IMG/VR virus record: IMGVR_UViG_3300014494_000005
Coordinates: 284,924-348,923 of that record
Length of the DNA stretch: 64,000 nt
Direction: 5' to 3' (one strand)
The notes below the pieces were generated by a model. The model was not told where the DNA came from, did not search any database, and saw only the letters and a program-made list of their open reading frames with translations. Shown here piece after piece: positions 1 to 64,000 of the stretch. How positions within the stretch are numbered: the stretch's first letter is position 1; the number at the start of each line of letters is the position of its first letter. The translations under genes were made by a program, and so were the position numbers.

Positions 1-86
1 AATGCAGTTGTTGAAAAATTATATGAAAATTCTTTGGTTCGTAAATTACATGATGCTGCACAAATATTACAAAAAGAACTTGAATA

Positions 87-533
87 ATGGAGAATTTTAG
101 TAAAAGGTCAATTAAAGCAATACTTGATAATGATGCTGCATATGCAATATTAGATAATACTGAAGCAGGTGGAAGTACTTGGTGCGCAGGTGGATGCGCA
201 ATACTTGCATATGCACTTAATATCGCCTTTGGACTTCCTATTTATGTAATATATGATTATGACCTTAAACAAATTGACCATTTTGGAGTTAAAACTAAAA
301 ATAACACATTTATTGATTGTGATGGTGAACAAAGAGAATGGCTGAGAAATTTCAAAAGAAAAGAATTATATATGCATCCAAATAAAAAAATAGGAATTCT
401 ACCATATACTCAGAATTTACATAATCTTGATATTGTTATTGATATGAAAGCTAGTAAAAAACTTGCAGCATTATTCAAACCACAACCAGTTGCAGTAAGT
501 AATCAAACCTTACACGAAGGTTTATTTATTTAA
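87..533 (+). CDS. hypothetical protein, possible papain/transglutaminase-like Cys-His-Asp fold
   Basis: ORF track; AGGCAILA...DHFGV...IDCDG gives C, H, D in triad-like order; function is inference. Confidence 0.5.
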   Translation: MENFSKRSIKAILDNDAAYAILDNTEAGGSTWCAGGCAILAYALNIAFGLPIYVIYDYDLKQIDHFGVKTKNNTFIDCDGEQREWLRNFKRKELYMHPNKKIGILPYTQNLHNLDIVIDMKASKKLAALFKPQPVAVSNQTLHEGLFI

Positions 534-570
534 ATATTTTCCTTGTATTTCTAATTAATATCAACTATAT

Positions 571-1005
571 TTGTTGCTAATTATTTATATTATGTTAGTA
601 AATTTAGAACATCATTTTACCAATAGAGGTTGGTATTCTGATATACATCCATTTATTTTCATTAGACTTGAAGGTGGTTTTGAAGCATTTTCAGGTAAAG
701 CAAGTGAAACTTGGGAATATAGATGGATAATTAATATTCCAGAAGATGAAGATTTAGGAATACCTGCTGTATTAGTTAAAGGTAATGTTCATGAAACTCT
801 TGATAGTCTTGCAGAAAGAACTTTAGAAAAATTTATAATCGAAGAAGAAAAACAAAAAAATAAACCACAAGAAATTAAAGAAATTCTTGTAGGTGATTTT
901 GTAGATTGGAATCAATATAATCTGGATGAACTTTGTGAATATCTTGATGAAAAATATAGATATAATAGTAGTGGTGAAGCACTGGCAATATTCAAATTAA
1001 TTTAA
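571..1005 (+). CDS. hypothetical protein (ATG start likely 592)
   Basis: ORF track; no motif recognised. Confidence 0.75.
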   Translation: MLLIIYIMLVNLEHHFTNRGWYSDIHPFIFIRLEGGFEAFSGKASETWEYRWIINIPEDEDLGIPAVLVKGNVHETLDSLAERTLEKFIIEEEKQKNKPQEIKEILVGDFVDWNQYNLDELCEYLDEKYRYNSSGEALAIFKLI

Positions 1006-1111
1006 TTTTATAATAAAAATAAAAAGAAATCATCAAATAAAAAAATAAAAGATATTACAAAAAATAAATTATCTCAATATCGAAAAGGTAGTAAAATTAA
1101 TAAAAATATTC

Positions 1112-1462
1112 ATGACAAATCTTAGAAAATCAATCTATTTTTTACAACAAACACTAAGAAAAGATTATAAAGACGATAAGGATTTATTAGAAGCACTTGA
1201 TATATTATATGTTGTTGAAAAAAGACCCAAAACATTACTTAAACTTGAAAAAATTGCCAGTACTTATCACGATAAAGATATCTTTGCGGGAGTTACTGTA
1301 TCAAGAGATTGTCCTATTTGTGAAAAACATATACTTAATTCAGTATGTATTGAATCAGATATATTGGATTATTCAAAAGATTTGTACATTTGTACAGAAT
1401 GCTATATGAAATTACATATGATTTGGAAAGATAAAACCCCAAAAAAAATCTGTCCGGTATGA
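1112..1462 (+). CDS. hypothetical protein with two CxxC pairs
   Basis: CPIC and CTEC; ATGA overlap with next gene. Confidence 0.8.
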   Translation: MTNLRKSIYFLQQTLRKDYKDDKDLLEALDILYVVEKRPKTLLKLEKIASTYHDKDIFAGVTVSRDCPICEKHILNSVCIESDILDYSKDLYICTECYMKLHMIWKDKTPKKICPV

Positions 1463-1683
1463 AAATAATTAAATTAGATGAAAAAAATCCATACACAGAA
1501 ATATTGTATGAAAAACTTAATAACTTCTTGTATTTTGGTTATGAATATTTACCAATAATATTTCTAAAATCAGTTTATCTGGATGGTGAGAAATTACAAT
1601 TACCACGTTGGATAACCAAAAGATATTTGGATAGTATTGATGAAGGAACACAAAAATTAATGCAAGAATTAAATTGGGAATAA
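1459..1683 (+). CDS. hypothetical protein
   Basis: ORF track; ATGA coupling. Confidence 0.75.
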   Translation: MKIIKLDEKNPYTEILYEKLNNFLYFGYEYLPIIFLKSVYLDGEKLQLPRWITKRYLDSIDEGTQKLMQELNWE

Positions 1684-1943
1684 TTATGAAAATATTAATT
1701 GATGAATTATTAAAATCTGATAGTACACAAGAACAAGCAACAGTGATTATTGATGGCAAAAAATTGCAGGGTTATCAAATCGCCAAACCATTAAACTATG
1801 AAAAAGAATACTGTACTTTTATGGAAAGACTAAAAGCAGCATTACTTGTATTTAAATGTAAAGCAATTGCTGTACAATATTTTAGAGATTTAACTGAAGA
1901 AGAAAAATTTAAATATGTAAAAAATAAAATAAAAAATGAGTAA
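1674..1943 (+). CDS. hypothetical protein (start likely 1686)
   Basis: ORF track; packed in + block. Confidence 0.75.
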   Translation: MGIIMKILIDELLKSDSTQEQATVIIDGKKLQGYQIAKPLNYEKEYCTFMERLKAALLVFKCKAIAVQYFRDLTEEEKFKYVKNKIKNE

Positions 1944-2265
1944 ATTAGGATTAGCAAATAAACTATTTTTTCAATGGTTGTTTATAAGACTTACAAAAAA
2001 TACCGATAGACAGGTTTTTAGTTATAATCCTATTAGTTATGATATAATGCCTTATGGAATTGCTTCACAAGGTATTGGTGAAGTAAGAGTTACCGAATGG
2101 TATAGTATCCAATATTGGATGTTACCTCTTACTGGCTGGAAATGTAATTATATCTATTTGGGTAAAAAAAGTCCAAGATATTGGCAAATAACAAAGAAAA
2201 AAATAATAAATAGTAATGTTATTAATAGTAAACCTAGAAGTAAATTTTTTAAATATATAAAATGA
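1936..2265 (+). CDS. hypothetical protein
   Basis: ORF track; overlaps neighbours. Confidence 0.75.
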   Translation: MSKLGLANKLFFQWLFIRLTKNTDRQVFSYNPISYDIMPYGIASQGIGEVRVTEWYSIQYWMLPLTGWKCNYIYLGKKSPRYWQITKKKIINSNVINSKPRSKFFKYIK

Positions 2266-2424
2266 AAATAGATGGAGTAGAATTAAAAGAAGATGATATG
2301 ATTGTTATTTTAAATCAACCAAATATTTTAGGTAAAACAATTTTTAGTTTTTTATATAAGTTTTTATTAAAAAGACGTAGACAGACTGAAAATGGTATAT
2401 ATGTCGTAACTAAAATAGGAAATA

Positions 2425-2661
2425 ATGATAACTAAACAAGAAGTACGAACATTTAGAATTGATAAAAAATGTCCGAAGTGTGATATAGGTAATATGATTG
2501 CAACAGGTACTCGCTATACTACAAATGTAACTCAAGTTCAACATAGATGTAATAATTGCAGTCATGAATGTAGTTATATCAATCAATCATATCCATTGTA
2601 TAGCCATGAAAATATTGGTGAAATAACATTATTAATAGATGATACTGAAGAAGTACAATAA
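2425..2661 (+). CDS. zinc-ribbon protein, paralog 1
   Basis: EVRTFRIDKKCPKC...HRCNNC; aligns by eye with next ORF. Confidence 0.8.
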   Translation: MITKQEVRTFRIDKKCPKCDIGNMIATGTRYTTNVTQVQHRCNNCSHECSYINQSYPLYSHENIGEITLLIDDTEEVQ

Positions 2662-2663
2662 TT

Positions 2664-2906
2664 ATGGAAGTAAAAAATGAAGTTAAAACAATAAGAGTGG
2701 ATTTCTTGTGTCCTAAATGTGAAAAAGGTTTTCTTAGACCTACTGGAAATGTCTTAACAACTTATCCAGCACAATATCCACCACAATATCCACATAAATG
2801 TAATAATCCTGATTGTGATTATGTACAAACTTTTGGTAATGTATATCCGTATGTAATACATGAACCTATTAATTTACTTACATTATTAGGAAAAAAATAT
2901 GGTTAA
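2664..2906 (+). CDS. zinc-ribbon protein, paralog 2
   Basis: EVKTIRVDFLCPKC...HKCNNPDC. Confidence 0.8.
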   Translation: MEVKNEVKTIRVDFLCPKCEKGFLRPTGNVLTTYPAQYPPQYPHKCNNPDCDYVQTFGNVYPYVIHEPINLLTLLGKKYG

Positions 2907-3065
2907 TCTCAAAAGAATAGAAAGATTTCAAAAAGGTATTGAACTATTTGGATATGATTCGGATTTTCGTAAAGAAATTGAAAATCTAATGAATGAAGTT
3001 CCTATTGATAGACAAAAACTTGATGATTGCTTTGACAAATACAATATTTCAAAAGAAAAATAATA

Positions 3066-3293
3066 ATGGATAATTTAAATATTGAATGTGAATATTATCC
3101 CTGTCATAAAAAAATGGAAGATTGTACTTTCTGTTATTGTCCTTTCTATCCATGTTATAATCAAGATTATGGAAAATTTATAAGAATTAAGAAAAAAAGA
3201 GTCTGGGATTGTAGTAATTGTACTTGGATTCATGAAAGCGAAACCGTGGATTGTATTTATGAATTTATAAAACAAAAATTTAACCTACCTTAA
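3066..3293 (+). CDS. cysteine-rich small domain (zf-like) protein
   Basis: CEYYPCH...CTFCYCPFYPC...WDCSNCTWIH signature. Confidence 0.75.
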   Translation: MDNLNIECEYYPCHKKMEDCTFCYCPFYPCYNQDYGKFIRIKKKRVWDCSNCTWIHESETVDCIYEFIKQKFNLP

Positions 3294-3394
3294 TATAATG
3301 ATTGTTATGATTCGAAACAATGAGGTCCGATTCCGTTTGATTCCTAATAAGGTTATATAATATTTCAATAGTCTATATATTATAGAAAATAAAT

Positions 3395-4150
3395 ATGAAT
3401 AATAAATATATAATTATTATATTGTTATTTGTGTTGCAAATATTATCAGCACAACAACTAAATTATAAACATGGTAAACCAACTACTAAAGGTATTTGTG
3501 AATATGTTGATAATAATATTGATAGTATTATAATTGAATTTGAGAAATTTGTTGATGATAGTATCTATAATGTCTATATTGCAACCGATGACCTTAGTGA
3601 ATATTATGAAAGAGATGGTTTGGAATTAGGAGAATTTAATGCACCTAATTCAATTGTCATTACTAATCAAATAATATTTTTTGATTATGAATTAAAATAC
3701 TTATCATGGTGGAAAAAAATTAATATCAGCGAATCTAATCAATTTGTAAAAGCAACTATTTTGCATGAACTTATGCATGATTATTTTTATATTGTAATAC
3801 AGAAAACAAAAAAATTACAATCAATACAATTGGACTATCTGAATGGTATTCATATGTGTCCTATTAATAGTGGTGCAGTTTTTATTGAAGAAGGTATTTG
3901 TGAATATCTTGTGGAAAAAATGGGTCAAATGATATGTGATGATGATTATAAAAATTATAATAACGATTCTATATCAAAATATTTTAATACTTATTATGTC
4001 AAATATCATATGAGTAGATTGTTTGTAAAACCAATTGTTGATAAATTTGGTTTTGGAAAAGCAATTGAAGTCCTTGTTACTAATAAACCACCAAGTATTG
4101 ATGAAATCCAATATCCGAATAAGTTCTATAATAGATTAAAAATTTTTTAA
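3395..4150 (+). CDS. secreted zincin-type metallopeptidase-like protein
   Basis: N-terminal signal-like segment; HELMH plus downstream EEG (gluzincin-like third ligand). Confidence 0.6.
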   Translation: MNNKYIIIILLFVLQILSAQQLNYKHGKPTTKGICEYVDNNIDSIIIEFEKFVDDSIYNVYIATDDLSEYYERDGLELGEFNAPNSIVITNQIIFFDYELKYLSWWKKINISESNQFVKATILHELMHDYFYIVIQKTKKLQSIQLDYLNGIHMCPINSGAVFIEEGICEYLVEKMGQMICDDDYKNYNNDSISKYFNTYYVKYHMSRLFVKPIVDKFGFGKAIEVLVTNKPPSIDEIQYPNKFYNRLKIF

Positions 4151-4290
4151 TTATAAAAAAATTTTTTATAGAATTTTTTATGGTTTTGTTTTTGGTTAAG
4201 TATCTATATATCAGGAATTTTATTAATATTTTTTTAAAATAATTAAATATTTATAGAATTATTTTAACCTATGTGAAGATAGTCGTGTAG

Positions 4291-4363
4291 CACCCCCACC
4301 GTCCAGAGGGGGTGTAAACAGGGGGTTATAGGAGGGGGGGATACGGGGGTATATAGGTAGGGG
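4291..4363 (+). other. G-tract island (G-quadruplex-capable) with CACCCCC/GGGGGTG hairpin
   Basis: G5 4308-12, G5 4321-25, G7 4334-40, G5 4345-49, G4 4360-63 between convergent genes. Confidence 0.8.
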
Positions 4364-4437
4364 TTAGTTTAGACAGGTTCTAAATAGTAAAGTAATTATA
4401 AAAAGAGGGATGAAATTTACACCCCCCTTTAGTTTTC

Positions 4438-4959
4438 TTATACTATTTCGTAAGTAGTGCCACGAACTTTTAGGCGTTTAATGTTTTCGACCGCAATTTC
4501 TCTATGATAAACTGGTTTATCAACACCCTGATATTTGGCAGGGTCAGATTGTGGAAAATACATCTTAATTAGTGCATTTGGAATAAGGTTAAGCACTGAA
4601 TCAAAGTGAAACGACCTAAAAGTTTGTTGTGCCTTATATGTAAGGTAAAACGTTCCTTTTTCAATATGTTTACTTAAAGCTGTGCTAATACGTTTACCTT
4701 TGCCGTTCCATAAAGGTTGGCTTAAAAATTCTCTTTCTTTACCTTCTCTTTCAAGTTCGTTATTAACAGCATTTTCGTATTTATAACCAATCATGCAGCC
4801 AACATTTGCAATTTTAGTAACATTGCCAAAACGCTGTTTACCTTCTTTTGTTAATTTAGGTTCAGTAACATACTGAATTGAAGCAGGTTGCGCACCATAG
4901 CTCCAATTAGCAAGCATTACAATTAACTGATTTACTGTTATTTTTTTAGTTATTCTCAT
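4438..4959 (-). CDS. hypothetical phage protein
   Basis: ORF track; own ECF-type promoter at 4994-5019. Confidence 0.85.
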   Translation of the reverse strand: MRITKKITVNQLIVMLANWSYGAQPASIQYVTEPKLTKEGKQRFGNVTKIANVGCMIGYKYENAVNNELEREGKEREFLSQPLWNGKGKRISTALSKHIEKGTFYLTYKAQQTFRSFHFDSVLNLIPNALIKMYFPQSDPAKYQGVDKPVYHREIAVENIKRLKVRGTTYEIV

Positions 4960-5033
4960 TTTGTTTTATGTTTAATTGGTTTATGAATGAGTATACGTAC
5001 AATGTTGAAAATAGTTACAGTTATTATTTAAAA

Positions 5034-5306
5034 TTAAAAATTATTTGTTTTATTATGTTCAATTAGTTCACTATCTTGTGAACCATTTTTGACCATTAAA
5101 TCAAATTTAATTTTTGCTTTATCGAATGTTTTATATAAACCATTTGAACAAAAAGGGTTTTTAGTAGTTTCGTACACAGCATAAGAAATTCCATTTTTGT
5201 AAGGTTTATTTAATCTTATTAGATTAACAAAACTACCATTTTTGAAATTTGCATATTCAATAAGAGGGCTATTAAATACCCTTCGGGGCAATATTAAGTA
5301 ACTCAT
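5034..5306 (-). CDS. hypothetical protein
   Basis: ORF track; own promoter. Confidence 0.85.
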   Translation of the reverse strand: MSYLILPRRVFNSPLIEYANFKNGSFVNLIRLNKPYKNGISYAVYETTKNPFCSNGLYKTFDKAKIKFDLMVKNGSQDSELIEHNKTNNF

Positions 5307-5401
5307 ATTTTTTTATTATTGGTTTATAATTATAAAGAGTATACGTAAGAAATAAAAAAAGGTTGCAATTTCTCACAACCTTTTTAACATTGTCTTATTG
5401 T

Positions 5402-5920
5402 TTACAGGTATTTATAAAATTCTGAATCTACTTTTATAGTTTCTCTTACTGTTTCCAATTTTTCTTTTAACTCGTGATATTTGTTAAGTTTTGCCTGTTC
5501 TTCATCAAAGTCAAGTACTTTGGTTAAATCTTTGGTTAGGTTATCAAAATCAGTCAAGTTTTTTAGGGTAGTATTATCCATTTCACCCAAGTAAATACTT
5601 TTTTCAAAATACTGGCAGTAATATGTTTTATCTTCATATTTACCACCATTGAAACAAAGTTTAAAATTCAAACAAATTGAATAATTACTTATACTGAAAT
5701 AACAACCCTGATTAGAAGCAAAATCATTATCAGTTAATTTGCAAACATTTGCATTGAAATTAAGAAAATCAATAATAAATTTTGCACTTTTACCGTTCAG
5801 TGTATTGATTTTCTTACCTATGAATTTTTCTAACTGTGGATAGATATGAATTAACTGTTCTAATACTATACGATTTAACTCATTCTTCCCATGTATTTCT
5901 AATTTTAAGTTGGTTTTCAT
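5402..5920 (-). CDS. hypothetical protein
   Basis: ORF track; own promoter and leader. Confidence 0.85.
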   Translation of the reverse strand: MKTNLKLEIHGKNELNRIVLEQLIHIYPQLEKFIGKKINTLNGKSAKFIIDFLNFNANVCKLTDNDFASNQGCYFSISNYSICLNFKLCFNGGKYEDKTYYCQYFEKSIYLGEMDNTTLKNLTDFDNLTKDLTKVLDFDEEQAKLNKYHELKEKLETVRETIKVDSEFYKYL

Positions 5921-5982
5921 TGCTTTATTGTTTTTATTGGTTTATAAAGAGTATACGTACAATATAGAAAATAGTTACAATT

Positions 5983-6180
5983 TTACCTTGAATCAGTGAA
6001 ATAATGACCTTGATTATTATAACCAGAAGATTCACAACCCCTTATGGTTGTTTTTAAATGATAAGAAAGACTGTGACAAAAATGAACAAAATTGTTCCAA
6101 TTTAATTCACATACCGAGTATTGTGGTTCTTTATCCCAATTTATGGCATTTGTACCGACTGTATAGTAATATGTTTTCAT
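5983..6180 (-). CDS. hypothetical protein
   Basis: ORF track; own promoter and leader. Confidence 0.8.
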   Translation of the reverse strand: MKTYYYTVGTNAINWDKEPQYSVCELNWNNFVHFCHSLSYHLKTTIRGCESSGYNNQGHYFTDSR

Positions 6181-6262
6181 TTGCTTTATTGTTTTTGGTT
6201 TATGTATAGTTTAACGTAAGAAATAAAAAAAGGTTACAATTTCTTATAACCTTTTTTACTTA

Positions 6263-6463
6263 TTATCTTTGTTTGAATTTACCGTCATCAATCCAGATAA
6301 TTAAATGGTCATCTGTTGGGACTAACATAATATGATAACCTTTAGATAAGATTATTTCTATAATGATATTACGCATATCAACTGAATAGTCAAATTCTGT
6401 ATTTCTTTCGTATGGCAGGTCATCAAATTTAGTACGCCAATATGATACAATTATTTTTTTCAT
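6263..6463 (-). CDS. hypothetical protein
   Basis: ORF track; own promoter and leader. Confidence 0.8.
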   Translation of the reverse strand: MKKIIVSYWRTKFDDLPYERNTEFDYSVDMRNIIIEIILSKGYHIMLVPTDDHLIIWIDDGKFKQR

Positions 6464-6655
6464 TTTCTTTTTGTTTTTATTGGTTTATGTATGGTTTAAC
6501 GTAAGAAATTAAAAAAGGTTACATTTGCCAGTAAATATAATATTATGGTAAATGTTCTAAAATATATTTATTTTTTGTAACCTTTTTAAATAAAATACGT
6601 TAAATACTATATATTTCACAAAATTTTATTTATTCATTAAAAACCAAAAAGCAAA

Positions 6656-7324
6656 ATGAAAAGAACTAAAAGTGAATTATTGAGTAACACTAAAGACGTA
6701 AAAAACTCAAAGTTTATTGATAACAATACATTAAGTATTGAATATCAAAATGGAATCAAAGCAATACGCTTGCATAATACTGATATTGTCACAATAAAAG
6801 ACAATATGTATATTCTTAATTCTGGTGGCTGGCGTACACCAACAACTAAAGACAGAATTAACAAATATTCACCTGCCAGAATCAGTCAAAACAACGGTCA
6901 ATGGTTTATTAAAGGCTTTTTATTTTACGATGGAATTGAAATTAATCAATCCGGTGACATTGTTTCCAAAAAACTTGAATCTGACAATGATAAAGTTAAT
7001 AAGATGAAAAAGAAAATTTCAGATTATTGTAATCTTGTTACTAAAGAAAATCTGCCTTTACCTTCCTCTGGTGACTGTTGGGATTGTGCATTTATTTCAA
7101 AAGATGGTAAAACAATGGGAGAACTTTCAAATAGCACTCATTTATTAAATCATCTTGACGAAAAGTATTTGCATGGTAGTATTTTAGTTAATGCAATGAG
7201 AGAAACCGGATATAATGACCAGCAAATCGGTTTTCATTACTCAGCAAAATTGTATACTACTTTTAGACGTGCATTAAGAAAGTATTTGCAAAAAAGATTA
7301 ATTGCTAACATAGCAATAAGATAA
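6656..7324 (+). CDS. conserved hypothetical phage protein
   Basis: IRLHNTDIV...LNSGGWRTPTTKDRIN motif recalled from phage proteins. Confidence 0.85.
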   Translation: MKRTKSELLSNTKDVKNSKFIDNNTLSIEYQNGIKAIRLHNTDIVTIKDNMYILNSGGWRTPTTKDRINKYSPARISQNNGQWFIKGFLFYDGIEINQSGDIVSKKLESDNDKVNKMKKKISDYCNLVTKENLPLPSSGDCWDCAFISKDGKTMGELSNSTHLLNHLDEKYLHGSILVNAMRETGYNDQQIGFHYSAKLYTTFRRALRKYLQKRLIANIAIR

Positions 7325-7416
7325 TGTCCAATGTACATAATAAAAGGTTACAATAAAATGTAACCTTTTATATTTTTTTACGTTTAACTATTATAAACCA
7401 ATAAAAACAAAGCAAA

Positions 7417-7629
7417 ATGGAAGTACCTAATATTATTACTGGAATTGACTGGAAGTTATTAAGAAAACAAAAAAGATTATTACTTCAAGTCATAAATAAT
7501 GATAATGTAAATTTTAAAGAAAAGGAAGCATTAGAAGGTATTTTAAATCTTATTGATGCAATACAGGATTATGCTGTTGATGATGCACAAATAGTCACAG
7601 AAATTGAGGTTTTCGGTAAGTTAAAATAA
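7417..7629 (+). CDS. hypothetical protein
   Basis: ORF track; own promoter and leader. Confidence 0.85.
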   Translation: MEVPNIITGIDWKLLRKQKRLLLQVINNDNVNFKEKEALEGILNLIDAIQDYAVDDAQIVTEIEVFGKLK

Positions 7630-7704
7630 TACTAATAAAATCATAATAACTATTTTCGTTCAATGTACGTAAACGAATTATTATAAACCAAAAAACACAA
7701 AGTA

Positions 7705-8271
7705 ATGATAAATTTTGAAACAATTTACAATGAGAACTATAATAATGTATTGAATTACATTAATAGTAAGATTAAAGACAGATTAACAGCCGAAGACCTA
7801 ACTGCAGAAGTGTTTGAAAAAGTGTACAAACATTTAGAAAGTGGTATTTCAGGTGCTTTTAATTCTGAAAAAGCAAAATTCAATACTTGGTTAATGGCAA
7901 TTACTAATAATCATCTTATTGACCATTTTCGCAAAACTGCAAATGATAACCGGGTTCAGAATGTCAGTGATTTTGTTAATGAAGAGGGTGATGAAATATT
8001 TCAATTTGTTGGTAGTAAAGACAGCGAAACCGATTTTGATATTAATGAAATTGAGCTTAAAAACAGACTTGACAAAGCATTTGATTCATTAAAACCTAAA
8101 TACAAAAGGGTTGCTGAATTATATTTCCGTAAGGAAATGAAATACATTGAAATTGCTGAAATGTGCCAGATTCCAATAGGTACGGTTAAAGCTACAATAA
8201 TGAGATGCAGGGAGATGTTACAAGCAGAATTAAAGAGTTTGCACAATGTTCGTAAAGTAGTAATGGCATAA
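7705..8271 (+). CDS. ECF (group IV) RNA polymerase sigma factor
   Basis: region 2 (AEDLTAEVFEKVY...FNTWLMAITNNHLIDHFRK) and region 4.2 HTH (KYIEIAEMCQIPIGTVKATIMR); 188 aa. Confidence 0.95.
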   Translation: MINFETIYNENYNNVLNYINSKIKDRLTAEDLTAEVFEKVYKHLESGISGAFNSEKAKFNTWLMAITNNHLIDHFRKTANDNRVQNVSDFVNEEGDEIFQFVGSKDSETDFDINEIELKNRLDKAFDSLKPKYKRVAELYFRKEMKYIEIAEMCQIPIGTVKATIMRCREMLQAELKSLHNVRKVVMA

Positions 8272-8330
8272 TGTAACCTTTTAGGGTAATGTACGTATAC
8301 TTATTATAAACCAATAAAAACAATAAAGCA

Positions 8331-8513
8331 ATGGAACGTAAAAATTGGATTGTTCGTTATTATGACAAAAAAGATGTTTTAATTAGTTCACATATAATTA
8401 AAGACAGAACCGACCACGAAGCCGAAAATGAAGCAATGGCAGATATGCCAGATAATTGTGATGATTGGTCAATGATTTCAGAAGAAGAAAATAAAAAATT
8501 GAGACCCAAATAA
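8331..8513 (+). CDS. hypothetical protein
   Basis: ORF track; promoter 8272 and leader TAAACCAATAAAAACAATAAAGCAATG. Confidence 0.85.
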   Translation: MERKNWIVRYYDKKDVLISSHIIKDRTDHEAENEAMADMPDNCDDWSMISEEENKKLRPK

Positions 8514-8562
8514 CAATTGTTCAATGTACATAAGTTACAAAACCAAAATAAACAATAAAGCA

Positions 8563-8748
8563 ATGCCAAATAAAAATGTTGTTAACGTATATCAAAAACC
8601 ATTAACCAATGAAGATTTTGAAGGACAAGCAGCTTTGATAAAGAAAGAAGATAATGTACAATCAAAACAACCCGGATATGAATATTGGTATGTACGTTTT
8701 CTTGATGAAGAAGCAAAAGTATTGAGATTAGTTAATATGAATTGTTAA
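8563..8748 (+). CDS. hypothetical protein (start moved to leader-associated ATG)
   Basis: leader AACAATAAAGCAATG ends at the ATG at 8563. Confidence 0.75.
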   Translation: MPNKNVVNVYQKPLTNEDFEGQAALIKKEDNVQSKQPGYEYWYVRFLDEEAKVLRLVNMNC

Positions 8749-8841
8749 ACCGGGTCAATGTACATAATAAAGGGTTGCTAATAATGCAACCTTTTTTAAT
8801 TTACTGCGTATACTCACTATAAACCAATAAACAATAAAGTT

Positions 8842-9087
8842 ATGACGACAAAAACAGCAGTAAGACCTTTGTACGAAATTGCAGAGGAAATCCGTAAAGA
8901 TTGGAAACCTGTAAACTATGCAGCTAAACCATATCTTGAAGCAATGTACAGCTTAAACAAAATTACTGACAATTACATTATGGATACTGGTAAAAGCATT
9001 GTAGCATATTTCCTTTGTAATGCAAGTTCTTGGAGAGGTGACGTTGCCAAACGTGTCAAAGCTGAATTGAATAAAATGATTAAGTAA
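8842..9087 (+). CDS. conserved hypothetical phage protein
   Basis: RPLYEIA.EI..DW...YAAKPYL.AM...WRG..AK.VK.EL pattern. Confidence 0.85.
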   Translation: MTTKTAVRPLYEIAEEIRKDWKPVNYAAKPYLEAMYSLNKITDNYIMDTGKSIVAYFLCNASSWRGDVAKRVKAELNKMIK

Positions 9088-9176
9088 TTAATCGATGTAC
9101 AATAAAAGAGGTTGCTAAATGCAACCTTTTTTATTTTATTGCGTATACTCATTCATAAACCAAAAACACAATTACA

Positions 9177-9665
9177 ATGAAAATAATTAACGGTAATTTT
9201 AAAGAAATTGATTATCCGGTTGGTGACCATATTCAAGAAAATATTCCCATTATTAATAATATGGGTATTAGAATTAAATCTATTTTAATTGAAAAGAAAT
9301 TAGAAAGTGATGACCAAATTAATCTAATTTGTAGTGGTAGTTCTGGTGCTATTATATCTTCAATTATAGCAACAATTCTTTATAAAGATTTTAAAGATGT
9401 TAATATTCGTCATATAAAAAAAGACGGTGAAAGTAGTCATGCAGCAGATAATTATAAATCTCATTTTTATAGTAGTTATTTTAATGGCTTTAATATTATA
9501 GTTGACGATTTTATTTGTAGTGGTGACACAATGAAACGTATCTTTAGTAAAATACGTGACGATATTCAAATTGATATAATTGCTATTAGTAAAATTAATA
9601 ATGGTTGTGAAAAAGTTATTAATTTTTTTAAAGAACAAAAAGTTAAGATATTATTAAGAGATTAA
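9177..9665 (+). CDS. type I phosphoribosyltransferase-fold protein, paralog 1
   Basis: PRPP-binding loop IIVDDFICSGDT; LICSGSSGAII. Confidence 0.8.
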   Translation: MKIINGNFKEIDYPVGDHIQENIPIINNMGIRIKSILIEKKLESDDQINLICSGSSGAIISSIIATILYKDFKDVNIRHIKKDGESSHAADNYKSHFYSSYFNGFNIIVDDFICSGDTMKRIFSKIRDDIQIDIIAISKINNGCEKVINFFKEQKVKILLRD

Positions 9666-9724
9666 TGTAACCTTTCTAACTAAAGTCCGTATACTCATAT
9701 ATAAACCAAAAAAACAATAAAGCA

Positions 9725-10201
9725 ATGAAAACAATACACGCAGATTTTACAACAATAAAATATCCTGTTGGTGACTATATTCAATACAATATTCCAATTA
9801 TTAAGTATATGGGAGATAAAATCAAATTAATTCTAATTGAAAAGAAATTAAATACCGATGCACAAATTAATTTGATTTGTAGTGGTTCATCTGGTGCTAT
9901 TATTGCTTCAATTATTGCAACAATTCTTTATGATAAATTTGAAAAGGTATGTATTCGTTACATAAAAAAAGATGGTGAAAATAGTCATGGATTTAGTTAT
10001 ATGTGTAGTGAATGGTTTAAAGGTTTTAATATTATTGTTGATGATTTTATTACTACTGGTGCAACAATGAAATATATTTTTAATAAAATCAATAATAATA
10101 CTAAAGTTGATTTAATTGCTGTTAGCGAAATTGATTGTGATTGGCTTAATAGTATTAATTATCTTAGAAAAAAGAAAGTTGGAATTTTATTAACTAAATA
10201 G
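9725..10201 (+). CDS. type I phosphoribosyltransferase-fold protein, paralog 2
   Basis: IIVDDFITTGAT; closely similar to preceding ORF. Confidence 0.8.
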   Translation: MKTIHADFTTIKYPVGDYIQYNIPIIKYMGDKIKLILIEKKLNTDAQINLICSGSSGAIIASIIATILYDKFEKVCIRYIKKDGENSHGFSYMCSEWFKGFNIIVDDFITTGATMKYIFNKINNNTKVDLIAVSEIDCDWLNSINYLRKKKVGILLTK

Positions 10202-10257
10202 TAACTTTTTTACTTAATGTCCGTATACTCATTATAAACCAATAAAAACAAAAAGCG

Positions 10258-10611
10258 ATGAATCAAATTAATGAAAAAATTGATTATCAGAAAATCACAA
10301 AGAGTTGCAGAAATCTGAATGTAAAAGAACTTATGCAATTACTTCATATTAACGTTTCGATTTTCTGGTCATGGGGTGCTCATGCCTTCATAGTTGACGA
10401 CAAACGCAATACCAGAATGTTTAGAATGGCTGTGCAAGGAAATCATCATAACGGTCATGTATATATCTTTGTAAATGGTTTGGATTTATTTGATGTTTAT
10501 CTAACCACATTGCAGGGAACTATTAAGGACAAAATTGAAGGATTGTACTTTGACCAATTAGTTGAATGGATTGACGAGAAAATTGAAAAAATTCCTGCTT
10601 ATTCACATTAA
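10258..10611 (+). CDS. conserved hypothetical phage protein
   Basis: ORF track; own promoter and leader. Confidence 0.85.
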   Translation: MNQINEKIDYQKITKSCRNLNVKELMQLLHINVSIFWSWGAHAFIVDDKRNTRMFRMAVQGNHHNGHVYIFVNGLDLFDVYLTTLQGTIKDKIEGLYFDQLVEWIDEKIEKIPAYSH

Positions 10612-10616
10612 GAAAT

Positions 10617-10640
10617 AAGGGACAGATTGTCCCTTTTTTT
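10617..10640 (+). terminator. intrinsic terminator
   Basis: AAGGGACA-gat-TGTCCCTT plus T run. Confidence 0.8.
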
Positions 10641-10701
10641 GTCCCTTATAATGTAACTTTTTTATTTAAAATTCGTATACAATTATATAAAAACAAAAGC
10701 A

Positions 10702-10920
10702 ATGTTAAAACCAATTGACATAGGAACGTTAATAAGAACGCCAGTTAGTGAATTACAAAAACACGTAGTTGAATTATTTCATAATACCGATGAATATAAA
10801 ACCGAAGTTATTATAAATGGTGGTGAGATATTATATTCACCTTGTGGAATGTTCATTTATCTTTATAATGAAAATCTGGATACATTAAATTGGATGTTAG
10901 AACTTGGTATATTAAATTAA
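10702..10920 (+). CDS. hypothetical protein
   Basis: ORF track; own promoter. Confidence 0.8.
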   Translation: MLKPIDIGTLIRTPVSELQKHVVELFHNTDEYKTEVIINGGEILYSPCGMFIYLYNENLDTLNWMLELGILN

Positions 10921-10970
10921 ACTGTAACATTTTTGTATATTGTCCGTATAATAAACTAAAACCAAAAGCA

Positions 10971-11339
10971 ATGGAAAAAATAGAAATTACAATCAGTCAG
11001 GAATTAACTCCGCAAGATATCAATGATATTGTTAGTACAGCATTAGAAGGTGGTATTAATTACTGGTGCGGTGGAGCAATTATTAAAGATGTACCCGCAA
11101 AAGCAGAAGGAAAATATGATTTTGCAAGTGATGTTATTTCAGTTGGTGGAACGCTTGAATTATACGATGCAGAAAGTCCTGACAGATGGGAACTAAATCT
11201 TGAAAAATTATTAAATGGAATTAAAATGCATTGTACAAAAATTGGTAAAACTCCATTAGAACTAATGGATGATTATGATGCCTGTGATGCTGATTGCATT
11301 GTACAATATGCAGTAATGGGAGAAATAGTATTTGGCTAA
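10971..11339 (+). CDS. conserved hypothetical phage protein (start moved to 10971)
   Basis: promoter 10923 and leader AAAGCAATG; DIVSTALEGGINYW...DACDADCIVQYA..GEIVFG. Confidence 0.85.
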   Translation: MEKIEITISQELTPQDINDIVSTALEGGINYWCGGAIIKDVPAKAEGKYDFASDVISVGGTLELYDAESPDRWELNLEKLLNGIKMHCTKIGKTPLELMDDYDACDADCIVQYAVMGEIVFG

Positions 11340-11383
11340 AAATATAATCATTAGTTTTGTTTCATTGTCTTTATATTGGTTTG

Positions 11384-11424
11384 CCCCTGTGCTTCATTTA
11401 ACCAGAATGACACAGGGGTTTTTT
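11384..11424. terminator. terminator between convergent genes
   Basis: CCCCTGTG...CACAGGGG plus T run. Confidence 0.75.
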
Positions 11425-11752
11425 ATGCTTCATATTTTAAGATATAATTTTGTATTTCGTGGTTACTTAAATGTACAGTTTTTTGTTTGTGTTTACTGTC
11501 ATTAATAATTGTAATGATAAATTCGTTCTTCAATGTACTATAAGTAATTTTTAGTATCCTATCATACCAAAAATTAAAGTTTTCGATATTGTACTTAATA
11601 TCTAAAACTGTGCTAATCATAGTTTTTAGTTCGTTCATCATAGTATAGTGTTTGTTCATTACATAATTACTACATTTCGTCACAAATTCCAAATAAAAGT
11701 AGATGATAGAAATCATCATTTTATATGTTTCTTTAGCTATAATAATGTACAA
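11423..11752 (-). CDS. hypothetical protein inserted against block orientation (start uncertain)
   Basis: ORF track. Confidence 0.6.
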   Translation of the reverse strand: MYIIIAKETYKMMISIIYFYLEFVTKCSNYVMNKHYTMMNELKTMISTVLDIKYNIENFNFWYDRILKITYSTLKNEFIITIINDSKHKQKTVHLSNHEIQNYILKYEA

Positions 11753-11824
11753 GTTTTATTTAAAATAACGTAACCTTTTTAATTAAAAACCGTATATACT
11801 AATGTACTAAAAATAAAACATATT

Positions 11825-12133
11825 ATGGAAAATCTAAATGAAAAACAACAATTAATTTCTTTATGTTATAAAGAAGTTAAACCAAATAATTTTGTTAAAA
11901 CAATTGGTTTTCATTTACTTCATTATAATATGGAAACTAAAAAATGGAGTAATTATTTTTTAGGTAAAAATGACCAAATTTGTATATGGCAGACTGTTAA
12001 ATATGAACAAACAGAATTTAGTACTTTATCTGCATTTCTTAGATACACAGAATGTTTTACAAAAACTACATTTTATAATACAGATACAGATTTTTCTATT
12101 TTAACACTTCTTGAAGTTTTTTCTAATATGTAA
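11825..12133 (+). CDS. hypothetical protein
   Basis: ORF track; own promoter. Confidence 0.8.
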   Translation: MENLNEKQQLISLCYKEVKPNNFVKTIGFHLLHYNMETKKWSNYFLGKNDQICIWQTVKYEQTEFSTLSAFLRYTECFTKTTFYNTDTDFSILTLLEVFSNM

Positions 12134-12193
12134 ATTGTAACCTTTTTAAATAAAATCCGTATTATCTACATAAACCAATAAAAACAGAAAGCA

Positions 12194-12754
12194 ATGGAAG
12201 CAGTTAAAACAATTCAGTACAAAAATCACATTATTAATATCATTCCAGATGAATTTTATAATAGTGATACTATGCTTGGCGAAGATGAAGAAGTATTTTT
12301 GCTTTATTATCACAGGGACTTCTACATTAAAAAAGATGGTTTTCCTGAACCTAAATCAAATGAAGATATTAAAGCATTGAAAAAAGATTATTTCTTATTT
12401 ATTGTCTATGCTTATATTCATTCAGGCGTTTCATTATCACTTGGCAATGATACATATCCTTTCAATGACCAGTGGGACGTTTCAAATTGTGGTTATGTTT
12501 TAATTAAAAAAGATTCTGGTATTGATAAACCCAGAGAAGCAGCACAATCATTGATTGATGAATATAATGATGTATTGTCCGGCAATGTTTATGGTTATCA
12601 AGTTACTTTTAATGATGAAGTAACTGATAGCTGTTGGGGTTTTGTTGGTGATATTGACAAGTCTGGCATTATTGATGAAGCAAAAGGAATTATTGATTAT
12701 AATGTTGAACACAATAAGGAAAAATTTGCTGAACAATTGACATTGGAATTATAA
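12194..12754 (+). CDS. conserved hypothetical phage protein
   Basis: YAYIHSGVSLS...WD...G..YGY...DSCWGFVG pattern. Confidence 0.85.
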   Translation: MEAVKTIQYKNHIINIIPDEFYNSDTMLGEDEEVFLLYYHRDFYIKKDGFPEPKSNEDIKALKKDYFLFIVYAYIHSGVSLSLGNDTYPFNDQWDVSNCGYVLIKKDSGIDKPREAAQSLIDEYNDVLSGNVYGYQVTFNDEVTDSCWGFVGDIDKSGIIDEAKGIIDYNVEHNKEKFAEQLTLEL

Positions 12755-12853
12755 AACAACATTGTTCAATGTACATAAAAGAGGTTGCTATAATGCAACC
12801 TTTTTAATTAAAATCCGTATACTATTATTATAAACCAAATAAAACAAAACAAA

Positions 12854-13192
12854 ATGGAAAAGATAATAACTAATAAAATTTTGACAATAAAGGCATACAT
12901 AGCATTTGCTGAATTTGTTGCAAAACCTGAAAATCTAAATTCATTAATAACCAAATTGGAATTAATTGAAAAAGAAATTAAACGAGGTAAAAATACCGAT
13001 AAAGGTTTATGGTTTAGATTTTTTAAAGGTGATACTGCAGCCACAACAATTGATAATTTGAAAGATACATTTGAAATCGAAACGCCAATGTACATAAGTA
13101 GTACTTCAACAGCCAAAAAAAATAAAGAATATATGATTGAAAATATTTGTATTGCTTTAAATGAAGTATCTTTACAATTATATTATTCATAA
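12854..13192 (+). CDS. hypothetical protein
   Basis: ORF track; own promoter. Confidence 0.8.
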   Translation: MEKIITNKILTIKAYIAFAEFVAKPENLNSLITKLELIEKEIKRGKNTDKGLWFRFFKGDTAATTIDNLKDTFEIETPMYISSTSTAKKNKEYMIENICIALNEVSLQLYYS

Positions 13193-13269
13193 ATCGTAAC
13201 TATTTTAAATAAAATCCGTATACTCATTATAATTAAGTTACAAGTATAAACCAATAAAAACAAAAAGCA

Positions 13270-13803
13270 ATGGGACAATATTACAAACCAGTGAATTTAG
13301 ACAAAAAGAAATTTGTTTATTCACACGACTACGGAAACGGTCTTAAATTAATGGAACATTCTTGGATTGACAATGATTTTGTTGCAATAGTTGAAAACCT
13401 TATTAAAAAAGGTGGCGACTGGTACGGCAATAGAATTGTTTGGGCAGGTGACTACGCTGAAAATGAACCAAAAAGAGAACACAATCTTTATCACATTGTT
13501 GGTGAAAATAAAATCACTCCCAATACAAAAAGAAATCCAAAACTCCGGTATTTAAAAAACTTAGATACAAAAGAATTTGTCAATCTCAGCAAAGTACCTG
13601 TAAGTGACGTTTATAACAATTTTAAATTCAGGATTCACCCTCTACCATTATTAACTTGTGAAGGTAACGGACAAGGTGGTGGCGATTACTTTGGCGAAGA
13701 TAAAAACAAATTGATTGGAAAATGGGCAAGAAACAGGGTTACAATACAATCACATAAACCCAAAGATGGAATTGAAATTGTTTTTGATTTGATTGAAAAA
13801 TAA
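13270..13803 (+). CDS. conserved hypothetical phage protein
   Basis: MGQYYKPVNLD...GLKLMEH...RIVWAGDYA pattern. Confidence 0.85.
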   Translation: MGQYYKPVNLDKKKFVYSHDYGNGLKLMEHSWIDNDFVAIVENLIKKGGDWYGNRIVWAGDYAENEPKREHNLYHIVGENKITPNTKRNPKLRYLKNLDTKEFVNLSKVPVSDVYNNFKFRIHPLPLLTCEGNGQGGGDYFGEDKNKLIGKWARNRVTIQSHKPKDGIEIVFDLIEK

Positions 13804-13931
13804 TCATTGTTCAATGTACATAAAAAGAGGTTGCTAATAATGCAACCTTTTTTATTTAAAATATATTCGTATATTTGTAACTATTTTATTTAAGATTCGT
13901 ATATACTAATATAAACTAAATAATAAAAATC

Positions 13932-14828
13932 ATGAGCAGACGAGTTAAAAAAACCAAAGTAGGTGCAACAGTTTGTACCATTGGCGACCTTCAATTTGAT
14001 GTTGAAATTCGCAACGAAACAATGACATGTAATAAAGAATATAGCCGTAAGGTTATAGGACAAATTAATGGCAGTGATTTTCTTTTAAATCAGTGTTCAG
14101 ACATTTACACCTTGGTGAAAAATACTGACATATTCCCAAACATTGAAAAGGTGTTAAATGATAATAATATCAAATTCAGTGTAACATATTCTCACATTAA
14201 CAACGTCAGATTTTATGCTGACTATATCATTGAAGACCAACGTTATTCTTATCACATGAATGGCACAACCGATTATGTTAAACCAATGTTAAGAGTTCAA
14301 CATTCTTACAATGGATTAACTAAATACAGAATTGTTTTCGGTTATTACCGCCTTGTTTGTACCAATGGAGCTACTATTCCAGTAGAACAAATGAAAAATT
14401 TCAATCTTTGTATTGTTGGAAAACATACTTTATCAATTGAACGTAGCTTTAATGAACTTGATAAAATGTTGAAGAACTTTGCTGTCAATGCAAAACAGAT
14501 AACCGAAGAAATAACTGCAAAGTACGAGTTACTTGGTGGTCGTATGGTTACCAAACTTGAAGACCGGGTAAAAGAAGTATTGAACGCTGTTAAAATACCA
14601 ATAGTTGATAATTCAAAGTTTAGTACATTGAATTACATTATAGGTAAAGCAAAAAATGAAGCAGATGACAGCGTTGGAAATCTTGGCTATCATGGAGTAG
14701 TAAACGATTTTCTTGTGTATAATGCAATTAATCAATACTTAAATGATAATAGTCGTAATATTGCCGTTCCTGAAAAACGTATGGAAACAGATTCAAAAGT
14801 ATTTGAATATATGCTTGAAAATGCTTAA
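13932..14828 (+). CDS. DUF932-like protein
   Basis: PMLRVQHSYNG...FGYYRLVCTNG signature (recalled). Confidence 0.7.
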   Translation: MSRRVKKTKVGATVCTIGDLQFDVEIRNETMTCNKEYSRKVIGQINGSDFLLNQCSDIYTLVKNTDIFPNIEKVLNDNNIKFSVTYSHINNVRFYADYIIEDQRYSYHMNGTTDYVKPMLRVQHSYNGLTKYRIVFGYYRLVCTNGATIPVEQMKNFNLCIVGKHTLSIERSFNELDKMLKNFAVNAKQITEEITAKYELLGGRMVTKLEDRVKEVLNAVKIPIVDNSKFSTLNYIIGKAKNEADDSVGNLGYHGVVNDFLVYNAINQYLNDNSRNIAVPEKRMETDSKVFEYMLENA

Positions 14829-14904
14829 GCAATGTACAAAAAAAAATGACCTTGTATTGTAACAAATGCAGGGTTTTTTCGTATAATAATTATAAAACAA
14901 AATA

Positions 14905-15078
14905 ATGGATAAAGAACTTGATGCACTTATGTTTGCAGTAAATGAGAAAGCAAATAAATCGAATGAAATTATGAATCAAAGTACTAGTGACATTGAAGAA
15001 TATAATTTTCATAAAGGTCAGTTTCAAGCATATTCAGAAGTTTACACTATGCTCGATAATATTAGGCAATCTTTGTAA
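14905..15078 (+). CDS. small hypothetical protein (57 aa, below ORF-track cutoff)
   Basis: MDKELDALMFAVNEK...NIRQSL after promoter 14858. Confidence 0.7.
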   Translation: MDKELDALMFAVNEKANKSNEIMNQSTSDIEEYNFHKGQFQAYSEVYTMLDNIRQSL

Positions 15079-15132
15079 CATATTGTCCAGAATTTCGTAT
15101 AATTATTATAAACCAATTAAAAAAATAAAGCT

Positions 15133-15390
15133 ATGTTACTACAAACCGAAGACAATAAAAAAATGTACTTAGTTCAATTAACCGATTTTAATGGAAATGA
15201 AATTGGATTGTACTTAGTTCCTGAGAATGTACCGCAAACTCAATTTGAAGAAGAAATTGAAAAGTATGGTGACCAAAGTGAATTTGATGAAAACAACGAA
15301 TTGGGTGTTGTAAGAGTTTTCGCAGAAGAAAGTATTTTGAGTGTTGTAAGAATTTTCGCAGAAGAAAGTATTGTTGATGTTGATTTTTAA
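15133..15390 (+). CDS. hypothetical protein with 36-bp internal duplication
   Basis: 15301-15336 and 15337-15372 (LGVVRVFAEESI / LSVVRIFAEESI). Confidence 0.8.
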   Translation: MLLQTEDNKKMYLVQLTDFNGNEIGLYLVPENVPQTQFEEEIEKYGDQSEFDENNELGVVRVFAEESILSVVRIFAEESIVDVDF

Positions 15391-15402
15391 AACATAAAGC
15401 AA

Positions 15403-15674
15403 ATGAAAAAAGGTTTTAAAATAGGTGACAAAGTATATTGGAGACTAATGATGGTAATATTATAAGCAGATGGTCAAGTAATAGAGACGATGGTAAAGAT
15501 ACTGTCTTTCTTGAACTTAATTTAAAACGAGAATTTAAAATTGATAGTATATTATTATTTCTTGGTAACTATAAACAAACGTATAATCTGTATATATCAT
15601 CTGCAGATACAAGCAATATGATATTAATAGGTAGTGAAAAACATACTCCAATTCCTGTGTATATAAAACATTAA
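15403..15674 (+). pseudogene. probable frameshifted gene
   Basis: ATG 15403 gives MKKGFKIGDKVYW; the long frame (ETNDGNII...) continues one base out of register. Confidence 0.45.
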
Positions 15675-15680
15675 AAAACA

Positions 15681-16019
15681 ATGGATGATATTAATGATTT
15701 TCTTGAAAACGAAAAAAATAATTTAGCTTCCAGTATTCAAAAATTTCTTGACTACAAATATAGAGACACAGTAAAAAAAGAAATTGGTGATAGAATTAAT
15801 GTAGTTGATTTTTCAAGTGTAACTCATGTAAACGGTGATGAACTTGAACCCGAAGAATATGATACAGATGATAATATACAAACATTTATGGTTATCGAAA
15901 CTAATCAAAAATATCAATTCCGGTCTTGTCATAAAACATATTCTCAAAACTTAATTATTGTTAATCTTAAAGATAAAAAACAATATAGAGTTAATTCTAG
16001 TCATGTAAAACTATTATGA
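15681..16019 (+). CDS. hypothetical protein
   Basis: ORF track. Confidence 0.8.
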   Translation: MDDINDFLENEKNNLASSIQKFLDYKYRDTVKKEIGDRINVVDFSSVTHVNGDELEPEEYDTDDNIQTFMVIETNQKYQFRSCHKTYSQNLIIVNLKDKKQYRVNSSHVKLL

Positions 16020-16020
16020 T

Positions 16021-16341
16021 ATGAACAAAAGAAATGCTATTATAGGTATCAAAGATATCATTAAGAAATATGGTGAAACTACCTCAATATATCTTAAGCT
16101 CAAAATTGAAGATAAACCTTGCTTAAGTTTAATTGTTAAAGGTAAAGAAATAAAATGTATATTTGTCGAATTGTATAATAAAGATAGTGTTACTGCTATT
16201 ACCAATATTAATGGTTATTTTAAAGAAAGTAATATTATTCCTTATGAAAATATTCCTGAACCAATATTAAATCAAATACTGAAACTATTAAAACATTACG
16301 AAAAAAGAAAAGTAGGAAATAAATACTTTGATATTTTGTAA
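16021..16341 (+). CDS. hypothetical protein
   Basis: ORF track. Confidence 0.75.
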   Translation: MNKRNAIIGIKDIIKKYGETTSIYLKLKIEDKPCLSLIVKGKEIKCIFVELYNKDSVTAITNINGYFKESNIIPYENIPEPILNQILKLLKHYEKRKVGNKYFDIL

Positions 16342-16388
16342 CATTTTTAATTAAAATCCGTATAATCATATATAACATTTAAATAACT

Positions 16389-16461
16389 GATAGTTGTAAC
16401 TGGAAACAGGGACCGAGTAGACCGAAGAGTGCACTGAACTCAGATGTTAGAATCGTTCTAA
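16389..16461 (+). ncRNA. candidate small RNA, family copy A
   Basis: no ORF after promoter 16337; GTTG-hairpin(CTG-GAAA-CAG)-GAGTAGAC-N23-GTTAGAATCGTTCTAA. Confidence 0.6.
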
Positions 16462-16508
16462 ATAATAATTGTCGAAAATGTTTAATATGTAGACAATTAA
16501 AGAAATAA

Positions 16509-16769
16509 TTATATATTTTTTCTAATATTTATATGATTTAATACTTCTATTAATAAAGGATGTTTATAATTTATAATATATGGTTTATCTCGTAAATAAT
16601 TAACATCAACTATTGGTGCACCATATTCATTATCAGTTTCAAATGGAATGTTTTCTTTTTTTAATAACTCAATATATCCCTTTTGTTGTTCAAGTAATGC
16701 TAATTCTAATTCATTTCCAATTTTAACTAAATCTGCATAATAATCAAAATCAATACTATATTGTTTCAT
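16509..16769 (-). CDS. hypothetical protein
   Basis: ORF track. Confidence 0.7.
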   Translation of the reverse strand: MKQYSIDFDYYADLVKIGNELELALLEQQKGYIELLKKENIPFETDNEYGAPIVDVNYLRDKPYIINYKHPLLIEVLNHINIRKNI

Positions 16770-16911
16770 ATTTTTATATTTTAAGTAAAGATAAATACTT
16801 TAAATATAAAATCCTATTCTTTTTTCTTTTTATTTTATTCTATTTGCATTGTACTATATATTGTGTAGTAATATGAAAATATTTACTATTTTTGTATTAA
16901 AATAATAATGT

Positions 16912-17421
16912 ATGAGTATTGAAAATAAAAATGAAAAGCGTAGACAATATTATGCTAAAAATAAAGAAAAAATAATTAAACAAGGAAAACAATGGCGTAT
17001 TAATAATAAAGAAAAGGTTAAAAATAATAAAAGACGATATTATTTAAAAAATAGAGAAAAAATTAAACAACAATGGATTGATAATAAAGAAATTCATAAA
17101 GAATATTATCTTAAATATTGGGACAGATATAAACAATATCGTATTGATAATAAAAAGAAAATAAAAGAAAGTGCAGTAAATAGAATTTATAAAATAACAC
17201 CAGAAAAACAAAACGAATTATATGTTAAACAAAATGGTTGTTGTGCTATATGTGGTATACCAGAAGATAAATTAAACTATTTTTTATCTATTGACCATAA
17301 TCATAAAACTAAAAAAGTAAGAGGATTGTTATGTCATACTTGTAATAGAGGCATTGGATTACTTAAAGATAATATTAATATATTACAAAAAGCAATTGAT
17401 TATATAAAAAATAGTAAATAA
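16912..17421 (+). CDS. endonuclease VII-like HNH nuclease (homing-type)
   Basis: QNGCCAICG...IDHNH...VRGLLCHTCNRGIG; K/Y-rich repeat N-terminus. Confidence 0.9.
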   Translation: MSIENKNEKRRQYYAKNKEKIIKQGKQWRINNKEKVKNNKRRYYLKNREKIKQQWIDNKEIHKEYYLKYWDRYKQYRIDNKKKIKESAVNRIYKITPEKQNELYVKQNGCCAICGIPEDKLNYFLSIDHNHKTKKVRGLLCHTCNRGIGLLKDNINILQKAIDYIKNSK

Positions 17422-17479
17422 TTGTAACATTTTTGGTTTAAATCCGTAATATAACACATAAACCAAAAAACATACACAA

Positions 17480-18307
17480 ATGAAATTCACTACAATTGCT
17501 CAAACAAAAACAGACACGGGCTTGTCTTATCTTGGTTCTGTTAACAAGAGTGCTAAACTTGCTAAGAACGGCAAAATTTCGCACCAATATACATATAGTA
17601 TCTATTTAGCACCTGCTAATATTTCTGGCTATAATGTATGCAGTCATAGTACGCCTGAATGTAGACTAAATTGTTTACATACTTCGGGGCGAAATGGTAT
17701 GGAAATTCTATCAGGTGTTAAGACAATGACAAATGATTGCCGTATTAAGAAAACCAAATTATTTTATGAACAACCTGAATATTTTATGCAATGGTTAATT
17801 GCTGAATTAGAACGGTATCAAAATAAAGCAAAAAAAGACGGTTATGGATTTAGTGTAAGGCTTAATTGTACTTCGGATATAAACTGGCAAACAGTTTTGA
17901 TAAATAGCAAAAATCTGTTTGAATTGTACCCGGACGTGGTTTTTTATGATTATACAAAAAACCCTGCTAAATTCATCAATAAGCCCAAAAATTATCATCT
18001 AACATTTTCATTTACCGGACGTAATGAAATATCATGTAAAGCATTACTTCAAAAAGGATTTAATATTGCAACAATATTTGATATAAAGAATGAAACAGAG
18101 TTGCCAAAAACATTTATGGGTTTTCCTGTTATTAATGGAGACAAAACCGATTATAGAGTTAATGACCCTAAAGGTATTATCGTTGGATTGAAATTTAAGA
18201 GAATTGCTAACCAAAAAGCAGAAAAGGATTGTTTTGTAGTTAATCCAACAACAGATGAACGTTGTCAGAATGTCAATGTACATGAAAATGAATTGACATT
18301 AGTTTAA
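17480..18307 (+). CDS. Gp88-like phage protein
   Basis: CxxxxxxCxxxC, RLNCTSD, FYDYTK, NYHLTFS, GDKTDYR..DP.G.IVGLKFK (recalled family). Confidence 0.75.
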   Translation: MKFTTIAQTKTDTGLSYLGSVNKSAKLAKNGKISHQYTYSIYLAPANISGYNVCSHSTPECRLNCLHTSGRNGMEILSGVKTMTNDCRIKKTKLFYEQPEYFMQWLIAELERYQNKAKKDGYGFSVRLNCTSDINWQTVLINSKNLFELYPDVVFYDYTKNPAKFINKPKNYHLTFSFTGRNEISCKALLQKGFNIATIFDIKNETELPKTFMGFPVINGDKTDYRVNDPKGIIVGLKFKRIANQKAEKDCFVVNPTTDERCQNVNVHENELTLV

Positions 18308-18339
18308 AATATATTATCTTTGTAGTTTATTTTTATAAA

Positions 18340-18540
18340 ATGGCAAACAAAGAGTATAACAAACAATGGTATATTGCAAATAAAGAACATATTAAACAAT
18401 ATAGGATTAATAATTCAGAAAAGATTAAAAATTATATGAAGGATTATTCTGAAAGGAATAAAGAAGCAATAAAATTAAAAAGAAAGAAATATATTAAAGC
18501 AAATAAAGAAAAAATAAAAATACAACAATGGAAAACTTAA
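18340..18540 (+). pseudogene. truncated N-terminus of an HNH-type nuclease
   Basis: NKEHIKQY/NKEKIK repeats like 16912 but no nuclease domain; runs into next leader. Confidence 0.55.
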
Positions 18541-18854
18541 AACTGTCTTTAGTTAAAACTGTAGAATATAATTTAAAACCCTTTGGTAAGTTCTTAATTA
18601 AATGGAACTGTGGCGAAAAATCAAAACAAAATCCAAACATAATACCATTTAGTGAACTTCATTTTGATTATAATACTGGTATGCCATATACTAAAGAACA
18701 ATACAAAGATATTGTTAAGTATATGAAGGCAAACAAAACTGATATACTAACCGAAAATGGTAAGTATTATACAATATTAAGTGAAAATCTGGTTGAATGT
18801 AAACACGGTAAATTAATTGATTATCGAAATAAATTAGAACTTCAAAATGTTTAA
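18528..18854 (+). CDS. hypothetical protein
   Basis: ORF track. Confidence 0.8.
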   Translation: MENLKLSLVKTVEYNLKPFGKFLIKWNCGEKSKQNPNIIPFSELHFDYNTGMPYTKEQYKDIVKYMKANKTDILTENGKYYTILSENLVECKHGKLIDYRNKLELQNV

Positions 18855-18873
18855 CCAATAAAAATATAAAGCA

Positions 18874-19407
18874 ATGAAAGAGCCAAAAATAACATTTAAA
18901 AATGTAAAGACTTTTCGAGGTATGGAAGGAATTGGATTAAACGCTGATATCTATATTAATGGTGTTAAATGTATATTTGTAATTGATGAAGCTAATGGTG
19001 GTGAATATAATTACGAAAATTATGAATATAACAATCCAAAAGCTGAACAGGTAAGAGCAAACATTAAATTAATGGACAATTATATTGCCAGTCTACCTGC
19101 AAAAATTTGTACTGATTTTGGTAAATCAATAAGTATTAAAGTTGATAGAGATACTTATATTAATGATAAATTACTTGAAATTGAAGAACAAAAAGCTGAT
19201 AAGAAAATGCAGAAGTTATTTAAAACAGGTATAGTATTTGGTGTACCAAATAGCGGTAAATATCAATACCTGAACTTCAAACGTCCATTGTCCGAAATAA
19301 TGTCAATGATTGTACAGAGACAAATTAATATTGTTAAGAAAGAGTATTGTAAAAATGGTGAACAAATTCTTAACACCAACCTTGCTAAACTCGGATTAAT
19401 TGTTTAA
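18874..19407 (+). CDS. hypothetical protein
   Basis: ORF track; leader AAAGCAATG. Confidence 0.85.
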   Translation: MKEPKITFKNVKTFRGMEGIGLNADIYINGVKCIFVIDEANGGEYNYENYEYNNPKAEQVRANIKLMDNYIASLPAKICTDFGKSISIKVDRDTYINDKLLEIEEQKADKKMQKLFKTGIVFGVPNSGKYQYLNFKRPLSEIMSMIVQRQINIVKKEYCKNGEQILNTNLAKLGLIV

Positions 19408-19668
19408 TATTGTACAAATGTTTAACCAATAAATAATATAATTATGATGTCAATGTTAGCAATTGCAATAATTGCTTGGTGGCATATATGTCTACCATTA
19501 TCAATAATATTAATTGCATTTTGTATTCTAATAATAGTTGTTAATGCAATAGATTATTAACACTAATGTCCGCAAGTTGTGCGGTGAATAATAATTATAA
19601 TGTCCGCATAATTTTGTAACAATTTAAACCAATGTACGTATATCAATGTACACAAAAACATAAACACA

Positions 19669-20130
19669 ATGGGAAAAGTAAAAGAAAAACAAGTACTTAT
19701 TGATGCAGTCATTGCTGACCTTAAGAAAGATTTTGAAGCAGGTGACTACACGGTATTGGAAGAACTATTGTTCATGATACCAAATGAGAACCTCATTCAT
19801 TCTCTACCAGAAGAAGACTGGAAAGAATATGAGAATGTACAAGAAAACGTACATGAGAATGTACAAAATGATAATGATTACTTTCTTGGTATTGAAACCT
19901 ATGACCCAAGAAATTTTAGTGATGAAGAAGTTCGGGAGTTTAAAGAAAAATGGGGTCAATCACACGGAGAACTCTGTGCTGAACTTGGTTATGATGAAGT
20001 CGATACTTCTGAGCTTATTATGATTGATTTCTTCTGGATTGAAGCAGATAAAAAATGGTATAATATTGCTGCCTCAATGTACACCGATAGAGAACAAGAA
20101 ATTGCTAATTACTTAAGACTTGGTAAATAA
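19669..20130 (+). CDS. acidic hypothetical protein
   Basis: ORF track; promoter 19615. Confidence 0.85.
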   Translation: MGKVKEKQVLIDAVIADLKKDFEAGDYTVLEELLFMIPNENLIHSLPEEDWKEYENVQENVHENVQNDNDYFLGIETYDPRNFSDEEVREFKEKWGQSHGELCAELGYDEVDTSELIMIDFFWIEADKKWYNIAASMYTDREQEIANYLRLGK

Positions 20131-20450
20131 TAATTAAAAACTTTATAATATGAATACATATCTTATTCTTTCATTTATTTTATTCCTGATATTAGGAATA
20201 TGTTGGACTAAAAGTAATTTCCTAAACCTTATAGTTAAAATTCTCTTATTTGGTATGGGAATTGTTGGACTTTTCTTGTGGTTACAATTAAATGGCTACA
20301 TTATAAAGATACATTAATATACTAATAGAATGTCCGTTCCATATTGTACAATAGGTATAATATTATTAATACTGTTTTGTATTGTACATGAAACATATTT
20401 AAAATATAAAAAGAAACACTAACCTTTTGTATTTATACAAAAGGTTTTTT

Positions 20451-20822
20451 ATGAATGTACTAAACCAGAATGTACTTGATAACTATGTTTCTTATTTAAA
20501 AAATAATAAATATAAGAATGTACTGCAGGAATTAAAACTTGATTATGATAGTGAAAATGGTACTGATTTCATCTTCCTGCTTTTAATTAAAATCAAACGA
20601 CATGAACATAATAAAGGTTGGGGTTCAAAAGTTCTTAAAGATATTGTACAAGTAGCTAATAAATATAATGTACAAGTCAGACTTTGGATAACAGCTATCT
20701 ATGGAATGAATTTAAATAGATTAATGAAATTCTATATGAAACAAGGTTTTGTCTTAGACCACGATGATTATATGATATACACACCAAAAAAAATTAGAAA
20801 AAATTGTAACAAATTAGAATAA
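20451..20822 (+). CDS. GNAT-like acetyltransferase (start moved to 20451)
   Basis: HNKGWGSKVL (motif A-like) and LMKFYMKQGF. Confidence 0.65.
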   Translation: MNVLNQNVLDNYVSYLKNNKYKNVLQELKLDYDSENGTDFIFLLLIKIKRHEHNKGWGSKVLKDIVQVANKYNVQVRLWITAIYGMNLNRLMKFYMKQGFVLDHDDYMIYTPKKIRKNCNKLE

Positions 20823-20855
20823 TATTCGTATCATTGTACATAAATTAGAAAAAAT

Positions 20856-21059
20856 ATGACAACAACATTAACAATAATCTTATACATATTTCTTTATCTT
20901 ATTGTTGGAAGAATATATACTAATCTCATGAAAAGTGATGAGTATGAAAATGCAGTTATTACTATCTTCTATCCAATAATAATCGTATGGAAAATTGCAA
21001 TGAGTATTGCTGATAATATAACAAACATTTTATTTAAAAAAAGTTCTAAAGATATTTAA
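20856..21059 (+). CDS. small membrane protein
   Basis: two hydrophobic segments; promoter 20805. Confidence 0.75.
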   Translation: MTTTLTIILYIFLYLIVGRIYTNLMKSDEYENAVITIFYPIIIVWKIAMSIADNITNILFKKSSKDI

Positions 21060-21067
21060 GAAACAAA

Positions 21068-21343
21068 ATGCCAACCGTAGTCTGACTGAAAATGATTTAC
21101 TATAGCTAAGTTGTCAAGTAAGTAGATGGTAGTCTTCGGACGGGAATTGAACTGTATTGTGGAGTAACGCACTCCAAAAGAGTAAGGCAGCTTAACGAAC
21201 TGCATACAGTGATGATATTCTTACGGCAATGGTTATTCGATGAGTGAGTTGCTACACTCCAAATTGCAATCGAGTAGAAAAACCCCTGTTATTCCCTGAA
21301 ACTGCACTTAGTACAGATATAAAAAGGAATTGCGGGGGTTTTT
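21068..21343 (+). ncRNA. candidate large structured RNA
   Basis: GC-richer ORF-free stretch with nested helices and a C(UUCG)G tetraloop. Confidence 0.6.
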
Positions 21344-21368
21344 CCTTTTAAAATACTTGATAAATTCA

Positions 21369-21472
21369 AAAAGTTGTTGTAGCTTTACAGCAGCTTTTTG
21401 TTTTTAGTGTTGTTCAAACCACCTGCTTTTATTTCATCTTTCATAAGTTAATTATTTTGCAGGTGGTTTTTT
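21369..21472 (+). terminator. two further tandem terminators
   Basis: AAAAGTTGTTGTA/TACAGCAGCTTTT (GU pairs work on + strand) and AAACCACCTGC/GCAGGTGGTTT plus T runs. Confidence 0.75.
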
Positions 21473-21525
21473 TATTTAATATTGTAACATTTTTAATTAA
21501 AATCCGTATAATATATTAATAAAAG

Positions 21526-21598
21526 GGTTGACATACCATTGTATGTTGAGAGAGTAGACTTCAACCTACCTATAACTCTGTTGTTAGAATCATTCTAA
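21526..21598 (+). ncRNA. candidate small RNA, family copy B
   Basis: GTTG-hairpin(ACATAC/GTATGT)-GAGTAGAC-N23-GTTAGAATCATTCTAA after promoter 21483. Confidence 0.6.
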
Positions 21599-21656
21599 AT
21601 AATATAATATTTGTAACATTTCCTGAAGATATCCGTATTATAAAGAAAACACAATT

Positions 21657-22676
21657 ATGGAAAAATTACCCACATTACATTTTCTACCATTAAATCAAGA
21701 CCAGAAAGATTTGATTATTTCAATTATAAATCATTTTGGTACTGCTCAACATCCGATTTGCAATAATACTACTATAGATGGTTTTATGGTCTCTTATTTG
21801 AAAGAGATTATTAATAGTAAGAAATTCAAAAAATCAATAAGTAATTTATCTGAAAACGGTAAAAGAATTTTAGCTGAAATTGAAGAAATAATATATCTTA
21901 ACCAAAAAAACACAATGAAAACAAAAACAAATTGGTCATCTCCAAAAACAAATATCTTTGCTGGTATAAATGACTTGCGCAAATGCTTTGCCAGTGGTTA
22001 TAAAGCCAGACTGGTCAGAGCACGTAATGAAGACTGTCAGCATCCTATTACGGAAAAAGCATATCCTAATGACTTCAGAAGCTACGAATTCTCTATAGGT
22101 TATATCAGTAATGTAAATAAAATAAAGTCTGAAGAAATAATGTATAATGAATTCGAAAAAAGTCTCAGTCTTAATTATATCAATTGTTATGGAACTACTG
22201 AAGCAAAAAATCGATATTACCAAACTGGTATATTAAGTAAAGACAATTTTCATACACAGGGTTGTTCTCATCTGGTACATGTAGATGACTATATTAAATT
22301 CCTTGAAAAATCAGGAGACCTTGACCGTGCACAAATGTACAAGAAACAATATAGAATACCTGAATATGGAAATACTGCACACTTCTTCGATTTCTATAGA
22401 TTAAAAAATGGTTATCATGATTGGAATGTGAAAAAATTTAAACGTAAACTCTGGGTTGTTGAAATGCTTAATGAGAAAGAACCTCAACCCCAGATTTCTA
22501 TAATGATGAAAACAATAATTAAAATTATTAATGTACTGGTATATCCTCTGAAATACATTCCCCAGAGGTCAGTACTGCGTATGAAAGAATATAATGTTCA
22601 TACATTCAGAGTTGGAGATGTAACAAATGGGTTCTGTGTTGAATTCCATATACCAAAGAAGTTCAGTTTTAAATAA
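21657..22676 (+). CDS. hypothetical protein, possible fusion with internal start at 21915
   Basis: in-frame leader-like TAACCAAAAAAACACAATG inside the ORF. Confidence 0.75.
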   Translation: MEKLPTLHFLPLNQDQKDLIISIINHFGTAQHPICNNTTIDGFMVSYLKEIINSKKFKKSISNLSENGKRILAEIEEIIYLNQKNTMKTKTNWSSPKTNIFAGINDLRKCFASGYKARLVRARNEDCQHPITEKAYPNDFRSYEFSIGYISNVNKIKSEEIMYNEFEKSLSLNYINCYGTTEAKNRYYQTGILSKDNFHTQGCSHLVHVDDYIKFLEKSGDLDRAQMYKKQYRIPEYGNTAHFFDFYRLKNGYHDWNVKKFKRKLWVVEMLNEKEPQPQISIMMKTIIKIINVLVYPLKYIPQRSVLRMKEYNVHTFRVGDVTNGFCVEFHIPKKFSFK

Positions 22677-22761
22677 AAATATTTTTCGCTCCGTTCTTGG
22701 AGCAACATTGTGTTTTGGTTTTTTTGGTTGATGTTTAATGGAGTTGTGACCCATTAAGCTG

Positions 22762-22792
22762 CCTCAGTGAAATTATATTCACTGAGGTTTTT
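22762..22792 (+). terminator. intrinsic terminator
   Basis: CCTCAGTGAA/TTCACTGAGG plus T run. Confidence 0.85.
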
Positions 22793-22832
22793 TATAAAAA
22801 TCTTTGTATTTATATGAAATTAATAGATTTTT

Positions 22833-23210
22833 ATGAGAACAAAAGAAGAAATATTAGAATATAATAAACAATATAAATTAAGAAATAAAGATAAGGTTGC
22901 AAAACATTGCGCAAAATATTATCAATTACATAAAAAAGAAATAAGTAAACGTTCAAGAATTGCTACAATAAAAGAACATGGATTAACATTAGACCAATAT
23001 GATGTTATTTTTAATAAACAGAATGGTAAATGTGTTATTTGTGGCAGACATCAAAGTGAATTAAAATTAACATTAGCTGTTGACCATGACCATATATCTG
23101 GTAAAGTAAGAGGATTATTATGTAATACCTGTAATCGTGGTATTGGTTATCTTCATGATGATATTAATTTATTAGAAAAAGCAATTCAATATATAAAAAC
23201 TAATCGTTGA
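22833..23210 (+). CDS. endonuclease VII-like HNH nuclease
   Basis: QNGKCVICG...VDHDH...VRGLLCNTCNRGIG. Confidence 0.9.
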   Translation: MRTKEEILEYNKQYKLRNKDKVAKHCAKYYQLHKKEISKRSRIATIKEHGLTLDQYDVIFNKQNGKCVICGRHQSELKLTLAVDHDHISGKVRGLLCNTCNRGIGYLHDDINLLEKAIQYIKTNR

Positions 23211-23253
23211 TTTTGTAACATTTTTAATTAAAATCCGTATAATATATAATAAT

Positions 23254-23328
23254 AGTTGTAACAGGATTGTACGCCTGAGACCAAGTATACTGATTAGTGC
23301 CTTTATGAATGTACGTAGAATCATTCTA
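23254..23328 (+). ncRNA. candidate small RNA, family copy C
   Basis: GTTG-hairpin(CAGG/CCTG)-AAGTATAC-N23-CGTAGAATCATTCTA after promoter 23214. Confidence 0.55.
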
Positions 23329-23409
23329 TATAATGTACATGAATAGATTGTCCATGAATGATTGTACACTTAAGCCATTGTACGACCATAATGTAAATTA
23401 TATCAACTA

Positions 23410-23955
23410 TTATTGATTGATGAATTGTTCATTCTTTTTCTTTACAGTAATTTCATATCCAAGAACATTTAACACTTTTTTAATATTATAAAATCTTGCT
23501 TTTTTATTACCATTTTCAATCATACTTAAAGTAGGTCTACTAATTTTTGCCATTTTACATATATCTTCCTGACGAAGATTTTGATAATTTCTACTTTCTT
23601 TAATTGTTTTACTAATTATTTGTATATCTGCATCTTCAAATATATATTCTTTTTTACTTATAATATTATCTGCATGATTATGTGCAACATTTAATAAATA
23701 ACATCCCTCATCTATTGATTTTTTTATCCATTCTTTTTCTTTTTCATCAAGATTATTTTCATCACATTCTTCCAGTATTTTAATAACTGGTTTATATCCT
23801 AATATTTTTAATTGGAAAACCCATTCATTAATTTTTTCAGAATGTGATTCAGTCATGTGTTGCTTGGGTCTTATCATATATTTACTACTCTTTCCTATAT
23901 AATGTAAATTATTTGTAAAGGGACAATAAAGACCATAAATTAAATTTTTATTCAT
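23410..23955 (-). CDS. GIY-YIG domain plus XRE HTH protein
   Basis: LIYGLY...HYIGKS; C-terminal LRQEDICKMAKISRPTLSMIENG. Confidence 0.8.
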   Translation of the reverse strand: MNKNLIYGLYCPFTNNLHYIGKSSKYMIRPKQHMTESHSEKINEWVFQLKILGYKPVIKILEECDENNLDEKEKEWIKKSIDEGCYLLNVAHNHADNIISKKEYIFEDADIQIISKTIKESRNYQNLRQEDICKMAKISRPTLSMIENGNKKARFYNIKKVLNVLGYEITVKKKNEQFINQ

Positions 23956-24285
23956 ATTAATATTTTAATATAAATACTGCCGTAAAATATATTTTCTATT
24001 TGTAAAGTATAGTTTACATTATAAAATATTATAATTTATTATAAATCAGGTTTTGGTAAAAATTAATGAGGGTCGAACGATGGTTGCGTGGGACATACAA
24101 AACTACCATTATTATATACTTTTCCTACCACATTTTCCCATTTTCTCCCACAATCTACCACAGCAATTTATTAGTCATTGTTTAACATCTTAATAATCAA
24201 TACTGCTAAATCTCAATAAAAACGCTTAAAATAGCAACATTAAAATAATTAAAGTACGTATAACTCCAAGTTATTGTACATATAT

Positions 24286-24537
24286 TTAAAACACATAAAA
24301 TTCCGGCAAAATACCTAAATAATAATATTTACCATTCACAATAGAAACAGTCATATAATAAAACATATCATCTTTTTCATATTCTGCTTCTCCACACTGA
24401 ATAAAACCATTTAAATTACATTTAGGTACAACAATACTGCCTATAGATAAATATAATTCTTCATCAATTTGACAAGGTTCTATTAGGTATTCATTTAAAT
24501 TCAATTTAGATTTTTCCCATGCTTTAAATTTTTTCAT
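24286..24537 (-). CDS. hypothetical protein
   Basis: ORF track. Confidence 0.75.
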   Translation of the reverse strand: MKKFKAWEKSKLNLNEYLIEPCQIDEELYLSIGSIVVPKCNLNGFIQCGEAEYEKDDMFYYMTVSIVNGKYYYLGILPEFYVF

Positions 24538-24931
24538 AATTTACTTTTTTCAAAAACATTTTAAACTTTTTACCACCAGACTTAAATTCAACATAACTAT
24601 TTTCAGCAGGTAACATTTCCAATACAAATTTATCATTATTACCATTTATTACTTTAATTGCTTCAAGGGGTTCATCATCATCGAATTGAATAAATAATTT
24701 CAGTTCTTTATTCTCTTTGATTTCAAAAAATTCTTCAAGACCATCAATATTAAAAATATGTTCTTCATTTTCATCATTAAGAATAGTTATACTACCATAT
24801 TTGACATCTATTGGATGATAATTTTTATCAATAGTTAATGTAGGTCTGTTATCTTTTAACATTCTGCATTCATCAATAGCGATTAATGAATACTTATTCC
24901 AGTCAACATTTATAATATCAGTTGTTTTCAT
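24524..24931 (-). CDS. hypothetical protein
   Basis: ORF track. Confidence 0.75.
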   Translation of the reverse strand: MKTTDIINVDWNKYSLIAIDECRMLKDNRPTLTIDKNYHPIDVKYGSITILNDENEEHIFNIDGLEEFFEIKENKELKLFIQFDDDEPLEAIKVINGNNDKFVLEMLPAENSYVEFKSGGKKFKMFLKKVNYEKI

Positions 24932-25272
24932 TATTTAATTTTTTTAAAGATTGTTTCTTTATTTGTCACCAATAATCTTTCGTTAATACATTTAATTTGC
25001 CATTCATTATTTAATATTTCTATTTCATTTTCCAATATTTTTATTTTTTCCAGATATTCAATACCAAAATACCAACATTTAGAGCAATAGACGGTTCTAC
25101 AATCACCACCATTATATTCTTCATGTGCAACACAATTATTACATAAGTCTTTACCACACATTTCACATTTTGCATTGGAACAAGCCATACTATTTTTTAT
25201 TTCAATTCCGCAGTCATCGCAATGTTTATGATAGACTATAATTTCTTTTGTACTTTTTTCTTCTTTTATCAT
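24931..25272 (-). CDS. Cys-rich zinc-finger protein
   Basis: four CxxC-type pairs. Confidence 0.75.
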   Translation of the reverse strand: MIKEEKSTKEIIVYHKHCDDCGIEIKNSMACSNAKCEMCGKDLCNNCVAHEEYNGGDCRTVYCSKCWYFGIEYLEKIKILENEIEILNNEWQIKCINERLLVTNKETIFKKIK

Positions 25273-25278
25273 AATTAT

Positions 25279-25641
25279 TTAATCAATTTTAATATTCTTT
25301 TTTTCTGCAAGTTTTCTCAATACTTTGGCTCTATAACGATATGCACTTAAGAGTTCTTCAGGAGTACTGGCAGAACCTATTTTTAGATATGATTTTGAAA
25401 TTTTTTTGTTATAATCAACACAACCGCCTTCTTTTTCATAAACGCATTTAAAACATACTGTATCTACTTTAAGGCATAGTGTACATTTTTTTACATGGCC
25501 ATAACCAGTTAATCTTGTTTTTAATAAAGAAAATACAAAATACTTTTTCTTTTTTTCTAAAATTTCTTTCAGAGTAATAGTTTCATATCTATGAATTAGA
25601 TTAATAAATTCATCAATATTTTCAGCATTATTATTTTTCAT
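25279..25641 (-). CDS. hypothetical protein with CxxC motifs
   Basis: ORF track. Confidence 0.75.
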   Translation of the reverse strand: MKNNNAENIDEFINLIHRYETITLKEILEKKKKYFVFSLLKTRLTGYGHVKKCTLCLKVDTVCFKCVYEKEGGCVDYNKKISKSYLKIGSASTPEELLSAYRYRAKVLRKLAEKKNIKID

Positions 25642-25674
25642 AAGTTTTAATTAAATAAAATAGTATATTTATTT

Positions 25675-25878
25675 TTATTTCAATTCCACAGTCATCGCAA
25701 TGTTTATGAAAAGAATTACAATAATAACAATACCAATTACATACACAGAAATTATATCAACATTATTTCTTAAATATTTTTTATATTTCTTTGTAGGTAA
25801 TTTAAAATGCCAGAGGATATACAATACATAAAGTATTGCAATACCAATCCAACCGAAAAATCTAACTAAGTATTTCAT
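25675..25878 (-). CDS. small membrane protein
   Basis: two hydrophobic helices. Confidence 0.75.
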   Translation of the reverse strand: MKYLVRFFGWIGIAILYVLYILWHFKLPTKKYKKYLRNNVDIISVYVIGIVIIVILFINIAMTVELK

Positions 25879-25889
25879 AATATCTGTTT

Positions 25890-26330
25890 TTATTCGTGAA
25901 ATATATATTGAAAATTTTCTTTATAATCTCGTTTATCAGCACGTTCTTTTACAAGCGATGGATTATTTAATGACATATAATATTCATTTTTTCCTAATCC
26001 AACTATGTGTGCAGTTAAATCCCAAAATCCATCATCACCAGTTCCCCATTGTATTGTAATTGATGTTAATTTATCAACCAAAATACTTCTTTTATTTTTT
26101 ACAAACTCTTTAAGTTGTCTTATTTGTTCTGGTGAATAATTATTTTTTAGCCATTCACCTTTTTCTTTATATGAATATCCACCAACAGAGTTCCATTGTA
26201 ATTTATTAATCATTTCCCAATATACGTCTTCATTTTCAGACATAATTACATTTTCTGATTGTTGTAATTGTTCAACATAATCTTGAATTGTTTTAACTGC
26301 TTTTAAAAAATCTTCTTTGTATAAAATCAT
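25890..26330 (-). CDS. DUF4240-like protein
   Basis: YWEMI...GDDGFWDL.AHIVG.G..Y....NP...Y.ENF (recalled). Confidence 0.55.
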   Translation of the reverse strand: MILYKEDFLKAVKTIQDYVEQLQQSENVIMSENEDVYWEMINKLQWNSVGGYSYKEKGEWLKNNYSPEQIRQLKEFVKNKRSILVDKLTSITIQWGTGDDGFWDLTAHIVGLGKNEYYMSLNNPSLVKERADKRDYKENFQYIFHE

Positions 26331-26408
26331 AGAATTGTATTATTAATAATATTATTTTTATGTAAATCTATCACCTCTCGGCAATCTTTTTTTCTTCTTT
26401 AATTATAA

Positions 26409-26753
26409 TTAATCTTTATTTAATACTGCAATATTTTTATTAAATCCCTCTTGTTGTTCTTTAAAATACTGTTCCCATGTTATACCGCATAGTCTCTGGT
26501 ATTCTCTTGTATTTTCAATTAATTCTTTTTTTGTTTTTCCCGAAGCAATAACACGTTCTTCCACGTAATTAAAATCAATTCTTTCACCATCTTGATTAGT
26601 CCATTGATTTTGTTTATCATCTGCTGTATTGCGATTAAAACCAATAATTAAATACATTTTACCTTTTTCTAAAGGTTTACTTATTCTTGCAGTATCACAT
26701 TTAACTATTTCTCTGCAGTCCTGAATAAGTTTATCGTAGTTAATTTCTTTCAT
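26409..26753 (-). CDS. hypothetical protein
   Basis: ORF track. Confidence 0.8.
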   Translation of the reverse strand: MKEINYDKLIQDCREIVKCDTARISKPLEKGKMYLIIGFNRNTADDKQNQWTNQDGERIDFNYVEERVIASGKTKKELIENTREYQRLCGITWEQYFKEQQEGFNKNIAVLNKD

Positions 26754-26992
26754 GTTGTTATCACTTTAAATTTATTATAATCCTGAATTACTTTATCAAT
26801 AAATTCAGCTTTTTCTTTATTAGTACCTTTAACATTTAATATTAAATCTTTTGCAAATATTAACGATTTTTTTGCATGAAAAACTGCAGTATTAAAATCT
26901 GATTCATCTCTTAAACCACCAATTATATGTTCTTCCAATAATAAATTGGCGCAATAATTTATGTGATAATCTTTTATAATTTTCTTATTCAT
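26750..26992 (-). CDS. hypothetical protein
   Basis: ORF track; ATGA coupling. Confidence 0.75.
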   Translation of the reverse strand: MNKKIIKDYHINYCANLLLEEHIIGGLRDESDFNTAVFHAKKSLIFAKDLILNVKGTNKEKAEFIDKVIQDYNKFKVITT

Positions 26993-27063
26993 GATTTATT
27001 AATTTTTTAATATATATTCTTTTAAATATTTTGGATTTTTTTGCCATTTATTTCCAATCTTCA

Positions 27064-27297
27064 TTAACTACTTTGTATTCCATTTTTATAATTATATAAT
27101 AATTTTAATAATTCAGGATTATTTTTACAAAGTCTCGAATGACTTAACATCATTGGTATATCATCTTTGCACCATTTGCAAACAAAAGAAGTATCACTTT
27201 TTTGAATCCAATAATGTGAATCACTTAACCAATCATACATTTGAATTTCAAATTCATTTTCTTCCGAAATAATCGGTTTTGGTAATAATTTTATCAT
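27064..27297 (-). CDS. hypothetical protein
   Basis: ORF track. Confidence 0.75.
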   Translation of the reverse strand: MIKLLPKPIISEENEFEIQMYDWLSDSHYWIQKSDTSFVCKWCKDDIPMMLSHSRLCKNNPELLKLLYNYKNGIQSS

Positions 27298-27300
27298 AAT

Positions 27301-27594
27301 TTATAATTTTATTTCTTTTAATAAATTTAATGTATCATCTGAAAGACTTTCTTTTTTTGCTATACAGACTGCTACACATGGTGTTTCTCCAAATGCTAAA
27401 TGACTTATATCTCCAGCATTTTTAAATGCATTTGCAGCTAATCCAAATTGAATCTTTTTAACATTTCTTTTTGCATTAACACTGACATTTCCTACAAGAT
27501 TAGAAGTAAAGACAACATATTCGTCATCATCAATTTGTTTATTAAGCCATTTCATAAAATGGTCTTTTGTGTAGATATAAGTATCTCTATCCAT
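27301..27594 (-). CDS. hypothetical protein
   Basis: ORF track. Confidence 0.8.
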   Translation of the reverse strand: MDRDTYIYTKDHFMKWLNKQIDDDEYVVFTSNLVGNVSVNAKRNVKKIQFGLAANAFKNAGDISHLAFGETPCVAVCIAKKESLSDDTLNLLKEIKL

Positions 27595-27607
27595 TTTGAT
27601 ATATATT

Positions 27608-27817
27608 TTAATATTTTAATTTTTTATATGTTAATACTCTATATGAATAATATTTATTTATTTGTCCATCACCTCGTTGAGTATAAAAAAAATCACCTTT
27701 TTTATTAAACCTACCCACTAATTGGGTTGTATAATCTCGTACTATAAACATATACATTTCATCTTTTTCACTACAGAAAGTATTTTCTATTTCTTTCATG
27801 TTTTTATCTTCATCCAT
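27608..27817 (-). CDS. hypothetical protein
   Basis: ORF track. Confidence 0.7.
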   Translation of the reverse strand: MDEDKNMKEIENTFCSEKDEMYMFIVRDYTTQLVGRFNKKGDFFYTQRGDGQINKYYSYRVLTYKKLKY

Positions 27818-27823
27818 ATAATT

Positions 27824-28102
27824 TTATTTTAAATCTGATTTATTCTCCAAAAATTCAATTGCATCTTTTAATGGTTGATAATTATTTGTGGTGAGAATAA
27901 TATCATCCCAATTACCATATTTACATTTATAACCACAGATGTATTTAATAGCAATCCAAATTCTTTTAATGAAATTCTTATAAGTTTTTAAATGAATTTG
28001 TAAATAAACCATTCTTATATCTCTAAATTCATCATCTTTTATAATAATTATTTGATGTTCAGGAGAACCGCATTCACATAGTATTAAATTTTCTTTTTCC
28101 AT
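27824..28102 (-). CDS. conserved hypothetical phage protein
   Basis: LILCECGSPEHQ...RIWIAIKYICGY. Confidence 0.8.
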   Translation of the reverse strand: MEKENLILCECGSPEHQIIIIKDDEFRDIRMVYLQIHLKTYKNFIKRIWIAIKYICGYKCKYGNWDDIILTTNNYQPLKDAIEFLENKSDLK

Positions 28103-28126
28103 AATATTATCTTTATTAATTAAATA

Positions 28127-28561
28127 TTATAAACAATAACCTTTATCTGCCCACCATTCCAATAAATCAGGTTGTGTAAGTTTATAAAGTTCATTATTGC
28201 ATTCCATTTTTAAAACCATTTGATTATATGCTGCATAAGCAGTTATACAAGTTTCGCCACAAAATCCTACTTTTTTGGATAAATATTCTAAGAATTCACT
28301 TGCTAATTCTGGTAAATCTTCCATTGGTATTTCCATCATTTTTATCGCCACATCTACCGCACGGTCACTACCAATAACAACATTTGATTGTGAGCTTTGT
28401 GGTTTATTTATTCCTAACAACAATTGATTATATGCTTCATCCAAAGCACTAATAAAATGGTATTCCTTTAAAGTTTTAATTGTTTCGCATTCAATAATTG
28501 TTGTACCAATTACATTACCTTCCTTGTCAATGATTTCCATTTTTACTTTACAATTTTTCAT
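28127..28561 (-). CDS. hypothetical protein
   Basis: ORF track. Confidence 0.75.
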   Translation of the reverse strand: MKNCKVKMEIIDKEGNVIGTTIIECETIKTLKEYHFISALDEAYNQLLLGINKPQSSQSNVVIGSDRAVDVAIKMMEIPMEDLPELASEFLEYLSKKVGFCGETCITAYAAYNQMVLKMECNNELYKLTQPDLLEWWADKGYCL

Positions 28562-28583
28562 AATTTTATATTATTTTCTCATG

Positions 28584-28666
28584 CAAATATATAAAAAAAT
28601 CTCATATCAACATCTATTATTTAAATTATTTTTATATATTTGCAACAATTTTAATTAATATTCGTA
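28584..28666. promoter_or_regulatory. divergent promoter region: Bacteroidota -7 TAnnTTTG on both strands plus an ECF-type promoter
   Basis: CAAATATA 28584-91 (-); TATATTTG 28635-42 (+); TGCAAC 28641-N16-CGTA. Other TAnnTTTG at 18315, 29953, 31341 (+) and 52000, 60436, 60974 (-). Confidence 0.75.
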
Positions 28667-28711
28667 TTATTACATACATAGCAAATATTTAAATTTATAA
28701 AACTAAAAAAT

Positions 28712-29329
28712 ATGTTTAAAAAATGTAAGGTATTTATGCTTCCTACTGATGAAAAAAGCAAATTATTTATTGGTAAAATATCCGGTCAATTACATGATTT
28801 AGCTATTGCTGATAATGATGAATCCACAATTAATCAACATCTTTATATTATTTCAGATGAAGAAATAAAAGAAAGTGATTATGTATATGAAAATAATTTA
28901 AATAATAATCATATATATCAAGTATATAAAAGAAACGATGAACTTGGAATTTTTAGATTTCAAAATGTTTGGATTAAATTAAATAAATCTGGTTGTAAAA
29001 AGGTTATTGCTACAACAGATAAATCATTAAATCTTCCCGAACCTTCTCAATCATTCATTCAAAAATATATATCTGAATATAATAAAGGCAATATTATAAC
29101 TGAAATTTTGGTTGAATATGAAGAAATTGTAAAACCGAAAAATTGTTCTGACTTTTATAATGAATGTTTTATTAATGTTGATTCTAAAAATAACACCATC
29201 ACTATTAAAAAAGTAAAGAATTGTTGGAATAGAGAAGAAGTGATTAAATTACTTGATGATTTTGATACTGATTTTGGAGATACAACAAAAGAACAATTTA
29301 ATAAATGGATTGAAGAAAATTTATATTAA
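28712..29329 (+). CDS. conserved hypothetical protein of Bacteroidota phages
   Basis: MLPT...QHLYIISDEEIK...KKVIATTD...FIQKYI.EYNKG pattern. Confidence 0.85.
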   Translation: MFKKCKVFMLPTDEKSKLFIGKISGQLHDLAIADNDESTINQHLYIISDEEIKESDYVYENNLNNNHIYQVYKRNDELGIFRFQNVWIKLNKSGCKKVIATTDKSLNLPEPSQSFIQKYISEYNKGNIITEILVEYEEIVKPKNCSDFYNECFINVDSKNNTITIKKVKNCWNREEVIKLLDDFDTDFGDTTKEQFNKWIEENLY

Positions 29330-29392
29330 ATAATATGAATAACAAAATCTTTACACCTGAATTTCTAAAAGAAATTGGATTTATTTTAGTTT

Positions 29393-29626
29393 ATGAAAAA
29401 GATAAGTGAATATAAGCCAAATAAACCCTATGGTTGTGCAGTAGATAAAATAGGTATGACACATATATATTGGAATGAAGAAGGCAATTCTTGTACATAT
29501 TCAGGTAAGAAATTAGAACCAAATGTATCAATGTCAATTCGTAAAGATGCTGATACAAGATATGCTTTTAATGGATATGTTTTTAATCAAGATGATGTTC
29601 GTAGGTTATTAAAACTTACTTACTAG
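29393..29626 (+). CDS. hypothetical protein
   Basis: ORF track. Confidence 0.75.
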   Translation: MKKISEYKPNKPYGCAVDKIGMTHIYWNEEGNSCTYSGKKLEPNVSMSIRKDADTRYAFNGYVFNQDDVRRLLKLTY

Positions 29627-29647
29627 TTCAACTAAAATTCGTGATAG

Positions 29648-29973
29648 ATGTTTTATGTAGGTGGTCATAAAGTATATTTAGATAAACTAGAACCAAATGT
29701 TTGGAGATATTCTGATACGAATGCTTTTGTAAAAGATGAATGGAAATTTAGAAAATGTCCTAGATGTAATGAACCACCAACAAAAGATGGTCATGATGCT
29801 TGTATTGCATTGCTTGTTGCGGTCATGGCATAGGTAATGGTCAGAGATATGTTTATTTTGAATCTGGTGAAATAATTCGAGATTCAGACCCAAAATTTAA
29901 AAATATATTAAATGAATTAAGAAATAAACGTAACAATTATTATAATTTTTCGTATATTTGCATAATTAATTAA
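29648..29973 (+). pseudogene. frameshifted Cys/His-motif gene
   Basis: GHDACI in one frame, ACCGHG (29812-29829) in another frame open to 29973. Confidence 0.6.
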
Positions 29974-29998
29974 TATAATCTTATTATTTTAAGTCGTT

Positions 29999-31300
29999 AT
30001 GAAGAAAACAATAAAAGATTTTACACCTGAAATTCAAAGTAAAATTCCTGAATACATTACTAAATATACTAAAGGAATTGATAATGGTGAAAGATATTAT
30101 AATTTTAAATTTGAAAATGCTGAAAAACTAATTAATTGGAATTATGAAAAATGTGGTTTTAAAAAACCTGTTGTTTTGGTTGTTGAAAATATTTATGAAC
30201 AACAAATATTTTTTAATTTTATTGTCGCAAATAAAGAAAAGTATTTTCCAATTCTTTATTTGATATATAATCTAAAAAATAATATGAATGACGAAATAAA
30301 AAAATTTATTAAAAATTTAAAAAAGAAAAACAAGGGCAATACACTCTACAATACACTCGACAATACACTCGACAATACACTACGCAATACACTCTACAAT
30401 ACACTCGACAATACACTCTACAATACACTACGCAATACACTCTACAATACACTCGACAATACACTCTACAATACACTACGCAATACACTCTACAATACAC
30501 TACGCAATACACTACGCAATACACTCTACAATACACTCGACAATACACTCGACAATACACTAAAAGTCTATAATAATTTATATTTATTTACAACAAATGT
30601 TTATTCAAATGCTATATTAGCTTGGTGGAAATTTATTAAAGATGAATTTAAAATTGATTGTGGAGAAATTGGAATTACTTTGGATTCTTGGAATGATATG
30701 TATTTAGAATCTGGTGTATATTCAACAATATTTTCTGAATTATTATGTGTTGTTTCAAAATATCCTAAAAAGATATGTAGAGATAATAATAACAATTTAC
30801 ATAATACAAATGGTTTAGCTGTTGAATGGGGATATATTATTGAAGAAACAAAATTTGATTGTTATTATATTCATGGTAGACAAATGCCTAAACAGATTTT
30901 CGAAAAATATCAAAATAATTTATTAACAAAAGCAGATTTTATTAATGAAACTAATGAAGACGTTAGGGGTGGAATATACGAAATAATTGAAAGCAAAGGA
31001 GAGGGTGAAATGATGAAATTTCTTGGAGCAATTGAGGTGGACAGAAAAACGATTAAACATGCAAAAGGAAATGAAGAATTTATATTATATAAAACCAAAG
31101 AAGTTTTTAATGAAGAACAAGATTTAAATGATAAATCTCCTGCAGCTTTGGCTTGGTTAAAAATGACTTGTCCAAGTACAGGACAGAATTATTTAATACC
31201 AACTGATAGTAGTTTTACAAATTGTATTGATGCTGCTAAATATCATAGACCTGATGAAATACCAAAAGAATTAGAATATTTTTGGAATAGTAGAAATTAA
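29999..31300 (+). CDS. DUF6745-like protein with NTL[Y/D/R] tetrapeptide repeats
   Basis: LHNTNGLAVEWG...YIHG...CPSTGQNY C-terminal pattern (recalled). Confidence 0.7.
   Translation: MKKTIKDFTPEIQSKIPEYITKYTKGIDNGERYYNFKFENAEKLINWNYEKCGFKKPVVLVVENIYEQQIFFNFIVANKEKYFPILYLIYNLKNNMNDEIKKFIKNLKKKNKGNTLYNTLDNTLDNTLRNTLYNTLDNTLYNTLRNTLYNTLDNTLYNTLRNTLYNTLRNTLRNTLYNTLDNTLDNTLKVYNNLYLFTTNVYSNAILAWWKFIKDEFKIDCGEIGITLDSWNDMYLESGVYSTIFSELLCVVSKYPKKICRDNNNNLHNTNGLAVEWGYIIEETKFDCYYIHGRQMPKQIFEKYQNNLLTKADFINETNEDVRGGIYEIIESKGEGEMMKFLGAIEVDRKTIKHAKGNEEFILYKTKEVFNEEQDLNDKSPAALAWLKMTCPSTGQNYLIPTDSSFTNCIDAAKYHRPDEIPKELEYFWNSRN
30338..30565 (+). repeat. 19 x 12-bp coding tandem repeat
   Basis: AATACACTCTAC x7, AATACACTCGAC x6, AATACACTACGC x5, AATACACTAAAA x1. 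Confidence 0.95.
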
Positions 31301-31379
31301 AAATAATTATAAATAATAGTTAATATTAAAAATAATTAATTATATTTGCTTTTTAAAATTACAAATAAATAATAAAAAT

Positions 31380-31769
31380 ATGAAAAATTTAAATTTCATG
31401 AATCAATTCGCTGGACATCAAGGAGATATCCAAATATTTTCAATAAGTAGACTTCCAAAAGGAATTAAGAAAATTGAAAAAACATTTTTAGCAAAATCGG
31501 AAAAGTCTGGTCATTGCCATGCAATGTGTGGTGATTATAATCTCTATGAATTAGAAAAAGATGGCGGTTTTGTAATTGAAGTAGGAACTGATGGTTGTAC
31601 TTTAAATCATACCAGAGTTGAAAATCTCACGCCTGAATATTGGAATAAAAATCAAATAACTGAAATTGCTGACCATAAACCAACGATTCTTGAAAAAGGC
31701 TTGTATTTCATTGGAATACAAAAAAGAAAGAAACATTTCTCAAAATTATGGGAAAAAGTTATAGATTAG
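31380..31769 (+). CDS. small His-rich partner of DUF6745-like protein
   Basis: HQGDI...SGHCH...H...HKP..L.KG.Y; usual downstream neighbour of this family (recalled). Confidence 0.7.
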   Translation: MKNLNFMNQFAGHQGDIQIFSISRLPKGIKKIEKTFLAKSEKSGHCHAMCGDYNLYELEKDGGFVIEVGTDGCTLNHTRVENLTPEYWNKNQITEIADHKPTILEKGLYFIGIQKRKKHFSKLWEKVID

Positions 31770-31802
31770 TATAATAAAAAAATCCCAATATTTTAAATTA
31801 TT

Positions 31803-31830
31803 AAAACTCCATAAATTTTATGGAGTTTTT
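31803..31830 (+). terminator. intrinsic terminator
   Basis: AAAACTCCATAAA/TTTATGGAGTTTT. Confidence 0.8.
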
Positions 31831-31866
31831 TGTATTGATGTACAGCATTTATATTAAATTCATAAC

Positions 31867-32706
31867 ATGAAATACAATGGCGAATTAAAAATAATTGATA
31901 CACAAGAAAAAGCATATTTACTTGGATTTTTATATGGCGATGGTTGTATTTCATATTCTTTCACTAAATCAAATACAGAATCATTTTCAACCAATTTAAA
32001 TATTAGTGAAATTGATGTTGAAACTATTTTAAATTTAAAAGAATGTTTTCCTTTTTTTAATTTTAATATGGGATATTGTAATAAACATAATAAAAATCAT
32101 AATAAACAAGTGGTAATAAGAAAATTATCTAAAGAATTATATAATGACCTTATGTTACATGGTATGTATCCAAGAAAATCGTTTGAAAATGCACCAAAAT
32201 TAAAAATTCCTAATATTGATGATAATTTAATGTCTCATTTTATTAGAGGATTTTTTGATGCTGATGGTACTGTATGTAACATAGCAAAAAGAAAAAATTT
32301 AATATATATTGGATTTTCGTCAGTAGCATATAATTTTCTAAATGAAATTAATTTATATTTAAAAAATAAGAATATTAATTCGTGGAAAATAAGTTCAGTT
32401 ATTCCTAAAATTAAAAATAGACAAATTTGTTATAATTTAATATTTCATAAAACTTTTGAAATACTTAAATTGATTAATTTTATGTATAAAGACGCTAATA
32501 TTAGTTTAAAAAGAAAGGCAAATAAATGTTTACAATATAAACCCATTAATAAAGTTATTGATAGAAATATTACTTGTCCTAAATGTAATAGTAATAAAAC
32601 TTGGTCACATGGAATCAGAAATAAATCAAACGAATATTTATGTAAAAATTGCGGAAAATATTTTCGAATAAAACAAAAACTTAATCAATATTTTGTAACA
32701 TATTAA
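31867..32706 (+). CDS. free-standing LAGLIDADG endonuclease with C-terminal zinc ribbon
   Basis: YLLGFLYGDG and FIRGFFDADG; CPKC...CKNC. Confidence 0.9.
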   Translation: MKYNGELKIIDTQEKAYLLGFLYGDGCISYSFTKSNTESFSTNLNISEIDVETILNLKECFPFFNFNMGYCNKHNKNHNKQVVIRKLSKELYNDLMLHGMYPRKSFENAPKLKIPNIDDNLMSHFIRGFFDADGTVCNIAKRKNLIYIGFSSVAYNFLNEINLYLKNKNINSWKISSVIPKIKNRQICYNLIFHKTFEILKLINFMYKDANISLKRKANKCLQYKPINKVIDRNITCPKCNSNKTWSHGIRNKSNEYLCKNCGKYFRIKQKLNQYFVTY

Positions 32707-32766
32707 TTTATTTTTCGTATTATATGTCAAAGAGAAACGTAGTATTAACCAAAAAACGCAAATAAT

Positions 32767-35070
32767 ATGAAATATGGTGTTAATAATTATTCAGATGTTG
32801 AAACACTAACAACAACAGAAGAAAGAGAAATTACATTATCATCAGACTGCCAATCAATTATTTTTCAAATGTTTTCTAAAAATATTTATAGTAATCCTAT
32901 TGGGAGTGTTGTACGTGAAATAACTTCAAATAGTTTTGATTCGCATATCGAAGCAAAAGTCAATGCACCTGTTTTAATTAAAAGAGGTTATGACAAACAA
33001 ACTAATAGTTATTATATTTCTTTTATTGATTATGGGGTTGGTATGTCACCAAAACGTATTGAAAAGGTGTTTTCTGTTATGTTTAATAGTACTAAACGTA
33101 TTGATAATGAACAAATTGGTTGCTTCGGCTTGGGGTCCAAAACCCCTCTGGCTTATAAGCGTAGTACTGGTTTTGGAGAAGGAGAATATGATAATTCTTA
33201 TTCTATTATTACAATATTTAATAAAATTAAATACATATATCAAATATATGAAGGTAAAAATTCTCCTAAAATATCTTTATTGCACAGCGAATCCGTGAAC
33301 GAACACAACGGTACTGAAATTCGTATACCTGTATTAGAGAAAGACCTACAGACATTTGCAAAAGAAATGGTACGTCAACTCTATTATTTTGAAAACGTTA
33401 TTTTTGAAGGTTTTGATAAAGACGAAAGTCATTATGAAGAAACTTTGACAAATGAATATCAAATTATCAGGGGTAAATCTTTCTTATTCAGAGGAAGTGA
33501 ATACAGCGAAAAAATGCACGTATGTTTAGGCAGGGTTGCATATCCGATAGACTATACTGTACTTGGTTTAAGTTCAGGTGATTATTACCTTCCAGTTGCA
33601 GTAAAACTTGAAGTAGGAGAAATAGGTGTAACAGTATCGAGAGAAAGTCTGGATTACAGTGAAACTACGATTAAGATATTAAAGAAGAAATTGGAAGCAG
33701 CAAAGAAAGAAATTATGGAATTAATCACCAAGCAGTATCAGAATGTACAGACATTGGAAGATTACTTTAATGTAAAACATAATTTTGGTGTATTGATTTT
33801 CAGTAATGGTAGCAGTATTAATACTGGCAATCTTATTAAACAATCTGATGTTGATTTCTCAAATTTCAAATACAGTTTTATGAAGATGCCTTCTGACAGG
33901 CATTTGTTTAAGTTCTTTTTCAAGTCTCGTACTTATGGTAAGAAACCCCGCAAAAGTCGTTATAGTAATAATGGTTATGAATTTGACGGTGGTTATGATG
34001 AATTACAAAAGAATAAAAACTTATTATATTTTGAAGATACTTTTGTTCGCAAGATTGTTAAGCAAGCATATTTAAAGTCTTTGTATGAAATGTATCATAT
34101 TATTGAAAAACGCAATATTGCTGATAATTGCTTGCGTCATGAAATTGCTGAACTTTTTAATGTAGCAATTGATAATACTTGTGATGCTAACGGCAAACCA
34201 ATTGCTTATGTTCAGACCTTGCTTGAAATGCAGGAAGAATATTTTGAAATTGTACGCAAGTATGCACAGGATTATGATAAAATAGAAGTACCGGAAGATT
34301 TTGTAATTGACAGAAAGAAAAACTCAATGTCCAAAGACTTACGTAATACAACTATTCCTGTTAAGTTCGTAGGTGGATATTCAAAATACAGAATTAAACT
34401 TGAAAATCTTTTTGATTATAATTGTCCGATTTTCTATGGCAATCAGGGTGATGAAACTAAATTGCATGAAATCTATAGAATATTCACAACATTATTTGGT
34501 GAAGATATTCCAGTTACTTTTTACAGTGATTATGACCATCAGTTTGAAAATAGAAGGTCTGGCAAGTCAAATAAGAAAAGTATAATGTTCATCATATTGG
34601 CTGAAAACAACCTTAAATATATGCAGTATTGCAAGAAAGCATATAAGATAGACCAGTTCTTTCAGAAGATATTGTACAGGAAATCTGATGCTGTTATGCA
34701 GTATTTTCAAACCAATAATATTATCGAAAAATTTCGTAGCATTCAGGAATTATATACAAGCAAATCATTTATCAAAATAGATACCAAATGGGGTAAGAAA
34801 ATAAATGATATAAAAGCCAGTATTGATGCAATTCCTGCAAAAGGTAGAGAAGATAAGATTGGTGGTATTAAACCGTATTTATCTACTTATTTTGACTTGT
34901 CAAATATAAAAATGACTGCAGTACAAAAGAAATTGGAAAAGCAAATTGACGAAGTTCTGGCATTACAGGCAAAGAATGAAAAGGTTTTACAGTACATTAA
35001 TTTACCATATAGAATTGAAAGTCTTGATGATAAATTAATTACCATCTTACAAGTAGTAATGGAATTTTAA
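32767..35070 (+). CDS. rIIA: rIIA-like protein (GHKL/HSP90-type ATPase N-terminus)
   Basis: VVREITSNSFD, DYGVGMS, GCFGLG.K, NGTEI; 767 aa; rIIB-like gene downstream. Confidence 0.85.
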   Translation: MKYGVNNYSDVETLTTTEEREITLSSDCQSIIFQMFSKNIYSNPIGSVVREITSNSFDSHIEAKVNAPVLIKRGYDKQTNSYYISFIDYGVGMSPKRIEKVFSVMFNSTKRIDNEQIGCFGLGSKTPLAYKRSTGFGEGEYDNSYSIITIFNKIKYIYQIYEGKNSPKISLLHSESVNEHNGTEIRIPVLEKDLQTFAKEMVRQLYYFENVIFEGFDKDESHYEETLTNEYQIIRGKSFLFRGSEYSEKMHVCLGRVAYPIDYTVLGLSSGDYYLPVAVKLEVGEIGVTVSRESLDYSETTIKILKKKLEAAKKEIMELITKQYQNVQTLEDYFNVKHNFGVLIFSNGSSINTGNLIKQSDVDFSNFKYSFMKMPSDRHLFKFFFKSRTYGKKPRKSRYSNNGYEFDGGYDELQKNKNLLYFEDTFVRKIVKQAYLKSLYEMYHIIEKRNIADNCLRHEIAELFNVAIDNTCDANGKPIAYVQTLLEMQEEYFEIVRKYAQDYDKIEVPEDFVIDRKKNSMSKDLRNTTIPVKFVGGYSKYRIKLENLFDYNCPIFYGNQGDETKLHEIYRIFTTLFGEDIPVTFYSDYDHQFENRRSGKSNKKSIMFIILAENNLKYMQYCKKAYKIDQFFQKILYRKSDAVMQYFQTNNIIEKFRSIQELYTSKSFIKIDTKWGKKINDIKASIDAIPAKGREDKIGGIKPYLSTYFDLSNIKMTAVQKKLEKQIDEVLALQAKNEKVLQYINLPYRIESLDDKLITILQVVMEF

Positions 35071-35081
35071 TAAAAGTAATT

Positions 35082-35528
35082 ATGGAAACTGTTGTTGCCA
35101 AGATATTCAAAGATTTAACTGATGTTGGTATTAATAAAGCAATGGGATATTTGCCTTTAAATACAATTGTTCAATATGGTAGTGATGTACAGATATTTAT
35201 TGATTGGGCAAATGCTTCAAACCTACATTTTGAATTAGCAAGTGAAAATAAATCTAAGGTTTGGTCTGGAGCATTATTTATTTGGGATGACAAAATGCTT
35301 ACAGAAATACTTGAAAAGTATAAAACAATATTAATGGAAGCAAAAATTCCTACAACTCCCAATGAATATGTTAATCATATTATAAGAAAGACAGTATTTT
35401 ATGATAATTTTCCTCTGGCATTTATTGTAATTGGCTTTACTTTTAATGATAGCAGATTTACTGGCAAGGGTGATAATCTTGAGGAAATTAGTAGGGAATT
35501 TGATAAAATTTATTATAAAAGAAAATAA
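35082..35528 (+). CDS. hypothetical protein
   Basis: ORF track. Confidence 0.8.
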   Translation: METVVAKIFKDLTDVGINKAMGYLPLNTIVQYGSDVQIFIDWANASNLHFELASENKSKVWSGALFIWDDKMLTEILEKYKTILMEAKIPTTPNEYVNHIIRKTVFYDNFPLAFIVIGFTFNDSRFTGKGDNLEEISREFDKIYYKRK

Positions 35529-35588
35529 TAAATAGTTTTAATAATATATTCAAAAATAATTTGTATAATTGCATATTATTTAATAATT

Positions 35589-36023
35589 ATGGAAGAAACA
35601 TTAATTTCACTGAAAACAGCTAAATTAGCTAAAGAAAAATTATTCAATATAATAACTAGTAACAAATATCTTAAAGTTGGTGGAGTACAATTTTTATGTG
35701 AATATGACTCGCTTGCTAATAGTTATTATTGTCCTTTATTAAATGACCATATAATTGAATATGATGAATCTATTAATGTCTCTAATCAGTCATTACTTCA
35801 AAAGTGGTTACGAGAAGTACATAATCTTCATGTTATTATTCAACCTGAATTTTATACCACAGGAATAAATTATTGTGTTCAGGTTCTTTGTTATGCACCT
35901 GAATTAGAAGATTGTGAAGACAATAATAAATGCACTGGTATGTATGGTGATAATGGTGAATATCCAACATATGAAGAAGCATTGGAATTTGGGTTACAAT
36001 TAGCATTAAATTTGATTAAATAA
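35589..36023 (+). CDS. tandem paralog 1 of 4
   Basis: ISLKTAKLAKEK...QSLLQKWLREVH...YEEALE.GL. Confidence 0.85.
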   Translation: MEETLISLKTAKLAKEKLFNIITSNKYLKVGGVQFLCEYDSLANSYYCPLLNDHIIEYDESINVSNQSLLQKWLREVHNLHVIIQPEFYTTGINYCVQVLCYAPELEDCEDNNKCTGMYGDNGEYPTYEEALEFGLQLALNLIK

Positions 36024-36025
36024 TT

Positions 36026-36436
36026 ATGAAAGAAACATTAATTACACTGAAAACCGCAGTTTTAGCAAATGAAAAAGGTTTTTATGAATATAATGGTTGT
36101 GAATCTTGCTATCACAATAATGAATTGAAAAGATGGTGTTCAATAACAGGATTTTATGAAGATTATATATTAGCACCGACACAGAGTTTGTTACAAAAAT
36201 ACTTAAGAGAAAAACATAACATTTTTGTTTTTATAAATAATGGCTATAATCCTTATTTAAGTTGTGATACAATTATTTTTGAATATCAAATATTTTATAT
36301 AACAAAAAGAAAAGAAAATCAATTTGTTGGAGATAATTGTCATCATTTAGATTCACAAAAAAGAGATTATAATACTTATGAAGAAGCATTAGAAGCTGGA
36401 TTATATCAGGGATTACTTTTAATCAAAAAATTATGA
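36026..36436 (+). CDS. tandem paralog 2 of 4
   Basis: same three motifs. Confidence 0.85.
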   Translation: MKETLITLKTAVLANEKGFYEYNGCESCYHNNELKRWCSITGFYEDYILAPTQSLLQKYLREKHNIFVFINNGYNPYLSCDTIIFEYQIFYITKRKENQFVGDNCHHLDSQKRDYNTYEEALEAGLYQGLLLIKKL

Positions 36437-36801
36437 GAGAACAATTAATTTCATATAATACTGCAGTATTGGCAAAAGAAAAAGGATTTCCACAAAAACA
36501 ATATTATATCTATGTTATTTCAAAAAATAAAAGAAAAAAACCATATCTAACTGATATAAATGCTTGTCATTTTTCTCCAGAAAGAACTTATTATTCTTCA
36601 ACACAAACATTACTTTCAAAATGGTTAAGAGAAAAACACGATATCATAATCGAGATTCAATTTGATACAATAACATTTGGATATAGAATATTTAATCCAT
36701 TTAAAGTTTCTGATTATTTTACTGATTGGAAATATGATAAATGGAGTTATGAAGAAGCACTGGAAGAAGGTTTATATCAAGGACTATTATTAATTAAATA
36801 A
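36433..36801 (+). CDS. tandem paralog 3 of 4
   Basis: same three motifs. Confidence 0.85.
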   Translation: MREQLISYNTAVLAKEKGFPQKQYYIYVISKNKRKKPYLTDINACHFSPERTYYSSTQTLLSKWLREKHDIIIEIQFDTITFGYRIFNPFKVSDYFTDWKYDKWSYEEALEEGLYQGLLLIK

Positions 36802-36803
36802 CT

Positions 36804-37229
36804 ATGAAAGAAGAATTTATTTCTTTGAAAACCGCTAAATTAGTTAAAGAAAAAAGATTTAATATATATGTAAATTCTTATTATATAGAGTATATCAAAA
36901 CACAAAAATCAGACAATCCTTCTTTCAAAATGAAAAAAGGAGAAGTTGAAATAGATTCGAATTATTTTGCTAATGGAGATAATACAACAGGTGATTTTTC
37001 TTGTGATAATTATATTTGTTATGCAAGACCAACACAGGCATTGTTGCAACGTTGGTTAAGAGAAGTACATAACATTAATGTAATTTCTTATCCTTCTGCA
37101 GTTTTTAATAAAAAATATATTTATTTGTTATTATCTGATTTAGAATTAATAGAAGAAGGTGATATAAAATATGATTCTTATGAACAAGCACTTGAAGCAG
37201 GATTATATAAGGCATTATTATTAATTTAA
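36804..37229 (+). CDS. tandem paralog 4 of 4
   Basis: same three motifs. Confidence 0.85.
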   Translation: MKEEFISLKTAKLVKEKRFNIYVNSYYIEYIKTQKSDNPSFKMKKGEVEIDSNYFANGDNTTGDFSCDNYICYARPTQALLQRWLREVHNINVISYPSAVFNKKYIYLLLSDLELIEEGDIKYDSYEQALEAGLYKALLLI

Positions 37230-37233
37230 TTAA

Positions 37234-37449
37234 ATGGAACATATTTTAAGACAAGGAGAAATTGGATTACGACAAGATTTATTAATATATAATAAAGAAT
37301 ATCATCTTTGGAAAAGAGGTAAATATTTAGGTATTGCAACATATACTGATGACCCTAATATTGGAGATTCTTTTTTAAATGGAATAACAAATGATACTAA
37401 TGAAGATTGTTTTCAAGTATATATTGCAGATGAATGGAAATTTGTTTAA
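37234..37449 (+). CDS. hypothetical protein
   Basis: ORF track. Confidence 0.75.
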   Translation: MEHILRQGEIGLRQDLLIYNKEYHLWKRGKYLGIATYTDDPNIGDSFLNGITNDTNEDCFQVYIADEWKFV

Positions 37450-37542
37450 AATGAATAATAATTTAATATTTTTGTAACATATTCAAATATTATTCGTATC
37501 ATTGCAAAGAGAAACATAATTTATTAACTTAATAAAATTAAA

Positions 37543-38787
37543 ATGAAAAAAATTAATGCTGTCAAGACCGGGAATGTAATAAATTTATCAATTGATGGTA
37601 AATTGCATAAAAAGAACTGTGGTAGTTCCATAGAAGCAGACGAACTGTTCAAGCTCGTATTGATAGCAAAGGAAAATCCCACAGATGAAAATATTAAAAA
37701 TCTCCGTGCATACCTTAACGAAAGAACAAGGGTTGCAATGATGGCAGGTCTGGAAGCAGACAGTGAAACTGGTGAAGTTTATCTTGCAGGTTTCAACACG
37801 CCAATTCCAATGACTTTGGTTGAGGTAATTAAAGAATATCATGAAAATGGTTATCCATTGGATGCAATCATTAATTTCTGGAAGTTATTGATGATTAACC
37901 CCGATTTACGTGTACGTACAAGTCTTTTCGATTTTATTACAACCCATGATTTTGTCCTGACAGACAAAGGTTATATGGTTGTGTACAAAGCAGTGTACAG
38001 AAAAGATGAAAATGTTGACCATTCATTTGAAGAATTCGTTACCAATCAGGCATTGCACGTAAAGAAAAACTGGAAATGTAGTCCGAATAAGTACGTGGTA
38101 TACAAAGATTTTCAGAAAAGTTTTGATGATGATGGTGAAATTGATGATATTGATTATGAAGATTTTACCTATCAGATAACTAAAATAGAAACTGCCGAAA
38201 ACTGGAACGAAAAAGAAAAAGGTATTGAAATTATGGGTAAACTCGGTGAATTATTCTCTGCTATTGTTAATAGTGATAATCAGGAAAGCACCGAAAAGAC
38301 TGCAAAATATACCGATATGCGTACACGCAGCATGAATATTGAACTCGGTGTTCCTGTTCATATGCCACGTCACGAATGTGATAGTGACCCTGCAGTTGAT
38401 TGTTCATATGGACTTCATTGTGGTGCAACAAAGTACGTTGAAACATTCGCAGGTAGTTCAAGTGTAATACTTGTATGTCTTGTTAACCCTGCTCATGTGG
38501 TTGCCGTTCCTGATTATGACCACAGTAAAATGAGGGTTGCCGAATATTTCCCGTTTGCTTTTGCTACATATAATGATGGTAAAATTGACATCATTGAAGA
38601 AGCATATTTTGAAAATGATTATCAGGTATATGAACTCGAAGAACTGGAAAAACAAATTGAATTAATTCAGGCAAATGAAAAACCGATTGAAACTGCCATT
38701 GCTGCAGAAGAAGATGAAAGACCAATGACTGAATTAATGAAAATAATTGAGTCAAGAATTATAGATATTGAAAATTTTAAAGATTAA
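37543..38787 (+). CDS. rIIB: rIIB-like protein
   Basis: FWKLLMINP..R...LFDF...LTDKGY.V.YK...CSYGLH.G...V.VP.DY...KMRV.EY. Confidence 0.85.
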   Translation: MKKINAVKTGNVINLSIDGKLHKKNCGSSIEADELFKLVLIAKENPTDENIKNLRAYLNERTRVAMMAGLEADSETGEVYLAGFNTPIPMTLVEVIKEYHENGYPLDAIINFWKLLMINPDLRVRTSLFDFITTHDFVLTDKGYMVVYKAVYRKDENVDHSFEEFVTNQALHVKKNWKCSPNKYVVYKDFQKSFDDDGEIDDIDYEDFTYQITKIETAENWNEKEKGIEIMGKLGELFSAIVNSDNQESTEKTAKYTDMRTRSMNIELGVPVHMPRHECDSDPAVDCSYGLHCGATKYVETFAGSSSVILVCLVNPAHVVAVPDYDHSKMRVAEYFPFAFATYNDGKIDIIEEAYFENDYQVYELEELEKQIELIQANEKPIETAIAAEEDERPMTELMKIIESRIIDIENFKD

Positions 38788-38894
38788 TATTGTGTTTCTC
38801 TAATTTTAAATCCTGTACTATCAATGTACAAGATTTTTTATTATTTTTGCAACATAATGTCCAAAATTTCGTATATTAAATAAAACGAATAACT

Positions 38895-39767
38895 ATGTTT
38901 AAAACAATATCAGATAAAAAACAAAAATTAATTGATGCTAAGAATGCTTCACCATTAATATTTGGAGAAGAAATTAGTGTTAAATATAATGCTGTTAATC
39001 CTTATTTTGATAAAGAAAGAGAAAATCGGACAGTTAATTGTATGATAATTAAAATTCTTAAGAATAAAATTGTTGTTAAACATGTAGATGGTTTTATAAA
39101 TGCGCCAGTATATACAATACAAAAAGATGATATTGTTGGAAGAGAAACACTATATATTGGTGAAAATCCTTTTGATGAAAAATTTGATAGCATAAAAGCT
39201 GTTAATTTCACTCTTGAAAGTATTTTATTTAATTTAAATATTTTGGGTGAAAAAAATAATGATAAATATCATATAAATAATGTTCCAATTACTGAATTAA
39301 ATTGGAATCCTTTTATATTTTTAAAAGACGGAACAAAACAATATTATCAAAGACCATTTGTCTGGACAGTTGCTGATAAACAACTTTTAATTGAATCAAT
39401 ATATCATGGAATTGATTGCGGTAAAATATTGGTTCGAATGAGAAGTTGGAAAGAACTGGAACAAATGCAAAAAAATGGGGAAACTGAACTATCATTCAAA
39501 GACATTATTGATGGTAAGCAAAGATTAAATACCATAAAAGAATTTATGAATAATAAATTTTCCGATAGTTTTGGAAATTGTTATGGCGATTTAAGTTATT
39601 ATTCACAACATAAATTTACAAATCATCAATTGTTCAGTTATGCAGAAATGCCGGAAAATTCAAAAGATGAAGATGTACTACATCAATTTTTAAGATTAAA
39701 TTTTACTGGTATTCCTCAAAGTAAAGAACATATTGATTATGTGAAATCATTAAAATCAAAATTTTAA
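38895..39767 (+). CDS. DUF262 (GmrS/ParB-like) domain protein
   Basis: YQRPFVW, LIESI, IIDGKQRL, FLRLN; no DUF1524/HNH half. Confidence 0.85.
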   Translation: MFKTISDKKQKLIDAKNASPLIFGEEISVKYNAVNPYFDKERENRTVNCMIIKILKNKIVVKHVDGFINAPVYTIQKDDIVGRETLYIGENPFDEKFDSIKAVNFTLESILFNLNILGEKNNDKYHINNVPITELNWNPFIFLKDGTKQYYQRPFVWTVADKQLLIESIYHGIDCGKILVRMRSWKELEQMQKNGETELSFKDIIDGKQRLNTIKEFMNNKFSDSFGNCYGDLSYYSQHKFTNHQLFSYAEMPENSKDEDVLHQFLRLNFTGIPQSKEHIDYVKSLKSKF

Positions 39768-39792
39768 TATTGTAAAATAAAATAATAAACAA

Positions 39793-40020
39793 ATGAAAAT
39801 ACTATTGGAAGACTATCAAAATAAATTAAAAATAGCAGAAGAATTAGTTGCTGATAATAGAAATAATGGCAGCATTCATGACGAAAAGAGAGCAGAAAGA
39901 TTGCAGACTAAAGCCAGTGAATATCGTGCATTTATTGTCGATATTGAACGTGCAATTGCAAGAGAAGAATCTATAAGACAAAATACGTTATTAGCATTAC
40001 AAGAACTAAATAAATCATAA
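39793..40020 (+). CDS. hypothetical protein
   Basis: ORF track. Confidence 0.8.
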   Translation: MKILLEDYQNKLKIAEELVADNRNNGSIHDEKRAERLQTKASEYRAFIVDIERAIAREESIRQNTLLALQELNKS

Positions 40021-40024
40021 TTCA

Positions 40025-40327
40025 ATGGAACGTAAAACAGCAAAAGTTTATCGTAAAGAACTTGAATATCTTGAAAGAAACATTGAAAATCTTAAAAAAA
40101 GAATTTCTGAAAGACTATTGGAACTCTGTAAGCAAAATCCAGAAGCACCTGTAGCTATAAAAACAAAATTCGATGGTGGTGATACAATTTTTGCTAAATC
40201 AATTAATAATGCAAATTATATTCAATTTATTAGCGTTGATACTCGGCTTAACTTTATTGAAGTAATTGAAAAATATCTGGAAGAACAGCAACCTTATAAA
40301 CAAACTACAATTGAATTTAATAATTAA
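40025..40327 (+). CDS. hypothetical protein
   Basis: ORF track. Confidence 0.8.
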   Translation: MERKTAKVYRKELEYLERNIENLKKRISERLLELCKQNPEAPVAIKTKFDGGDTIFAKSINNANYIQFISVDTRLNFIEVIEKYLEEQQPYKQTTIEFNN

Positions 40328-40462
40328 TATCATATTATGATAATAATAGCAATATTAAAAGTATCAGCATTTATTGTTTTAATTTGTTTTTTGGGTTTTA
40401 TAGCCGAAAAAATAATTAATAGTATTAGTGATTATATAAATCAAAATAAACAATAACTAAAT

Positions 40463-40738
40463 ATGGATAATCAAGAAATAATTGAAGGCAATGAATTGAT
40501 TGCAGATTTTATGAAATCTTTAAGTCCTGATTTGCATTATCATTCTTCATGGAATTGGTTAATGCCAGTAGTTGAAAAAATAGAAGAATTAGATAATGTT
40601 TATGATGTTGAAATACATCCTAACGGAATTTGTAGTATTTTTTCCGATGAAACTTTTGAAAAAGGTGGTGAAAATACTATTGAAGCACTTTGGCTTACAG
40701 TAGTTAGCTTTATTAAATGGTATAATTTAAATAAATAA
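40463..40738 (+). CDS. conserved hypothetical phage protein
   Basis: NELIADFM...YHSSWNWLMPVVEKIE pattern. Confidence 0.85.
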   Translation: MDNQEIIEGNELIADFMKSLSPDLHYHSSWNWLMPVVEKIEELDNVYDVEIHPNGICSIFSDETFEKGGENTIEALWLTVVSFIKWYNLNK

Positions 40739-40757
40739 CAATAATTATAATAATAAC

Positions 40758-41123
<366 letters not shown>

Positions 41124-41127
<4 letters not shown>

Positions 41128-41333
41128 GTAGACCAAATTATTTAAACTGTCCAATGACTCCTGAAATTATAAATCATATAAGACAGGAACAAGAAAGATA
41201 TGATAAAAACCCGAAATTATACGAACAGCAGAAAAAAGAGGAACAAGAACTATATTTACAAGAACAAGAAGAAATGATATCTCAGATGAAACAAGAACAA
41301 GAAAGACAAGCAGAAGAATCAAAAAATTTGTAA
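41124..41333 (+). CDS. hypothetical protein
   Basis: ORF track; ATGA coupling. Confidence 0.75.
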
Positions 41334-41408
41334 TAATTTCGCTGATTTAACGTATAATAATTCATAAAAACATTTAGTTTTAGTATTAACCAAAAAAATT
41401 TATACACA

Positions 41409-41789
41409 ATGAAAACAATTAAATCAAAAATTAATGAATTATTGCTGTTATCAGCAAAAAAAATCGAAAGAAAAGATTATTTCAAGGGTTTAAAAGCCAA
41501 AATGGATACACAGGAAGTAATCATGAATGAACTCAAAGCACTGGCAAAAGCAAATAAGACGCTTTTAGGTCGTATTATTAAATTTCCTCGTGCAGATTCA
41601 TATGCATTTTATGTTGTTACAAAAGTAAATAAAAGAAGTGTTCGTATTGACTGGTTGGATTTTTGTGATGCTTGGATTGATGACCGTTGCGGTAAAGCAG
41701 CAATGTTAGGTATTGATTATGCAAGACAACAAATTCATGGTGAAGATGTACTTGATGAAATGTTTTCAAAAAAGAAAGTAATTGCTTAA
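41409..41789 (+). CDS. hypothetical protein
   Basis: ORF track; promoter 41329. Confidence 0.85.
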   Translation: MKTIKSKINELLLLSAKKIERKDYFKGLKAKMDTQEVIMNELKALAKANKTLLGRIIKFPRADSYAFYVVTKVNKRSVRIDWLDFCDAWIDDRCGKAAMLGIDYARQQIHGEDVLDEMFSKKKVIA

Positions 41790-41938
41790 ATAATATAAGG
41801 TCATTCATTTAAACAATGGATGACCTTGTTTTTTAAATAACGAAATTGAAATTGTTGAAGGAAAAAATTTTTATTTCTGAAACTAATTATTACTTTTAAC
41901 CATTAAATTATAACTAATATATAAATTTTACTTAAGAT

Positions 41939-42388
41939 ATGCCTAACATAAACTACATAATCGGAGACGCAACACAACCACAGGGAGAAGGTAATAAAAT
42001 ACTATGTCATGTGGTCAATACTTTAGGTTTTTGGGGAAAAGGTTTTGTGATTGCTCTTAGTAATCGTTGGAAAATGCCGGAAGTAGCATATAAATTAAAA
42101 AAGAAATATATTCTTGGTGAGGTTGATTTCGTTCGTGTAGAAAACGATATTGTTGTAGCAAATATGATTGCACAACATGGTATTCGTTCCGCAGGAAATG
42201 ATACACCAATAGATTATAATGCAGTACGTACTTGTTTAAATGCTGTTAATGATATGGCGTTTCGTACTGGTGCAACAATACACATGCCTCGTATTGGCTG
42301 TGGTTTAGCGGGGGGTAAATGGGAAGAAATTGAAAAAATAATAAAACATGTAATGTCTGTTGATGTTTATGTATATGATTTAAAATAA
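41939..42388 (+). CDS. macrodomain ADP-ribosylhydrolase (Poa1p/TARG1/DarG-like)
   Basis: YIIGDAT, HVVN..G.WGKGF, IHMPRIGCGLAGGKW. Confidence 0.9.
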   Translation: MPNINYIIGDATQPQGEGNKILCHVVNTLGFWGKGFVIALSNRWKMPEVAYKLKKKYILGEVDFVRVENDIVVANMIAQHGIRSAGNDTPIDYNAVRTCLNAVNDMAFRTGATIHMPRIGCGLAGGKWEEIEKIIKHVMSVDVYVYDLK

Positions 42389-42466
42389 AAACATTCTTAA
42401 AAAGAAAGGAAGAAGTAGATGCTAAAATAGCAAAAAATAACTGTATTATCTCATATCTCAGCAATT

Positions 42467-42883
42467 ATGTTACAAAAAGAAGAGTATATTACTCATGATT
42501 TTAAATTACCAAATCACAGTAATGAACTAAGTAAAGCAACAGATTTCATTGAAAATTTAAAACAGAAAATCGAAAAATTAAAAACTGAAAAATCAATTAA
42601 TGGCAATGTACACACTACAGTATACGAAGAAGTAATTAGAGTATTGGATTATGTAGGTAGATTAAGCATGCCAGCATTTGAAATTGAAGACCGGATGCGT
42701 GAAATGTACATCATGCAATACAAGCATTCACCTCAGTTAGCAAAGAAATTATGGATTGACCATTATGAAAAAATTCATCATCCATATACATTATTAAAGA
42801 ATAGATGTTTTAGATTGCTTGATGAATTAGATGCAATGTACTTTAAGAAGTTTAAGAAACAACCACCTAATTGGAATTATTAA
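42467..42883 (+). CDS. hypothetical protein
   Basis: ORF track. Confidence 0.8.
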   Translation: MLQKEEYITHDFKLPNHSNELSKATDFIENLKQKIEKLKTEKSINGNVHTTVYEEVIRVLDYVGRLSMPAFEIEDRMREMYIMQYKHSPQLAKKLWIDHYEKIHHPYTLLKNRCFRLLDELDAMYFKKFKKQPPNWNY

Positions 42884-43012
42884 AATAATCGGGACACAAT
42901 GTCCTGATTATTGTCCAGATAATGTTCGTTTACTATTGTACTGATTTTAATTAAGATTTGTATTGTACACATGGATATAATATCCAAGTTAATGTTCATG
43001 CTTATGTACTAA

Positions 43013-43303
43013 TTATTTTTTAGGATTTAATCTACTTTCTTTAGGAAATGGAGTTTCATCACAATTAAATGTTTCAGTTGCTTTGCTTTTATCAACCATG
43101 ATACCAATTTTATTTTTAGTATCTGATAATATATTATCAATTTCTCCAATATTCAATACAATATTTTCATCATCGGCATCTGAATTTATACTTTTAATAT
43201 CTAATACATATGCACCATTGTTTTTATAAGAGAAGTTAATAATAACGTCCCTATATACTAATTTTCTTTCAGTAATAAAATCGATTATATCTTTGCCCAA
43301 CAT
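43013..43303 (-). CDS. hypothetical protein
   Basis: ORF track. Confidence 0.75.
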   Translation of the reverse strand: MLGKDIIDFITERKLVYRDVIINFSYKNNGAYVLDIKSINSDADDENIVLNIGEIDNILSDTKNKIGIMVDKSKATETFNCDETPFPKESRLNPKK

Positions 43304-43403
43304 AGTTTTAATTATTATTTTATTTTATTTCTTCGATGAATCCACCAAAGTATACAAATCAATATACAAACAACTATAATGTCTATATCATCATTAGTTA
43401 AAT

Positions 43404-43586
43404 TCATATTAAATGTTTTTGTTTAAGTAATTTTAAACATTTTTCACAAGTAACATATTCAGGTATACTTGTTGAATTAGGATAATAGATAGGTATTGCA
43501 AGTTTTTTCTTACAAAGAGTATAAAAATAGAATCTTTCTATATCTCCTTTAGTTAATTTGTGAAAATGTATTTCTTCTTCTTTCAT
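43404..43586 (-). CDS. small hypothetical protein (H...C...CxxC)
   Basis: ORF track. Confidence 0.7.
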   Translation of the reverse strand: MKEEEIHFHKLTKGDIERFYFYTLCKKKLAIPIYYPNSTSIPEYVTCEKCLKLLKQKHLI

Positions 43587-43589
43587 AAT

Positions 43590-43790
43590 TTATTTTGGTA
43601 TCCAATCCCAATGAGTTGGTTTAAGTTCTTTTTTTATTGTTTCATTTTGCTTAATCATCCAATTTCCATTCTTATATATTCCAGTACTTTCCCATCCTTC
43701 ACGTTCTGGTGCTCCAGTTCCAGTTATCATATGTTTTAGTTTAACTCTTATTCCTTCGTGAGGTCTACTATTTTTTAATGAACGCCACAT
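43590..43790 (-). CDS. small hypothetical protein
   Basis: W-rich termini (MWRS...PTHWDWIP). Confidence 0.75.
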   Translation of the reverse strand: MWRSLKNSRPHEGIRVKLKHMITGTGAPEREGWESTGIYKNGNWMIKQNETIKKELKPTHWDWIPK

Positions 43791-43801
43791 AATTTTATTT
43801 G

Positions 43802-44863
43802 TTATTCGGATATTTTTTCTCTATTATTATTTTTTAATGCAAATCCGGTTGTTGTTTTTTTATTATATTTTGTACTGGAAATATATTCTCCCATATTTTG
43901 TAATTCTCGAATAGATTCATCCATATCTTTTCCAAAAATAAAAACTGATTTAATTAACTCACCTAGATGTGATAAAGATAGTCCTTCAGTTTTATCCACC
44001 ATTTCCTGAATATTAATTTTTTTCATATCATCATCTTTTATTTTATGTTCGAAGTAATATCTTCTAATATTTGCTTCAGGATGACCGATATAATATCGTT
44101 TATCAAATCTACTTGGTCTATTTAATATTCTTTCTTTTAATCTTTCGGGATAATTAGTACAGCCAAGATAAACAATATTTTGTGATTGATAAAAACCATC
44201 AAGTATATTCAATATTCTTGTTTCATTTTCTTGATATTCAAGTAATCCATCAAGGTCTTCAATTATTGTTAAGATTGGTGTATTTTCTTCTATTATTCTA
44301 AAAAATTTAGTAACTGCATCAAAATAAATTTCCAAATCTCTACTAGATTTAATTGAAAAAACAACTCCTTGTTTAGTATCAATTATCATTTGTGTTAATA
44401 ATGCACCTAAACAAGTTTTACCATTTCCTGCCGGACCGTGAAGTAAAATACCTCTTTTATATGCGAATTTATATTTCTTGAATTTATCTTCATTATCCCA
44501 AAAATATTCCATATCATTTAAAATTTGTTTAAATAATGGATTTGGTAAATTCAGTAGTTCATCCAATTCAAGTTTTTGTTTATTAAAAATATAAACTCCT
44601 CCATTTCCGTCCCAACTTATATCATAAATCCCTGCAGGTAATTTTTTTCTAATTATTAATGGGGAAGTTGGAATATAATTATTATTTTTTGCTTCAATCC
44701 ATTCACAATAATTATCTAAATTAGATGATTTTCTTTCTTCAATTGCATCTATCTTACATTCAATTGCTTCTTCTCTTGTTGGTATGAAAATATCTTCTTT
44801 AGTTTCTTCATATTTATTTTTTTTGGCTAAATCTTTTAATTCTTGAATTCTTTTTTTATCCAT
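43802..44863 (-). CDS. AAA+ ATPase
   Basis: Walker A GPAGNGKT, Walker B IIEDLD, second region of homology ILNRPSRFD. Confidence 0.95.
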   Translation of the reverse strand: MDKKRIQELKDLAKKNKYEETKEDIFIPTREEAIECKIDAIEERKSSNLDNYCEWIEAKNNNYIPTSPLIIRKKLPAGIYDISWDGNGGVYIFNKQKLELDELLNLPNPLFKQILNDMEYFWDNEDKFKKYKFAYKRGILLHGPAGNGKTCLGALLTQMIIDTKQGVVFSIKSSRDLEIYFDAVTKFFRIIEENTPILTIIEDLDGLLEYQENETRILNILDGFYQSQNIVYLGCTNYPERLKERILNRPSRFDKRYYIGHPEANIRRYYFEHKIKDDDMKKINIQEMVDKTEGLSLSHLGELIKSVFIFGKDMDESIRELQNMGEYISSTKYNKKTTTGFALKNNNREKISE

Positions 44864-44892
44864 TTTTATCCATTTTTATTGTTTTTTATTTG

Positions 44893-45111
44893 TTATTCAA
44901 TACCCAGCATTTTGCCAGTAATTGAAAATATTTTATCTTCTACCATTGATAATACTTTACGTTTTTTCTTAAGATATGAAGTATATTGTCCCATGTGATA
45001 AGTATTTTGTTGACTTTCATTCAATAAATAAAATGTTTGAATGCCCTCAATTAATCTTTCTCGATGGTTATTTAATTTTTCTAATTCTGTAAGTTTCTTA
45101 TGTTTTGCCAT
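44893..45111 (-). CDS. hypothetical protein
   Basis: ORF track. Confidence 0.75.
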   Translation of the reverse strand: MAKHKKLTELEKLNNHRERLIEGIQTFYLLNESQQNTYHMGQYTSYLKKKRKVLSMVEDKIFSITGKMLGIE

Positions 45112-45113
45112 AA

Positions 45114-45344
45114 TTATTCTTTATAACAATGCTTACAATATGGATTATCAAAACTATCTGGTGGTAACACATATTCATGTTTACCTGTAGGACTTTTGAT
45201 ACATTCAGGTCTTTTCTCATATTCCAATAAAAAAGCAATAACTTCATCAACAAAATAGACTTTATCTTGTTTCCAAGTAGTTAAGCCAATTTTATTTATT
45301 AGTTCTTCTTCTTTACTTCTTAACCATTTTTCGACATCACTCAT
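45114..45344 (-). CDS. hypothetical protein
   Basis: ORF track. Confidence 0.75.
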   Translation of the reverse strand: MSDVEKWLRSKEEELINKIGLTTWKQDKVYFVDEVIAFLLEYEKRPECIKSPTGKHEYVLPPDSFDNPYCKHCYKE

Positions 45345-45362
45345 ATTTTTTCTAATTTTTTA

Positions 45363-45599
45363 TTATTTACAATCAGTTTTGGTTTCAGCAAAACAAGAAA
45401 GAAGCCACATTCCATATTTTTTATCAAGCATTACTCCATGTATAACTTCTGGCATGAACATATTGAATGTATTTGACCATTTACTTGGTGTTTTAACAAC
45501 TTCATGTATTGTGACTTTCTCTCCTAATTTAAGCACTATTCCACCTGCAATATCAATAATATCGTGGCCAACAGTTAATTCATCACCGACTGCAATCAT
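45363..45599 (-). CDS. hypothetical protein
   Basis: ORF track. Confidence 0.75.
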   Translation of the reverse strand: MIAVGDELTVGHDIIDIAGGIVLKLGEKVTIHEVVKTPSKWSNTFNMFMPEVIHGVMLDKKYGMWLLSCFAETKTDCK

Positions 45600-47175
45600 T
45601 TTTAATTTCTTTAGTTTTATTTTCGATTACATTTTTCCATTTAATTGACTTAAATTTGTCATCAATTTTTAATATAACTCCTTTTGAACATATCATTTCA
45701 ACAGTTCCTTCACAAACTTTTCCATGATGTGAAACAATAAAAATATCATGAAGTGTAGTTAATGTTTTTAAAGTTATTGATTTGCAACCAAATTCAACAA
45801 ACTTATCGTTTTCATATATTTCAGCATTATAGCCAGAAATAGTAATATTCCTTTCATTAAAATTTTTTTTTTCTTCTTGTGTTGCATAACGAACAGCATT
45901 GTCATAAACATCTTTACTATTTCTCCATAAAACATCACGAGAAGGAGAATAATAATCTATTGATATGATTTTAAAAATCAATCCTGATTCATATCCTGCT
46001 CCACCATAGTTAATATCACTAGAATTACCAACAGTTTCAAATCCCGGTAAACAAACAACTATATCATCTACTTTATAGTTGGGTTTATTAAATGTTTCTA
46101 TTTCTTCTTGTGTAGCGTAACGAACAGCATTATCAAAAATACCATAACCAACTGTTGGAAATAAAACAGTATAGTCAGGATATTCATCTATTTTTCTAAT
46201 CTTAAAAACCAATCCTGATTCATATCCTGCTCCACCATAAATTTTACCATATGCATTATTATCATTAAATCCCGGTAAACAAACAACAATATCATCAATT
46301 TTATAATGTGGCATGACCACTTTTACTGGAGTTACTTTAGGTTTTAAATGTTTAAATGTTTCTTCAATATGTTTAAGTTCTGCTTCAAGATTTTCTTTTA
46401 ATCCTTTTAATTCATTATAGTTAATTTTTTCACAACCAATTGTTTGAATGATATATTCTATACCTTCATTGTCTTTTAGAATATAACATGTTTCAACATT
46501 CCATGATATAAATTCCTTTACTATTTCAAGAATATCACCATTTTTTGCAATTGGTTTATTTAACCAAAAATGATATTTAGTACAACCCAATTCTTTAGCA
46601 TCTTGACGCTGAGAATAACTTTTTCCAGCATTAATTACTTTTACAAATTCTTTACTTTCCATTGTTTTAGTTTTATTAGCAATATCATTTGTTTCTTTAT
46701 TATAATATAATTCTTTCCATTCATTAAATAATAAAACAGGAAGATGTTTATATTCGTTTGGAATTATATTGAAAATATTGACACCTTCATTAGAATCTCT
46801 TTCAGTATGTTTATATTTTATAACATAATTCCAATGACTCCATCTATTTTTACCACTATTTGGATGTAAAGTATTTACTACTTTAGTGGTTTCTTCCATA
46901 TTTTCGCATTTTACAATATATTCTTGAGGTAATTTATCTAATTTTGGAAGTAATTCGCAAACATCAAGCAATGTTTCTTCACTAAATCCATATTCTTTAC
47001 CATCAATTTCAATTAATAATCCAGTAAAACCAATACAATCTTTTTTATTTTTAACAATACCAACTACTGGATATTTAAAATTTACTCCAATCGGATTATT
47101 ATTAGAAAATTCACTTGACCATGTAATGGGATTTTTATTTATTCTAATTCTATCACCAATATTTAATGTTTTCAT
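45583..47175 (-). CDS. multi-module hypothetical protein with 77-aa internal duplication
   Basis: YK.DDIVVCLPGF...YGGAGYESGL.FKI...DNAVRYATQEE twice; DNA period 231 nt. Confidence 0.85.
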   Translation of the reverse strand: MKTLNIGDRIRINKNPITWSSEFSNNNPIGVNFKYPVVGIVKNKKDCIGFTGLLIEIDGKEYGFSEETLLDVCELLPKLDKLPQEYIVKCENMEETTKVVNTLHPNSGKNRWSHWNYVIKYKHTERDSNEGVNIFNIIPNEYKHLPVLLFNEWKELYYNKETNDIANKTKTMESKEFVKVINAGKSYSQRQDAKELGCTKYHFWLNKPIAKNGDILEIVKEFISWNVETCYILKDNEGIEYIIQTIGCEKINYNELKGLKENLEAELKHIEETFKHLKPKVTPVKVVMPHYKIDDIVVCLPGFNDNNAYGKIYGGAGYESGLVFKIRKIDEYPDYTVLFPTVGYGIFDNAVRYATQEEIETFNKPNYKVDDIVVCLPGFETVGNSSDINYGGAGYESGLIFKIISIDYYSPSRDVLWRNSKDVYDNAVRYATQEEKKNFNERNITISGYNAEIYENDKFVEFGCKSITLKTLTTLHDIFIVSHHGKVCEGTVEMICSKGVILKIDDKFKSIKWKNVIENKTKEIKNDCSR

Positions 47176-47184
47176 GTTTTTGAT

Positions 47185-47685
47185 TTATTTAATTTTTCCA
47201 ATAATTTTATATTTACCATCAAGGTATTGCCCATCAATAATTAATTTTTGAGCTTCTTTGCAATTATCAATATATGAACATTCCCATGCAACATCTTGTG
47301 GTCGTTCAATAATTTTTTCGGCTTGTTCTTTAGTATATTTACCCGCTTTAGATATATTAGTAGTATAACCTTTAGAATCAATTGCCCACCATGCTATTGC
47401 ATTACCAACATATCCGTTTTGAATATAATACATTTCTTCTTTTATATCTTGTTTTTTAATAATTGCTTTTTTCTTTTCACAAATTTCTTTTACATCTTCT
47501 CTCATATCAATACCATACCATTCTTTAATACCTTTTGCAACTGCTTCGGCTGTTTCATGGTCACCATTAAGTTCGCATATCTCTGCAACCATAGCTTTGG
47601 GAAATAATTTTCGTTCTGATTCACTATGTGCTTTAACATATCTTAAGAACGTTTTTTCATCCATGTCGCCATTATAATACTTCAT
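47185..47685 (-). CDS. hypothetical protein
   Basis: C-terminal YVGNAIAWWA...GYTT.I.KAG.Y phage motif. Confidence 0.8.
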   Translation of the reverse strand: MKYYNGDMDEKTFLRYVKAHSESERKLFPKAMVAEICELNGDHETAEAVAKGIKEWYGIDMREDVKEICEKKKAIIKKQDIKEEMYYIQNGYVGNAIAWWAIDSKGYTTNISKAGKYTKEQAEKIIERPQDVAWECSYIDNCKEAQKLIIDGQYLDGKYKIIGKIK

Positions 47686-47689
47686 AATT

Positions 47690-48007
47690 TTAATTTTCTT
47701 TAGGTATATATTTTTTCATTAATGATTTATATTTTGGTAAATGAATTAGTTTAACTCTATGGCATAATTCAATAATAACTGCTTCAGCCATTTTCACTTT
47801 AGTTCCTTTTTTTAAATTCTTATTATGAGAATCTACACAAACCAAAGTATAAATTCTATTTATTCCCCATTCATTAGATTTTTCTTCAACACCTTGTGTT
47901 TCCCAAATGCCGTTTGATATTATATGATTAGGAATATCATTCTTATAATAATCAACATCCAGCATCCACAATGTAAGTAATTTTACTTTTGGTTTGGTGT
48001 TATTCAT
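47690..48007 (-). CDS. hypothetical protein
   Basis: ORF track. Confidence 0.75.
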   Translation of the reverse strand: MNNTKPKVKLLTLWMLDVDYYKNDIPNHIISNGIWETQGVEEKSNEWGINRIYTLVCVDSHNKNLKKGTKVKMAEAVIIELCHRVKLIHLPKYKSLMKKYIPKEN

Positions 48008-48261
48008 AATTTTATTTTATTATCTTTTGCAAATTGTTCTAAATATTTTTTAACGCTCGTTAGAATTTGTTTTTTTGTTAATTTACTTTCTTTACAAACA
48101 AGTTCTTCACTTATGTTTTTATATAATTCTCTCACTAATTCAAGTAATTCTTTCTCTTTGTTATAGTTCAATTCAAAAGTTAAATCAATTAATTTAGTAG
48201 ATAAATCATCGTTTTCTTTTTCAAGTTCTTCTATCCTATTATTTCTTTCTTCATTTTCCAT
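48004..48261 (-). CDS. hypothetical coiled-coil protein
   Basis: ORF track. Confidence 0.75.
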   Translation of the reverse strand: MENEERNNRIEELEKENDDLSTKLIDLTFELNYNKEKELLELVRELYKNISEELVCKESKLTKKQILTSVKKYLEQFAKDNKIKL

Positions 48262-48295
48262 AAATTAAACCTTACTATACAAATAATTATATTAT

Positions 48296-48958
48296 TTACA
48301 TTCCACAACCATGTTCATAAAAAATTATATCATTTTCATTAACACGTTCAAACATTACAAAATTAAATGGAAGTTCAGGAAATTCTTCTAAATATATGTC
48401 AGTATTCCAATTATATACTTTAATTTCTTTTATGTGATAAATTGTTTCAGGTATAAGATATTTTAATGCTCTTTCTCCCTGACAATCATATCCAGCACCA
48501 ACTTTTCCATCTTTCATATAAAGTTTTACTTTAGTGCCTTTTTTGGCATGAATATCCACTTCTTTTTCCATATGGTCAATTACGTCTTGATTAAATGTAA
48601 TTTTTGTATTACCATCAGTAGATTTTAATTCAGGATTTTCTTTTAAAACCTTTGTTAATTTTTTATGAAAATCATTAGTATCTATTGATTCACTTACTAT
48701 AGTTTCAATATTATCTAAATTTTCAATAATGATTTCTGGTTCAGGATAAATCCATTTATCTTGGTCAGGTATTTTAGATTGATTAATAACTTCTGGCTGT
48801 GAATAAGCTAAATCAATAAATTCTCTGACATTACCATTTTCATCAAAGACAAGTTCTTTAGGTATTCTACATATTCTTAATATACAACCTTTGTAATTAT
48901 TAATTCTAATAACAGCACCGTTTGGTTTTAAATCATATTGAATTTCGAGTTTTCTCAT
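48296..48958 (-). CDS. hypothetical protein
   Basis: ORF track. Confidence 0.8.
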   Translation of the reverse strand: MRKLEIQYDLKPNGAVIRINNYKGCILRICRIPKELVFDENGNVREFIDLAYSQPEVINQSKIPDQDKWIYPEPEIIIENLDNIETIVSESIDTNDFHKKLTKVLKENPELKSTDGNTKITFNQDVIDHMEKEVDIHAKKGTKVKLYMKDGKVGAGYDCQGERALKYLIPETIYHIKEIKVYNWNTDIYLEEFPELPFNFVMFERVNENDIIFYEHGCGM

Positions 48959-49035
48959 AAGTAATATGTTATATTGAAAATTTTTGTAAAGATATGTTTT
49001 TATTTTAAATAAAAAAATTAATTATTAATTAATTT

Positions 49036-49326
49036 TTATTTATATTCAACTTTAATTTTTATTACTGGATTTCCTTGACATTTTGTATGAACAAGTCCAC
49101 TTCCAGAACAAAATGAACAACCTTTTATGATAAATTGTCGTCTTTCATAACGTTGCCATTCCCATACAGTTTTATTACAGATTCTGCATTGTGTAACAGC
49201 AGGAAAACCATAATAGTTTTTATCAGTACAAAGCCAATAAACTCGTCCTATTGGAGCAGATAATATAATTGAAATTACGATACTTCGAAATATTATTTTT
49301 AGTGTTTTTTGTTTAATTTTTTTCAT
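49036..49326 (-). CDS. membrane-anchored Cys-motif protein
   Basis: N-terminal hydrophobic helix; CxxC pairs. Confidence 0.75.
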   Translation of the reverse strand: MKKIKQKTLKIIFRSIVISIILSAPIGRVYWLCTDKNYYGFPAVTQCRICNKTVWEWQRYERRQFIIKGCSFCSGSGLVHTKCQGNPVIKIKVEYK

Positions 49327-49579
49327 CTGATTTAAAATTTTTTTGATAATCTTTACAATTCTTTAACCAATTCAATAAGTCTTGATTTCTCTGCCAGTCT
49401 TTATTACCTTCACTGTCTCTGGTAACAAACATGTGTTGATATACTTTACCTTTTTTTGTAAATTTAGCATAATGAAAAAGAAGTTCAATATTAAATTCTT
49501 TTGCTAAATCTACAGTACGTTTAAGTACTGGATAATTTTGAACAGCTTCTTTAATTGATATTGAATATTTACCGTCCAT
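49313..49579 (-). CDS. hypothetical protein
   Basis: ORF track. Confidence 0.75.
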   Translation of the reverse strand: MDGKYSISIKEAVQNYPVLKRTVDLAKEFNIELLFHYAKFTKKGKVYQHMFVTRDSEGNKDWQRNQDLLNWLKNCKDYQKNFKSDEKN

Positions 49580-49964
49580 TTAATTTTAGTTTTTTCTGTA
49601 TTAAAATAATTGCTCTTTCCATTCCTCTTATAAGTGCATCATCATAACAATGAAAGTTTGAATGTGTTTCAACGTCTACTGTATTACGAACCAAATAATT
49701 TTTTTCTTGATATTCCGAATTCCAATAAGGTTCAATAATAATATCCAAATCATGAACTTTGGCAATCCATTCACGAGCTTGTTGCCAAAGTGGAGCAGAA
49801 ACATATCCGCCACCACTTGGTGAATTATAGTTTAATAATTTAAATGGACTTCCAGTCATAGTACATGCCATAGTCACTTCATCATAAGCAACAATACTGG
49901 GTTCATCAAAACCCAATTTTTTTAGTTGTTTAGCTATTTCATAACTTACGTATTCAGTTTTCAT
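49569..49964 (-). CDS. distant member of the 35589-37229 paralog family
   Basis: VSYEIAKQLKKLGF...APLWQQAREW...YDDALIRG. Confidence 0.75.
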   Translation of the reverse strand: MKTEYVSYEIAKQLKKLGFDEPSIVAYDEVTMACTMTGSPFKLLNYNSPSGGGYVSAPLWQQAREWIAKVHDLDIIIEPYWNSEYQEKNYLVRNTVDVETHSNFHCYDDALIRGMERAIILIQKKLKLNGR

Positions 49965-50251
49965 TATTTTATTTCACTAATTAACAATGAATATACTTTA
50001 TTTGGTGTAAGACCTTTAAATGCAAAAGATTTACATTTACCATTTTTTGCACCAACAGCTTCTCTTACTTGAACAGTGGTTTTTTTACCTTCTGCAAATA
50101 TTGATAGATTTTGGCTATCAATAATTTTTTTCAATTCTTCGATACATTCATCTTGGAAGGTATCACAAACTGTCAAATATTCAGATTTATGACCTTGTTG
50201 TGTAATCATTATTCTCAAAACAGCATCAGGCAATTGTTTATAGAGTCTCAT
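49964..50251 (-). CDS. hypothetical protein
   Basis: ORF track. Confidence 0.75.
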   Translation of the reverse strand: MRLYKQLPDAVLRIMITQQGHKSEYLTVCDTFQDECIEELKKIIDSQNLSIFAEGKKTTVQVREAVGAKNGKCKSFAFKGLTPNKVYSLLISEIK

Positions 50252-50453
50252 GATTTAATAATTTGTAGGTTCGTTAATTTCAATCCAATGATTTATTTTT
50301 GGAGTTTTATTTGCAATAACCTAATTCATTTTGTTTTTAATTTAACGTTATTATTATTTTCTTTATTTAAGATTTTCAATAAATCTTCTGTTGAAAATAT
50401 ACCTTTATTTGTTATATGCAAACCCTTTCCTTTTTTAAAAATAACAATTTTTT

Positions 50454-50753
50454 TCATTTTATATTATTTTTATGTTTATTTGCAATATCTTCATAAGATG
50501 TATTAAGTTCTTCGCAAGTACGATATGCCCAATCTTTAAGTATTGTAGCATCACTATAATCTAACCAGAATAAATGTAGAAAACGTATTTGAATTACATA
50601 TTTGGTTATTGGCGAACCTATGATTTGATTTTCTACAACTACTTTAACTCTATATTTTTTAGTTTTGTTTGCCATATTAGTAGGAAATATAACTTTCATT
50701 ATCTTTTTCAAGTTCTTCCCATGTTCCACCCATAATTCAACAGGTATTTTCAT
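50454..50753 (-). CDS. hypothetical protein
   Basis: ORF track. Confidence 0.7.
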   Translation of the reverse strand: MKIPVELWVEHGKNLKKIMKVIFPTNMANKTKKYRVKVVVENQIIGSPITKYVIQIRFLHLFWLDYSDATILKDWAYRTCEELNTSYEDIANKHKNNIK

Positions 50754-50767
50754 TACATTAATTTTAT

Positions 50768-51133
50768 TTAAAAACCAACAACTTTAATTTTATTAAATCT
50801 ATTAATTGCATTTTGTATTGTTGCATTTTTCTTTTGGGCTTTTCCAAGTGCAATTATGCTGTCAGCTTCCAACATAGCTAAATATATATCAACATCTCTT
50901 TCAATTGCAATACTTAATACTTCGGATGTCATGTGTGAACATTCACAAATACCATCATATACTTCATTGCTTACTATATCTACAATTGAATATGAAACTT
51001 CATCATCGGGTGTTGAACTTATACCTCTATCGCCCTTTTCTCGTGAATTACCAACATCTTGTATAAATCCATAAGAATTAGTATCGCAATTAAATACTAA
51101 GTTTCCGTTTTTAATTTCTTCTTTTTTTAACAT
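50768..51133 (-). CDS. hypothetical protein
   Basis: ORF track. Confidence 0.75.
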   Translation of the reverse strand: MLKKEEIKNGNLVFNCDTNSYGFIQDVGNSREKGDRGISSTPDDEVSYSIVDIVSNEVYDGICECSHMTSEVLSIAIERDVDIYLAMLEADSIIALGKAQKKNATIQNAINRFNKIKVVGF

Positions 51134-51138
51134 AATAA

Positions 51139-51747
51139 TTAAATTACTTCATCAACTAATTTATATTTTTCACAAGTTTCTGCATCCCACCATAAATCAT
51201 GGTCTAATATCTTATCAATTTCGGTTTCTGGAACTTCTGTATATTGAGCATAAACTCTTTTAATCATTTTCATTATTTCATCACTATTCTTCATATCATC
51301 TTGAAGGTCTCTGTATTTTCCATAAAGACCAGATGATAATTGATGAATAAGCATATAAGAATTTGGTGTCATTTTTCTCAGAGTACCAACAACAGAAAGA
51401 AATGTTGCTGCACTTGCAACACCACCTTCAACAATGGTAATAATATCTACATATTTTTTTAGTCTTAATATAGTATCCATTGATGAGATACCCGCAAAAA
51501 TATATCCACCATAACTACTTATATGTAAGTAAATTTTTGGTCTTCCAAAATCATTTTTTAATGATATACAGAGTAATTCATCTGCTTTATCTTGTAATGC
51601 TTTGTTTAAATCCAAAGTAGATTTAGCATCAACATCACAATAATAATAAATATGATTTGATTCTAATTTAATAATAACTGGTTTTTCTTCAGCACATTCA
51701 TTTTTTTTAATAGCTAATTCAGCTAATGACCATTTTTTTTCCATCAT
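51139..51747 (-). CDS. ClpP-like serine protease
   Basis: HISSYGG, VASAAT (Ser), MLIHQ (His), DLWWDAE.C..Y.LVD. Confidence 0.9.
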   Translation of the reverse strand: MMEKKWSLAELAIKKNECAEEKPVIIKLESNHIYYYCDVDAKSTLDLNKALQDKADELLCISLKNDFGRPKIYLHISSYGGYIFAGISSMDTILRLKKYVDIITIVEGGVASAATFLSVVGTLRKMTPNSYMLIHQLSSGLYGKYRDLQDDMKNSDEIMKMIKRVYAQYTEVPETEIDKILDHDLWWDAETCEKYKLVDEVI

Positions 51748-52067
51748 AATGTTTTTAAATTTATAATTTATATAATTCTTATTATATATTATTTTTATAT
51801 TTCATGAAATAAATCAATAAGAAAAATAATACCTTCTGCTCCAAGAATAAATCTCGAAAAACCATTCCAATTCGCTGGATGATATGACCAATTACATAAA
51901 ACTAAAAATCCAAATGTCATTATAAGAATTATTAGCCATTTAATTGAAAACTTAAACATTCTTTTCATATTATTTTAATTTTTATATAAAAATGTTTTAC
52001 AAATATAATAACTTTTTAATAATTTTCAGTATTTATAGATAAATTAAATTATCTATAAATTGTTAAA

Positions 52068-53216
52068 ATGTTAAAAGCATACAAATATAGAATATTTCCA
52101 AATCAAATCCAAATAAATCTTCTTGCTAATATATTTGGTCAAGTTAGATTTGTTTATAATCTTGGATTAGAAACTAAAATCTGTGCTTATGCAGGAAATA
52201 AAAAGAATATTGATTGTTTTGACCTTATTAAACAAATAAAAGAATTAAAAGATAACGAATGTTATTGGTTAAAGGAAGCACCTTCACAGGCATTACAAAT
52301 GTCTTTAAGAAATTTGGATAATTCATATACTAACTTCTTTAAAGGTAAAGGATTTCCTAAATTTAAGGGTAAGTATGCAAGACAAAGTTTTCAATTACCT
52401 CAAGGTATACATATTACTAAAGATAATAAACAAATTTTCATTCCTAAATTAAAATATGTTGGAATTGATTTAGATAGAGAATTTAAAGGAATTATAAAAA
52501 CCGTAACAATAAGTAAAACCGTAACTAATAAATATTTTGTATCAATATTAGTTGAAAATGATATTAAAATTCCCAATAAAAAACCAATTATTGATTCAAC
52601 AACTATTGGTATAGATTTGGGAATTAAAGATTTTGCAATAACATCTGATGGAAAGAAATTCGAGAACAAAGATTTCTTTAAATCAAAACAACATCAACTT
52701 AGAATTGAACAACGTTCACTTTCAAGAAAAGTTAAAGGAAGTAACCATTACTATAGGCAAAAAATGGTAGTTGCTTTACTTCATGAAAAGATAAAGAATC
52801 AAAGACAGGATTATCTACATAAAATCAGTAAATCTCTTATTGATAATTATGATACAATATGTCTTGAAGACTTAACTGTTAAAAATATGGTTAAGAATCA
52901 TTGTTTGGCAAGAGCTATATCTGATATGGGTTGGAGTGAGTTTAAAACAATGCTTGAATATAAAGCTAATTGGTACGGAAAGAATGTTATAACTATTGGC
53001 AGATTTGAGCCAAGTAGTAAGATTTGCAGTTGTTGTGGTAATATCAACAAGAATTTAACTCTTAATGATAGAGAATGGACATGTTCAAATTGTAAGACTA
53101 TACATGATAGAGATGTTAATGCTGCGATTAATATAAAGAATTTCGGACTTAGGAACAAGTCTGGCGTTGCGCAAAGTGATGGGATACCATGTGCTTGCAG
53201 CGTAGAAGTTAATTAA
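52068..53216 (+). CDS. tnpB: TnpB RNA-guided endonuclease (IS200/IS605 type), no TnpA
   Basis: [10 protein letters not shown]-terminus; RuvC D (GIDLG), E (LEDL), D (DRDVNAA); CxxC...CxxC. Confidence 0.95.
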
Positions 53217-53238
53217 TTTTTAATTAATGGTTCACAAT
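53130..53238 (+). mobile_element. candidate right end / omegaRNA region of TnpB1 element
   Basis: TTAATTAA-tttt-TTAATTAA hairpin then TGGTTCAC, resembling IS200/IS605 right ends; boundary inferred. Confidence 0.45.
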
Positions 53239-53251
53239 CATAACTTTCATA

Positions 53252-53482
53252 TTATTTTTCTTTAAATGTTTGACAACCTCTGGTATAACAACCAACAAAT
53301 GATATGAACATATTCATTTTGCAATTAATATTACCATCATGATGAACGCAATTAGGACAAATCCAACCATTGGGTTTGGATTGAAGTTGTAATATTTCTT
53401 CAATGGTTATTATTGGTGTATTAATTGCGGTACTTGAATTATTATAATTCACTACTCTATCTGAATTAGTATAATTAATCAT
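53252..53482 (-). CDS. hypothetical Cys-motif protein
   Basis: GWICPNC...C...C..C. Confidence 0.75.
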   Translation of the reverse strand: MINYTNSDRVVNYNNSSTAINTPIITIEEILQLQSKPNGWICPNCVHHDGNINCKMNMFISFVGCYTRGCQTFKEK

Positions 53483-54228
53483 TTAATTTTTGATTTAAAA
53501 ATAATTTCAGCATCTTCATATTCTTTACAAACTGCAATAGTTTGTTTACCTTCAATATTACTTTTTACACCATCATGATAATCATGCCATTTACATACCA
53601 CAAAATCATTAGGACTTGTAGTAAAAGTAAAAAAATTTGGAAACCAATTTTTTGCTAAAACAATGGCAATTGTAGTTATATTATCTTGCCACGCTAAGAC
53701 TGTTTTCATGTCTTCAATAATTTTGAAGTTTTCTATATTACCACCATTTCTTTCATGCATACTAATTTTAGTATTACTTTCAATTGGTTTTAATTTTTCT
53801 AATCCTTCTTGTAATTCTTCAAAAGAATAACAAATGTCACCACCATTTTCCTTAGTGAAAGCATGCATTATGTCCCATTTTTCAGGCTCTTCATCAAATA
53901 AAATAAAACAAGGTTTACCTTGCCCTATCATATAACCCAATTCCAAATGACCAGATTTTCCTGCTGGCATAACTAAAACACCCATATTACTTCTGTCTAT
54001 ATGAAACTTATCAAATTCATAAATATGTTTCGCAGCATAATTGCTAAGTGCTTGTTTATGTGTAGTGCCTCTAACTTTTTCAAAATTACGCCAAAAATCA
54101 TCTGCTTCAGGACCGGGCGAGAACCAGTCATCAAAAACTTCAAATCCTAATTCTCTGATTTTATTGGCAATGTGAGGAATTTGGTCATTTTTTAAACTAC
54201 CAATTAAATAAATTATTTTTTTAGACAT
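53479..54228 (-). CDS. nucleoside 2-deoxyribosyltransferase-like protein with C-terminal extension
   Basis: IYLIGS...EVFDDW...FDKFHI...GKSGHLELGYMIGQGKP. Confidence 0.8.
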   Translation of the reverse strand: MSKKIIYLIGSLKNDQIPHIANKIRELGFEVFDDWFSPGPEADDFWRNFEKVRGTTHKQALSNYAAKHIYEFDKFHIDRSNMGVLVMPAGKSGHLELGYMIGQGKPCFILFDEEPEKWDIMHAFTKENGGDICYSFEELQEGLEKLKPIESNTKISMHERNGGNIENFKIIEDMKTVLAWQDNITTIAIVLAKNWFPNFFTFTTSPNDFVVCKWHDYHDGVKSNIEGKQTIAVCKEYEDAEIIFKSKIK

Positions 54229-54319
54229 GCTTTTTATTGGTTTATATAAAGTTATTTTAATTAAAAAACCCCTGTAATAATTACAAGGGTCAAATATAAT
54301 AAATATTTTTTAATTACAA

Positions 54320-54508
54320 TTATTTTTTCTTATATTTTTTAATAAAATCTTTTATTTCTTTTAATACGGTTGTCATTAATTCTTGATTTGCTTCACCAAC
54401 TTCACTTATGCTACGTAAATGGTCGCCAAATGATGGAAAATTGGCATTATCAACCTCATTTAAGAATACTTGTAGTTCTTCATTGATGATTTGTTTTACA
54501 CTTGACAT
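54320..54508 (-). CDS. hypothetical protein
   Basis: ORF track; GTATTTAT upstream. Confidence 0.65.
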   Translation of the reverse strand: MSSVKQIINEELQVFLNEVDNANFPSFGDHLRSISEVGEANQELMTTVLKEIKDFIKKYKKK

Positions 54509-54603
54509 GATAGTTTTTATATAAATACTAATATAAAATATGTTTATTAAAATGTAAATTTTCTGAACTATTATAGTATTTATGTCTATATAGACGTAAA
54601 TTT

Positions 54604-55845
54604 ATGCAATTAGTAGAACAACATATTATTAAACAAGATAATCAATATTTTAAAGAAATTGATAATCTTTGCTTTCTTTCTAAAAATTTATATAATAGTT
54701 GTTTATATCTTATTCGACAAGAATTTATTCATAATAAAAATAATGTTTTATATGAATTGCATCATCGAATGAAAAATACTGAACAATATTGGGCATTACC
54801 TGCTAAAGTATCATCAAACGTTATTATTGCCGTACAACATAATTTTAAATCGTTTTTTGCTGCGCTAAAAGTATATAATATAAATCCATCTAAATTTACA
54901 TCAAAGCCAAAATTACCTTATTATTTAGATAAAGAAAATGGAAGATTTTTTGTATCATATACTAACCAAGCTATTTCTAAGAAAGTGTTTAAAAAAACAA
55001 ATAAAATTAAATTAAGTAAATCAAACATTGAATTTAAAACCAAAATAAATGATTTTAATGTTATTGATTGTATAAGAATAATACCTAAAATTGGATATTA
55101 TGTTATTGAAGTGGTCTCAACTATAGAGGATATACCAATATTATTGAATAATGATAAATATTCAAGTATTGATTTGGGGGTAAATAATTTAGCCACTGTT
55201 GTTAGTAATATTAAAGAAATTAAACCATATATAATTAATGGAAAACCGTTAAAATCAATAAATCAATATTATAATAAGAAAAAAGCATGTTTACAATCAA
55301 TATTAAGAATTAGAAATAAAAAATATGGTTCAAAGCAATTAAACAAATTAAATTTAAAAAGAAAATGTAAGGTTGATAATTATTTACATAAAGCAAGTAA
55401 AATAATTATTAATGAATTAATTAATAATAACATTAACACATTAATTATTGGTAAAAATAATTATTGGAAAAATGAAAGTAGATTAAATAAAACAAATAAT
55501 CAAAATTTTGTACAAATACCACATAGTAGATTTATAGATATGCTAAAATATAAATGCGAAAGACGGGGTATTAATGTTATGTGTAGAGAAGAAAGTTATA
55601 CAAGTAAAGCAAGTTTTCTGAATTTAGATTATATACCTTCTTATAAAAAGAATGATAAAACAGTGTATGTTTTTAGTGGTTATCGTGAACATAGAGGGAT
55701 ATATAAAATTAAAAATAGTAATATTAAAATAAATTCAGATGTAAATGGCGCATATAACATATTAAGAAAAGCAATCCCAAATGCATTTGCAAATGGGATA
55801 GAGGGTATTGGAGTATATCCAGAAATCATAAATATTTTGAAGTAG
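54604..55845 (+). CDS. tnpB: TnpB-family endonuclease with rearranged RuvC-II, no TnpA
   Basis: MQLVEQHII N-terminus; SIDLGVNN; IIGKN at the usual Glu position; EESYTS; NSDVNGAYNI; no CxxC finger. Confidence 0.9.
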   Translation: MQLVEQHIIKQDNQYFKEIDNLCFLSKNLYNSCLYLIRQEFIHNKNNVLYELHHRMKNTEQYWALPAKVSSNVIIAVQHNFKSFFAALKVYNINPSKFTSKPKLPYYLDKENGRFFVSYTNQAISKKVFKKTNKIKLSKSNIEFKTKINDFNVIDCIRIIPKIGYYVIEVVSTIEDIPILLNNDKYSSIDLGVNNLATVVSNIKEIKPYIINGKPLKSINQYYNKKKACLQSILRIRNKKYGSKQLNKLNLKRKCKVDNYLHKASKIIINELINNNINTLIIGKNNYWKNESRLNKTNNQNFVQIPHSRFIDMLKYKCERRGINVMCREESYTSKASFLNLDYIPSYKKNDKTVYVFSGYREHRGIYKIKNSNIKINSDVNGAYNILRKAIPNAFANGIEGIGVYPEIINILK

Positions 55846-55884
55846 ATAAATTTTATTTACATACTCTTCAACGTGATAACATAA

Positions 55885-56058
55885 TTAATTTTCTTTAGGC
55901 ATTGGTTCGGCTTTACTATCACCTAATATTCATTCAAGAGCATATTTCACACCCTCTTCATAGGACATTCCGTGATACTTACCACCGTTTTTTTCGGCTT
56001 CTACAATTCTGTCAAGTTGTTCATAAACTTGTTTTGTGGTTCTTACTCCAATTGTCAT
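55885..56058 (-). pseudogene. small gene with in-frame TGA
   Basis: ...GMSYEEGVKYALE*ILGDSKAEPMPKEN; TGA at 55930-32 where Trp fits the E-W-(V/I)LG motif. Confidence 0.6.
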
Positions 56059-56068
56059 ATTTTCGAGA

Positions 56069-56260
56069 TTAAAGTATTGTTGAACTGTATTTCTTAACGG
56101 TTTCATTCTTGCTTTCTTTCAGCGAACCAGTGCAATAATTATAGGCTTTCTTACCATTTTCAATAGTAAAGGTTCTAACCTTGGTAATAGTAGGATTTGA
56201 ACTAAATGCAAAAATTCCTAAAACAACCAATAAAATCGTAAATTTAATAAAATTTTTCAT
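56069..56260 (-). CDS. small secreted/membrane protein
   Basis: signal-like N-terminus; ECF-type promoter 56299-56324. Confidence 0.75.
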   Translation of the reverse strand: MKNFIKFTILLVVLGIFAFSSNPTITKVRTFTIENGKKAYNYCTGSLKESKNETVKKYSSTIL

Positions 56261-56340
56261 CTTTTTCGTTTTTAGTTAATACTTGTAACAAATGATTATA
56301 CGAATTATTGATGAAAATGTTACAAAAATTAATAAAATTA

Positions 56341-56598
56341 TCACATATCCATTCTTGCATCTTCGGCAATAGATTCTTCATTTTTACACCATTCTCGGCA
56401 TGCATTTTCTACCTCGCTATTACTTCCTTTAATCCATGAAAATTTACATTTTTGATGACAATTTTTACCTATTTCACAGAATGGAACTTTATTCAAATAT
56501 AAAATATCAACACATTCATAACCATGTAAAGTTTCTTATGAAAATTCACATTGATGATGCCCGCAATTTCCAGTTTTTTCTTTATTTTGACAAGCCAT
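56341..56598 (-). pseudogene. Cys-rich gene with in-frame TAA
   Basis: CEFS* (TAA 56536-38) versus internal repeat CKFSW. Confidence 0.6.
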
Positions 56599-56601
56599 AT
56601 A

Positions 56602-56906
56602 TTAATATGATTTAAATAATTTTTTTAATTCTTTTTCTTTCAAATTTAGTTCATTATTTAATTTGTTTAAAGCAATTGTTATAATAGTTTCTAAAGCATC
56701 TTTACTTGCAGTATCGTTTATCCTTACTTCATAATTATCAACTGTAACTGGTATATATCTTCCACCATCTTTATATTCTAAAGCATTTAAAGTCCATTCA
56801 TAATTATGTTTTACACTCTTTAAATAATCAATACTTTTAATTAAAATGAAATTTTTTCAAGATTTTCGTTGTTTTGCTTTGATTTATTATCTACATTTGT
56901 TTTCAT
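56602..56906 (-). pseudogene. gene with 1-nt frameshift in a T run
   Basis: 21 codons from ATG then an 80-codon open frame offset by one base near 56843; span 305 nt. Confidence 0.6.
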
Positions 56907-56912
56907 AATATA

Positions 56913-57191
56913 TTAATATAAATTTTCAGAAATAAGTATTGAATCTTCCTCATTTTCACTTGCATCATATCCATATTTAATTTGATTATTTTCTTTAGCT
57001 ATTTTCCATGTTTCACCTCTATTAACAAAACGATTTTCTGAAGTGAGAAAACCTTGTTTTTCTCTAGGTGGTAGTACTGGATTAGAAACTAACTTTTGTA
57101 AGATTGAATAACAATCACTATGTCTATGTCCAGATATTATAGTTCCATTATAATCAATAGCAGCACACAATATAAATTCTTTTTGTTCCAT
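56913..57191 (-). CDS. conserved hypothetical phage protein
   Basis: ILCAAI...GHRH.DC...QGFLTS.NRFV.R...LISENLY. Confidence 0.85.
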   Translation of the reverse strand: MEQKEFILCAAIDYNGTIISGHRHSDCYSILQKLVSNPVLPPREKQGFLTSENRFVNRGETWKIAKENNQIKYGYDASENEEDSILISENLY

Positions 57192-57376
57192 TATTCTGCT
57201 TGTATATATCGTTCACCATCAACATAAACATTATGTTTTGGTTGAAAACTATCTTTATATTCGCCATCAATATAATTATCTCTCCACCAGTGTTCAAAAC
57301 GTTCGCCCATTTCATCTGGATGAAGATTATAAAATTGAATATATGCTTTAAATGCTAATTCTTTTGCTGTTTTCAT
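57191..57376 (-). CDS. hypothetical protein
   Basis: ORF track. Confidence 0.75.
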   Translation of the reverse strand: MKTAKELAFKAYIQFYNLHPDEMGERFEHWWRDNYIDGEYKDSFQPKHNVYVDGERYIQAE

Positions 57377-57377
57377 A

Positions 57378-57569
57378 TTACCATGTATTATAATCAGTTA
57401 TATTTTTTTCTCTATCACCAACTTTAATGGATACACCAATACCTATACCATTACCAAAATCAAATATCATTTTCTTTGATTCATTTTTATATCTCTTAGG
57501 TAATTTAGCAATGAATTTTTCTGCAGCTTTTACCTCATTTTCATTTAATTCAAATTTAGACCTTATCAT
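57378..57569 (-). CDS. hypothetical protein
   Basis: ORF track. Confidence 0.8.
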   Translation of the reverse strand: MIRSKFELNENEVKAAEKFIAKLPKRYKNESKKMIFDFGNGIGIGVSIKVGDREKNITDYNTW

Positions 57570-57572
57570 ATA

Positions 57573-58088
57573 TTATTTAATAATCAAATTAATAATAACA
57601 AGAACAAATGCCATTGTTTCAATCCACCAAGTATAGTTAGGTATACCATTTGTCCACCATTTCATCCAAGATTTATCTAAAAATTTAGGTAATTTTTTGG
57701 GTACAGCTAAAATCGCAAATAATCCCATAATTGCTGGAAGATAATATTGATGATAAGCAACTATCATTGCAATATATCCAAGTGAAATACCACCTGTTGC
57801 ACCAATAATATGTACAGTACCTTCTTGTTCTTCTTTAAATGCAGGTGCTGCGCCAACAAATGCAAGAAATGCTCCGGCAAAAAACATTAAAGGTGTAACA
57901 CTAACACCAAGTATTATCATTGGAAATGCAATACTCCAGATGAATAATGTAAATAATGCTTTATTATTTTCTCTATAGTAACTATCTGAAATACTTGTAA
58001 GTATTCCATATTTAAAATAAACAAATAACCAATAGGTGACAAATACTACAATAATATAAATCAATAAACAAATTTCATAATTTTTCAT
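57573..58088 (-). CDS. multi-pass membrane protein
   Basis: about five hydrophobic segments. Confidence 0.85.
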   Translation of the reverse strand: MKNYEICLLIYIIVVFVTYWLFVYFKYGILTSISDSYYRENNKALFTLFIWSIAFPMIILGVSVTPLMFFAGAFLAFVGAAPAFKEEQEGTVHIIGATGGISLGYIAMIVAYHQYYLPAIMGLFAILAVPKKLPKFLDKSWMKWWTNGIPNYTWWIETMAFVLVIINLIIK

Positions 58089-58109
58089 AATATAATTTAT
58101 TAATTTTAT

Positions 58110-58301
58110 TTATATCGGTAAATCTGAATTATTATCACTAACATGTCTTTTAAAATAAAATGTAAAATAATCAGCGTGAGATTTACTTGGAATGACTTGA
58201 ATTAATTCCCAACTTTCACTTCCAAGTTTATCAAGATATTCTTCAATATCTTGATTCATTGCATTAGTAAGGTAAAATTTTTTAACTAAATATTTCCACA
58301 T
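58110..58301 (-). CDS. DUF4177-like small protein
   Basis: W.Y...L..LG...WELIQV...YFKR (recalled). Confidence 0.6.
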   Translation of the reverse strand: MWKYLVKKFYLTNAMNQDIEEYLDKLGSESWELIQVIPSKSHADYFTFYFKRHVSDNNSDLPI

Positions 58302-58313
58302 ATATTTTAATTT

Positions 58314-58868
58314 TTAATCTAAATATATTAAACAGCAGTTTTTATATTTTTTGCCTGAAAAACATGGGCATAAATCATTTCTTTGAATCTGTTTTTTTGC
58401 TGGTAATTTATAATTATAATCAACAACATTTTCTTCAATACCATTAAGATGATTAACTTCATGTTGCCAAATTTGTGCTTCAAAACCACCATAAATTTGA
58501 TTTGTATGATGATTACCATCTATATCATCATAACTAACATTGATTGCACGATATCTATCCGCAAGAATTGATTTACCTACCCAAGTAAGACAACCTTCAA
58601 GTTTGGGTTCTATCATTCCAAAATATTTATCAATTTTTGGATTAATAATTAGTTTCCAAGAATTTTCTTTTAAATTTCGAAGAGCAAAGATATTTTGCAT
58701 AAATCTTTGTTCATCTAAGCTACATTGATTTGCTGCCAATCCAACAGCATTATGATGACTACAAGCAAATTCAAGAAATACTTTTAATATTTCGGTATTG
58801 GTTTCGAAATCATGAACAAGTTCAAATACACAAGGGGTTTGTTGATTTGGAATTATTTCAAATTTCAT
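58314..58868 (-). CDS. def: peptide deformylase with C-terminal SEC-C motif
   Basis: VGLAANQ, EGCLT, QHEVNH; RNDLCPCFSGKKYKNCC. Confidence 0.9.
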   Translation of the reverse strand: MKFEIIPNQQTPCVFELVHDFETNTEILKVFLEFACSHHNAVGLAANQCSLDEQRFMQNIFALRNLKENSWKLIINPKIDKYFGMIEPKLEGCLTWVGKSILADRYRAINVSYDDIDGNHHTNQIYGGFEAQIWQHEVNHLNGIEENVVDYNYKLPAKKQIQRNDLCPCFSGKKYKNCCLIYLD

Positions 58869-58879
58869 GATTTTTTATT

Positions 58880-59095
58880 TTAATATGGATTAACCAATCG
58901 ACTTTCTCTCATTACAAATTCTCCACTTTTATATAATTCATCAGCATATTCTTTATCTGTTGTTACAAACATTAAATTATCTTTAGTTCTATGCATTATA
59001 TAACAAGTACAATTACTTTTAGATTCCAATTGTTTATAATATTCAGTAATTATTTTTTTTGCTTTTAAGTAATCTTCTTTTGATATTGTTTCCAT
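58880..59095 (-). CDS. hypothetical protein
   Basis: ORF track. Confidence 0.7.
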   Translation of the reverse strand: METISKEDYLKAKKIITEYYKQLESKSNCTCYIMHRTKDNLMFVTTDKEYADELYKSGEFVMRESRLVNPY

Positions 59096-59123
59096 AATTT
59101 ATTGATTATTTAAAAATAAGTCA

Positions 59124-59450
59124 CTTAGTAATGAATTTATATAGACCCTAACAATGATAATGCCACTGGCACAGACCTTCCCTTGCACAATGGCAAGGAC
59201 AAAAGCGAAGTCGTTTTCTACCTCTGATTAATTATCCCGAAGGTAACTTAGTCAGCAGTCATGGTGGTTTTGTAAAAATCCCATAGAAAACTTGTTTTTT
59301 CGCAAGGAAAGCGATTTTACCTTTTAATGGAGCACATGTCCCCGTAGAGACATTTGCGAATTAACGTTGTTAATTTTTCATATATTTAAAGAACTCATTA
59401 CTAAGCACAAAGAAGAACAGACTCGGCTTGTGCTCTATCTATTCTTCACC
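59124..59450 (-). ncRNA. candidate large structured RNA downstream of coiled-coil gene
   Basis: 14-bp closing helix 59392-59405 with 59124-59137; C(UUCG)G and C(UACG)G loops on - strand. Confidence 0.65.
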
Positions 59451-59458
59451 TTAAGTTT

Positions 59459-60400
59459 TTATTCTTGTTTTGGAAGTTGATTCAAAAATGTATTAATAAT
59501 TTCTTGAAATCTTGGGTCGATTTCAATACGCATACTTGCAATTTCCTTAATACTTGTCTGACGGTCTTTTTCAAATTCAGCTTTAGCTGTATTAAGTGCT
59601 TCATGATGTTTTTTCATTGTAGTATCGTAAGTAAGTTGCAGGTCATTGTTAGTTTTTTCTGCACTATTTTGAGCATCAGCATTAAGTTTGGCAATACGTG
59701 CATTTTCTTCGGTAGTAAGGTTTTTTACTTTTGCTTTGTAATAATTTACCTTTTGTTCAAAGTTACGATGGAGTGCTGCAAGTTCTTCATGAATTTTAAG
59801 AAGTTGTTCAGAAGTATGATGTACTTTTATTTCAACAGGGGTTTTAGTTCCATCACCTTTAATAACCATCCATTCAACTGAAGGTATATTATTAATTTCA
59901 TTGCGTAATCCTGCAAGAATTGACCTTTCATGAATAAATTGACCAATATGTGAGGCATATGCTTCGGCTTCCAGATATTCATTATATTCAGATGCAGTAA
60001 GTTGTTCCCAACCAAATTCTTCATTAACTTGTGATAAAATTACAGGATAAACAAATTTGGGTTTTTCTGGAGTTATACTTTTAAGACCATCGGGTATAGT
60101 ATATGCAATGTTTTTTGCAACATTAAGCAAGTTTTCTTTTGCTTTCATATTTTCCATGAGAAATGCCTGACAAGCATGAAGTTTTGCTTTTTCCTGTAAT
60201 AAAATAACAACATTATCAGGAAGTTTAACACCCTTAACGGTTTCATGGTCTTTACCTTCAACATTTACTGTTTTAGTGTAATTATTTACTGCCATTAATT
60301 GTTTAGCAATTTCAGTAGCTCTTTGATTGCAGAGATTAGAAATTGATTGAGCTTGTGAAAGGCTTAGACCTTTATTCGGAACTAAATTATTTTTCTTCAT
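59459..60400 (-). CDS. long coiled-coil protein of unknown function
   Basis: helical heptad-rich 313 aa; TATATTTG promoter at 60436-43. Confidence 0.9.
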   Translation of the reverse strand: MKKNNLVPNKGLSLSQAQSISNLCNQRATEIAKQLMAVNNYTKTVNVEGKDHETVKGVKLPDNVVILLQEKAKLHACQAFLMENMKAKENLLNVAKNIAYTIPDGLKSITPEKPKFVYPVILSQVNEEFGWEQLTASEYNEYLEAEAYASHIGQFIHERSILAGLRNEINNIPSVEWMVIKGDGTKTPVEIKVHHTSEQLLKIHEELAALHRNFEQKVNYYKAKVKNLTTEENARIAKLNADAQNSAEKTNNDLQLTYDTTMKKHHEALNTAKAEFEKDRQTSIKEIASMRIEIDPRFQEIINTFLNQLPKQE

Positions 60401-60518
60401 GACTTCAAGTTTTTAGTTAATTAAAATTAAGACTGCAAATATAACTATATTTTATTTAAATACAAATTTATTTTAAAAAATAAAAAATTCCCCACAATAA
60501 ATGTGGGGAATTTAATTA

Positions 60519-60896
60519 TTATAGTACTATTACATATTTACCTAACTCACCAATTTTATTGTTCTGATTTCTTTCAGTTATTGATGATTTAAAAAATTTA
60601 GTAGAACCCACCAATAAATTATCTGGTGTCAAATTATCCAAATATGCCCATGAATTGGAAGGATGATTAACAATAATCATATCTTTTACATCATTAGTGT
60701 TTAATCGAATTCTTATCGATTTTTCATTATCCTTAAAATAAGGATGAACACTAATTGCACCAATAGTTGCACCATTTGGTGCAATAAAATAACCTTTAGA
60801 CATAATTGAAGTGAGTACTTCAGTAAGTTTTGTTATACTATTCTCAGTATAACCGTTTTCATGCATAAATGCATGTAATGTGAATAAATTTTTCAT
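60519..60896 (-). CDS. hypothetical protein
   Basis: ORF track; terminator hairpin near 60486-60511. Confidence 0.8.
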   Translation of the reverse strand: MKNLFTLHAFMHENGYTENSITKLTEVLTSIMSKGYFIAPNGATIGAISVHPYFKDNEKSIRIRLNTNDVKDMIIVNHPSNSWAYLDNLTPDNLLVGSTKFFKSSITERNQNNKIGELGKYVIVL

Positions 60897-61032
60897 GTTA
60901 AATTGTTTTTAAGAACAGTGCCGTAATAGCTATCTATTCAGTTAATAATACCAATATGATATTATATTGGGTGCAAATATATAAAAAAATTGGGAAATAT
61001 AAAAATTATTTTAACATATTTTTCGTATTTAT

Positions 61033-61608
61033 ATGAAAATATATACTATGACTCTAAATGACGTAAAAACAGGAGATGACTTTTTAGTTAAAGGTAATAC
61101 TTGGCTAAGTAAAATTATATGTGCAGTAATGAAAAAATGGGGTAAAAAGAATGGTTATGATGTCAGTCTTCTTTTTAGTCATGCAGCACAATTTTTATGG
61201 ATTGCAGATGAATTATATTTATTTGGTTCAGTAGATACTGGTTACAGACCAATTTTATTTAAAAACCACTATAATTGGGATACTGATAATTTTGTTGTAA
61301 TGAGACGTAATGTTGAATTAACTGAAGAAGAAATGAAACAAACAATAAATTATTGTTTACATCTTGATACTGTTTCACAAGGTTATCAATATTGGAATTT
61401 CATTCAATGGTTATTACTTGTATATTTAAATATTAATACATTTAAAGATACTGATAGATTTAATTATTGCTATGAATCTGAAAGAAAATGTAGAAAAAAT
61501 TTAAATCCAGACCATTATGGAGATGTTGCTGAAACAAGTATTTTTGATTTATTGTTTGATAAATTTTATGGAATAATTTATAAATCTAAAAACATTGCTA
61601 TTAAATAA
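61033..61608 (+). CDS. permuted papain-like (YaeF/YiiX-type NlpC/P60) protein
   Basis: GDDFLV...FSHAA (His) before NYCYE (Cys). Confidence 0.6.
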   Translation: MKIYTMTLNDVKTGDDFLVKGNTWLSKIICAVMKKWGKKNGYDVSLLFSHAAQFLWIADELYLFGSVDTGYRPILFKNHYNWDTDNFVVMRRNVELTEEEMKQTINYCLHLDTVSQGYQYWNFIQWLLLVYLNINTFKDTDRFNYCYESERKCRKNLNPDHYGDVAETSIFDLLFDKFYGIIYKSKNIAIK

Positions 61609-61655
61609 TACATATAAGTATTTATTAATAAATAATATTATTTAAAATTTAACAT

Positions 61656-62072
61656 ATGTCAATAAATATAGAACCTGTTTTTGCAAACTCATGGGTTTTG
61701 GGAATGGTTCGTTTAAATACTGGAAATACTGCATCAAATGGTAGTGGTTCAATAACAAAAGTAGTAACTGGTGCTACTAATGGTACTCGTATAGATAAAA
61801 TTACATTTATAAATTCACAATTAATTGCAACTGGTAGTACTGCAATGACAGGCAAAGTCTTCTTATCTAATAATGGCGGTAGTACTTGGTTTTTCTATAA
61901 TGAAATAGCTATTGCAACGGCAACTCGTAGTACAGCAGTTATTGGTGCTAAAAATATAATGATAACTGGTGGTTTATTTCTTCCAAGTGGTGTAATATTG
62001 GGTGTTGCTCAAAGTGTTTATGCTGGTGCAAAAGACCAACAAGATGTTATTGTTGAAGGTGGTAATTTTTAA
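61656..62072 (+). CDS. probable virion/tail-associated protein
   Basis: T/G/S-rich beta pattern (P.F...NTA.NGSG...V.TG..NGTRID.I) recalled from phage tail modules. Confidence 0.5.
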   Translation: MSINIEPVFANSWVLGMVRLNTGNTASNGSGSITKVVTGATNGTRIDKITFINSQLIATGSTAMTGKVFLSNNGGSTWFFYNEIAIATATRSTAVIGAKNIMITGGLFLPSGVILGVAQSVYAGAKDQQDVIVEGGNF

Positions 62073-62330
62073 TTAATTTTTATTTAAAACATAATCAATT
62101 TTATCAACCATATTAATACAATTATTGTGTTTATCAAGTAATGCTACCAATAAAAGTAAGTCTCTACTTTCTTTTAATAATTCAATTATGTTTTTTTGTT
62201 TTGATGTTTCAGATATATAATTTTCGTGTGCTTTCCAACCTTTAAGAAAATATTGTTTAGATGTTTCTTTAGAGTTTTTAATGATATTTTTTATCTCAAC
62301 ATCTGTTAAATTATTTACACTCATTTTCAT
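62073..62330 (-). CDS. hypothetical protein
   Basis: ORF track. Confidence 0.7.
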   Translation of the reverse strand: MKMSVNNLTDVEIKNIIKNSKETSKQYFLKGWKAHENYISETSKQKNIIELLKESRDLLLLVALLDKHNNCINMVDKIDYVLNKN

Positions 62331-62585
62331 GTGTTTTAAGATAGTTTTGATATTCGGTTTTAGTTAAAAAAACTGTTTCACCATCAGAAGTACTTGCAAT
62401 AATAGCTCCATCTTCATAGGTATTTATTATAAAAAGTTCATTCATATTTGTGATGTCTTATTATGTGATTATCTGATTTTAACAATACATTATAATTATT
62501 ATGTAGATAATGTTTACCTGCCTTTGGTCTATGATGATTTAAATAAGGATTTTTCCTTGTAGTACCACAAGCAATAATTAATAAT

Positions 62586-62715
62586 ATTGTAAAAATTAAT
62601 TGTATGTTTTTCATTCTTTTCGTTTTTAAATGTTACAAAAAAATAATAAAATTGTAAAAATTAATTGTATGTTTTTCATTCTTTTTGTTTTTAAATGTTA
62701 CAAAAAAATAATAAA
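62586..62715 (+). repeat. 2 x 65-bp direct repeat, one mismatch
   Basis: units begin at 62586 and 62651. Confidence 0.9.
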
Positions 62716-62719
62716 ATTG

Positions 62720-63019
62720 TTACAAATTTTTAATCAATTCTTCTAATTTATTTTGATTTTTTTCTTTTGAAAGTTTGTATAATTCTTGAGGAGTGAGAGT
62801 CAATAGTTCTTCAAAGCTATAACGTAGATAATCTTTTTCATTTTCATCATATTCTAATTGATTTTTTGATAACCATATGGGTGAATATTCTTTATCAATA
62901 CTACCCAAATCTTCATTTATCATATGATTATTTACTTCATTTAAATATTTAATACGTTCAGCATTTAACTTAATCCATAGATTACGTTCAGATTCTGATT
63001 TAAAAAAATTTTTTGACAT
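62720..63019 (-). CDS. hypothetical protein
   Basis: ORF track. Confidence 0.75.
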   Translation of the reverse strand: MSKNFFKSESERNLWIKLNAERIKYLNEVNNHMINEDLGSIDKEYSPIWLSKNQLEYDENEKDYLRYSFEELLTLTPQELYKLSKEKNQNKLEELIKNL

Positions 63020-63031
63020 AATTACTTATAA

Positions 63032-63841
63032 TTAAATTGGTAACAAAACTTTATTAAGTAAATTAGTACTCACATGTGTATAAATTTCAGTTGTTTTAGA
63101 ACTACTATGTCCAGCTATTTTTTGAATAACTCTTAAATCTGTTCCTTGCTCTAATAAAGCAGTAAAACAAGAATGTCTAAGTAAATGAAAATGATATTCT
63201 TTACCTATATAATGTTTTACTAATTTATTACAACTCTCAGAAGAATACTGTAAAGAATTATTTTGCCCGTTAAATAAATAAATTTTAGGCTTAAATCGCA
63301 CATAATATTTTCGTAGTATCTCTAATATGTTTCGAGATAATGGAACTATTCTGTCTTTTTTACCTTTTGCTTGTCTAATATTTATAAGCATTCTTTTTGA
63401 ATCAATATCTTCTATCTTTAAATTAATAACCTCACTCACTCTTAATCCAACAGAATACGCTAAAGAAATAATTGCTTTATGCTTTAAATTTTGAATCTGG
63501 TTTATTTTATCGAGCAAAAAATCTCTATCAATTATCTGGGGTAAGTGTTTTTCTTTACGAGGTCTCTGAAAATTAATTTTGTCATATTTTTTATCGAGGA
63601 CCTTTTCATAAAGAAATTTAATTGCATTAATTATCTGATTTTGTTGTGAAATAGAAGTAAAATGATATTTATTAAGATAATTTTGAAAATCATTTGAAAC
63701 TAAATGTTGAGGATACTTATCCACAACAATTAAAAAATTTTCAATATAATAAATATAAATTTCAATAGTATGTCTTGAGTAATTAAAATAATTTAATTTT
63801 TCAAAACAAATCTTTAAAATGTTGATGTATTTATTGTTCAT
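63032..63841 (-). CDS. tyrosine recombinase with SAM-like N-terminus
   Basis: GLRVSE (R), HLLRH, GHSS, TEIY; lacks the IntI-specific insertion. Confidence 0.95.
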   Translation of the reverse strand: MNNKYINILKICFEKLNYFNYSRHTIEIYIYYIENFLIVVDKYPQHLVSNDFQNYLNKYHFTSISQQNQIINAIKFLYEKVLDKKYDKINFQRPRKEKHLPQIIDRDFLLDKINQIQNLKHKAIISLAYSVGLRVSEVINLKIEDIDSKRMLINIRQAKGKKDRIVPLSRNILEILRKYYVRFKPKIYLFNGQNNSLQYSSESCNKLVKHYIGKEYHFHLLRHSCFTALLEQGTDLRVIQKIAGHSSSKTTEIYTHVSTNLLNKVLLPI

Positions 63842-63877
63842 AATTAATTAGTTAAGTAGTAAACTTTATATATTATA

Positions 63878-63911
63878 GTTAGGTGCAAGCGTGGGTCGGC
63901 TGCGCTTGCAC
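63878..63911 (+). other. GTTRRRY core-like site plus GC-rich hairpin
   Basis: GTTAGGT 63878-84; GTGCAAGCG/CGCTTGCAC stem. Confidence 0.5.
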
Positions 63912-63918
63912 ACTATTA

Positions 63919-64000
63919 CTATTTTGAACTTGACGAGCTACTTTTAAAAAGTATGCCAGCTAATAAGTTCAATCCTAATGCCTGCCAAAATCCGATTTTA
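63919..64000 (-). CDS. C-terminus of a small membrane protein (cut by window edge)
   Basis: KIGFWQALGLNLLAGILFKSSSSSSK*. Confidence 0.65.
   Translation of the reverse strand, partial: KIGFWQALGLNLLAGILFKSSSSSSK

What the first reader, a model, noticed from the sequence alone, without database searches (positions are those of the whole stretch)
7341..13852. Terminator and -35 element fused into one repeated shuffling unit
Seen: at 7343-68, 8770-96, 9108-31, 12779-805 and 13826-52 (also 5356-85 and 6228-56 on -), a hairpin AAAAGGTT(G/A)C-loop-G(C/T)AACCTTTT terminates the upstream gene and its right arm is the next -35 (at 13826 a second, properly spaced promoter follows). A shared leader TAAACCAATAAAAACAATAAAGCAATG comes after. 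Known: PeSL elements of T4-type phages mediate modular gene shuffling. Inference: recombination between these units could excise, duplicate or reorder genes, and the tandem PRTases look like a product.
Basis: partly seen in the sequence, partly recalled or inferred. Interest (0 to 1): 0.6.

Follow-up and report, generated by a model that had tools for sequence, protein, structure and literature searches.

The report
Phage promoter-terminator cassettes that shuffle genes
A giant T4-like phage puts nearly every small gene in one 10-kb region behind the same compact promoter cassette, some copies doubling as the previous gene's terminator, and relatives show genes swapped at these cassettes, a variant of the known PeSL system of T4-type phages.

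Summary
Seven stable hairpins lie at the stated coordinates. In six of them the right arm (G[T/C]AACC plus a T-run) sits exactly 16 nt upstream of a CGTATA/CGTTAA box. The seventh (13826) is mis-spaced at 21 nt.

The "-35" is not sigma-70-like. tGTAAC(c)TTTT-N16-CGTAta is a textbook ECF-sigma promoter, and an ECF sigma gene (7705-8271) lies inside the cluster. About 22 such promoters, each followed by a shared A-rich leader without a Shine-Dalgarno sequence, drive about 25 small genes in window 4400-15400.

The record is a 349-kb T4-like jumbo phage (Gp23 capsid, RIIA/RIIB). About 15 related genomes have the same promoter type, and 10 loci (the window plus nine related ones) have the same hairpin/-35 fusion. 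G.U pairs show the hairpin is selected in the sense RNA, which fits a terminator.

Gene order is not fixed. A few anchor genes stay collinear while the small genes between them are replaced, reordered or moved. Two clean indels have their crossovers inside the cassettes, and the cassette between the two PRTase paralogs looks chimeric.

This is a PeSL-like hyperplastic region built on a phage ECF-sigma promoter, a new variant of a known kind.

The parts
7343..7368 (+). Fused terminator hairpin; right arm GTAACC is the -35 of the promoter of gene 7417
   Evidence: Fold -14.6 kcal/mol, z -6.0. AAC-N16-CGTTTAAC.
8770..8796 (+). Fused terminator hairpin; right arm GCAACC is the -35 of the promoter of gene 8842
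   Evidence: Fold -12.5 kcal/mol. Terminator scan hit. N16 to CGTATAC.
9108..9131 (+). Fused terminator hairpin; right arm is the -35 of the promoter of PRTase 1
   Evidence: Fold -18.4 kcal/mol, z -6.6. N16 to CGTATAC.
12779..12805 (+). Fused terminator hairpin; right arm is the -35 of the promoter of gene 12854
   Evidence: Fold -14.9 kcal/mol. N16 to CGTATAC.
13826..13852 (+). Terminator hairpin with an orphan -35-like right arm, 21 nt from CGTATAT. Likely remnant of the promoter of a small RNA that relatives carry here.
   Evidence: Fold -15.2 kcal/mol. Spacing counted. Relatives have hairpin-promoter, small RNA, promoter, then DUF932.
5356..5385 (-). Fused terminator hairpin (contains a U.G pair); right arm is the -35 of the promoter of gene 5034-5306
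6228..6256 (-). Fused terminator hairpin (contains a U.G pair); right arm is the -35 of the promoter of gene 5983-6180
14848..14875 (+). Second kind of fusion: the -35 GTAAC lies in the loop or left arm of the hairpin and the T-run lies just before the -10 (promoter 14859-14885)
   Evidence: Terminator scan, 11 pairs. Same design in relative G004 and in L083.
6577..6603 (+). ECF-type promoter of gene 6656; -10 variant CGTTAA
7360..7386 (+). ECF-type promoter of gene 7417; -10 variant CGTTTA
7646..7673 (+). Weak ECF-like promoter of the sigma gene itself: ATAAC-N17-CGTAAA. Possible autoregulation.
   Evidence: comparison with cassette 5018.
8273..8299 (+). ECF-type promoter of gene 8331, no hairpin. 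The upstream stop codon abuts the -35.
8786..8812 (+). ECF-type promoter of gene 8842
9121..9147 (+). ECF-type promoter of PRTase 1
9667..9693 (+). ECF-type promoter of PRTase 2. The cassette appears chimeric: its -10 side resembles cassette 10201 and its leader resembles cassette 9121.
10201..10227 (+). ECF-type promoter of gene 10258
10653..10679 (+). ECF-type promoter of gene 10702, preceded by a separate conventional terminator
10924..10950 (+). ECF-type promoter of gene 10962/10971
11770..11796 (+). ECF-type promoter of gene 11825
12137..12163 (+). ECF-type promoter of gene 12194; -10 CGTATT
12795..12821 (+). ECF-type promoter of gene 12854
13196..13222 (+). ECF-type promoter of gene 13270
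13877..13903 (+). ECF-type promoter of the DUF932 gene; this is the properly spaced second promoter
15075..15101 (+). ECF-type promoter of gene 15133; generic flavour GTAACA...CGTATAAT
4992..5018 (-). ECF-type promoter of gene 4438-4959. Homology with L083 ends at its -35 edge.
5340..5366 (-). ECF-type promoter of gene 5034-5306
5952..5978 (-). ECF-type promoter of gene 5402-5920
6211..6237 (-). ECF-type promoter of gene 5983-6180
6496..6522 (-). ECF-type promoter of gene 6263-6463. With promoter 6577 it forms the divergent hub; the two -35 boxes are an inverted repeat 54 nt apart.
8307..8333 (+). Example of the shared A-rich leader ending in the start codon. There is no Shine-Dalgarno sequence.
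   Evidence: Only 7 of 349 ORFs genome-wide have an SD-like word.
7705..8271 (+). Phage ECF-type sigma factor, the likely reader of the cassette promoters
   Evidence: Pfam Sigma70_r2 (43 bits), r4_2 (35 bits) and Sigma70_ECF (23 bits), all above cut-off. Homologues sit next to the same promoters in relatives.
9177..9665 (+). PRTase-like paralogue 1
   Evidence: 60% identical to paralogue 2. Weak Pribosyltran match below cut-off.
9725..10201 (+). PRTase-like paralogue 2. The tandem repeat unit is promoter plus leader plus ORF, about 546 nt.
   Evidence: 75% nt identity between 9118-9729 and 9664-10262.
13813..14837 (+). DUF932 module (hairpin, two promoters, leader, ORF 13932-14828). It is absent from this site in relative L083 and bounded by direct repeats AATGTACA(T/A)AAAA at 13813 and 14831.
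10617..10635 (+). Conventional terminator, not fused, followed by a separate promoter
11383..11419 (+). Strong conventional terminator between convergent genes
   Evidence: Fold -20.2 kcal/mol.

Best explanation
Window 4400-15400 is a hyperplastic small-gene region of a 349-kb T4-like jumbo phage. Almost every small gene in it is its own transcription unit.

Each unit starts with one compact cassette. It holds an ECF-sigma-type promoter (tGTAAC(c)TTTT, 16 nt, CGTAta) and a conserved A-rich leader without a Shine-Dalgarno sequence. The promoter is most likely read by host core RNA polymerase carrying the phage ECF sigma encoded at 7705-8271.

The ECF -35 region already consists of a G/C-containing word followed by a T-tract. 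An inverted copy placed just upstream is therefore enough to turn it into the 3' arm and U-tract of an intrinsic terminator. In seven units the same roughly 11 bases end the upstream transcript as RNA, and in six of those they also recruit sigma for the next gene as DNA.

The cassettes are kept alike by function, so they are also dispersed repeats, with exact runs of up to 27 nt. The phage's homologous recombination can cross over in them. Such crossovers delete, insert, duplicate or move promoter-plus-gene modules without breaking regulation, as described for PeSLs of T4-type phages.

Shown here: the motifs, the folds, the sigma gene, conservation across the clade, variable gene order, and crossovers inside cassettes. 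Inferred: which sigma reads the promoter, actual termination, and the recombination mechanism.
For: Promoter class:
- AAC-N16-CGT with a -35-proximal T-tract in 20-22 cassettes. This matches the ECF class as described in PMC5758882 (AAC in the -35, CGT/CGTA in the -10, T-tract, spacers of 14-17).
- The same motif occurs about 45 times genome-wide with invariant 16-nt spacing. It occurs in relatives with zero hits for the reversed control pattern.
- An ECF sigma lies inside the cluster, and homologues lie beside the same promoters in the relatives.

Terminator:
- Stable hairpins followed by T-runs.
- 30 of 294 predicted promoters, in 10 loci (the window and nine relatives), carry the right-arm fusion.
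- 12 of the 30 pair the T of GTAAC with G, and there are 33 G.U pairs in all. These pair only in the sense RNA.

T4-like identity: Gp23 capsid at 213 bits and RIIA/RIIB.

Shuffling:
- Anchor genes stay collinear, but the small-gene families change order and side of DUF932 among relatives.
- The DUF932 module is flanked by direct repeats in the window and is missing from that site in L083, where one hybrid repeat remains.
- A 98-aa ORF is inserted inside a cassette in L066 compared with L067.
- The cassette between the two PRTases appears chimeric.
- The same gene family (F45) sits behind different cassette types in the window and in L083.
- Sequence identity is mosaic: sigma 51% against DUF932 82% and g13270 86% in L083.
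Against: - There are no expression data, so promoter use, the identity of the reading sigma and termination are all unproven. The genome encodes a second ECF-type sigma, and there are at least two or three -10 flavours.
- If the sigma gene depends on its own promoter class, it is unclear how transcription starts.
- The only near-identical genome (99.985% over 20.5 kb) is fully collinear, so no recent event has been caught.
- Intergenic breakpoints are expected in any case, because only such recombinants survive.
- The clean window crossover maps to AATGTAC, a motif of unknown role, not to the promoter or the hairpin.
- The relatives are metagenome assemblies.
Confidence: 0.7

Rival explanations
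1. The cassettes are purely regulatory. The differences in gene order arise by illegitimate recombination or moron-like accretion. Selection keeps only events whose ends fall between genes, so the cassettes mark the breakpoints but do not cause them.
For: The cassette elements, including the AT-rich spacer TTTTAATTAAAA, are conserved across relatives with only 47-57% RIIA identity. Their similarity is therefore explained by function. Intergenic space in this region consists almost wholly of cassettes, so any viable breakpoint would fall in one.
Against: The DUF932 indel is bounded by direct repeats, and one hybrid copy is left at the empty site. The L066 insertion begins and ends inside cassette sequence. 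The PRTase middle cassette looks chimeric. Exact shared runs of 15-27 nt occur in 53 of 210 cassette pairs. T4-type recombination needs only short homology patches, as stated in PMC2839356.
Confidence: 0.2
2. The inverted repeats act at the DNA level. They could be an operator for a dimeric regulator that covers the -35, a cruciform, or a pair of back-to-back -35 boxes for bidirectional promoters, rather than RNA terminators.
For: The repeat is a near-perfect palindrome whose left arm reads as a -35 box on the other strand. At the hub (6513-6586) two -35 boxes really are inverted and serve divergent promoters.
Against: No CGT box lies 16-17 nt downstream of the left arm on the opposite strand (read). 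33 G.U pairs, 12 of them at the T of GTAAC, would be A.C mismatches on the other strand and mismatches in a DNA palindrome. Every hairpin is followed by a T-run and lies just after a stop codon.
Confidence: 0.04
3. The hairpin units are small mobile elements, such as MITEs or IS200/IS605-type palindromic elements mobilised by the TnpB-type genes in the window, or attC-like integron sites. On this view they have spread through the region by themselves.
For: There are multiple copies with conserved flanks and a hairpin. Two OrfB_IS605/TnpB genes lie at 52068 and 54604.
Against: The copies are confined to one 10-kb region of a 349-kb genome. They are always co-oriented with the genes, and the right arm is always at a fixed 16 nt from a -10 box. 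No Y1 transposase or integrase was found among the roughly 29 window proteins scanned with Pfam. The same design sits at equivalent positions in distant relatives. Unlike integron cassettes, these carry their own promoters.
Confidence: 0.03
4. The apparent rearrangements are artefacts of metagenome assembly: chimeras formed across the repeated cassettes or between co-occurring related phages.
For: All relatives are metagenome or IMG/VR contigs. The cassettes are repeats.
Against: Exact repeats are at most 27 nt, shorter than the final k-mers of the usual assemblers (my own knowledge). The window's arrangement is reproduced in a second record at 99.985% identity. L065 and L066, which carry different record prefixes, agree at 99.9%. 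The differences include unrelated ORFs, not only changes in order.
Confidence: 0.03

Closest known systems
PeSL (promoter-early stem-loop) cassettes of T4-type phages (RB49/phi1, T4/PST, KVP40/nt-1; PMC2839356, PMC4122927)
   Same: Both are composite intergenic units of about 60-100 bp, with stop codon, AT-rich stretch, promoter, stem-loop terminator, leader and start codon. Both are dense in hyperplastic regions full of small genes of unknown function in a T4-like genome. In both, the stem-loops take several positions, including overlapping the -35 box or lying between -35 and -10; both kinds are seen here. In both, indels and replacements between relatives are bounded by the units.
   Different: The promoter here is ECF-sigma type (AAC-N16-CGT with a T-tract) rather than sigma-70 early type, and it goes with a phage-encoded ECF sigma in the same region. 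There is no Shine-Dalgarno sequence but a conserved A-rich leader. The stems are GGTT(G/A)C/G(C/T)AACC rather than GGGG/CCCC. An extra strand-specific motif, AATGTAC, accompanies the units. The phage is a 349-kb environmental jumbo phage. Mini-circles were not tested.
ECF sigma promoters of bacteria, for example Bacillus subtilis SigW/SigX/SigM/SigV (PMC5758882)
   Same: AAC in the -35, CGT(A) in the -10, a 16-17 nt spacer and a homopolymeric T-tract just downstream of the -35. The sigma gene lies in its own regulon's region and has a weaker copy of the motif upstream.
   Different: The sigma is phage-encoded. There are dozens of near-consensus promoters packed into 10 kb. No anti-sigma factor was identified. 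The T-tract also serves as the terminator's U-tract.
Phage-encoded sigma factors that redirect host polymerase, for example phiEco32 and 7-11 (PMC4331800) or SPO1
   Same: A phage sigma with its own promoter motif defines a class of phage genes.
   Different: phiEco32 promoters have a single element, TAATGTATA. Here the promoter has two parts and is ECF-type. The resemblance of TAATGTATA to the local AATGTAC(A/G)TA motif is a lead only.
Morons of lambdoid phages
   Same: Single genes that bring their own promoter and terminator.
   Different: Morons have no conserved flanking cassette (discussion in PMC2839356). Here the flanks are a conserved repeat family.

Membership tests
PeSL cassettes of T4-type phages | Host genome is a T4-type phage | tested here: met
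   Gp23 major capsid family at 213 bits, with zero hits in 14 control genomes. RIIA and RIIB are present.
PeSL cassettes of T4-type phages | Units lie between small, mostly unknown genes in a region that varies between relatives (a hyperplastic region) | tested here: met
   Of the 26 ORFs called between 4438 and 15390, 10 have a family shared with another locus. Order and content vary among about 15 relatives.
PeSL cassettes of T4-type phages | Promoter part is a sigma-70-like early promoter | tested here: not met
   The motif is AAC-N16-CGT, the ECF class. The sigma-70 scan is not enriched: 105 sites against 97.9 +/- 12.4 expected.
PeSL cassettes of T4-type phages | A stable stem-loop is associated with the promoter, at variable positions that include overlapping the -35 | tested here: met
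   Seven right-arm fusions and one loop-type fusion in the window. Thirty right-arm fusions in the clade. The positions match subclasses listed in PMC2839356.
PeSL cassettes of T4-type phages | Shine-Dalgarno sequence and start codon at the 3' end | tested here: not met
   The start codon is present, but there is no SD. Only 7 of 349 ORFs have an SD-like word, fewer than in a control window. A conserved A-rich leader takes its place.
PeSL cassettes of T4-type phages | Insertions, deletions and replacements between related phages are bounded by the units | tested here: met
   DUF932 module, window against L083. ORF insertion, L066 against L067. General pattern.
PeSL cassettes of T4-type phages | Recombination between neighbouring units yields mini-circles | not testable with these tools
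No reads were laid.
PeSL cassettes of T4-type phages | Promoter and terminator activity shown by reporter assays | not testable with these tools
   This needs an experiment.
ECF-sigma-dependent promoters | AAC in the -35, CGT in the -10, spacer 14-17 nt, optional T-tract | tested here: met
   Consensus TGTAACctTTTT...CGTATA with a 16-nt spacer in 20 of 20 aligned cassettes. Literature definition.
ECF-sigma-dependent promoters | A cognate ECF sigma is encoded | tested here: met
   The 188-aa protein has r2, r4_2 and ECF models above cut-off. A second one lies elsewhere in the genome.
ECF-sigma-dependent promoters | Initiation depends on that sigma | not testable with these tools
   This needs in vitro transcription or expression data.
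Intrinsic (Rho-independent) terminators | G/C-containing stem, short loop, followed by a U-tract, downstream of a stop codon | tested here: met
   The sense-strand-only G.U pairs support an RNA-level structure.
Integron attC sites / IS200-IS605-type palindromic elements | Dedicated integrase or Y1 transposase, promoterless cassettes or target-site signature, dispersal in the genome | tested here: not met
   No such enzyme was found among the roughly 29 window proteins scanned with Pfam. The cassettes carry promoters. The copies are confined to one 10-kb bin. Not every small ORF was scanned.

The most novel reading that the evidence does not exclude
This clade of T4-like jumbo phages runs a dedicated gene-cassette platform rather than relying on passive homology. 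Two phage ECF sigmas with different -10 flavours would time the expression of the modules. The strand-specific word (C/T)AATGTAC(A/G) marks module boundaries and holds the one clean crossover found in the window. It would be the target of a specific nuclease, recombinase or RNA-processing enzyme, so that modules are cut out and re-inserted in the transcribed orientation, much like an integron but with promoter-bearing cassettes.
Probability: 0.1. Interest if true: 0.8.

Novelty: new variant of a known kind. Interest (0 to 1): 0.5.

Why it matters
PeSLs have so far been described in T4-like phages of Proteobacteria, with sigma-70 early promoters. Here the same genome-plasticity design turns up in an uncultured 349-kb T4-like phage clade that has swapped the promoter for an ECF-sigma type with its own sigma factor. 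This suggests that composite promoter/terminator linkers are a general solution for hyperplastic regions and do not depend on the promoter class.

It also gives a clear example of dual coding: about 11 bases serve both as the terminator's 3' arm plus U-tract and as the ECF -35 plus T-tract. It provides a ready set of roughly 300 natural promoter variants for a phage ECF sigma, which are potential orthogonal expression parts.

The value is limited because the principle is already published and nothing here has been tested experimentally.

Tried and rejected
- **Reads test.** Junctions, mini-circles and transcript ends remain untested.
- **blastn against cultured or deposited phages.** The region gave no match.
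- **Near-identical relative.** IMG/VR record 3300050009_000051 is 99.985% identical and collinear. Its three differences lie at 16820-16831, outside the cassettes, so it is uninformative.
- **Closest relative by RIIA.** G001 (79% RIIA identity) is a 66%-complete fragment. It has no DUF932 match and only a borderline sigma match (24% identity), so it could not be used to compare this region.
- **Exact-pattern scans of viral contigs.** Scans for the promoter and for the -10-plus-leader returned single hits, none closely related on a protein check, apart from the same phage.
- **Rfam and tRNA scans.** Neither found anything in the region.
- **Sigma-70 reading of the promoter.** Rejected. TTGTAA to TATAAT would be 19 nt apart, and the sigma-70 scan shows no enrichment.
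- **Bacteroidota -33/-7 type promoter.** Rejected from my own knowledge of that consensus: there is no TAnnTTTG.
- **Antisense promoter from the left arm.** Rejected: no -10 box at the right distance.
- **AATGTACATAA as a decayed -10 or a second promoter.** Left open. There is no consistent -35 upstream, and a start there would still transcribe the hairpin.
- **Statistics on distance of homology-block ends to cassettes.** Not pursued, because nearly all intergenic space is cassette, so the test cannot discriminate.

Full report
**What the window is.** The window is the last 64 kb of a 348,923-bp virus record with 26% G+C. The genome encodes a T4 Gp23-type major capsid protein (213 bits; no hits in 14 control bacterial genomes) and RIIA and RIIB. 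It is therefore a distant T4-like jumbo phage. Only 7 of 349 ORFs have a Shine-Dalgarno-like word before the start codon, fewer than in a control window. From general knowledge this suggests a Bacteroidota-type host. The nearest sigma relatives among deposited phages are in crAss-like phages, at about 30% identity. The host assignment is inference.

**Checking the observation.**
- They fold at -12.5 to -18.4 kcal/mol, with z-scores of -4.0 to -6.6.
- Each begins about 15-25 nt after a stop codon and is followed by a T-run. Terminator-like sites in 4000-17000 number 15 against 3.1 +/- 1.3 in shuffles.
- The word G[T/C]AACCTTTT is enriched: 37 matches against 14.3 +/- 3.8. Thirteen of the 15 exact genomic copies lie in one 10-kb bin of the 349-kb genome.
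- Aligning the 110 nt upstream of every start codon in 4400-15400 shows that nearly all of the roughly 25 small genes on both strands have the same cassette. The consensus is tGTAAC(c)TTTT, 16 nt, then CGTATAC or CGTT(A/T)AAC, then about 5 nt, then ATAAACCAATAAAAACAA..GCA and ATG.
- The hairpin is an optional addition, present in 7 of about 22 cassettes.
- In six of the seven, the right arm is exactly 16 nt from the -10 box. At 13842 the distance is 21 nt, so that arm is not a usable -35. The working promoter there is the next one, at 13877.

**What kind of promoter it is.** AAC, 16 nt, CGT(A), with a T-tract right after the AAC, is the signature of ECF-sigma promoters. PMC5758882 describes AAC in the -35, CGT/CGTA in the -10, a -35 consensus of tGAAACnTTTt, and spacers of 14-17 nt.
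- ORF 7705-8271, inside the cluster, matches Sigma70_r2, Sigma70_r4_2 and Sigma70_ECF above their cut-offs.
- A loose scan finds the motif about 45 times in the genome, with 16-nt spacing in all but a few weak or doubtful hits.
- There are flavours. GTAACA...CGTATAAT occurs all over the genome. GTAACC...CGTATAC with the long shared leader occurs only in window 5000-13900. GTAACC...ACGTTAAAC occurs at the genes next to the divergent hub at 6513-6586.
- The sigma gene has a weaker copy of the motif upstream (ATAAC, 17 nt, CGTAAA).
- A second ECF-type sigma lies at genome position 62.5-63.2 kb.
- Which sigma reads which flavour, and how the first sigma is made, cannot be decided from sequence.

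**Why terminator and -35 can share bases.** The ECF -35 region is a G/C-containing word followed by a T-tract. An inverted copy upstream completes an intrinsic terminator. This is dual use, not coincidence.
- Among 294 predicted promoters in 15 non-redundant loci (the window plus 14 related loci), 30 have this right-arm fusion, spread over 10 of those loci.
- In 12 of the 30 the T of GTAAC pairs with a G in the left arm, and there are 33 G.U pairs in all. Such pairs hold only in the sense-strand RNA.
- This argues for an RNA structure (a terminator) and against a DNA palindrome, operator or cruciform.
- A second design occurs at window 14848-14875, throughout relative G004 and in L083: the -35 sits in the loop or left arm, and the T-run sits just before the -10.
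- At one orthologous site the terminator is fused in the window (9108) but separate in L083, so the designs interconvert.
- Elsewhere in the window, conventional unfused terminators precede separate promoters (10617-10635) or stand between convergent genes (11383-11419).

**Relatives and gene order.**
- RIIA, the sigma and the DUF932 protein (13932-14828) recovered relatives from viral and metagenome contigs.
- All of them carry the same promoter class, densely packed around a sigma homologue.
- Protein families were clustered across 19 loci, the window plus 18 related ones, two pairs of which duplicate each other. The skeleton stays largely collinear: a divergent gene, sigma, F3 (window 8842), DUF932, F4/F11, F9 (window 17480), F18.
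- The small genes between the anchors are replaced or reordered. F6, F10, F12, F13, F16, F17 and F19 each lie before DUF932 in some genomes and after it in others. F7 and F8 swap order. F21 (window 4438) occupies three different contexts.

**Breakpoints.** The best comparator is L083 (record Ga0265323_10000098; DUF932 82%, g13270 86%, g4438 84% amino-acid identity, but sigma only 51%, which is mosaic).
- In L083 the homologue of gene 13270 is followed directly by the homologue of window 14831-14895. The roughly 1.0-kb DUF932 module of the window is missing from that site.
- In the window the module is bounded by direct repeats AATGTACA(T/A)AAAA at 13813 and 14831. L083 keeps one copy, with window-13740-type sequence to its left and window-14840-type sequence to its right.
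- In L083 the DUF932 gene, together with an upstream small RNA, lies in the other arm of the divergent region, next to the g4438 homologue, inverted so that it is still co-oriented with local transcription.
- All the other relatives in which both genes were recovered keep DUF932 in the sigma arm, so the L083 state is probably the derived one. Excision between direct cassette repeats, followed by re-entry by homology into an inverted cassette, would give exactly this result. That step is inference.
- A second clean case is in other clade members. L066 has a 98-aa ORF inserted between the leader and the start codon of a cassette that is intact in L067. The insert ends in a partial cassette: spacer and leader, with no -35 or -10.
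- The F45 gene (window 14905) has a loop-type cassette in the window but a cluster-type cassette in L083, with the switch in the leader.
- Homology blocks between the window and L083 generally begin 15-30 nt before a start codon and end at a stop codon, at AATGTAC or at a -35 edge.

**The PRTase pair.** The two PRTase-like proteins are 60% identical; their Pfam matches are below cut-off. The DNA repeat unit is promoter plus leader plus ORF, about 546 nt at 75% identity. The cassette between them resembles the downstream cassette around the -10 (GTCCGTATACTCAT) and the upstream one in the leader (ACCAAAAA). That is what unequal crossing-over inside the cassette would leave. It rests on few informative positions, and the duplication is old.

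**Substrate for recombination.** Cassettes share exact runs of up to 27 nt, and 53 of 210 pairs share at least 15 nt. PMC2839356 notes that T4-type recombination needs only short patches of homology. It reports PeSL crossovers between the -10 and the start codon, in the loop, or in the AT-rich part.

**Comparison with what is known.** PeSLs (PMC2839356, PMC4122927) are the closest known system.
- Same: a T4-like genome, a hyperplastic region, composite promoter-terminator-leader units, stem-loops in several positions including overlapping the -35, and indels bounded by the units.
- Different: an ECF-type promoter instead of a sigma-70-type one, a phage ECF sigma in the region, no Shine-Dalgarno sequence, different stems, and the extra AATGTAC word.
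- On strict membership, two defining features (a sigma-70-like early promoter and an SD) were tested and not met. I therefore file this as a variant that works like a PeSL, not as a PeSL in the published sense.

**Caveats.**
- The only near-identical genome is collinear.
- All relatives are assemblies. However, exact repeats are at most 27 nt, and separately recorded contigs agree.
- That the cassettes cause the recombination, rather than merely marking the viable breakpoints, remains inference.

**Verdict.**
- This is a new variant of a known kind.
- Interest is moderate.

Noticed in passing
window 7330, 7662, 8288, 8523, 8757, 12768, 13813, 14831 and 23 more between 5000 and 25000; all related loci: The heptamer (C/T)AATGTAC(A/G) is strongly strand-specific and co-oriented with transcription: 31:2 in window 1-25000, and 29:0, 20:0 and 18:0 in three relatives. 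It is 4-9 times enriched beside the ECF-type promoters and has no conserved flanks. It lies 5' of most of the fused hairpins and holds the crossover of the DUF932 indel. Its function is unknown. It resembles the phiEco32 sigma promoter TAATGTATA (PMC4331800).
   Followed up: partly
L083:6640-6760 (+), L054:14535-14650, L053 about 5850-5950 (-), L055 about 19340-19450, L067 about 5990-6100; absent at window 13852-13877: A conserved small RNA-like element, a stem of GGCAGGG/CCCTGCC type around GGGTGCGGTAATCC, has its own ECF-type promoter and sits directly upstream of DUF932 in at least 10 relatives. It matches no Rfam family. In the window it is missing, and its mis-spaced promoter remnant abuts the DUF932 promoter. 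That explains the tandem promoters at 13826-13903.
   Followed up: partly
G000:C1:62539-63189 (-), which is L084:539-1189: A second ECF-type sigma factor (216 aa; Sigma70_r2 at 49 bits) lies far from the window. The two sigmas may read different -10 flavours (CGTATAC, CGTATAAT, CGTTAAAC).
   Followed up: partly
window 52068-53216 and 54604-55845 (+): Two TnpB-type genes (OrfB_IS605 plus Cas12f1-like TNB domains) lie in the phage genome.
   Followed up: no
window 16912-17421 and 22833-23210 (+); promoters at 16336, 21482, 23213: Two paralogous proteins carry a C-terminal endonuclease VII domain. Three almost identical generic promoters (TTGTAACATTTTTAATTAAAATCCGTATAAT) are each followed by long stretches without an obvious ORF, for example 16366-16911. 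These may be non-coding RNAs or intron-like elements. There was no Rfam hit.
   Followed up: no
window 6513-6586: This is the divergent hub of the region. Two -35 boxes in inverted orientation, 54 nt apart, serve the minus-strand block (6463 down to 4438) and the plus-strand block (6656 onward). The promoters next to the hub use the -10 variant ACGTTAAAC, in L083 as well.
   Followed up: partly
window 8271, 9665, 10201, 12133, 13192: In hairpin-less cassettes the stop codon of the upstream gene abuts or overlaps the -35 box (for example TAA-TGTAAC or TAGTAAC). These genes have no terminator of their own.
   Followed up: no
window 17480-18307 (+): A conserved anchor gene matches Pfam GP88 (123 bits). 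Window 6656-7324 matches Kyano_Gp96, a family of T4-like cyanophages.
   Followed up: no
window 16820-16831: The only three differences from the near-identical record 3300050009_000051 over 20.5 kb are T/A changes clustered within 12 nt of a T-rich stretch.
   Followed up: no

What the first reader, a model, noticed from the sequence alone, without database searches (positions are those of the whole stretch)
16337..23328. Three ORF-less small-RNA-like elements with an identical promoter and a fixed 23-nt variable segment
Seen: copies A (16389), B (21526) and C (23254) follow the same 31 bp, TTGTAACATTTTTAATTAAAATCCGTATAAT, whereas other promoters differ in their spacers. None leads to an ORF. 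All read GTTG-[hairpin with different sequence but kept pairing: CTG/CAG, ACATAC/GTATGT, CAGG/CCTG]-RAGTA(G/T)AC-N23-(G/C)(T/G)TAGAATC(A/G)TTCTA. The 23-mers are unrelated: CGAAGAGTGCACTGAACTCAGAT, TTCAACCTACCTATAACTCTGTT, TGATTAGTGCCTTTATGAATGTA. Inference: a scaffold-plus-variable-segment RNA family, possibly guide-like, decoy or ribozyme. A and C lie near EndoVII-type HNH genes. The 3' palindrome could instead be a 7-1-7 repressor site. I cannot match it to an RNA family I know.
Basis: partly seen in the sequence, partly recalled or inferred. Interest (0 to 1): 0.88.

Follow-up and report, generated by a model that had tools for sequence, protein, structure and literature searches.

The report
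Unannotated small RNA family in Bacteroidota phages
The three ORF-less elements are real copies of a small non-coding RNA gene family that is absent from Rfam and common in phages of Bacteroidota, but the "variable 23-mer" is a hairpin loop, a stem strand and a linker rather than a free guide, and the function is still unknown.

Summary
Three copies (16390-16465, 21521-21602, 23252-23333, + strand) each follow an identical 31-bp promoter, and a covariance model finds no other copy in the window.

They belong to a large family. I collected 34 distinct "palindrome-type" copies from relatives of this 349-kb phage. I also collected 46 distinct "terminator-type" copies from other phage contigs, plus copies in the cultured Tenacibaculum phage Larrie. 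No member that was scanned (the window and six terminator-type loci) matches Rfam 15.

Terminator-type copies run from a Bacteroidota-type promoter through about 70 nt to a U-tract. This argues that the family encodes discrete small RNAs.

The anatomy is:
- a 5' hairpin with strong covariation;
- an invariant GAGUAGAC box, which forms the 5' strand and loop start of a small hairpin (GUAG-N8-CUAC);
- a linker;
- a sequence-invariant 15-nt palindrome in place of the U-tract.

B carries the family consensus; A and C carry divergent loops.

The copies sit in conserved slots, and the nearby HNH genes are insertions into those slots. TnpB does not co-occur with the family. A resemblance to Flavobacterium 36-nt CRISPR repeats is not statistically significant.

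My best reading is a set of abundant, early, trans-acting RNAs that work through the invariant box. The partner is unknown.

The parts
16336..16366 (+). Promoter of copy A (TTGTAAC-N15-CCGTATAAT class; the spacer holds the 12-bp palindrome TTTTAATTAAAA)
   Evidence: Exact 31-mer. The promoter class is enriched at 30 matches against 2.2 expected. Function as a promoter is inferred.
16390..16465 (+). Copy A RNA body. 5' hairpin CTG/GAAA/CAG at 16400-16409. Box GAGTAGAC at 16415-22. Small hairpin GTAG 16417-20, loop ACCGAAGA 16421-28, GTGC 16429-32 (3 of 4 pairs form). Linker 16433-46. Palindrome TTAGAATCGTTCTAA at 16447-61.
   Evidence: Covariance-model hit of 66 bits, E 6.5e-18. Sequence. Columns. 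This is the slot upstream of the GP88-like gene in relatives.
21482..21512 (+). Promoter of copy B, placed just after an intrinsic terminator (21423-21474)
21521..21602 (+). Copy B RNA body, closest to the family consensus. 5' hairpin ACATAC/CATT/GTATGT at 21531-46. Box at 21552-59. Small hairpin GTAG 21554-57, loop ACTTCAAC 21558-65, CTAC 21566-69. Palindrome TTAGAATCATTCTAA at 21584-98. GGGTTGA (21525-31) could alternatively pair with TCAACCT (21561-67).
   Evidence: Covariance-model hit of 73.1 bits. Also.
21611..21641 (+). Second promoter (P2), 14 bp after B's palindrome, serving ORF 21657-22676. This is the typical family layout of P1, element, P2, gene.
   Evidence: 0 mismatches to the class pattern. 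The same layout appears in relatives.
23213..23243 (+). Promoter of copy C, overlapping the end of HNH gene 22833-23210
23252..23333 (+). Copy C RNA body. 5' hairpin CAGG/ATTGTACG/CCTG at 23262-77. Box AAGTATAC at 23283-90. Small hairpin GTAT 23285-88, loop ACTGATTA 23289-96, GTGC 23297-300 (all 4 pairs form, two as G.U). Palindrome GTAGAATCATTCTAT at 23315-29, with the outer pair as G.U.
   Evidence: Covariance-model hit of 70.8 bits. Also. It is orthologous to L001:10113-10188, which sits between the HNH gene and rIIA.
23329..23400 (+). Array of ATTGTMC heptamers downstream of C. The same arrays follow the orthologous copy in L001, L094 and L078. Whether they belong to the element is uncertain.
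   Evidence: The motif is enriched at 30 matches against 11.7 expected in the window.

Best explanation
A, B and C are three paralogous genes of a small non-coding RNA family absent from Rfam, carried by phages of Bacteroidota.

**Proposed transcript.** Each copy is transcribed from its own strong phage promoter into an RNA of about 80-95 nt. The RNA contains:
1. a 5' hairpin conserved in structure only;
2. the invariant box GAGUAGAC, which forms the 5' strand and first loop bases of a small hairpin (GUAG, 8-nt loop, CUAC);
3. a U/C-rich linker;
4. a 15-nt AU-rich palindrome (UUAGAAUnAUUCUAA).

**Role of the palindrome.** It sits where the sister branch of the family has a U-tract terminator. 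It therefore most likely defines the 3' end, by termination, processing or a bound protein.

**Proposed function.** The RNAs are made in quantity early in infection and act in trans. The invariant box and hairpin are read by a conserved partner, either a protein or an RNA. The 8-nt loop is ACUCCAAC in most members (ACUUCAAC in B) but differs in A and C, which would give paralog specificity.

**Shown:** the family, its promoters, the covarying hairpin, the small hairpin, the terminators of the sister branch, and the conserved genomic slots.

**Inferred:** transcription, the RNA ends in this phage, action in trans, and the existence of a partner.
For: - Three covariance-model hits and no others in the window.
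- 34 distinct palindrome-type homologs were collected from metagenomic, viral and one MAG contig.
- 46 distinct terminator-type homologs were collected. The palindrome-type model detects them at E values of about 1e-8 to 1e-3, most between 1e-7 and 1e-4.
- Of 50 terminator-type copies, 40 have a TAnnTTTG box and 32 also have a TTTG box at the right spacing. All end in T6-9 about 70 nt downstream. These look like discrete small RNA genes.
- 5' hairpin: all 4 pairs covary, and 13 G.U cells fix the transcribed strand as +.
- Small hairpin: 84% of cells pair in the terminator-type set and 89.6% in the palindrome-type set, against 23-52% in the terminator-type slid controls. Changes are wobble-compatible (UA 25 / UG 20; GC 35 / GU 8).
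- Orientation relative to neighbouring genes is not conserved. Palindrome-type copies are mostly co-directional and terminator-type copies mostly antisense. This fits a trans-acting product better than a cis leader.
- There are several copies per genome: 3 here, at least 4 within 2.5 kb in Tenacibaculum phage Larrie, and at least 7 in one 40-kb contig.
- The window and six terminator-type loci that were scanned have no Rfam match.
Against: - There are no expression data.
- Predicted folds of A, B and C are no more stable than shuffles (z = -0.30, -0.74, +0.71).
- RNAalifold alone recovers only the palindrome hairpin.
- The invariance of GAGTAGAC and of the palindrome is partly built in by the search patterns used to collect homologs.
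- The palindrome has no U-tract, shows no true compensatory change and has 6 one-sided breaks. It may work as DNA.
- In the usual layout the element is followed 14-27 bp later by another promoter and a gene, so a cis role cannot be excluded.
- No partner or target was found.
Confidence: 0.45

Rival explanations
1. Cis-acting boundary or regulatory cassette. Promoter P1, a structured leader and a stop or roadblock at the palindrome together insulate or tune early transcription units. Examples would be a pause or attenuation module, or a protein-bound bidirectional block. The conserved cassette would also serve as a recombination point, like the PeSL cassettes of T4-type phages.
For: - The cassette sits between a terminator and the next promoter, in fixed slots before the GP88-like, rIIA, 339-aa and DUF932 genes.
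- This phage group uses composite hairpin-in-promoter cassettes like PeSLs (PMC4122927).
- Two convergent copies can share one palindrome (L084, L066).
- HNH genes have inserted next to the cassettes.
Against: - Terminator-type copies are mostly antisense to both neighbours and end in their own terminators.
- A promoter that feeds only a stop needs a reason to exist.
- A and C face convergent genes.
- PeSLs have no conserved transcribed body.
Confidence: 0.2
2. CRISPR-repeat mimic: an RNA anti-CRISPR (solitary repeat unit) or crRNA-like RNA aimed at type VI-B or II-C systems of Bacteroidota hosts.
For: - Palindrome-type class I copies start with GUUGUAACUG. This matches the first 10 nt of the 36-nt repeat of Flavobacterium branchiophilum (GTTGTAACTGCCC...CACAAC; PMC5395568 Table 4).
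- GUUG ... internal hairpin ... CAAC brackets about 41 nt, as those repeats do.
- The box region GAAGAGUAGACUCCAAC resembles GAAGGGUAAACACAAC.
- The copies have strong promoters, occur several per genome and come from Bacteroidota phages. These are the traits described for Racrs (PMC10651486, abstract).
Against: - Local alignment of the repeats to the family is not better than shuffles (39/400 and 9/400 for palindrome-type; 80/400 for terminator-type). Profile search finds nothing.
- TTGTAAC is also this phage's own -35 box.
- Terminator-type copies lack GUUGUAAC.
- The invariant GAGUAGAC is absent from the repeats.
- The 5' hairpin varies freely in sequence.
- No host array could be examined.
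Confidence: 0.1
3. The palindrome is a DNA operator, a 7-1-7 site like Fur/PerR/Zur boxes (from my own knowledge of those boxes), for a host or phage dimeric regulator. The rest of the element is secondary.
For: - Both arms are conserved in sequence. There are 6 one-sided breaks and no Watson-Crick compensation.
- The site is symmetric and can be shared by convergent copies.
- It lies 14-27 bp upstream of the -35 box of P2.
Against: - This does not explain the covarying 5' hairpin, the G.U pairs, the small hairpin, or the terminator-type branch, which lacks the palindrome.
- Two changes keep RNA pairing by wobble (C; L124).
- In the window the palindrome occurs only in the three elements.
Confidence: 0.1
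4. One reading: guide RNAs (constant scaffold plus a 23-nt guide) for an RNA-guided protein, such as the two TnpB-like proteins in the window or an unseen Cas protein.
For: - Promoter, short scaffold and a paralog-specific segment are present.
- Two TnpB-like genes lie at 52068-53216 and 54604-55845.
- A and C differ from the consensus in the segment.
Against: - The segment is conserved in most of the 80 homologs and is partly paired.
- It has no match in the window.
- TnpB homologs occur in 2 of about 230 loci (none in the palindrome-type loci).
- The covariance model does not hit the TnpB 3' regions.
- A 30-36-nt scaffold is far shorter than known TnpB guide-RNA scaffolds (own knowledge).
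Confidence: 0.05

Closest known systems
PeSL cassettes (promoter-early stem-loop) of T4-type phages (PMC4122927, PMC2839356)
   Same: - Repeated, highly conserved promoter cassettes lie between small early genes in plastic regions.
- In this phage group a terminator hairpin and U-run can sit inside the promoter (window 14846-14887; L071, L072, L080).
- Mobile endonuclease genes and variable ORFs lie next to the cassettes.
   Different: - PeSLs are only a terminator plus a promoter.
- Here the promoter drives a conserved, structured, non-coding body of about 80 nt that also exists in unrelated phages with a different promoter type.
C4 / CI antisense RNAs of phages P1, P7 and P4 (Rfam family C4; from own knowledge)
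   Same: - Small stable phage RNAs with a conserved scaffold.
- Short loops differ between relatives and set specificity.
   Different: - No sequence or structure match: cmscan finds nothing, even at E up to 10.
- Those RNAs are processed from a leader and have known target sites nearby. No targets were found here.
RNA anti-CRISPRs (Racrs) / solitary repeat units (PMC10651486)
   Same: - Promoter-driven, ORF-less, repeat-like small RNAs in phage genomes, sometimes in several copies.
- The 5' end of class I copies equals the start of a Flavobacterium 36-nt repeat.
   Different: - Similarity to the repeats is not significant.
- The invariant box is not in the repeats.
- The internal hairpin is free to vary.
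TnpB omega-RNA / Cas12 crRNA
   Same: A 5' constant part is followed by a 3' segment that differs between paralogs. TnpB genes are present in the window.
   Different: - The segment is conserved across phages and partly paired.
- The scaffold is far too short.
- The elements are not adjacent to, and do not co-occur with, TnpB.
Fur/PerR/Zur-type 7-1-7 operators (own knowledge)
   Same: A TTAGAAT-n-ATTCTAA geometry with an AATnATT core, and both arms conserved in sequence.
   Different: - The site lies about 85 bp downstream of one promoter, inside a transcribed structured element.
- The sister branch has a U-tract at this position instead.
- No regulator was identified.

Membership tests
Any Rfam 15 family (including C4, 6S, ribozymes, riboswitches, tRNA/tmRNA) | A covariance-model match at or near the gathering score | tested here: not met
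   - No hit at gathering score over the whole window.
- No hit on A at E up to 10. Only unrelated weak hits near B and C.
- Terminator-type loci hit only tRNAs elsewhere.
- ARAGORN finds 0 genes.
New family (GAGUAGAC-box small RNA of Bacteroidota phages), as defined here | Own promoter; structure-conserved 5' hairpin; GAGUAGAC box forming GUAG-N8-CUAC; 3' palindrome or U-tract | tested here: met
   A, B and C score 66-73 bits with model R1. The promoters are exact.
CRISPR crRNA / mini-array | Two or more repeats flanking a spacer, with the repeat matching an array served by cas genes | tested here: not met
   - The sequences flanking the segment are unlike each other.
- No tandem repeats of the unit were found.
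- No cas genes appear among the window ORFs scanned.
Racr / solitary repeat unit | Sequence and structure mimic the host CRISPR repeat | tested here: inconclusive
   There is a 10-nt identity to the F. branchiophilum repeat and a GUUG..CAAC bracket. Alignment scores fall within the shuffle range. Host arrays were not available.
TnpB omega-RNA | Encoded at the 3' end of tnpB or the transposon right end; scaffold of about 100 nt or more followed by the guide | tested here: not met
   The elements lie 29-38 kb from the tnpB genes. The model does not hit the tnpB 3' regions. TnpB is absent from nearly all family loci.
PeSL cassette | Terminator stem-loop fused to an early promoter, with no conserved transcribed body | tested here: not met
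   The promoters of this phage group do include PeSL-like composites. The elements, however, carry a conserved 80-nt body.
Intrinsic terminator (for the 3' palindrome) | G+C-rich hairpin followed by a U-tract | tested here: not met
   The palindrome has one G-C pair and is followed by AAUAA. The sister branch does have hairpin plus U6-9.
Fur-family 7-1-7 operator | Bound by a Fur-family dimer and overlapping a regulated promoter | not testable with these tools
   Only the geometry and sequence conservation could be seen.

The most novel reading that the evidence does not exclude
The family is a programmable phage RNA. A constant scaffold (5' hairpin plus the GAGUAGAC box) is recognised by an unknown host or phage effector. 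The 8-nt loop and adjacent segment are swapped in paralogs such as A and C to redirect that effector. Alternatively, they decoy a Bacteroidota RNA-guided defence such as Cas13b against different host or competitor targets. This would be an RNA-based counter-defence or take-over module encoded in early anti-defence islands.
Probability: 0.12. Interest if true: 0.88.

Novelty: new variant of a known kind. Interest (0 to 1): 0.66.

Why it matters
- Few phage-encoded small RNAs have a known function, and I know of none characterised for phages of Bacteroidota, a major phylum of gut, marine and sediment bacteria.
- This family is widespread (sediment, sludge, freshwater and marine contigs), occurs in several copies per genome and has strong promoters.
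- It sits among early genes of families often seen in anti-defence islands (DUF932, SprT-like, DUF1281_C, GP88).
- It has one cultured representative, Tenacibaculum phage Larrie, so the function can be tested directly.
- If the RNA proves to be a decoy or a specificity-swappable regulator, it would add an RNA layer to phage take-over or counter-defence.
- Even if it is a plain regulatory RNA, it is a clean candidate for a new Rfam family.

Tried and rejected
- **Known phage relatives:** megablast of the 8-kb region against GenBank phages found nothing.
- **Micro-ORF:** the short reading frame (M)LESF across the palindrome is not conserved, because L046 and copies with a central G have a stop. 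Rejected by reading the sequences.
- **Targets of the 23-mers:** no match in the window at up to 3 mismatches. Only chance 10-13-mers are complementary. Loop complements are not enriched. GGAGTCTACTC is not enriched. The consensus has no match in E. coli genomes.
- **HNH link:** distant homologs of the HNH gene have no element beside them.
- **Long closing helices:** a test of each copy's own 5' flank against the flanks of other copies was not significant (p = 0.52). A 7-bp GGUUGGA/UCCAACC helix paired in 55% of cells, the same as shuffles.
- **Stop-codon recoding:** reading through TAG or TGA does not lengthen ORFs.
- **339-aa neighbour protein:** no Pfam, PDB or atlas lead.
- **Literature:** searches for the sequence strings, for DUF932/PF17338 and for Cellulophaga-type phages gave nothing relevant.
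- **CRISPR repeats:** profile and local-alignment tests of Flavobacterium repeats against the family were not significant.
- **Hammerhead-like and tRNA-like readings:** considered by eye and dropped. The core motifs are absent, and Rfam and ARAGORN are negative.

Full report

The 31-mer TTGTAACATTTTTAATTAAAATCCGTATAAT occurs exactly three times, at 16336, 21482 and 23213 on the + strand. No shuffle gave any match. Each copy is followed by a small hairpin, RAGTAKAC, about 24 nt, and TAGAATCRTTCTA.

The promoter belongs to a class, TTGTAAC-N15-CCGTATWAT, with 30 matches in the window against 2.2 expected. Nearly all of these lie just upstream of ORFs on the same strand. The three elements are special only in being letter-identical; 12135, 12793 and 13194 carry almost the same spacer.

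No tRNA and no Rfam 15 family match the elements, either at gathering score or at E up to 10.

**2. Where does the window come from?**

The window is the last 64 kb of a 348,923-bp viral contig (IMGVR_UViG_3300014494_000005, also Ga0182017_10000001) with 24-29% G+C. It encodes a distant rIIA homolog, EndoVII-type HNH and GIY-YIG endonucleases and two TnpB-like proteins. No related genome exists among GenBank phages. There is no sign of stop-codon recoding.

**3. Homologs of the palindrome type.**

Pattern scans found the following:
- an identical phage in a second sample (L002, L003);
- a divergent 299-kb relative with an element in the same place as C, between an HNH gene and rIIA (L001);
- 26 metagenome loci;
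- one contig binned in a Lentimicrobium (Bacteroidota) MAG (L094).

A covariance model (R1) built from 21 distinct copies finds exactly three copies in the window, even with filters off. It finds further, more divergent copies in the relatives, giving 34 distinct sequences (alignment A3).

**4. The "variable" segment is mostly conserved.**

The family consensus is (A)GTTGTAAC, a hairpin, GAGACC, GAGTAGAC, TCCAACCTACCTTATAYTCT, N4, TTAGAATSRTTCTAA, AT. Copy B is close to this consensus. A, C and a minority of others (L001, L078, L080, L086, L094) differ in the 8 nt after the box.

**5. Structure.**

- **5' hairpin.** All four pairs show changes on both sides: 49 double-change cells against 18.4 ± 2.9 in shuffles. 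Pairing is 85%, the slid controls are low, and 13 G.U cells fix the + strand as the RNA strand. One caveat applies: the alignment was fitted to the model.
- **Small hairpin.** GUAG of the box pairs with CUAC 8 nt downstream. Pairing is 89.6% in A3. In window terms, A forms 3 of 4 pairs (GTAG/GTGC), B forms 4 of 4 (GTAG/CTAC), and C forms 4 of 4, two of them as wobble pairs (GTAT/GTGC).
- **What the N23 is.**
- **Palindrome.** It is almost invariant on both arms. The changes seen are 6 one-sided breaks and 2 that keep a wobble pair (C; L124). The data cannot say whether it works as an RNA hairpin or as a DNA site.
- **Overall stability.** A, B and C are not unusually stable (z = -0.30, -0.74, +0.71). 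RNAalifold alone predicts only the palindrome hairpin. The structure is modest.

**6. A sister branch with terminators.**

Searching the viral collection for the consensus 16-mer, and then for GAGTAGAC-N16-T7 without fixing the segment, gave about 50 further distinct copies in other phage contigs of 4-366 kb.

These copies have a Bacteroidota-type promoter. TAnnTTTG is present in 40 of 50, and an upstream TTTG at the right spacing in 32 of 50. About 45-60 nt follow, including a variable hairpin, then GA(A)GAGTAGAC-TCC, about 13 nt and a run of 6-9 T.

On 46 distinct 36-mers (A5), the GUAG/CUAC hairpin is paired in 84% of cells, against 23-52% when the partner is slid. All variation on its 3' side is wobble-compatible (UA 25 / UG 20; GC 35 / GU 8). 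With an AAG/CUU extension, pairing is 80%. The invariant box is thus the 5' strand and loop start of an intrinsic terminator hairpin whose loop reads ACUCCNNC.

Model R1, built only from palindrome-type copies, detects these terminator-type copies at E values of about 1e-8 to 1e-3, most between 1e-7 and 1e-4. The two types are one family.

The only cultured phage with copies is Tenacibaculum phage Larrie. It has at least four copies within 2.5 kb, all in unannotated gaps.

A promoter, about 70 nt and a terminator is what a discrete small RNA gene looks like. This is the strongest indirect evidence that the window's elements are RNA genes too.

**7. Genomic context.**

In relatives, the palindrome-type copies occupy fixed slots:
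- directly upstream of the GP88-like gene, the homolog of window 17480-18307, with a second promoter in between (8 loci);
- directly upstream of rIIA (6 loci);
- on either side of the 339-aa gene, the homolog of window 21657-22676;
- once upstream of a DUF932 gene.

Copy A is therefore the pre-GP88 copy, with an HNH gene (16912-17421) and a small minus-strand ORF inserted behind it. Copy C is the pre-rIIA copy, with about 9 kb inserted, including a minus-strand block at 23410-28561. Copy B is the copy upstream of the 339-aa gene.

This explains the HNH proximity as homing-endonuclease insertion into intergenic slots. Distant HNH homologs have no element next to them.

Terminator-type copies flank GP88 or DUF932 genes. 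They share with the palindrome-type loci a set of early genes, including SprT-like, DUF1281_C and DUF6011 proteins.

Orientation is not conserved. Palindrome-type copies are mostly co-directional with both neighbours (14 same/same). Terminator-type copies are mostly antisense to both (26 opposite/opposite of 51). Two convergent copies can share one palindrome (L084, L066).

**8. What it most likely is.**

I read the elements as genes for abundant early small RNAs that act in trans through the invariant box and hairpin. The loop is constant in most members and swapped in A and C, and would act as a specificity element. The palindrome would replace the terminator as the 3'-end determinant in this phage lineage. 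I put this at 0.45.

- **Shown:** family membership, promoters, two hairpins, terminators in the sister branch, conserved slots, and several copies per genome.
- **Inferred:** transcription here, the RNA ends, action in trans, and a partner.

**9. Rival readings.**

- **Cis-acting boundary or regulatory cassette (0.2).** It fits the layout of terminator, P1, element, P2 and gene, and the PeSL-like promoter architecture of these phages (PMC4122927). It fits poorly with the antisense, self-terminated sister branch.
- **CRISPR-repeat mimic (0.1).** Class I copies begin with GUUGUAACUG, the first 10 nt of the 36-nt repeat of Flavobacterium branchiophilum, and are bracketed GUUG...CAAC like such repeats (PMC5395568 Table 4). 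Alignment scores are within the range of shuffles. TTGTAAC is also the phage's -35 box, and the invariant box is absent from the repeats. This is a lead, not a result.
- **DNA operator at the palindrome (0.1).** It explains the sequence conservation of both arms but nothing else.
- **Guide RNA for TnpB or a Cas protein (0.05).** It is contradicted by conservation and pairing of the segment, the lack of targets and the lack of co-occurrence with TnpB.

**10. Limits.**

- The homolog sets were collected with patterns that fixed the box and either the palindrome or the T-run. The invariance of those parts is therefore partly circular. Deviating cores found by the model (GGGTAGAC, AAGTGTAC, GGGTGTAC) and deviating palindromes give some independent support.
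- I could not search the rest of the 349-kb genome except by pattern.
- I could not examine any host genome.
- No expression data were available.

**Verdict.** The finding is real and lies outside every family in Rfam 15. The guide-like interpretation is mostly wrong, and the function remains open.

Noticed in passing
window 52068-53216 (+) and 54604-55845 (+): Two TnpB-like ORFs (OrfB_IS605 plus Cas12f1-like TNB; the first also has the HTH domain) lie in a phage genome, with no TnpA nearby among the ORFs scanned. Homologs appear in only 2 of about 230 fetched loci (L141, L101). Their own guide RNAs were not mapped.
   Followed up: partly
window-wide, e.g. 12135, 12793, 13194, 14857, 17422, 21611, 32693, 37472, 56295(-): About 28 copies of the promoter-like motif TTGTAAC-N15-(C)CGTATWAT (30 matches against 2.2 expected). 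The motif is unlike the Bacteroidota TTTG/TAnnTTTG promoters seen in the sister phages. Which polymerase or sigma factor reads it is unknown.
   Followed up: partly
window 14846-14887; also L071, L072, L080 upstream of their elements: Composite terminator-promoters. A hairpin carries the -35 box in its loop, its U-run serves as the spacer, and the -10 box follows. This resembles the PeSL cassettes of T4-type phages.
   Followed up: partly
window 23266-23384; L001 10190-10400; L094 downstream of 3769(-); L078 11520-11600: Arrays of 4-10 ATTGTMC (or AATGTAC) heptamers follow the copy in the pre-rIIA slot. The same heptamer abuts the -10 box of some promoters (4990(-), 5950(-), 10922). In the window the count is 30 against 11.7 expected. 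This is probably a protein-binding motif.
   Followed up: partly
window 23410-23955 (-): An ORF combining a weak GIY-YIG nuclease match with an HTH_3 domain. It converges on copy C and starts a 5-kb minus-strand block that relatives lack at this position.
   Followed up: no
window 38895-39767 (+): A phage ORF with a GmrSD_N (DUF262) restriction-endonuclease domain.
   Followed up: no
L084 746-878; L066 1951-2092; L233 (Tenacibaculum phage Larrie) about 4080-4290: Convergent pairs of family copies overlap at their 3' ends. In L084 and L066 the two copies share one palindrome.
   Followed up: partly
L095 986-1825; L100 1149-2114; L098 1806-2693 and 8977-9822; L099 7408-8178: Terminator-type copies sit among GP88, DUF932, DUF1281_C and SprT-like genes. 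In L095 and L100 a copy lies on each side of a single gene.
   Followed up: partly
window 16336-16366, 21482-21512, 23213-23243: The identical promoters hold a perfect 12-bp palindrome, TTTTAATTAAAA, in the spacer. Exact identity is kept although the RNAs behind them have diverged. This hints at a shared regulator site or gene conversion.
   Followed up: no

What the first reader, a model, noticed from the sequence alone, without database searches (positions are those of the whole stretch)
19409..20839. Heptamer AWTGTAC is ~40-fold enriched and written into coding sequence
Seen: 14 exact copies at 19409, 19631, 19645, 19834, 19858, 20076, 20343, 20381, 20454, 20469, 20517, 20643, 20667, 20833; about 0.3 expected per strand using my ~25% GC estimate. 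They shape the proteins (ENVQENVHENVQN; MNVLNQNVL). The motif also follows stop codons at or near 7330, 8523, 8757, 12768, 13813 and 14831, and overlaps many -10 elements (AATGTACGTA). Inference: sites for a phage DNA- or RNA-binding factor (repressor of the ECF class, partition/injection signal, or termination signal).
Basis: partly seen in the sequence, partly recalled or inferred. Interest (0 to 1): 0.72.

Follow-up and report, generated by a model that had tools for sequence, protein, structure and literature searches.

The report
Sense-strand heptamer marking phage early genes
A strict 7-base word, A(A/T)TGTAC, is written about 14 times more often than expected, and only on the coding strand, through one block of small early-type genes of a 349-kb uncultivated phage and its relatives; it is a real, selected signal, but what reads it is still unknown.

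Summary
All 14 copies are at the stated positions, against about 0.3 expected. The enrichment is regional. 49 sense copies and 5 antisense copies lie in window 6.6-24.3 kb, where about 3.6 are expected. A second cluster lies at 42.6-43.0 kb. The rest of the 349-kb genome is at chance in both orientations. The word is strict: one-mismatch variants are not enriched. It stands alone, with no partner element within 50 nt. It survives synonymous-codon shuffles and is conserved in five related phage lineages, with positional turnover.

The block is a cassette array of small genes that includes an ECF (SigW-like) sigma gene. Each cassette has a TTGTAAC-N16-CGTATAAT promoter and usually a terminator. 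Copies lie in coding sequence (all frames), just after stop codons or next to terminators, at two fixed offsets from the promoter -10, and in arrays at the ends of the transcription units.

Restriction avoidance, repeat artefact, ordinary promoter, partition site and symmetric operator are not supported. My best reading (about 0.35) is a mark specific to this gene class, read along the direction of transcription and most likely on the mRNA, with logic like T4 RegB. The main rival is a -10-like element read by sigma. AATGTA is the known single-element promoter of phiEco32 gp36.

The parts
6656..23409 (+). Co-directional block of about 45 small genes (cassette array) in which AWTGTAC is enriched: 49 sense copies against about 3.6 expected
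19409..19415 (+). ATTGTAC, 1 nt after a stop codon and 28 nt before the ATG of a 38-aa ORF
19631..19637 (+). AATGTAC in a promoter spacer; its C is the C of the -10 CGTATAT (offset -6)
19645..19651 (+). AATGTAC 1 nt after the -10 octamer (offset +8), spanning the expected start site, 17 nt before the ATG
19834..19840 (+). AATGTAC in coding sequence (frame AAT GTA C; ENVQ); first copy of a 24-nt local duplication
19858..19864 (+). AATGTAC in coding sequence (ENVQ); second copy of the 24-nt duplication
20076..20082 (+). AATGTAC in coding sequence (frame A ATG TAC; SMYT); position conserved in L003 and L007 orthologues
20343..20349 (+). ATTGTAC (palindromic ATTGTACAAT), non-coding
20381..20387 (+). 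ATTGTAC, non-coding, upstream of the GNAT-like gene
20454..20460 (+). AATGTAC at codons 2-4 of the GNAT-like gene (MNVL)
20469..20475 (+). AATGTAC in coding sequence (QNVL)
20517..20523 (+). AATGTAC in coding sequence (KNVL)
20643..20649 (+). ATTGTAC in coding sequence (DIVQ); first copy of a 24-nt local duplication
20667..20673 (+). AATGTAC in coding sequence (YNVQ); second copy of the duplication
20833..20839 (+). ATTGTAC directly after the -10 CGTATC of a class I promoter (offset +6), 16 nt before the ATG
23266..23383 (+). Array of five exact copies plus the ATTGTCC and AATGTAA variants, in a non-coding stretch driven by a promoter at the convergent end of the block
42605..42968 (+). Second cluster: 3 copies in the last + gene, 2 copies plus 3 variants in the convergent intergenic region
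12768..12805 (+). Typical 3' module: stop, 13 nt, AATGTAC, A-rich run, GGTTGC..GCAACC hairpin, T-run. The same design occurs at 7330-7369, 8757-8797 and 13813-13853
19614..19643 (+). Class I (SigW-type) promoter TTGTAAC-N16-CGTATAT that contains the 19631 copy
7705..8271 (+). ECF-type sigma factor gene inside the block (best solved relative: B. subtilis SigW); AATGTAC lies 36 nt before its ATG and again 16 nt after its stop
4997..5003 (-). ATTGTAC on the - strand at offset -6 in the promoter of a - strand cassette; the orientation follows the gene. A second such copy is at 5957-5963

Best explanation
AWTGTAC is a selected cis-signal that stands alone and has a direction. It marks one temporal or functional class of genes: the co-directional cassette block of small early-type genes that contains the phage's SigW-like sigma gene, plus its downstream extension.

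I think it is most likely read along the direction of transcription, on the transcript. A conserved sequence-specific RNA-binding or RNA-cleaving factor would then treat all mRNAs of this class alike, for example by processing them or by timed shut-off and decay. The logic is that of GGAG and RegB in T4 early mRNAs.

Copies in coding sequence (about 1-2 per kb) would ensure that each short mRNA carries a site. Copies between the stop codon and the terminator hairpin would separate the body of the mRNA from its protective 3' hairpin. The arrays at the ends of the units would deal with read-through RNA.

Shown: the enrichment, the strictness, the sense-strand restriction, the class restriction, selection at synonymous sites, conservation with turnover, and the positional preferences.
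For: - The word is strict and stands alone. Only AATGTAC (31) and ATTGTAC (18) are enriched, and no other position within +/-50 nt is conserved in 98 or 163 sites.
- It is sense-only: 49 against 5 in the block. In coding sequence, sense copies exceed synonymous permutations in every lineage, while antisense copies are at expectation.
- It is specific to the gene class. All clusters lie in the block or at its extension, and elsewhere sense and antisense counts equal expectation (49 against 54.7; 71 against 69.5).
- It is conserved in five lineages whose sigma identity falls to 43% and whose G+C ranges from 24 to 36%. About half of the coding positions are conserved between the window and L003, and sites are gained and lost through synonymous changes.
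- Copies are spread evenly along genes and in all frames, unlike a promoter.
- Copies are placed preferentially within 30 nt after stops (35 of 150 genes; 17 expected). They lie 2-22 nt before, or in the loop and 3' arm of, terminators with unrelated stems in different lineages.
- The copy stays with the upstream ORF when the downstream gene differs.
- On - strand cassettes the copies lie on the - strand.
- The block is transcribed in peat metatranscriptomes.
Against: - There is no direct RNA evidence. Only assembled RNA contigs were served, so ends could not be mapped, and contig ends do not pile up at the motif.
- The motif is not predicted to be more single-stranded than background heptamers (median unpaired probability 0.105 against 0.146, P=0.27).
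- No RegB or MazF/PemK homologue is found in the genome, and no candidate reader was identified.
- 11 copies lie at +6..+10 from the -10, where the expected start site falls inside the heptamer. Transcripts from that promoter would not carry the whole word.
- 13 copies are locked at offset -6, which looks like a DNA-level link with promoters.
- The evidence that orientation follows transcription and not some other polarity rests on only four - strand copies. These come from two promoter variants, each found in both the window and L003, and the two variants are themselves similar.
Confidence: 0.35

Rival explanations
1. Reading at the level of sigma and RNA polymerase. The heptamer would be a -10-type element recognised on the non-template strand by one of the two ECF-like sigma factors encoded by the phage, as the single-element AATGTA promoters of phiEco32 gp36 are. 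It would act as secondary or internal promoters, or as sigma-dependent pause or retention sites along the units.
For: - In phiEco32, the middle and late promoters used by the ECF-like phage sigma gp36 have one consensus, 5'-AATGTA-3', centred at -11.5, with A-14, A-13, T-12 and G-11 contacted specifically (PMC12276001).
- The genome encodes two ECF-like sigmas.
- The heptamer is exactly phased with class I promoters: only offsets -6 (13 copies) and +6..+10 (11 copies), and nothing at other offsets in the spacer or leader.
- Upstream regions that have the motif but no class I -10 place it 28-37 nt before the ATG, which gives normal leader lengths if transcription starts 8 nt after the C.
- In L009 and L015, copies inside terminator loops would place a start just after the T-run.
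- Sense-only orientation is natural for this reading.
Against: - Half or more of the copies are inside coding sequence, spread evenly along genes, with a broad distance to the next ATG. A bona fide upstream motif of this genome (GTATTTAT) is 70% intergenic and sits 12-20 nt before the ATG.
- Many copies lie directly upstream of intrinsic terminators, where a promoter would be futile.
- There is no -35-like partner and no start-site signal.
- ATTGTAC (37% of sites) departs from the A-13 that gp36 reads.
- Both sigmas resemble SigW (the promoter type already accounted for by class I) and show only weak similarity to gp36.
- The real class I -10 (CGTAT) is not dispersed in coding sequence, as a sigma-pause model would predict.
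Confidence: 0.2
2. A polar DNA signal for DNA metabolism. The heptamer would act like a Chi site (attenuating a helicase-nuclease that enters from the distal side), as a strand-specific nick site, or as a recombination hot spot that promotes cassette shuffling in this hyperplastic region.
For: - It is a short, strict, oriented word dispersed mainly in coding sequence at 1-3 per kb, as Chi words are.
- Its density rises toward the distal ends of the units in the window, L003, L015 and L016.
- Homology between the window and L003 breaks within a few bases after the heptamer downstream of the sigma gene and of gene 8331.
- Gene content differs between relatives cassette by cassette, with one 98%-identical cassette among neighbours that are 70-80% identical.
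- Homing-endonuclease-like genes lie in and next to the block.
Against: - It is confined to about 6-10% of the genome, and neither enriched nor avoided elsewhere.
- The same word is kept by phages with 24-36% G+C, which probably have different hosts, whereas Chi words differ between genera.
- The orientation flips with gene orientation in the - strand cassettes (few cases).
- The exact phasing with promoters and the placement next to terminators are not expected for Chi.
- The ends of the genome are unknown. The block is internal in two independent assemblies.
Confidence: 0.12
3. A polar site for a DNA-binding protein. The protein would repress class I promoters (at offsets -6 and +8) and block or terminate elongating polymerase inside and at the ends of the units. 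This is.
For: - 24 copies overlap the -10 or the start site of class I promoters.
- Arrays sit at the two convergent junctions, and at the distal end of the block in the relatives.
- The sites are strict, as expected for protein recognition.
Against: - A protein that binds double-stranded DNA gives no reason for the near-absence of antisense copies in coding sequence.
- The sites are single asymmetric 7-mers with irregular spacing (12-62 nt) and no helical phasing.
- Most copies are far from promoters.
- No candidate DNA-binding protein is conserved with the motif. The only HTH protein nearby is a GIY-YIG endonuclease-like gene.
Confidence: 0.12
4. A by-product without a function of its own. 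The copies would come from hitch-hiking in repeated promoter-terminator modules, from short tandem duplications, and from peptide repeats (NV-Q/L, GNV).
For: - Five or six window copies belong to one repeated module of about 60 nt.
- At least two coding pairs arose by 24-nt duplications, and other pairs share 11-15 nt.
- Some coding copies in relatives lie in repeat proteins.
Against: - 142 of 163 sites share nothing beyond the word itself.
- The enrichment holds at synonymous sites in six independent gene sets, and only in the sense orientation.
- The word is kept while the surrounding sequence, the hairpin stems and the positions change.
- One-mismatch neighbours are not enriched.
Confidence: 0.05

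Closest known systems
T4 RegB target GGAG in early mRNAs (class-specific mRNA inactivation)
   Same: A very short sense-strand word concentrated in the transcripts of the early gene class. It lies between cistrons and allows the whole class to be handled together.
   Different: No RegB homologue is present. The word here is 7 nt, not 4. It is not part of a ribosome-binding site (this genome uses no Shine-Dalgarno). It is abundant inside coding sequence and next to terminators. Cleavage is not shown.
phiEco32 gp36 single-element promoters (AATGTA centred at -11.5; PMC12276001)
   Same: The hexamer is identical. The phage encodes ECF-like sigma factors. The element stands alone, is strand-specific and has no strong -35 consensus. 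Some copies have promoter-like geometry.
   Different: About 50-80 copies per genome region against six promoters in phiEco32. Half or more lie in coding sequence. There is an added invariant C, and T is tolerated at the second base. Many copies lie just upstream of terminators. Homology between the sigmas is only at superfamily level.
PeSL cassettes (promoter-early plus stem-loop) of hyperplastic regions in T4-type phages
   Same: Small ORFs each flanked by a stem-loop and a strong promoter. Gain, loss and exchange between relatives occur cassette by cassette. From my own knowledge of Arbiol et al. 2010.
   Different: The promoters here are SigW-type ECF promoters. The heptamer is an extra element that also occurs far from the modules, inside genes.
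Chi sites (RecBCD/AddAB)
   Same: A polar 5-8-mer, over-represented mostly in coding sequence.
   Different: It is restricted to one gene block. It is phased with promoters and terminators. The same word occurs in phages that probably have different hosts.
B. subtilis SigW / ECF promoters (TGAAAC-N16-CGTA)
   Same: The neighbouring conserved sequences TTGTAAC-N16-CGTATAAT match this type. The block's sigma is most similar to SigW (E 6.5e-14). The heptamer shares the GTA core and overlaps the -10 in 13 promoters.
   Different: The heptamer itself has no -35 partner and is not a class I promoter.

Membership tests
RegB-type class-specific mRNA cleavage system | Short sense-strand motif concentrated in early-class transcripts | tested here: met
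RegB-type class-specific mRNA cleavage system | RegB-family endoribonuclease encoded by the phage | tested here: not met
   PF10715 has no match in the whole genome at E<=1. PemK/MazF is also absent.
RegB-type class-specific mRNA cleavage system | Endonucleolytic cleavage within the motif | not testable with these tools
   Only assembled RNA contigs were available.
gp36-type single-element phage sigma promoter (AATGTA) | Consensus AATGTA on the non-template strand | tested here: met
   31 of 49 block sites are AATGTAC. The other 18 are ATTGTAC, which deviates at the base equivalent to A-13.
gp36-type single-element phage sigma promoter (AATGTA) | Located upstream of genes at a fixed distance from the start site | tested here: not met
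   24 of 54 copies lie in sense coding sequence. The distance to the next ATG is broad (median 322 nt). The control motif GTATTTAT is 70% intergenic and peaks at 12-20 nt. Copies also lie directly before terminators.
gp36-type single-element phage sigma promoter (AATGTA) | A gp36-like sigma factor | tested here: inconclusive
   Two ECF-like sigmas are present. Pairwise BLASTP of gp36 against the block sigma matches only region 2.1-2.2 (E 0.001). There is no match to the second sigma. Both are closest to SigW.
ECF (SigW-type) two-element promoter | -35 GTAAC/GAAAC, 16-17 nt spacer, -10 CGTA | tested here: not met
   This holds for the heptamer itself: no conserved partner within +/-50 nt. The feature is met by the separate class I promoters nearby (52 in the genome against 1.9 per strand expected).
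Chi site | Polar over-represented oligomer throughout the genome of the organism whose nuclease reads it | tested here: not met
   Within the phage it is confined to the block and is at chance elsewhere. The host genome is unknown and was not tested.
Restriction-site avoidance / Type III strand bias | Under-representation, or single orientation without excess | tested here: not met
   The word is enriched, not avoided. GTAC is at expectation genome-wide (ratio 1.08), whereas GATC, CGCG and GGCC are nearly absent.
Tandem or dispersed repeat family | Copies embedded in longer units that are similar to each other | tested here: not met
   Only a few local pairs of 11-24 nt and one module of about 60 nt. 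142 of 163 sites share only the word.
Iteron / partition-site array | Clustered repeats with regular, helically phased spacing in a non-coding locus | tested here: not met
   Spacings of 12-62 nt without phase. Most copies are dispersed in genes over 17 kb.
PeSL-type promoter/stem-loop cassette array | Small ORFs flanked by a stem-loop plus an early promoter, with cassette-wise variation between relatives | tested here: met
   This applies to the surrounding modules, not to the heptamer.

The most novel reading that the evidence does not exclude
A clade of uncultivated jumbo phages (probably of Bacteroidota) tags a whole temporal class of genes with a 7-nt code written into UTRs and, through codon and residue choice, into the proteins themselves. 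The code would be read by a factor that is not yet known. One candidate is a sequence-specific RNA endonuclease or RNA-binding protein unrelated to RegB. Another is an ECF-type sigma used in a new way, with dispersed -10-like words inside genes acting as pause, retention or restart sites.
Probability: 0.3. Interest if true: 0.8.

Novelty: new variant of a known kind. Interest (0 to 1): 0.62.

Why it matters
Signals that let a phage treat one temporal class of genes as a unit are known from very few model phages: RegB/GGAG, MotA boxes, and the late TATAAATA of T4. This is a comparable code in an uncultivated 349-kb phage clade. It is strong enough to constrain codon and residue choice, and it is conserved while almost everything around it changes.

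It gives a sequence handle for three things. First, delimiting the early, host-takeover gene set in related metagenomic phages. Third, asking how phages that use ECF-type sigmas and no Shine-Dalgarno time their gene expression.

The identity with the gp36 promoter hexamer also raises a question that can be tested: whether AATGTA recognition is an old property of phage ECF-like sigmas.

Tried and rejected
- Restriction or methylation site. GTAC is not avoided, and the word is asymmetric and enriched. Rejected.
- Two-block promoter. No partner element exists. Rejected.
- Ordinary single-element promoter. Its distribution is unlike that of the genome's own upstream motif GTATTTAT. Disfavoured.
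- Host-type Bacteroidota promoter (TTTG..TAnnTTTG). It is not related to the motif and only weakly enriched.
- RegB and MazF/PemK nucleases. Both are absent.
- Pairing with the very abundant RNA at about 21.06-21.23 kb. That RNA carries no GTACAWT complement.
- RNA accessibility of the sites. It does not differ from background.
- RNA contig ends at the sites. There is no excess, and the data are too coarse.
It has no Pfam family and belongs to a PHROG of unknown function. The model is a generic four-helix bundle without a significant PDB match, and only viral hypothetical proteins match in the ESM Atlas. This is a dead end.
- Mini-ORF or restart reading (A-ATG/TTG-TAC as a start codon after the stop). 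The downstream frames are not consistent. Dropped.
[quoted passage not shown] That system needs a 20-nt guide target and a G TAM. The two TnpB genes lie 44 kb from the sigma gene. Not applicable.
- Near-identical search in the phage collection. No match.
- Literature search for the word itself. Only primer hits.
- Rfam. No family matches in the window.
Full report
**Observation**

The 1,431-nt stretch should hold about 0.3 copies per strand. That figure comes both from base composition and from the rate in the rest of the genome. The whole window has 74 matches against 28.6 +/- 5.7 in dinucleotide shuffles.

The window is the last 64 kb of a single 348,923-bp virus contig with 26% G+C. Over the genome the word is far from evenly spread. 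All clusters of four or more same-strand copies within 600 nt lie in window 8.3-23.4 kb or at 42.6-43.0 kb. In window 6,600-24,300 there are 49 + and 5 - copies, where about 3.6 are expected. Three of the five - copies are only the reverse reading of palindromic ATTGTACAAT-type sites. An unbiased k-mer comparison of this block with the rest of the genome ranks AATGTAC (31 + / 1 -, 1.5 expected) second among all 7-mers. Only the core of a promoter ranks higher.

**How specific the word is**

Of all one-mismatch neighbours of AATGTAC, only ATTGTAC (18) is enriched, and AATGTCC weakly (5 against 0.6). GATGTAC, AATGTAA, AATGTTC and the others are at background. I aligned 98 sites from three phages, and then 163 sites from five lineages. 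No other position within +/-50 nt carries information, apart from a preference against A just before the word (C in 45%) and for A just after it. It is therefore a self-contained 7-8-mer. It is neither half of a two-block promoter nor the core of a longer repeat.

A few neighbouring pairs did arise by short local duplications: 24-nt units at 19822-19866 and 20636-20677, and others of 11-15 nt. Five or six window copies belong to one repeated 3' module of about 60 nt. The great majority of copies share nothing but the word.

**Coding sequence**

In the block, 24 copies lie in sense coding sequence, in all three frames (13, 2 and 8). They are spread evenly along the genes. The 23 copies in my + gene set compare with 8.7 after synonymous permutation within genes, 3.0 after shuffling codon order and 6.1 after resampling codons from the usage of the rest of the genome. 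No shuffle reached 23. For the two genes of the finding, 8 copies compare with 3.3 expected. Both residue choice (NV-Q/L/H, IVQ, MY) and synonymous codon choice (for example CTA/CTT for Leu in a TTA-rich genome) are bent toward the word. Outside the block, sense (49 against 54.7 expected) and antisense (71 against 69.5) counts in genes are at expectation, so the word is neither sought nor avoided elsewhere.

**What the block is**

The block is a co-directional array of about 45 small genes. One of them (7705-8271) is an ECF-type sigma factor, with Pfam regions 2 and 4. Its best solved relative is B. subtilis SigW, at E 6.5e-14. A second ECF-like sigma lies at 62.5-63.2 kb of the genome, next to a primase gene.

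Nearly every intergenic region of the block carries the module TTGTAAC-N16-CGTATA(A/C)T, followed by a conserved A-rich leader (TATAAACCAATAAAAACAATAAAGCAATG). The module is often preceded by a hairpin whose 3' arm and T-run double as the -35 region. The pattern G[TC]AAC-N15-17-CGTA[TA] occurs 52 times in the genome against 1.9 per strand expected. It is densest in the block. This is the SigW promoter type (TGAAAC-N16-CGTA, from my own knowledge). I call it class I.

Relatives differ cassette by cassette. One cassette is 98% identical in protein between the window and L003, among neighbours that are 70-80% identical. Its homology runs from the -35 to the terminator T-run. This layout resembles the promoter-early/stem-loop (PeSL) cassettes of hyperplastic regions in T4-type phages (from my own knowledge).

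The genome uses no Shine-Dalgarno: 3 of 430 genes have GGAG upstream, and the upstream regions are A-rich. It carries 33 tRNA genes, including a CTA-anticodon suppressor. It comes from peat and permafrost samples. A Bacteroidota-type host is therefore likely, but this is an inference.

**Where the copies sit**

There are five kinds of position.
- **Coding sequence**, as described above.
- **Just after stop codons.** In the window and L003, 26 of 61 genes have a copy within 30 nt of the stop. Over all lineages the figure is 35 of 150 genes, while a uniform spread of the intergenic copies would give 17.
- **Next to terminators.** In the window the post-stop copies lie 6-11 nt before GGTTGC..GCAACC hairpins (7330, 8757, 12768, 13813, 14831). 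In L007 one lies 2 nt before an unrelated hairpin and one inside another. In L009 and L015 they occupy the loop and 3' arm of yet other hairpins (AACGGAGTGCAGnAATGTACTCCGTTTT; ATCCCTGTACTTCAATGTACAGGGAT). The association with the 3' end is thus kept while the terminators are replaced. Downstream of the sigma gene, of gene 8331, of 12194 and of 13270, the copy is conserved between the window and L003 although the next gene differs. The copy therefore travels with the upstream ORF.
- **Phased with class I promoters.** Among 126 promoter-like sites of five lineages, the word occurs only at three sets of offsets from the C of CGTA. These are -6 (13 copies; its last C is that C), +6 to +10 (11 copies; directly after CGTATAAT, across the expected start site) and -47 to -54 (15 copies; the pre-terminator copies). 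Otherwise there are only three stray copies between -46 and +60.
- **Arrays at the ends of the units.** Five exact copies plus two variants lie at 23266-23398, in a non-coding stretch driven by a perfect class I promoter at the convergent junction. Five copies plus three variants lie at 42605-42968, at the next convergent junction. The last gene there (42467-42883) is the last gene of the equivalent block in relative G003. In G003 the block is continuous and also ends in a cluster.

In the five - strand cassettes at 4438-6463, and in their L003 counterparts, the only copies are on the - strand, at offset -6.

**Relatives**

Homologues of the sigma protein led to four further lineages.
- L003/L004: 74% sigma identity, 26% G+C.
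- L006/L007: 43% identity, 34.5% G+C.
- L009 (record G003): 46% identity, 36% G+C.
- L008 (record G002): 49% identity, 24% G+C.

All of them show the same word enriched on the gene strand downstream of sigma.
- L003: 36 of its 37 + copies lie in the 11-kb block.
- L006/L007: 15-16 copies on + against 3 on -.
- G003: 45 copies against 9, spanning 23 kb.
- G002: about 21 copies in 17 kb on the sigma strand.

In the more distant lineages most copies are in coding sequence (19 of 23; 15 of 20). Synonymous permutation is significant for sense and not for antisense in each lineage. Between the window and L003, roughly half of the coding positions are shared. The rest were gained or lost, often by a synonymous change such as GTAC to GTAT. 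Selection thus acts on having the word at a certain density on the sense strand, not on each individual site.

**Hypotheses tested and set aside**

- **Restriction or modification.** GTAC is at expectation genome-wide, while GATC (0 against about 650), CGCG (0 against about 31) and GGCC (3 against about 75) are essentially absent. The heptamer is asymmetric and enriched.
- **Repeat or peptide artefact.** Refuted.
- **Ordinary promoter.** The genome has a well-behaved upstream motif, GTATTTAT: 147 copies, 102 of them intergenic, peaking 12-20 nt before the ATG. AWTGTAC does not behave like it. Half of its copies are in genes, the distance to the next ATG is broad, and many copies sit right before terminators.
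- **Partition or iteron site, or symmetric operator.** There is no phasing, no symmetry, and the copies are dispersed over 17-40 kb.

**Two readings that remain serious**

*Sigma-level reading.* In E. coli phage phiEco32, the ECF-like phage sigma gp36 uses promoters with a single consensus 5'-AATGTA-3' centred at -11.5. A-14, A-13, T-12 and G-11 are read specifically (PMC12276001). The hexamer is identical, this phage has two ECF-like sigmas, and the exact phasing with class I promoters argues for a DNA-level link. Motif-only upstream regions also have promoter-like geometry.

Several points count against this reading:
- the distribution;
- the pre-terminator copies;
- the tolerance of T at the second base;
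- the absence of any -35 or start-site signal;
- sigmas that look like SigW and show only superfamily-level similarity to gp36;
- the true class I -10 is not dispersed in genes, as a sigma-pause model would predict.

*RNA-level reading.* A word that is sense-only, confined to one expression class, spread through the coding sequences and concentrated in the short 3' UTRs next to the terminator hairpins is what a class-wide mRNA handle would look like. The handle could be a site for a processing or decay endonuclease, or for an RNA-binding regulator. T4 RegB and GGAG are the precedent.

Several points count against this reading:
- I could not map RNA ends, because only assembled contigs of the metatranscriptomes were served;
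- predicted accessibility of the sites is not higher than background;
- no RegB or MazF homologue, nor any other candidate reader, was found;
- the +6..+10 copies would be cut short in transcripts from their own promoter.

*Chi-like or recombination reading.* A nick or recombination signal fits the dispersed polar pattern, the denser distal ends and the cassette junctions. It does not fit the class restriction, the promoter and terminator phasing, or the constancy of the word across phages of different G+C.

**Verdict**

The feature is real, selected and conserved. I commit to a directional, class-specific cis-signal read along the direction of transcription, most likely on the mRNA. My confidence is about 0.35. 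A -10-like word read by sigma is the main rival (about 0.2), followed by polar DNA-metabolism signals and a polar DNA-binding protein (about 0.12 each). A by-product without function is unlikely (about 0.05).

It is a new variant of known kinds of phage signal. It is not a member of any family I could test. RegB-type membership fails on the enzyme, gp36-type on the distribution, and Chi on the genome-wide criterion.

**Limits**

- The gene calls are my own greedy ORF sets.
- The promoter start sites are inferred from ECF promoter geometry, not mapped.
- The host is unknown.
- The evidence that orientation follows transcription, and not another polarity, rests on few - strand copies.

Noticed in passing
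window 20900-21300 (about 21060-21225): A stretch in the structured, G+C-richer non-coding region after gene 20856-21059 has word depths of 330-6,900 in three independent peat metatranscriptomes, against 0-20 for its neighbours. An Illumina adapter follows position 21225 in one run. This looks like a very abundant short phage RNA. It has no Rfam family and no copy in the relatives' loci that I held.
   Followed up: partly
window 16336-16508, 21482-21640, 23213-23409; L003:17415-17560; L007:10553-10700: Three copies of an identical strong class I promoter (TTGTAACATTTTTAATTAAAATCCGTATAAT) drive non-coding stretches of about 130-170 nt that end in GTTAGAATCATTCTAAATAAT. Counterparts exist in two relatives, so this is a candidate small-RNA family. 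The copies lie next to homing-endonuclease-like genes. The third copy has acquired the AWTGTAC array.
   Followed up: partly
whole genome (G000): GATC occurs 0 times (about 650 expected), CGCG 0 times (about 31) and GGCC 3 times (about 75). This is near-total avoidance of three 4-bp palindromes and suggests strong restriction pressure.
   Followed up: partly
whole genome; in the window for example 20429, 22806, 28730, 23977(-): A further stand-alone upstream motif, (A)GTATTTAT(A), has 147 copies. 102 are intergenic, and the motif ends 12-20 nt before start codons. It may be a late promoter or a translation signal. The Bacteroidota-type -7 box TATATTTG is also enriched upstream of genes (29 against 2.9).
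   Followed up: partly
genome 134.5 kb and 238-283 kb (outside the window): There are 33 tRNA genes, including one with a CTA anticodon (amber suppressor, called tRNA-Pyl by ARAGORN). No Shine-Dalgarno sequences are used anywhere (3 of 430 genes).
   Followed up: no
window 52068-53216 and 54604-55845: Two TnpB-like genes (OrfB_IS605 plus the Cas12f1-like TNB domain) lie in the phage genome.
   Followed up: no
window 16912-17421, 22833-23210, 23410-23955(-): Two Endonuclease VII-domain proteins and one GIY-YIG plus HTH protein (free-standing homing-endonuclease-like genes) lie in and at the edge of the cassette block.
   Followed up: no
window 13270-13803 and L003:15282-15815: This cassette is 98% identical in protein between two phages whose neighbouring genes are 50-89% identical. 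Its homology is bounded by the -35 and the terminator T-run. This suggests recent exchange of a single cassette.
   Followed up: partly
window about 4250-4440 (- strand) and L003:5200-5397: A conserved, unusually C-rich non-coding stretch (..CCCCCGTATCCCCCCCTCCTATAACCCCC..) lies downstream of the last - strand cassette. Its nature is unknown.
   Followed up: no
L008:10776-19354: 87-nt tandem repeats in coding sequence (29-aa protein repeats) dominate the k-mer statistics of that locus. They are unrelated to the heptamer.
   Followed up: partly
window 41939-42388; phiEco32 gene 37 (L018:19834-20274): The ORF at 41939-42388 looks to me like a macro (Appr-1-p processing) domain protein. This is judged by eye from its translation and was not scanned against Pfam. 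In phiEco32, a gene annotated as Appr-1-p processing family lies directly next to the sigma gene gp36.
   Followed up: no
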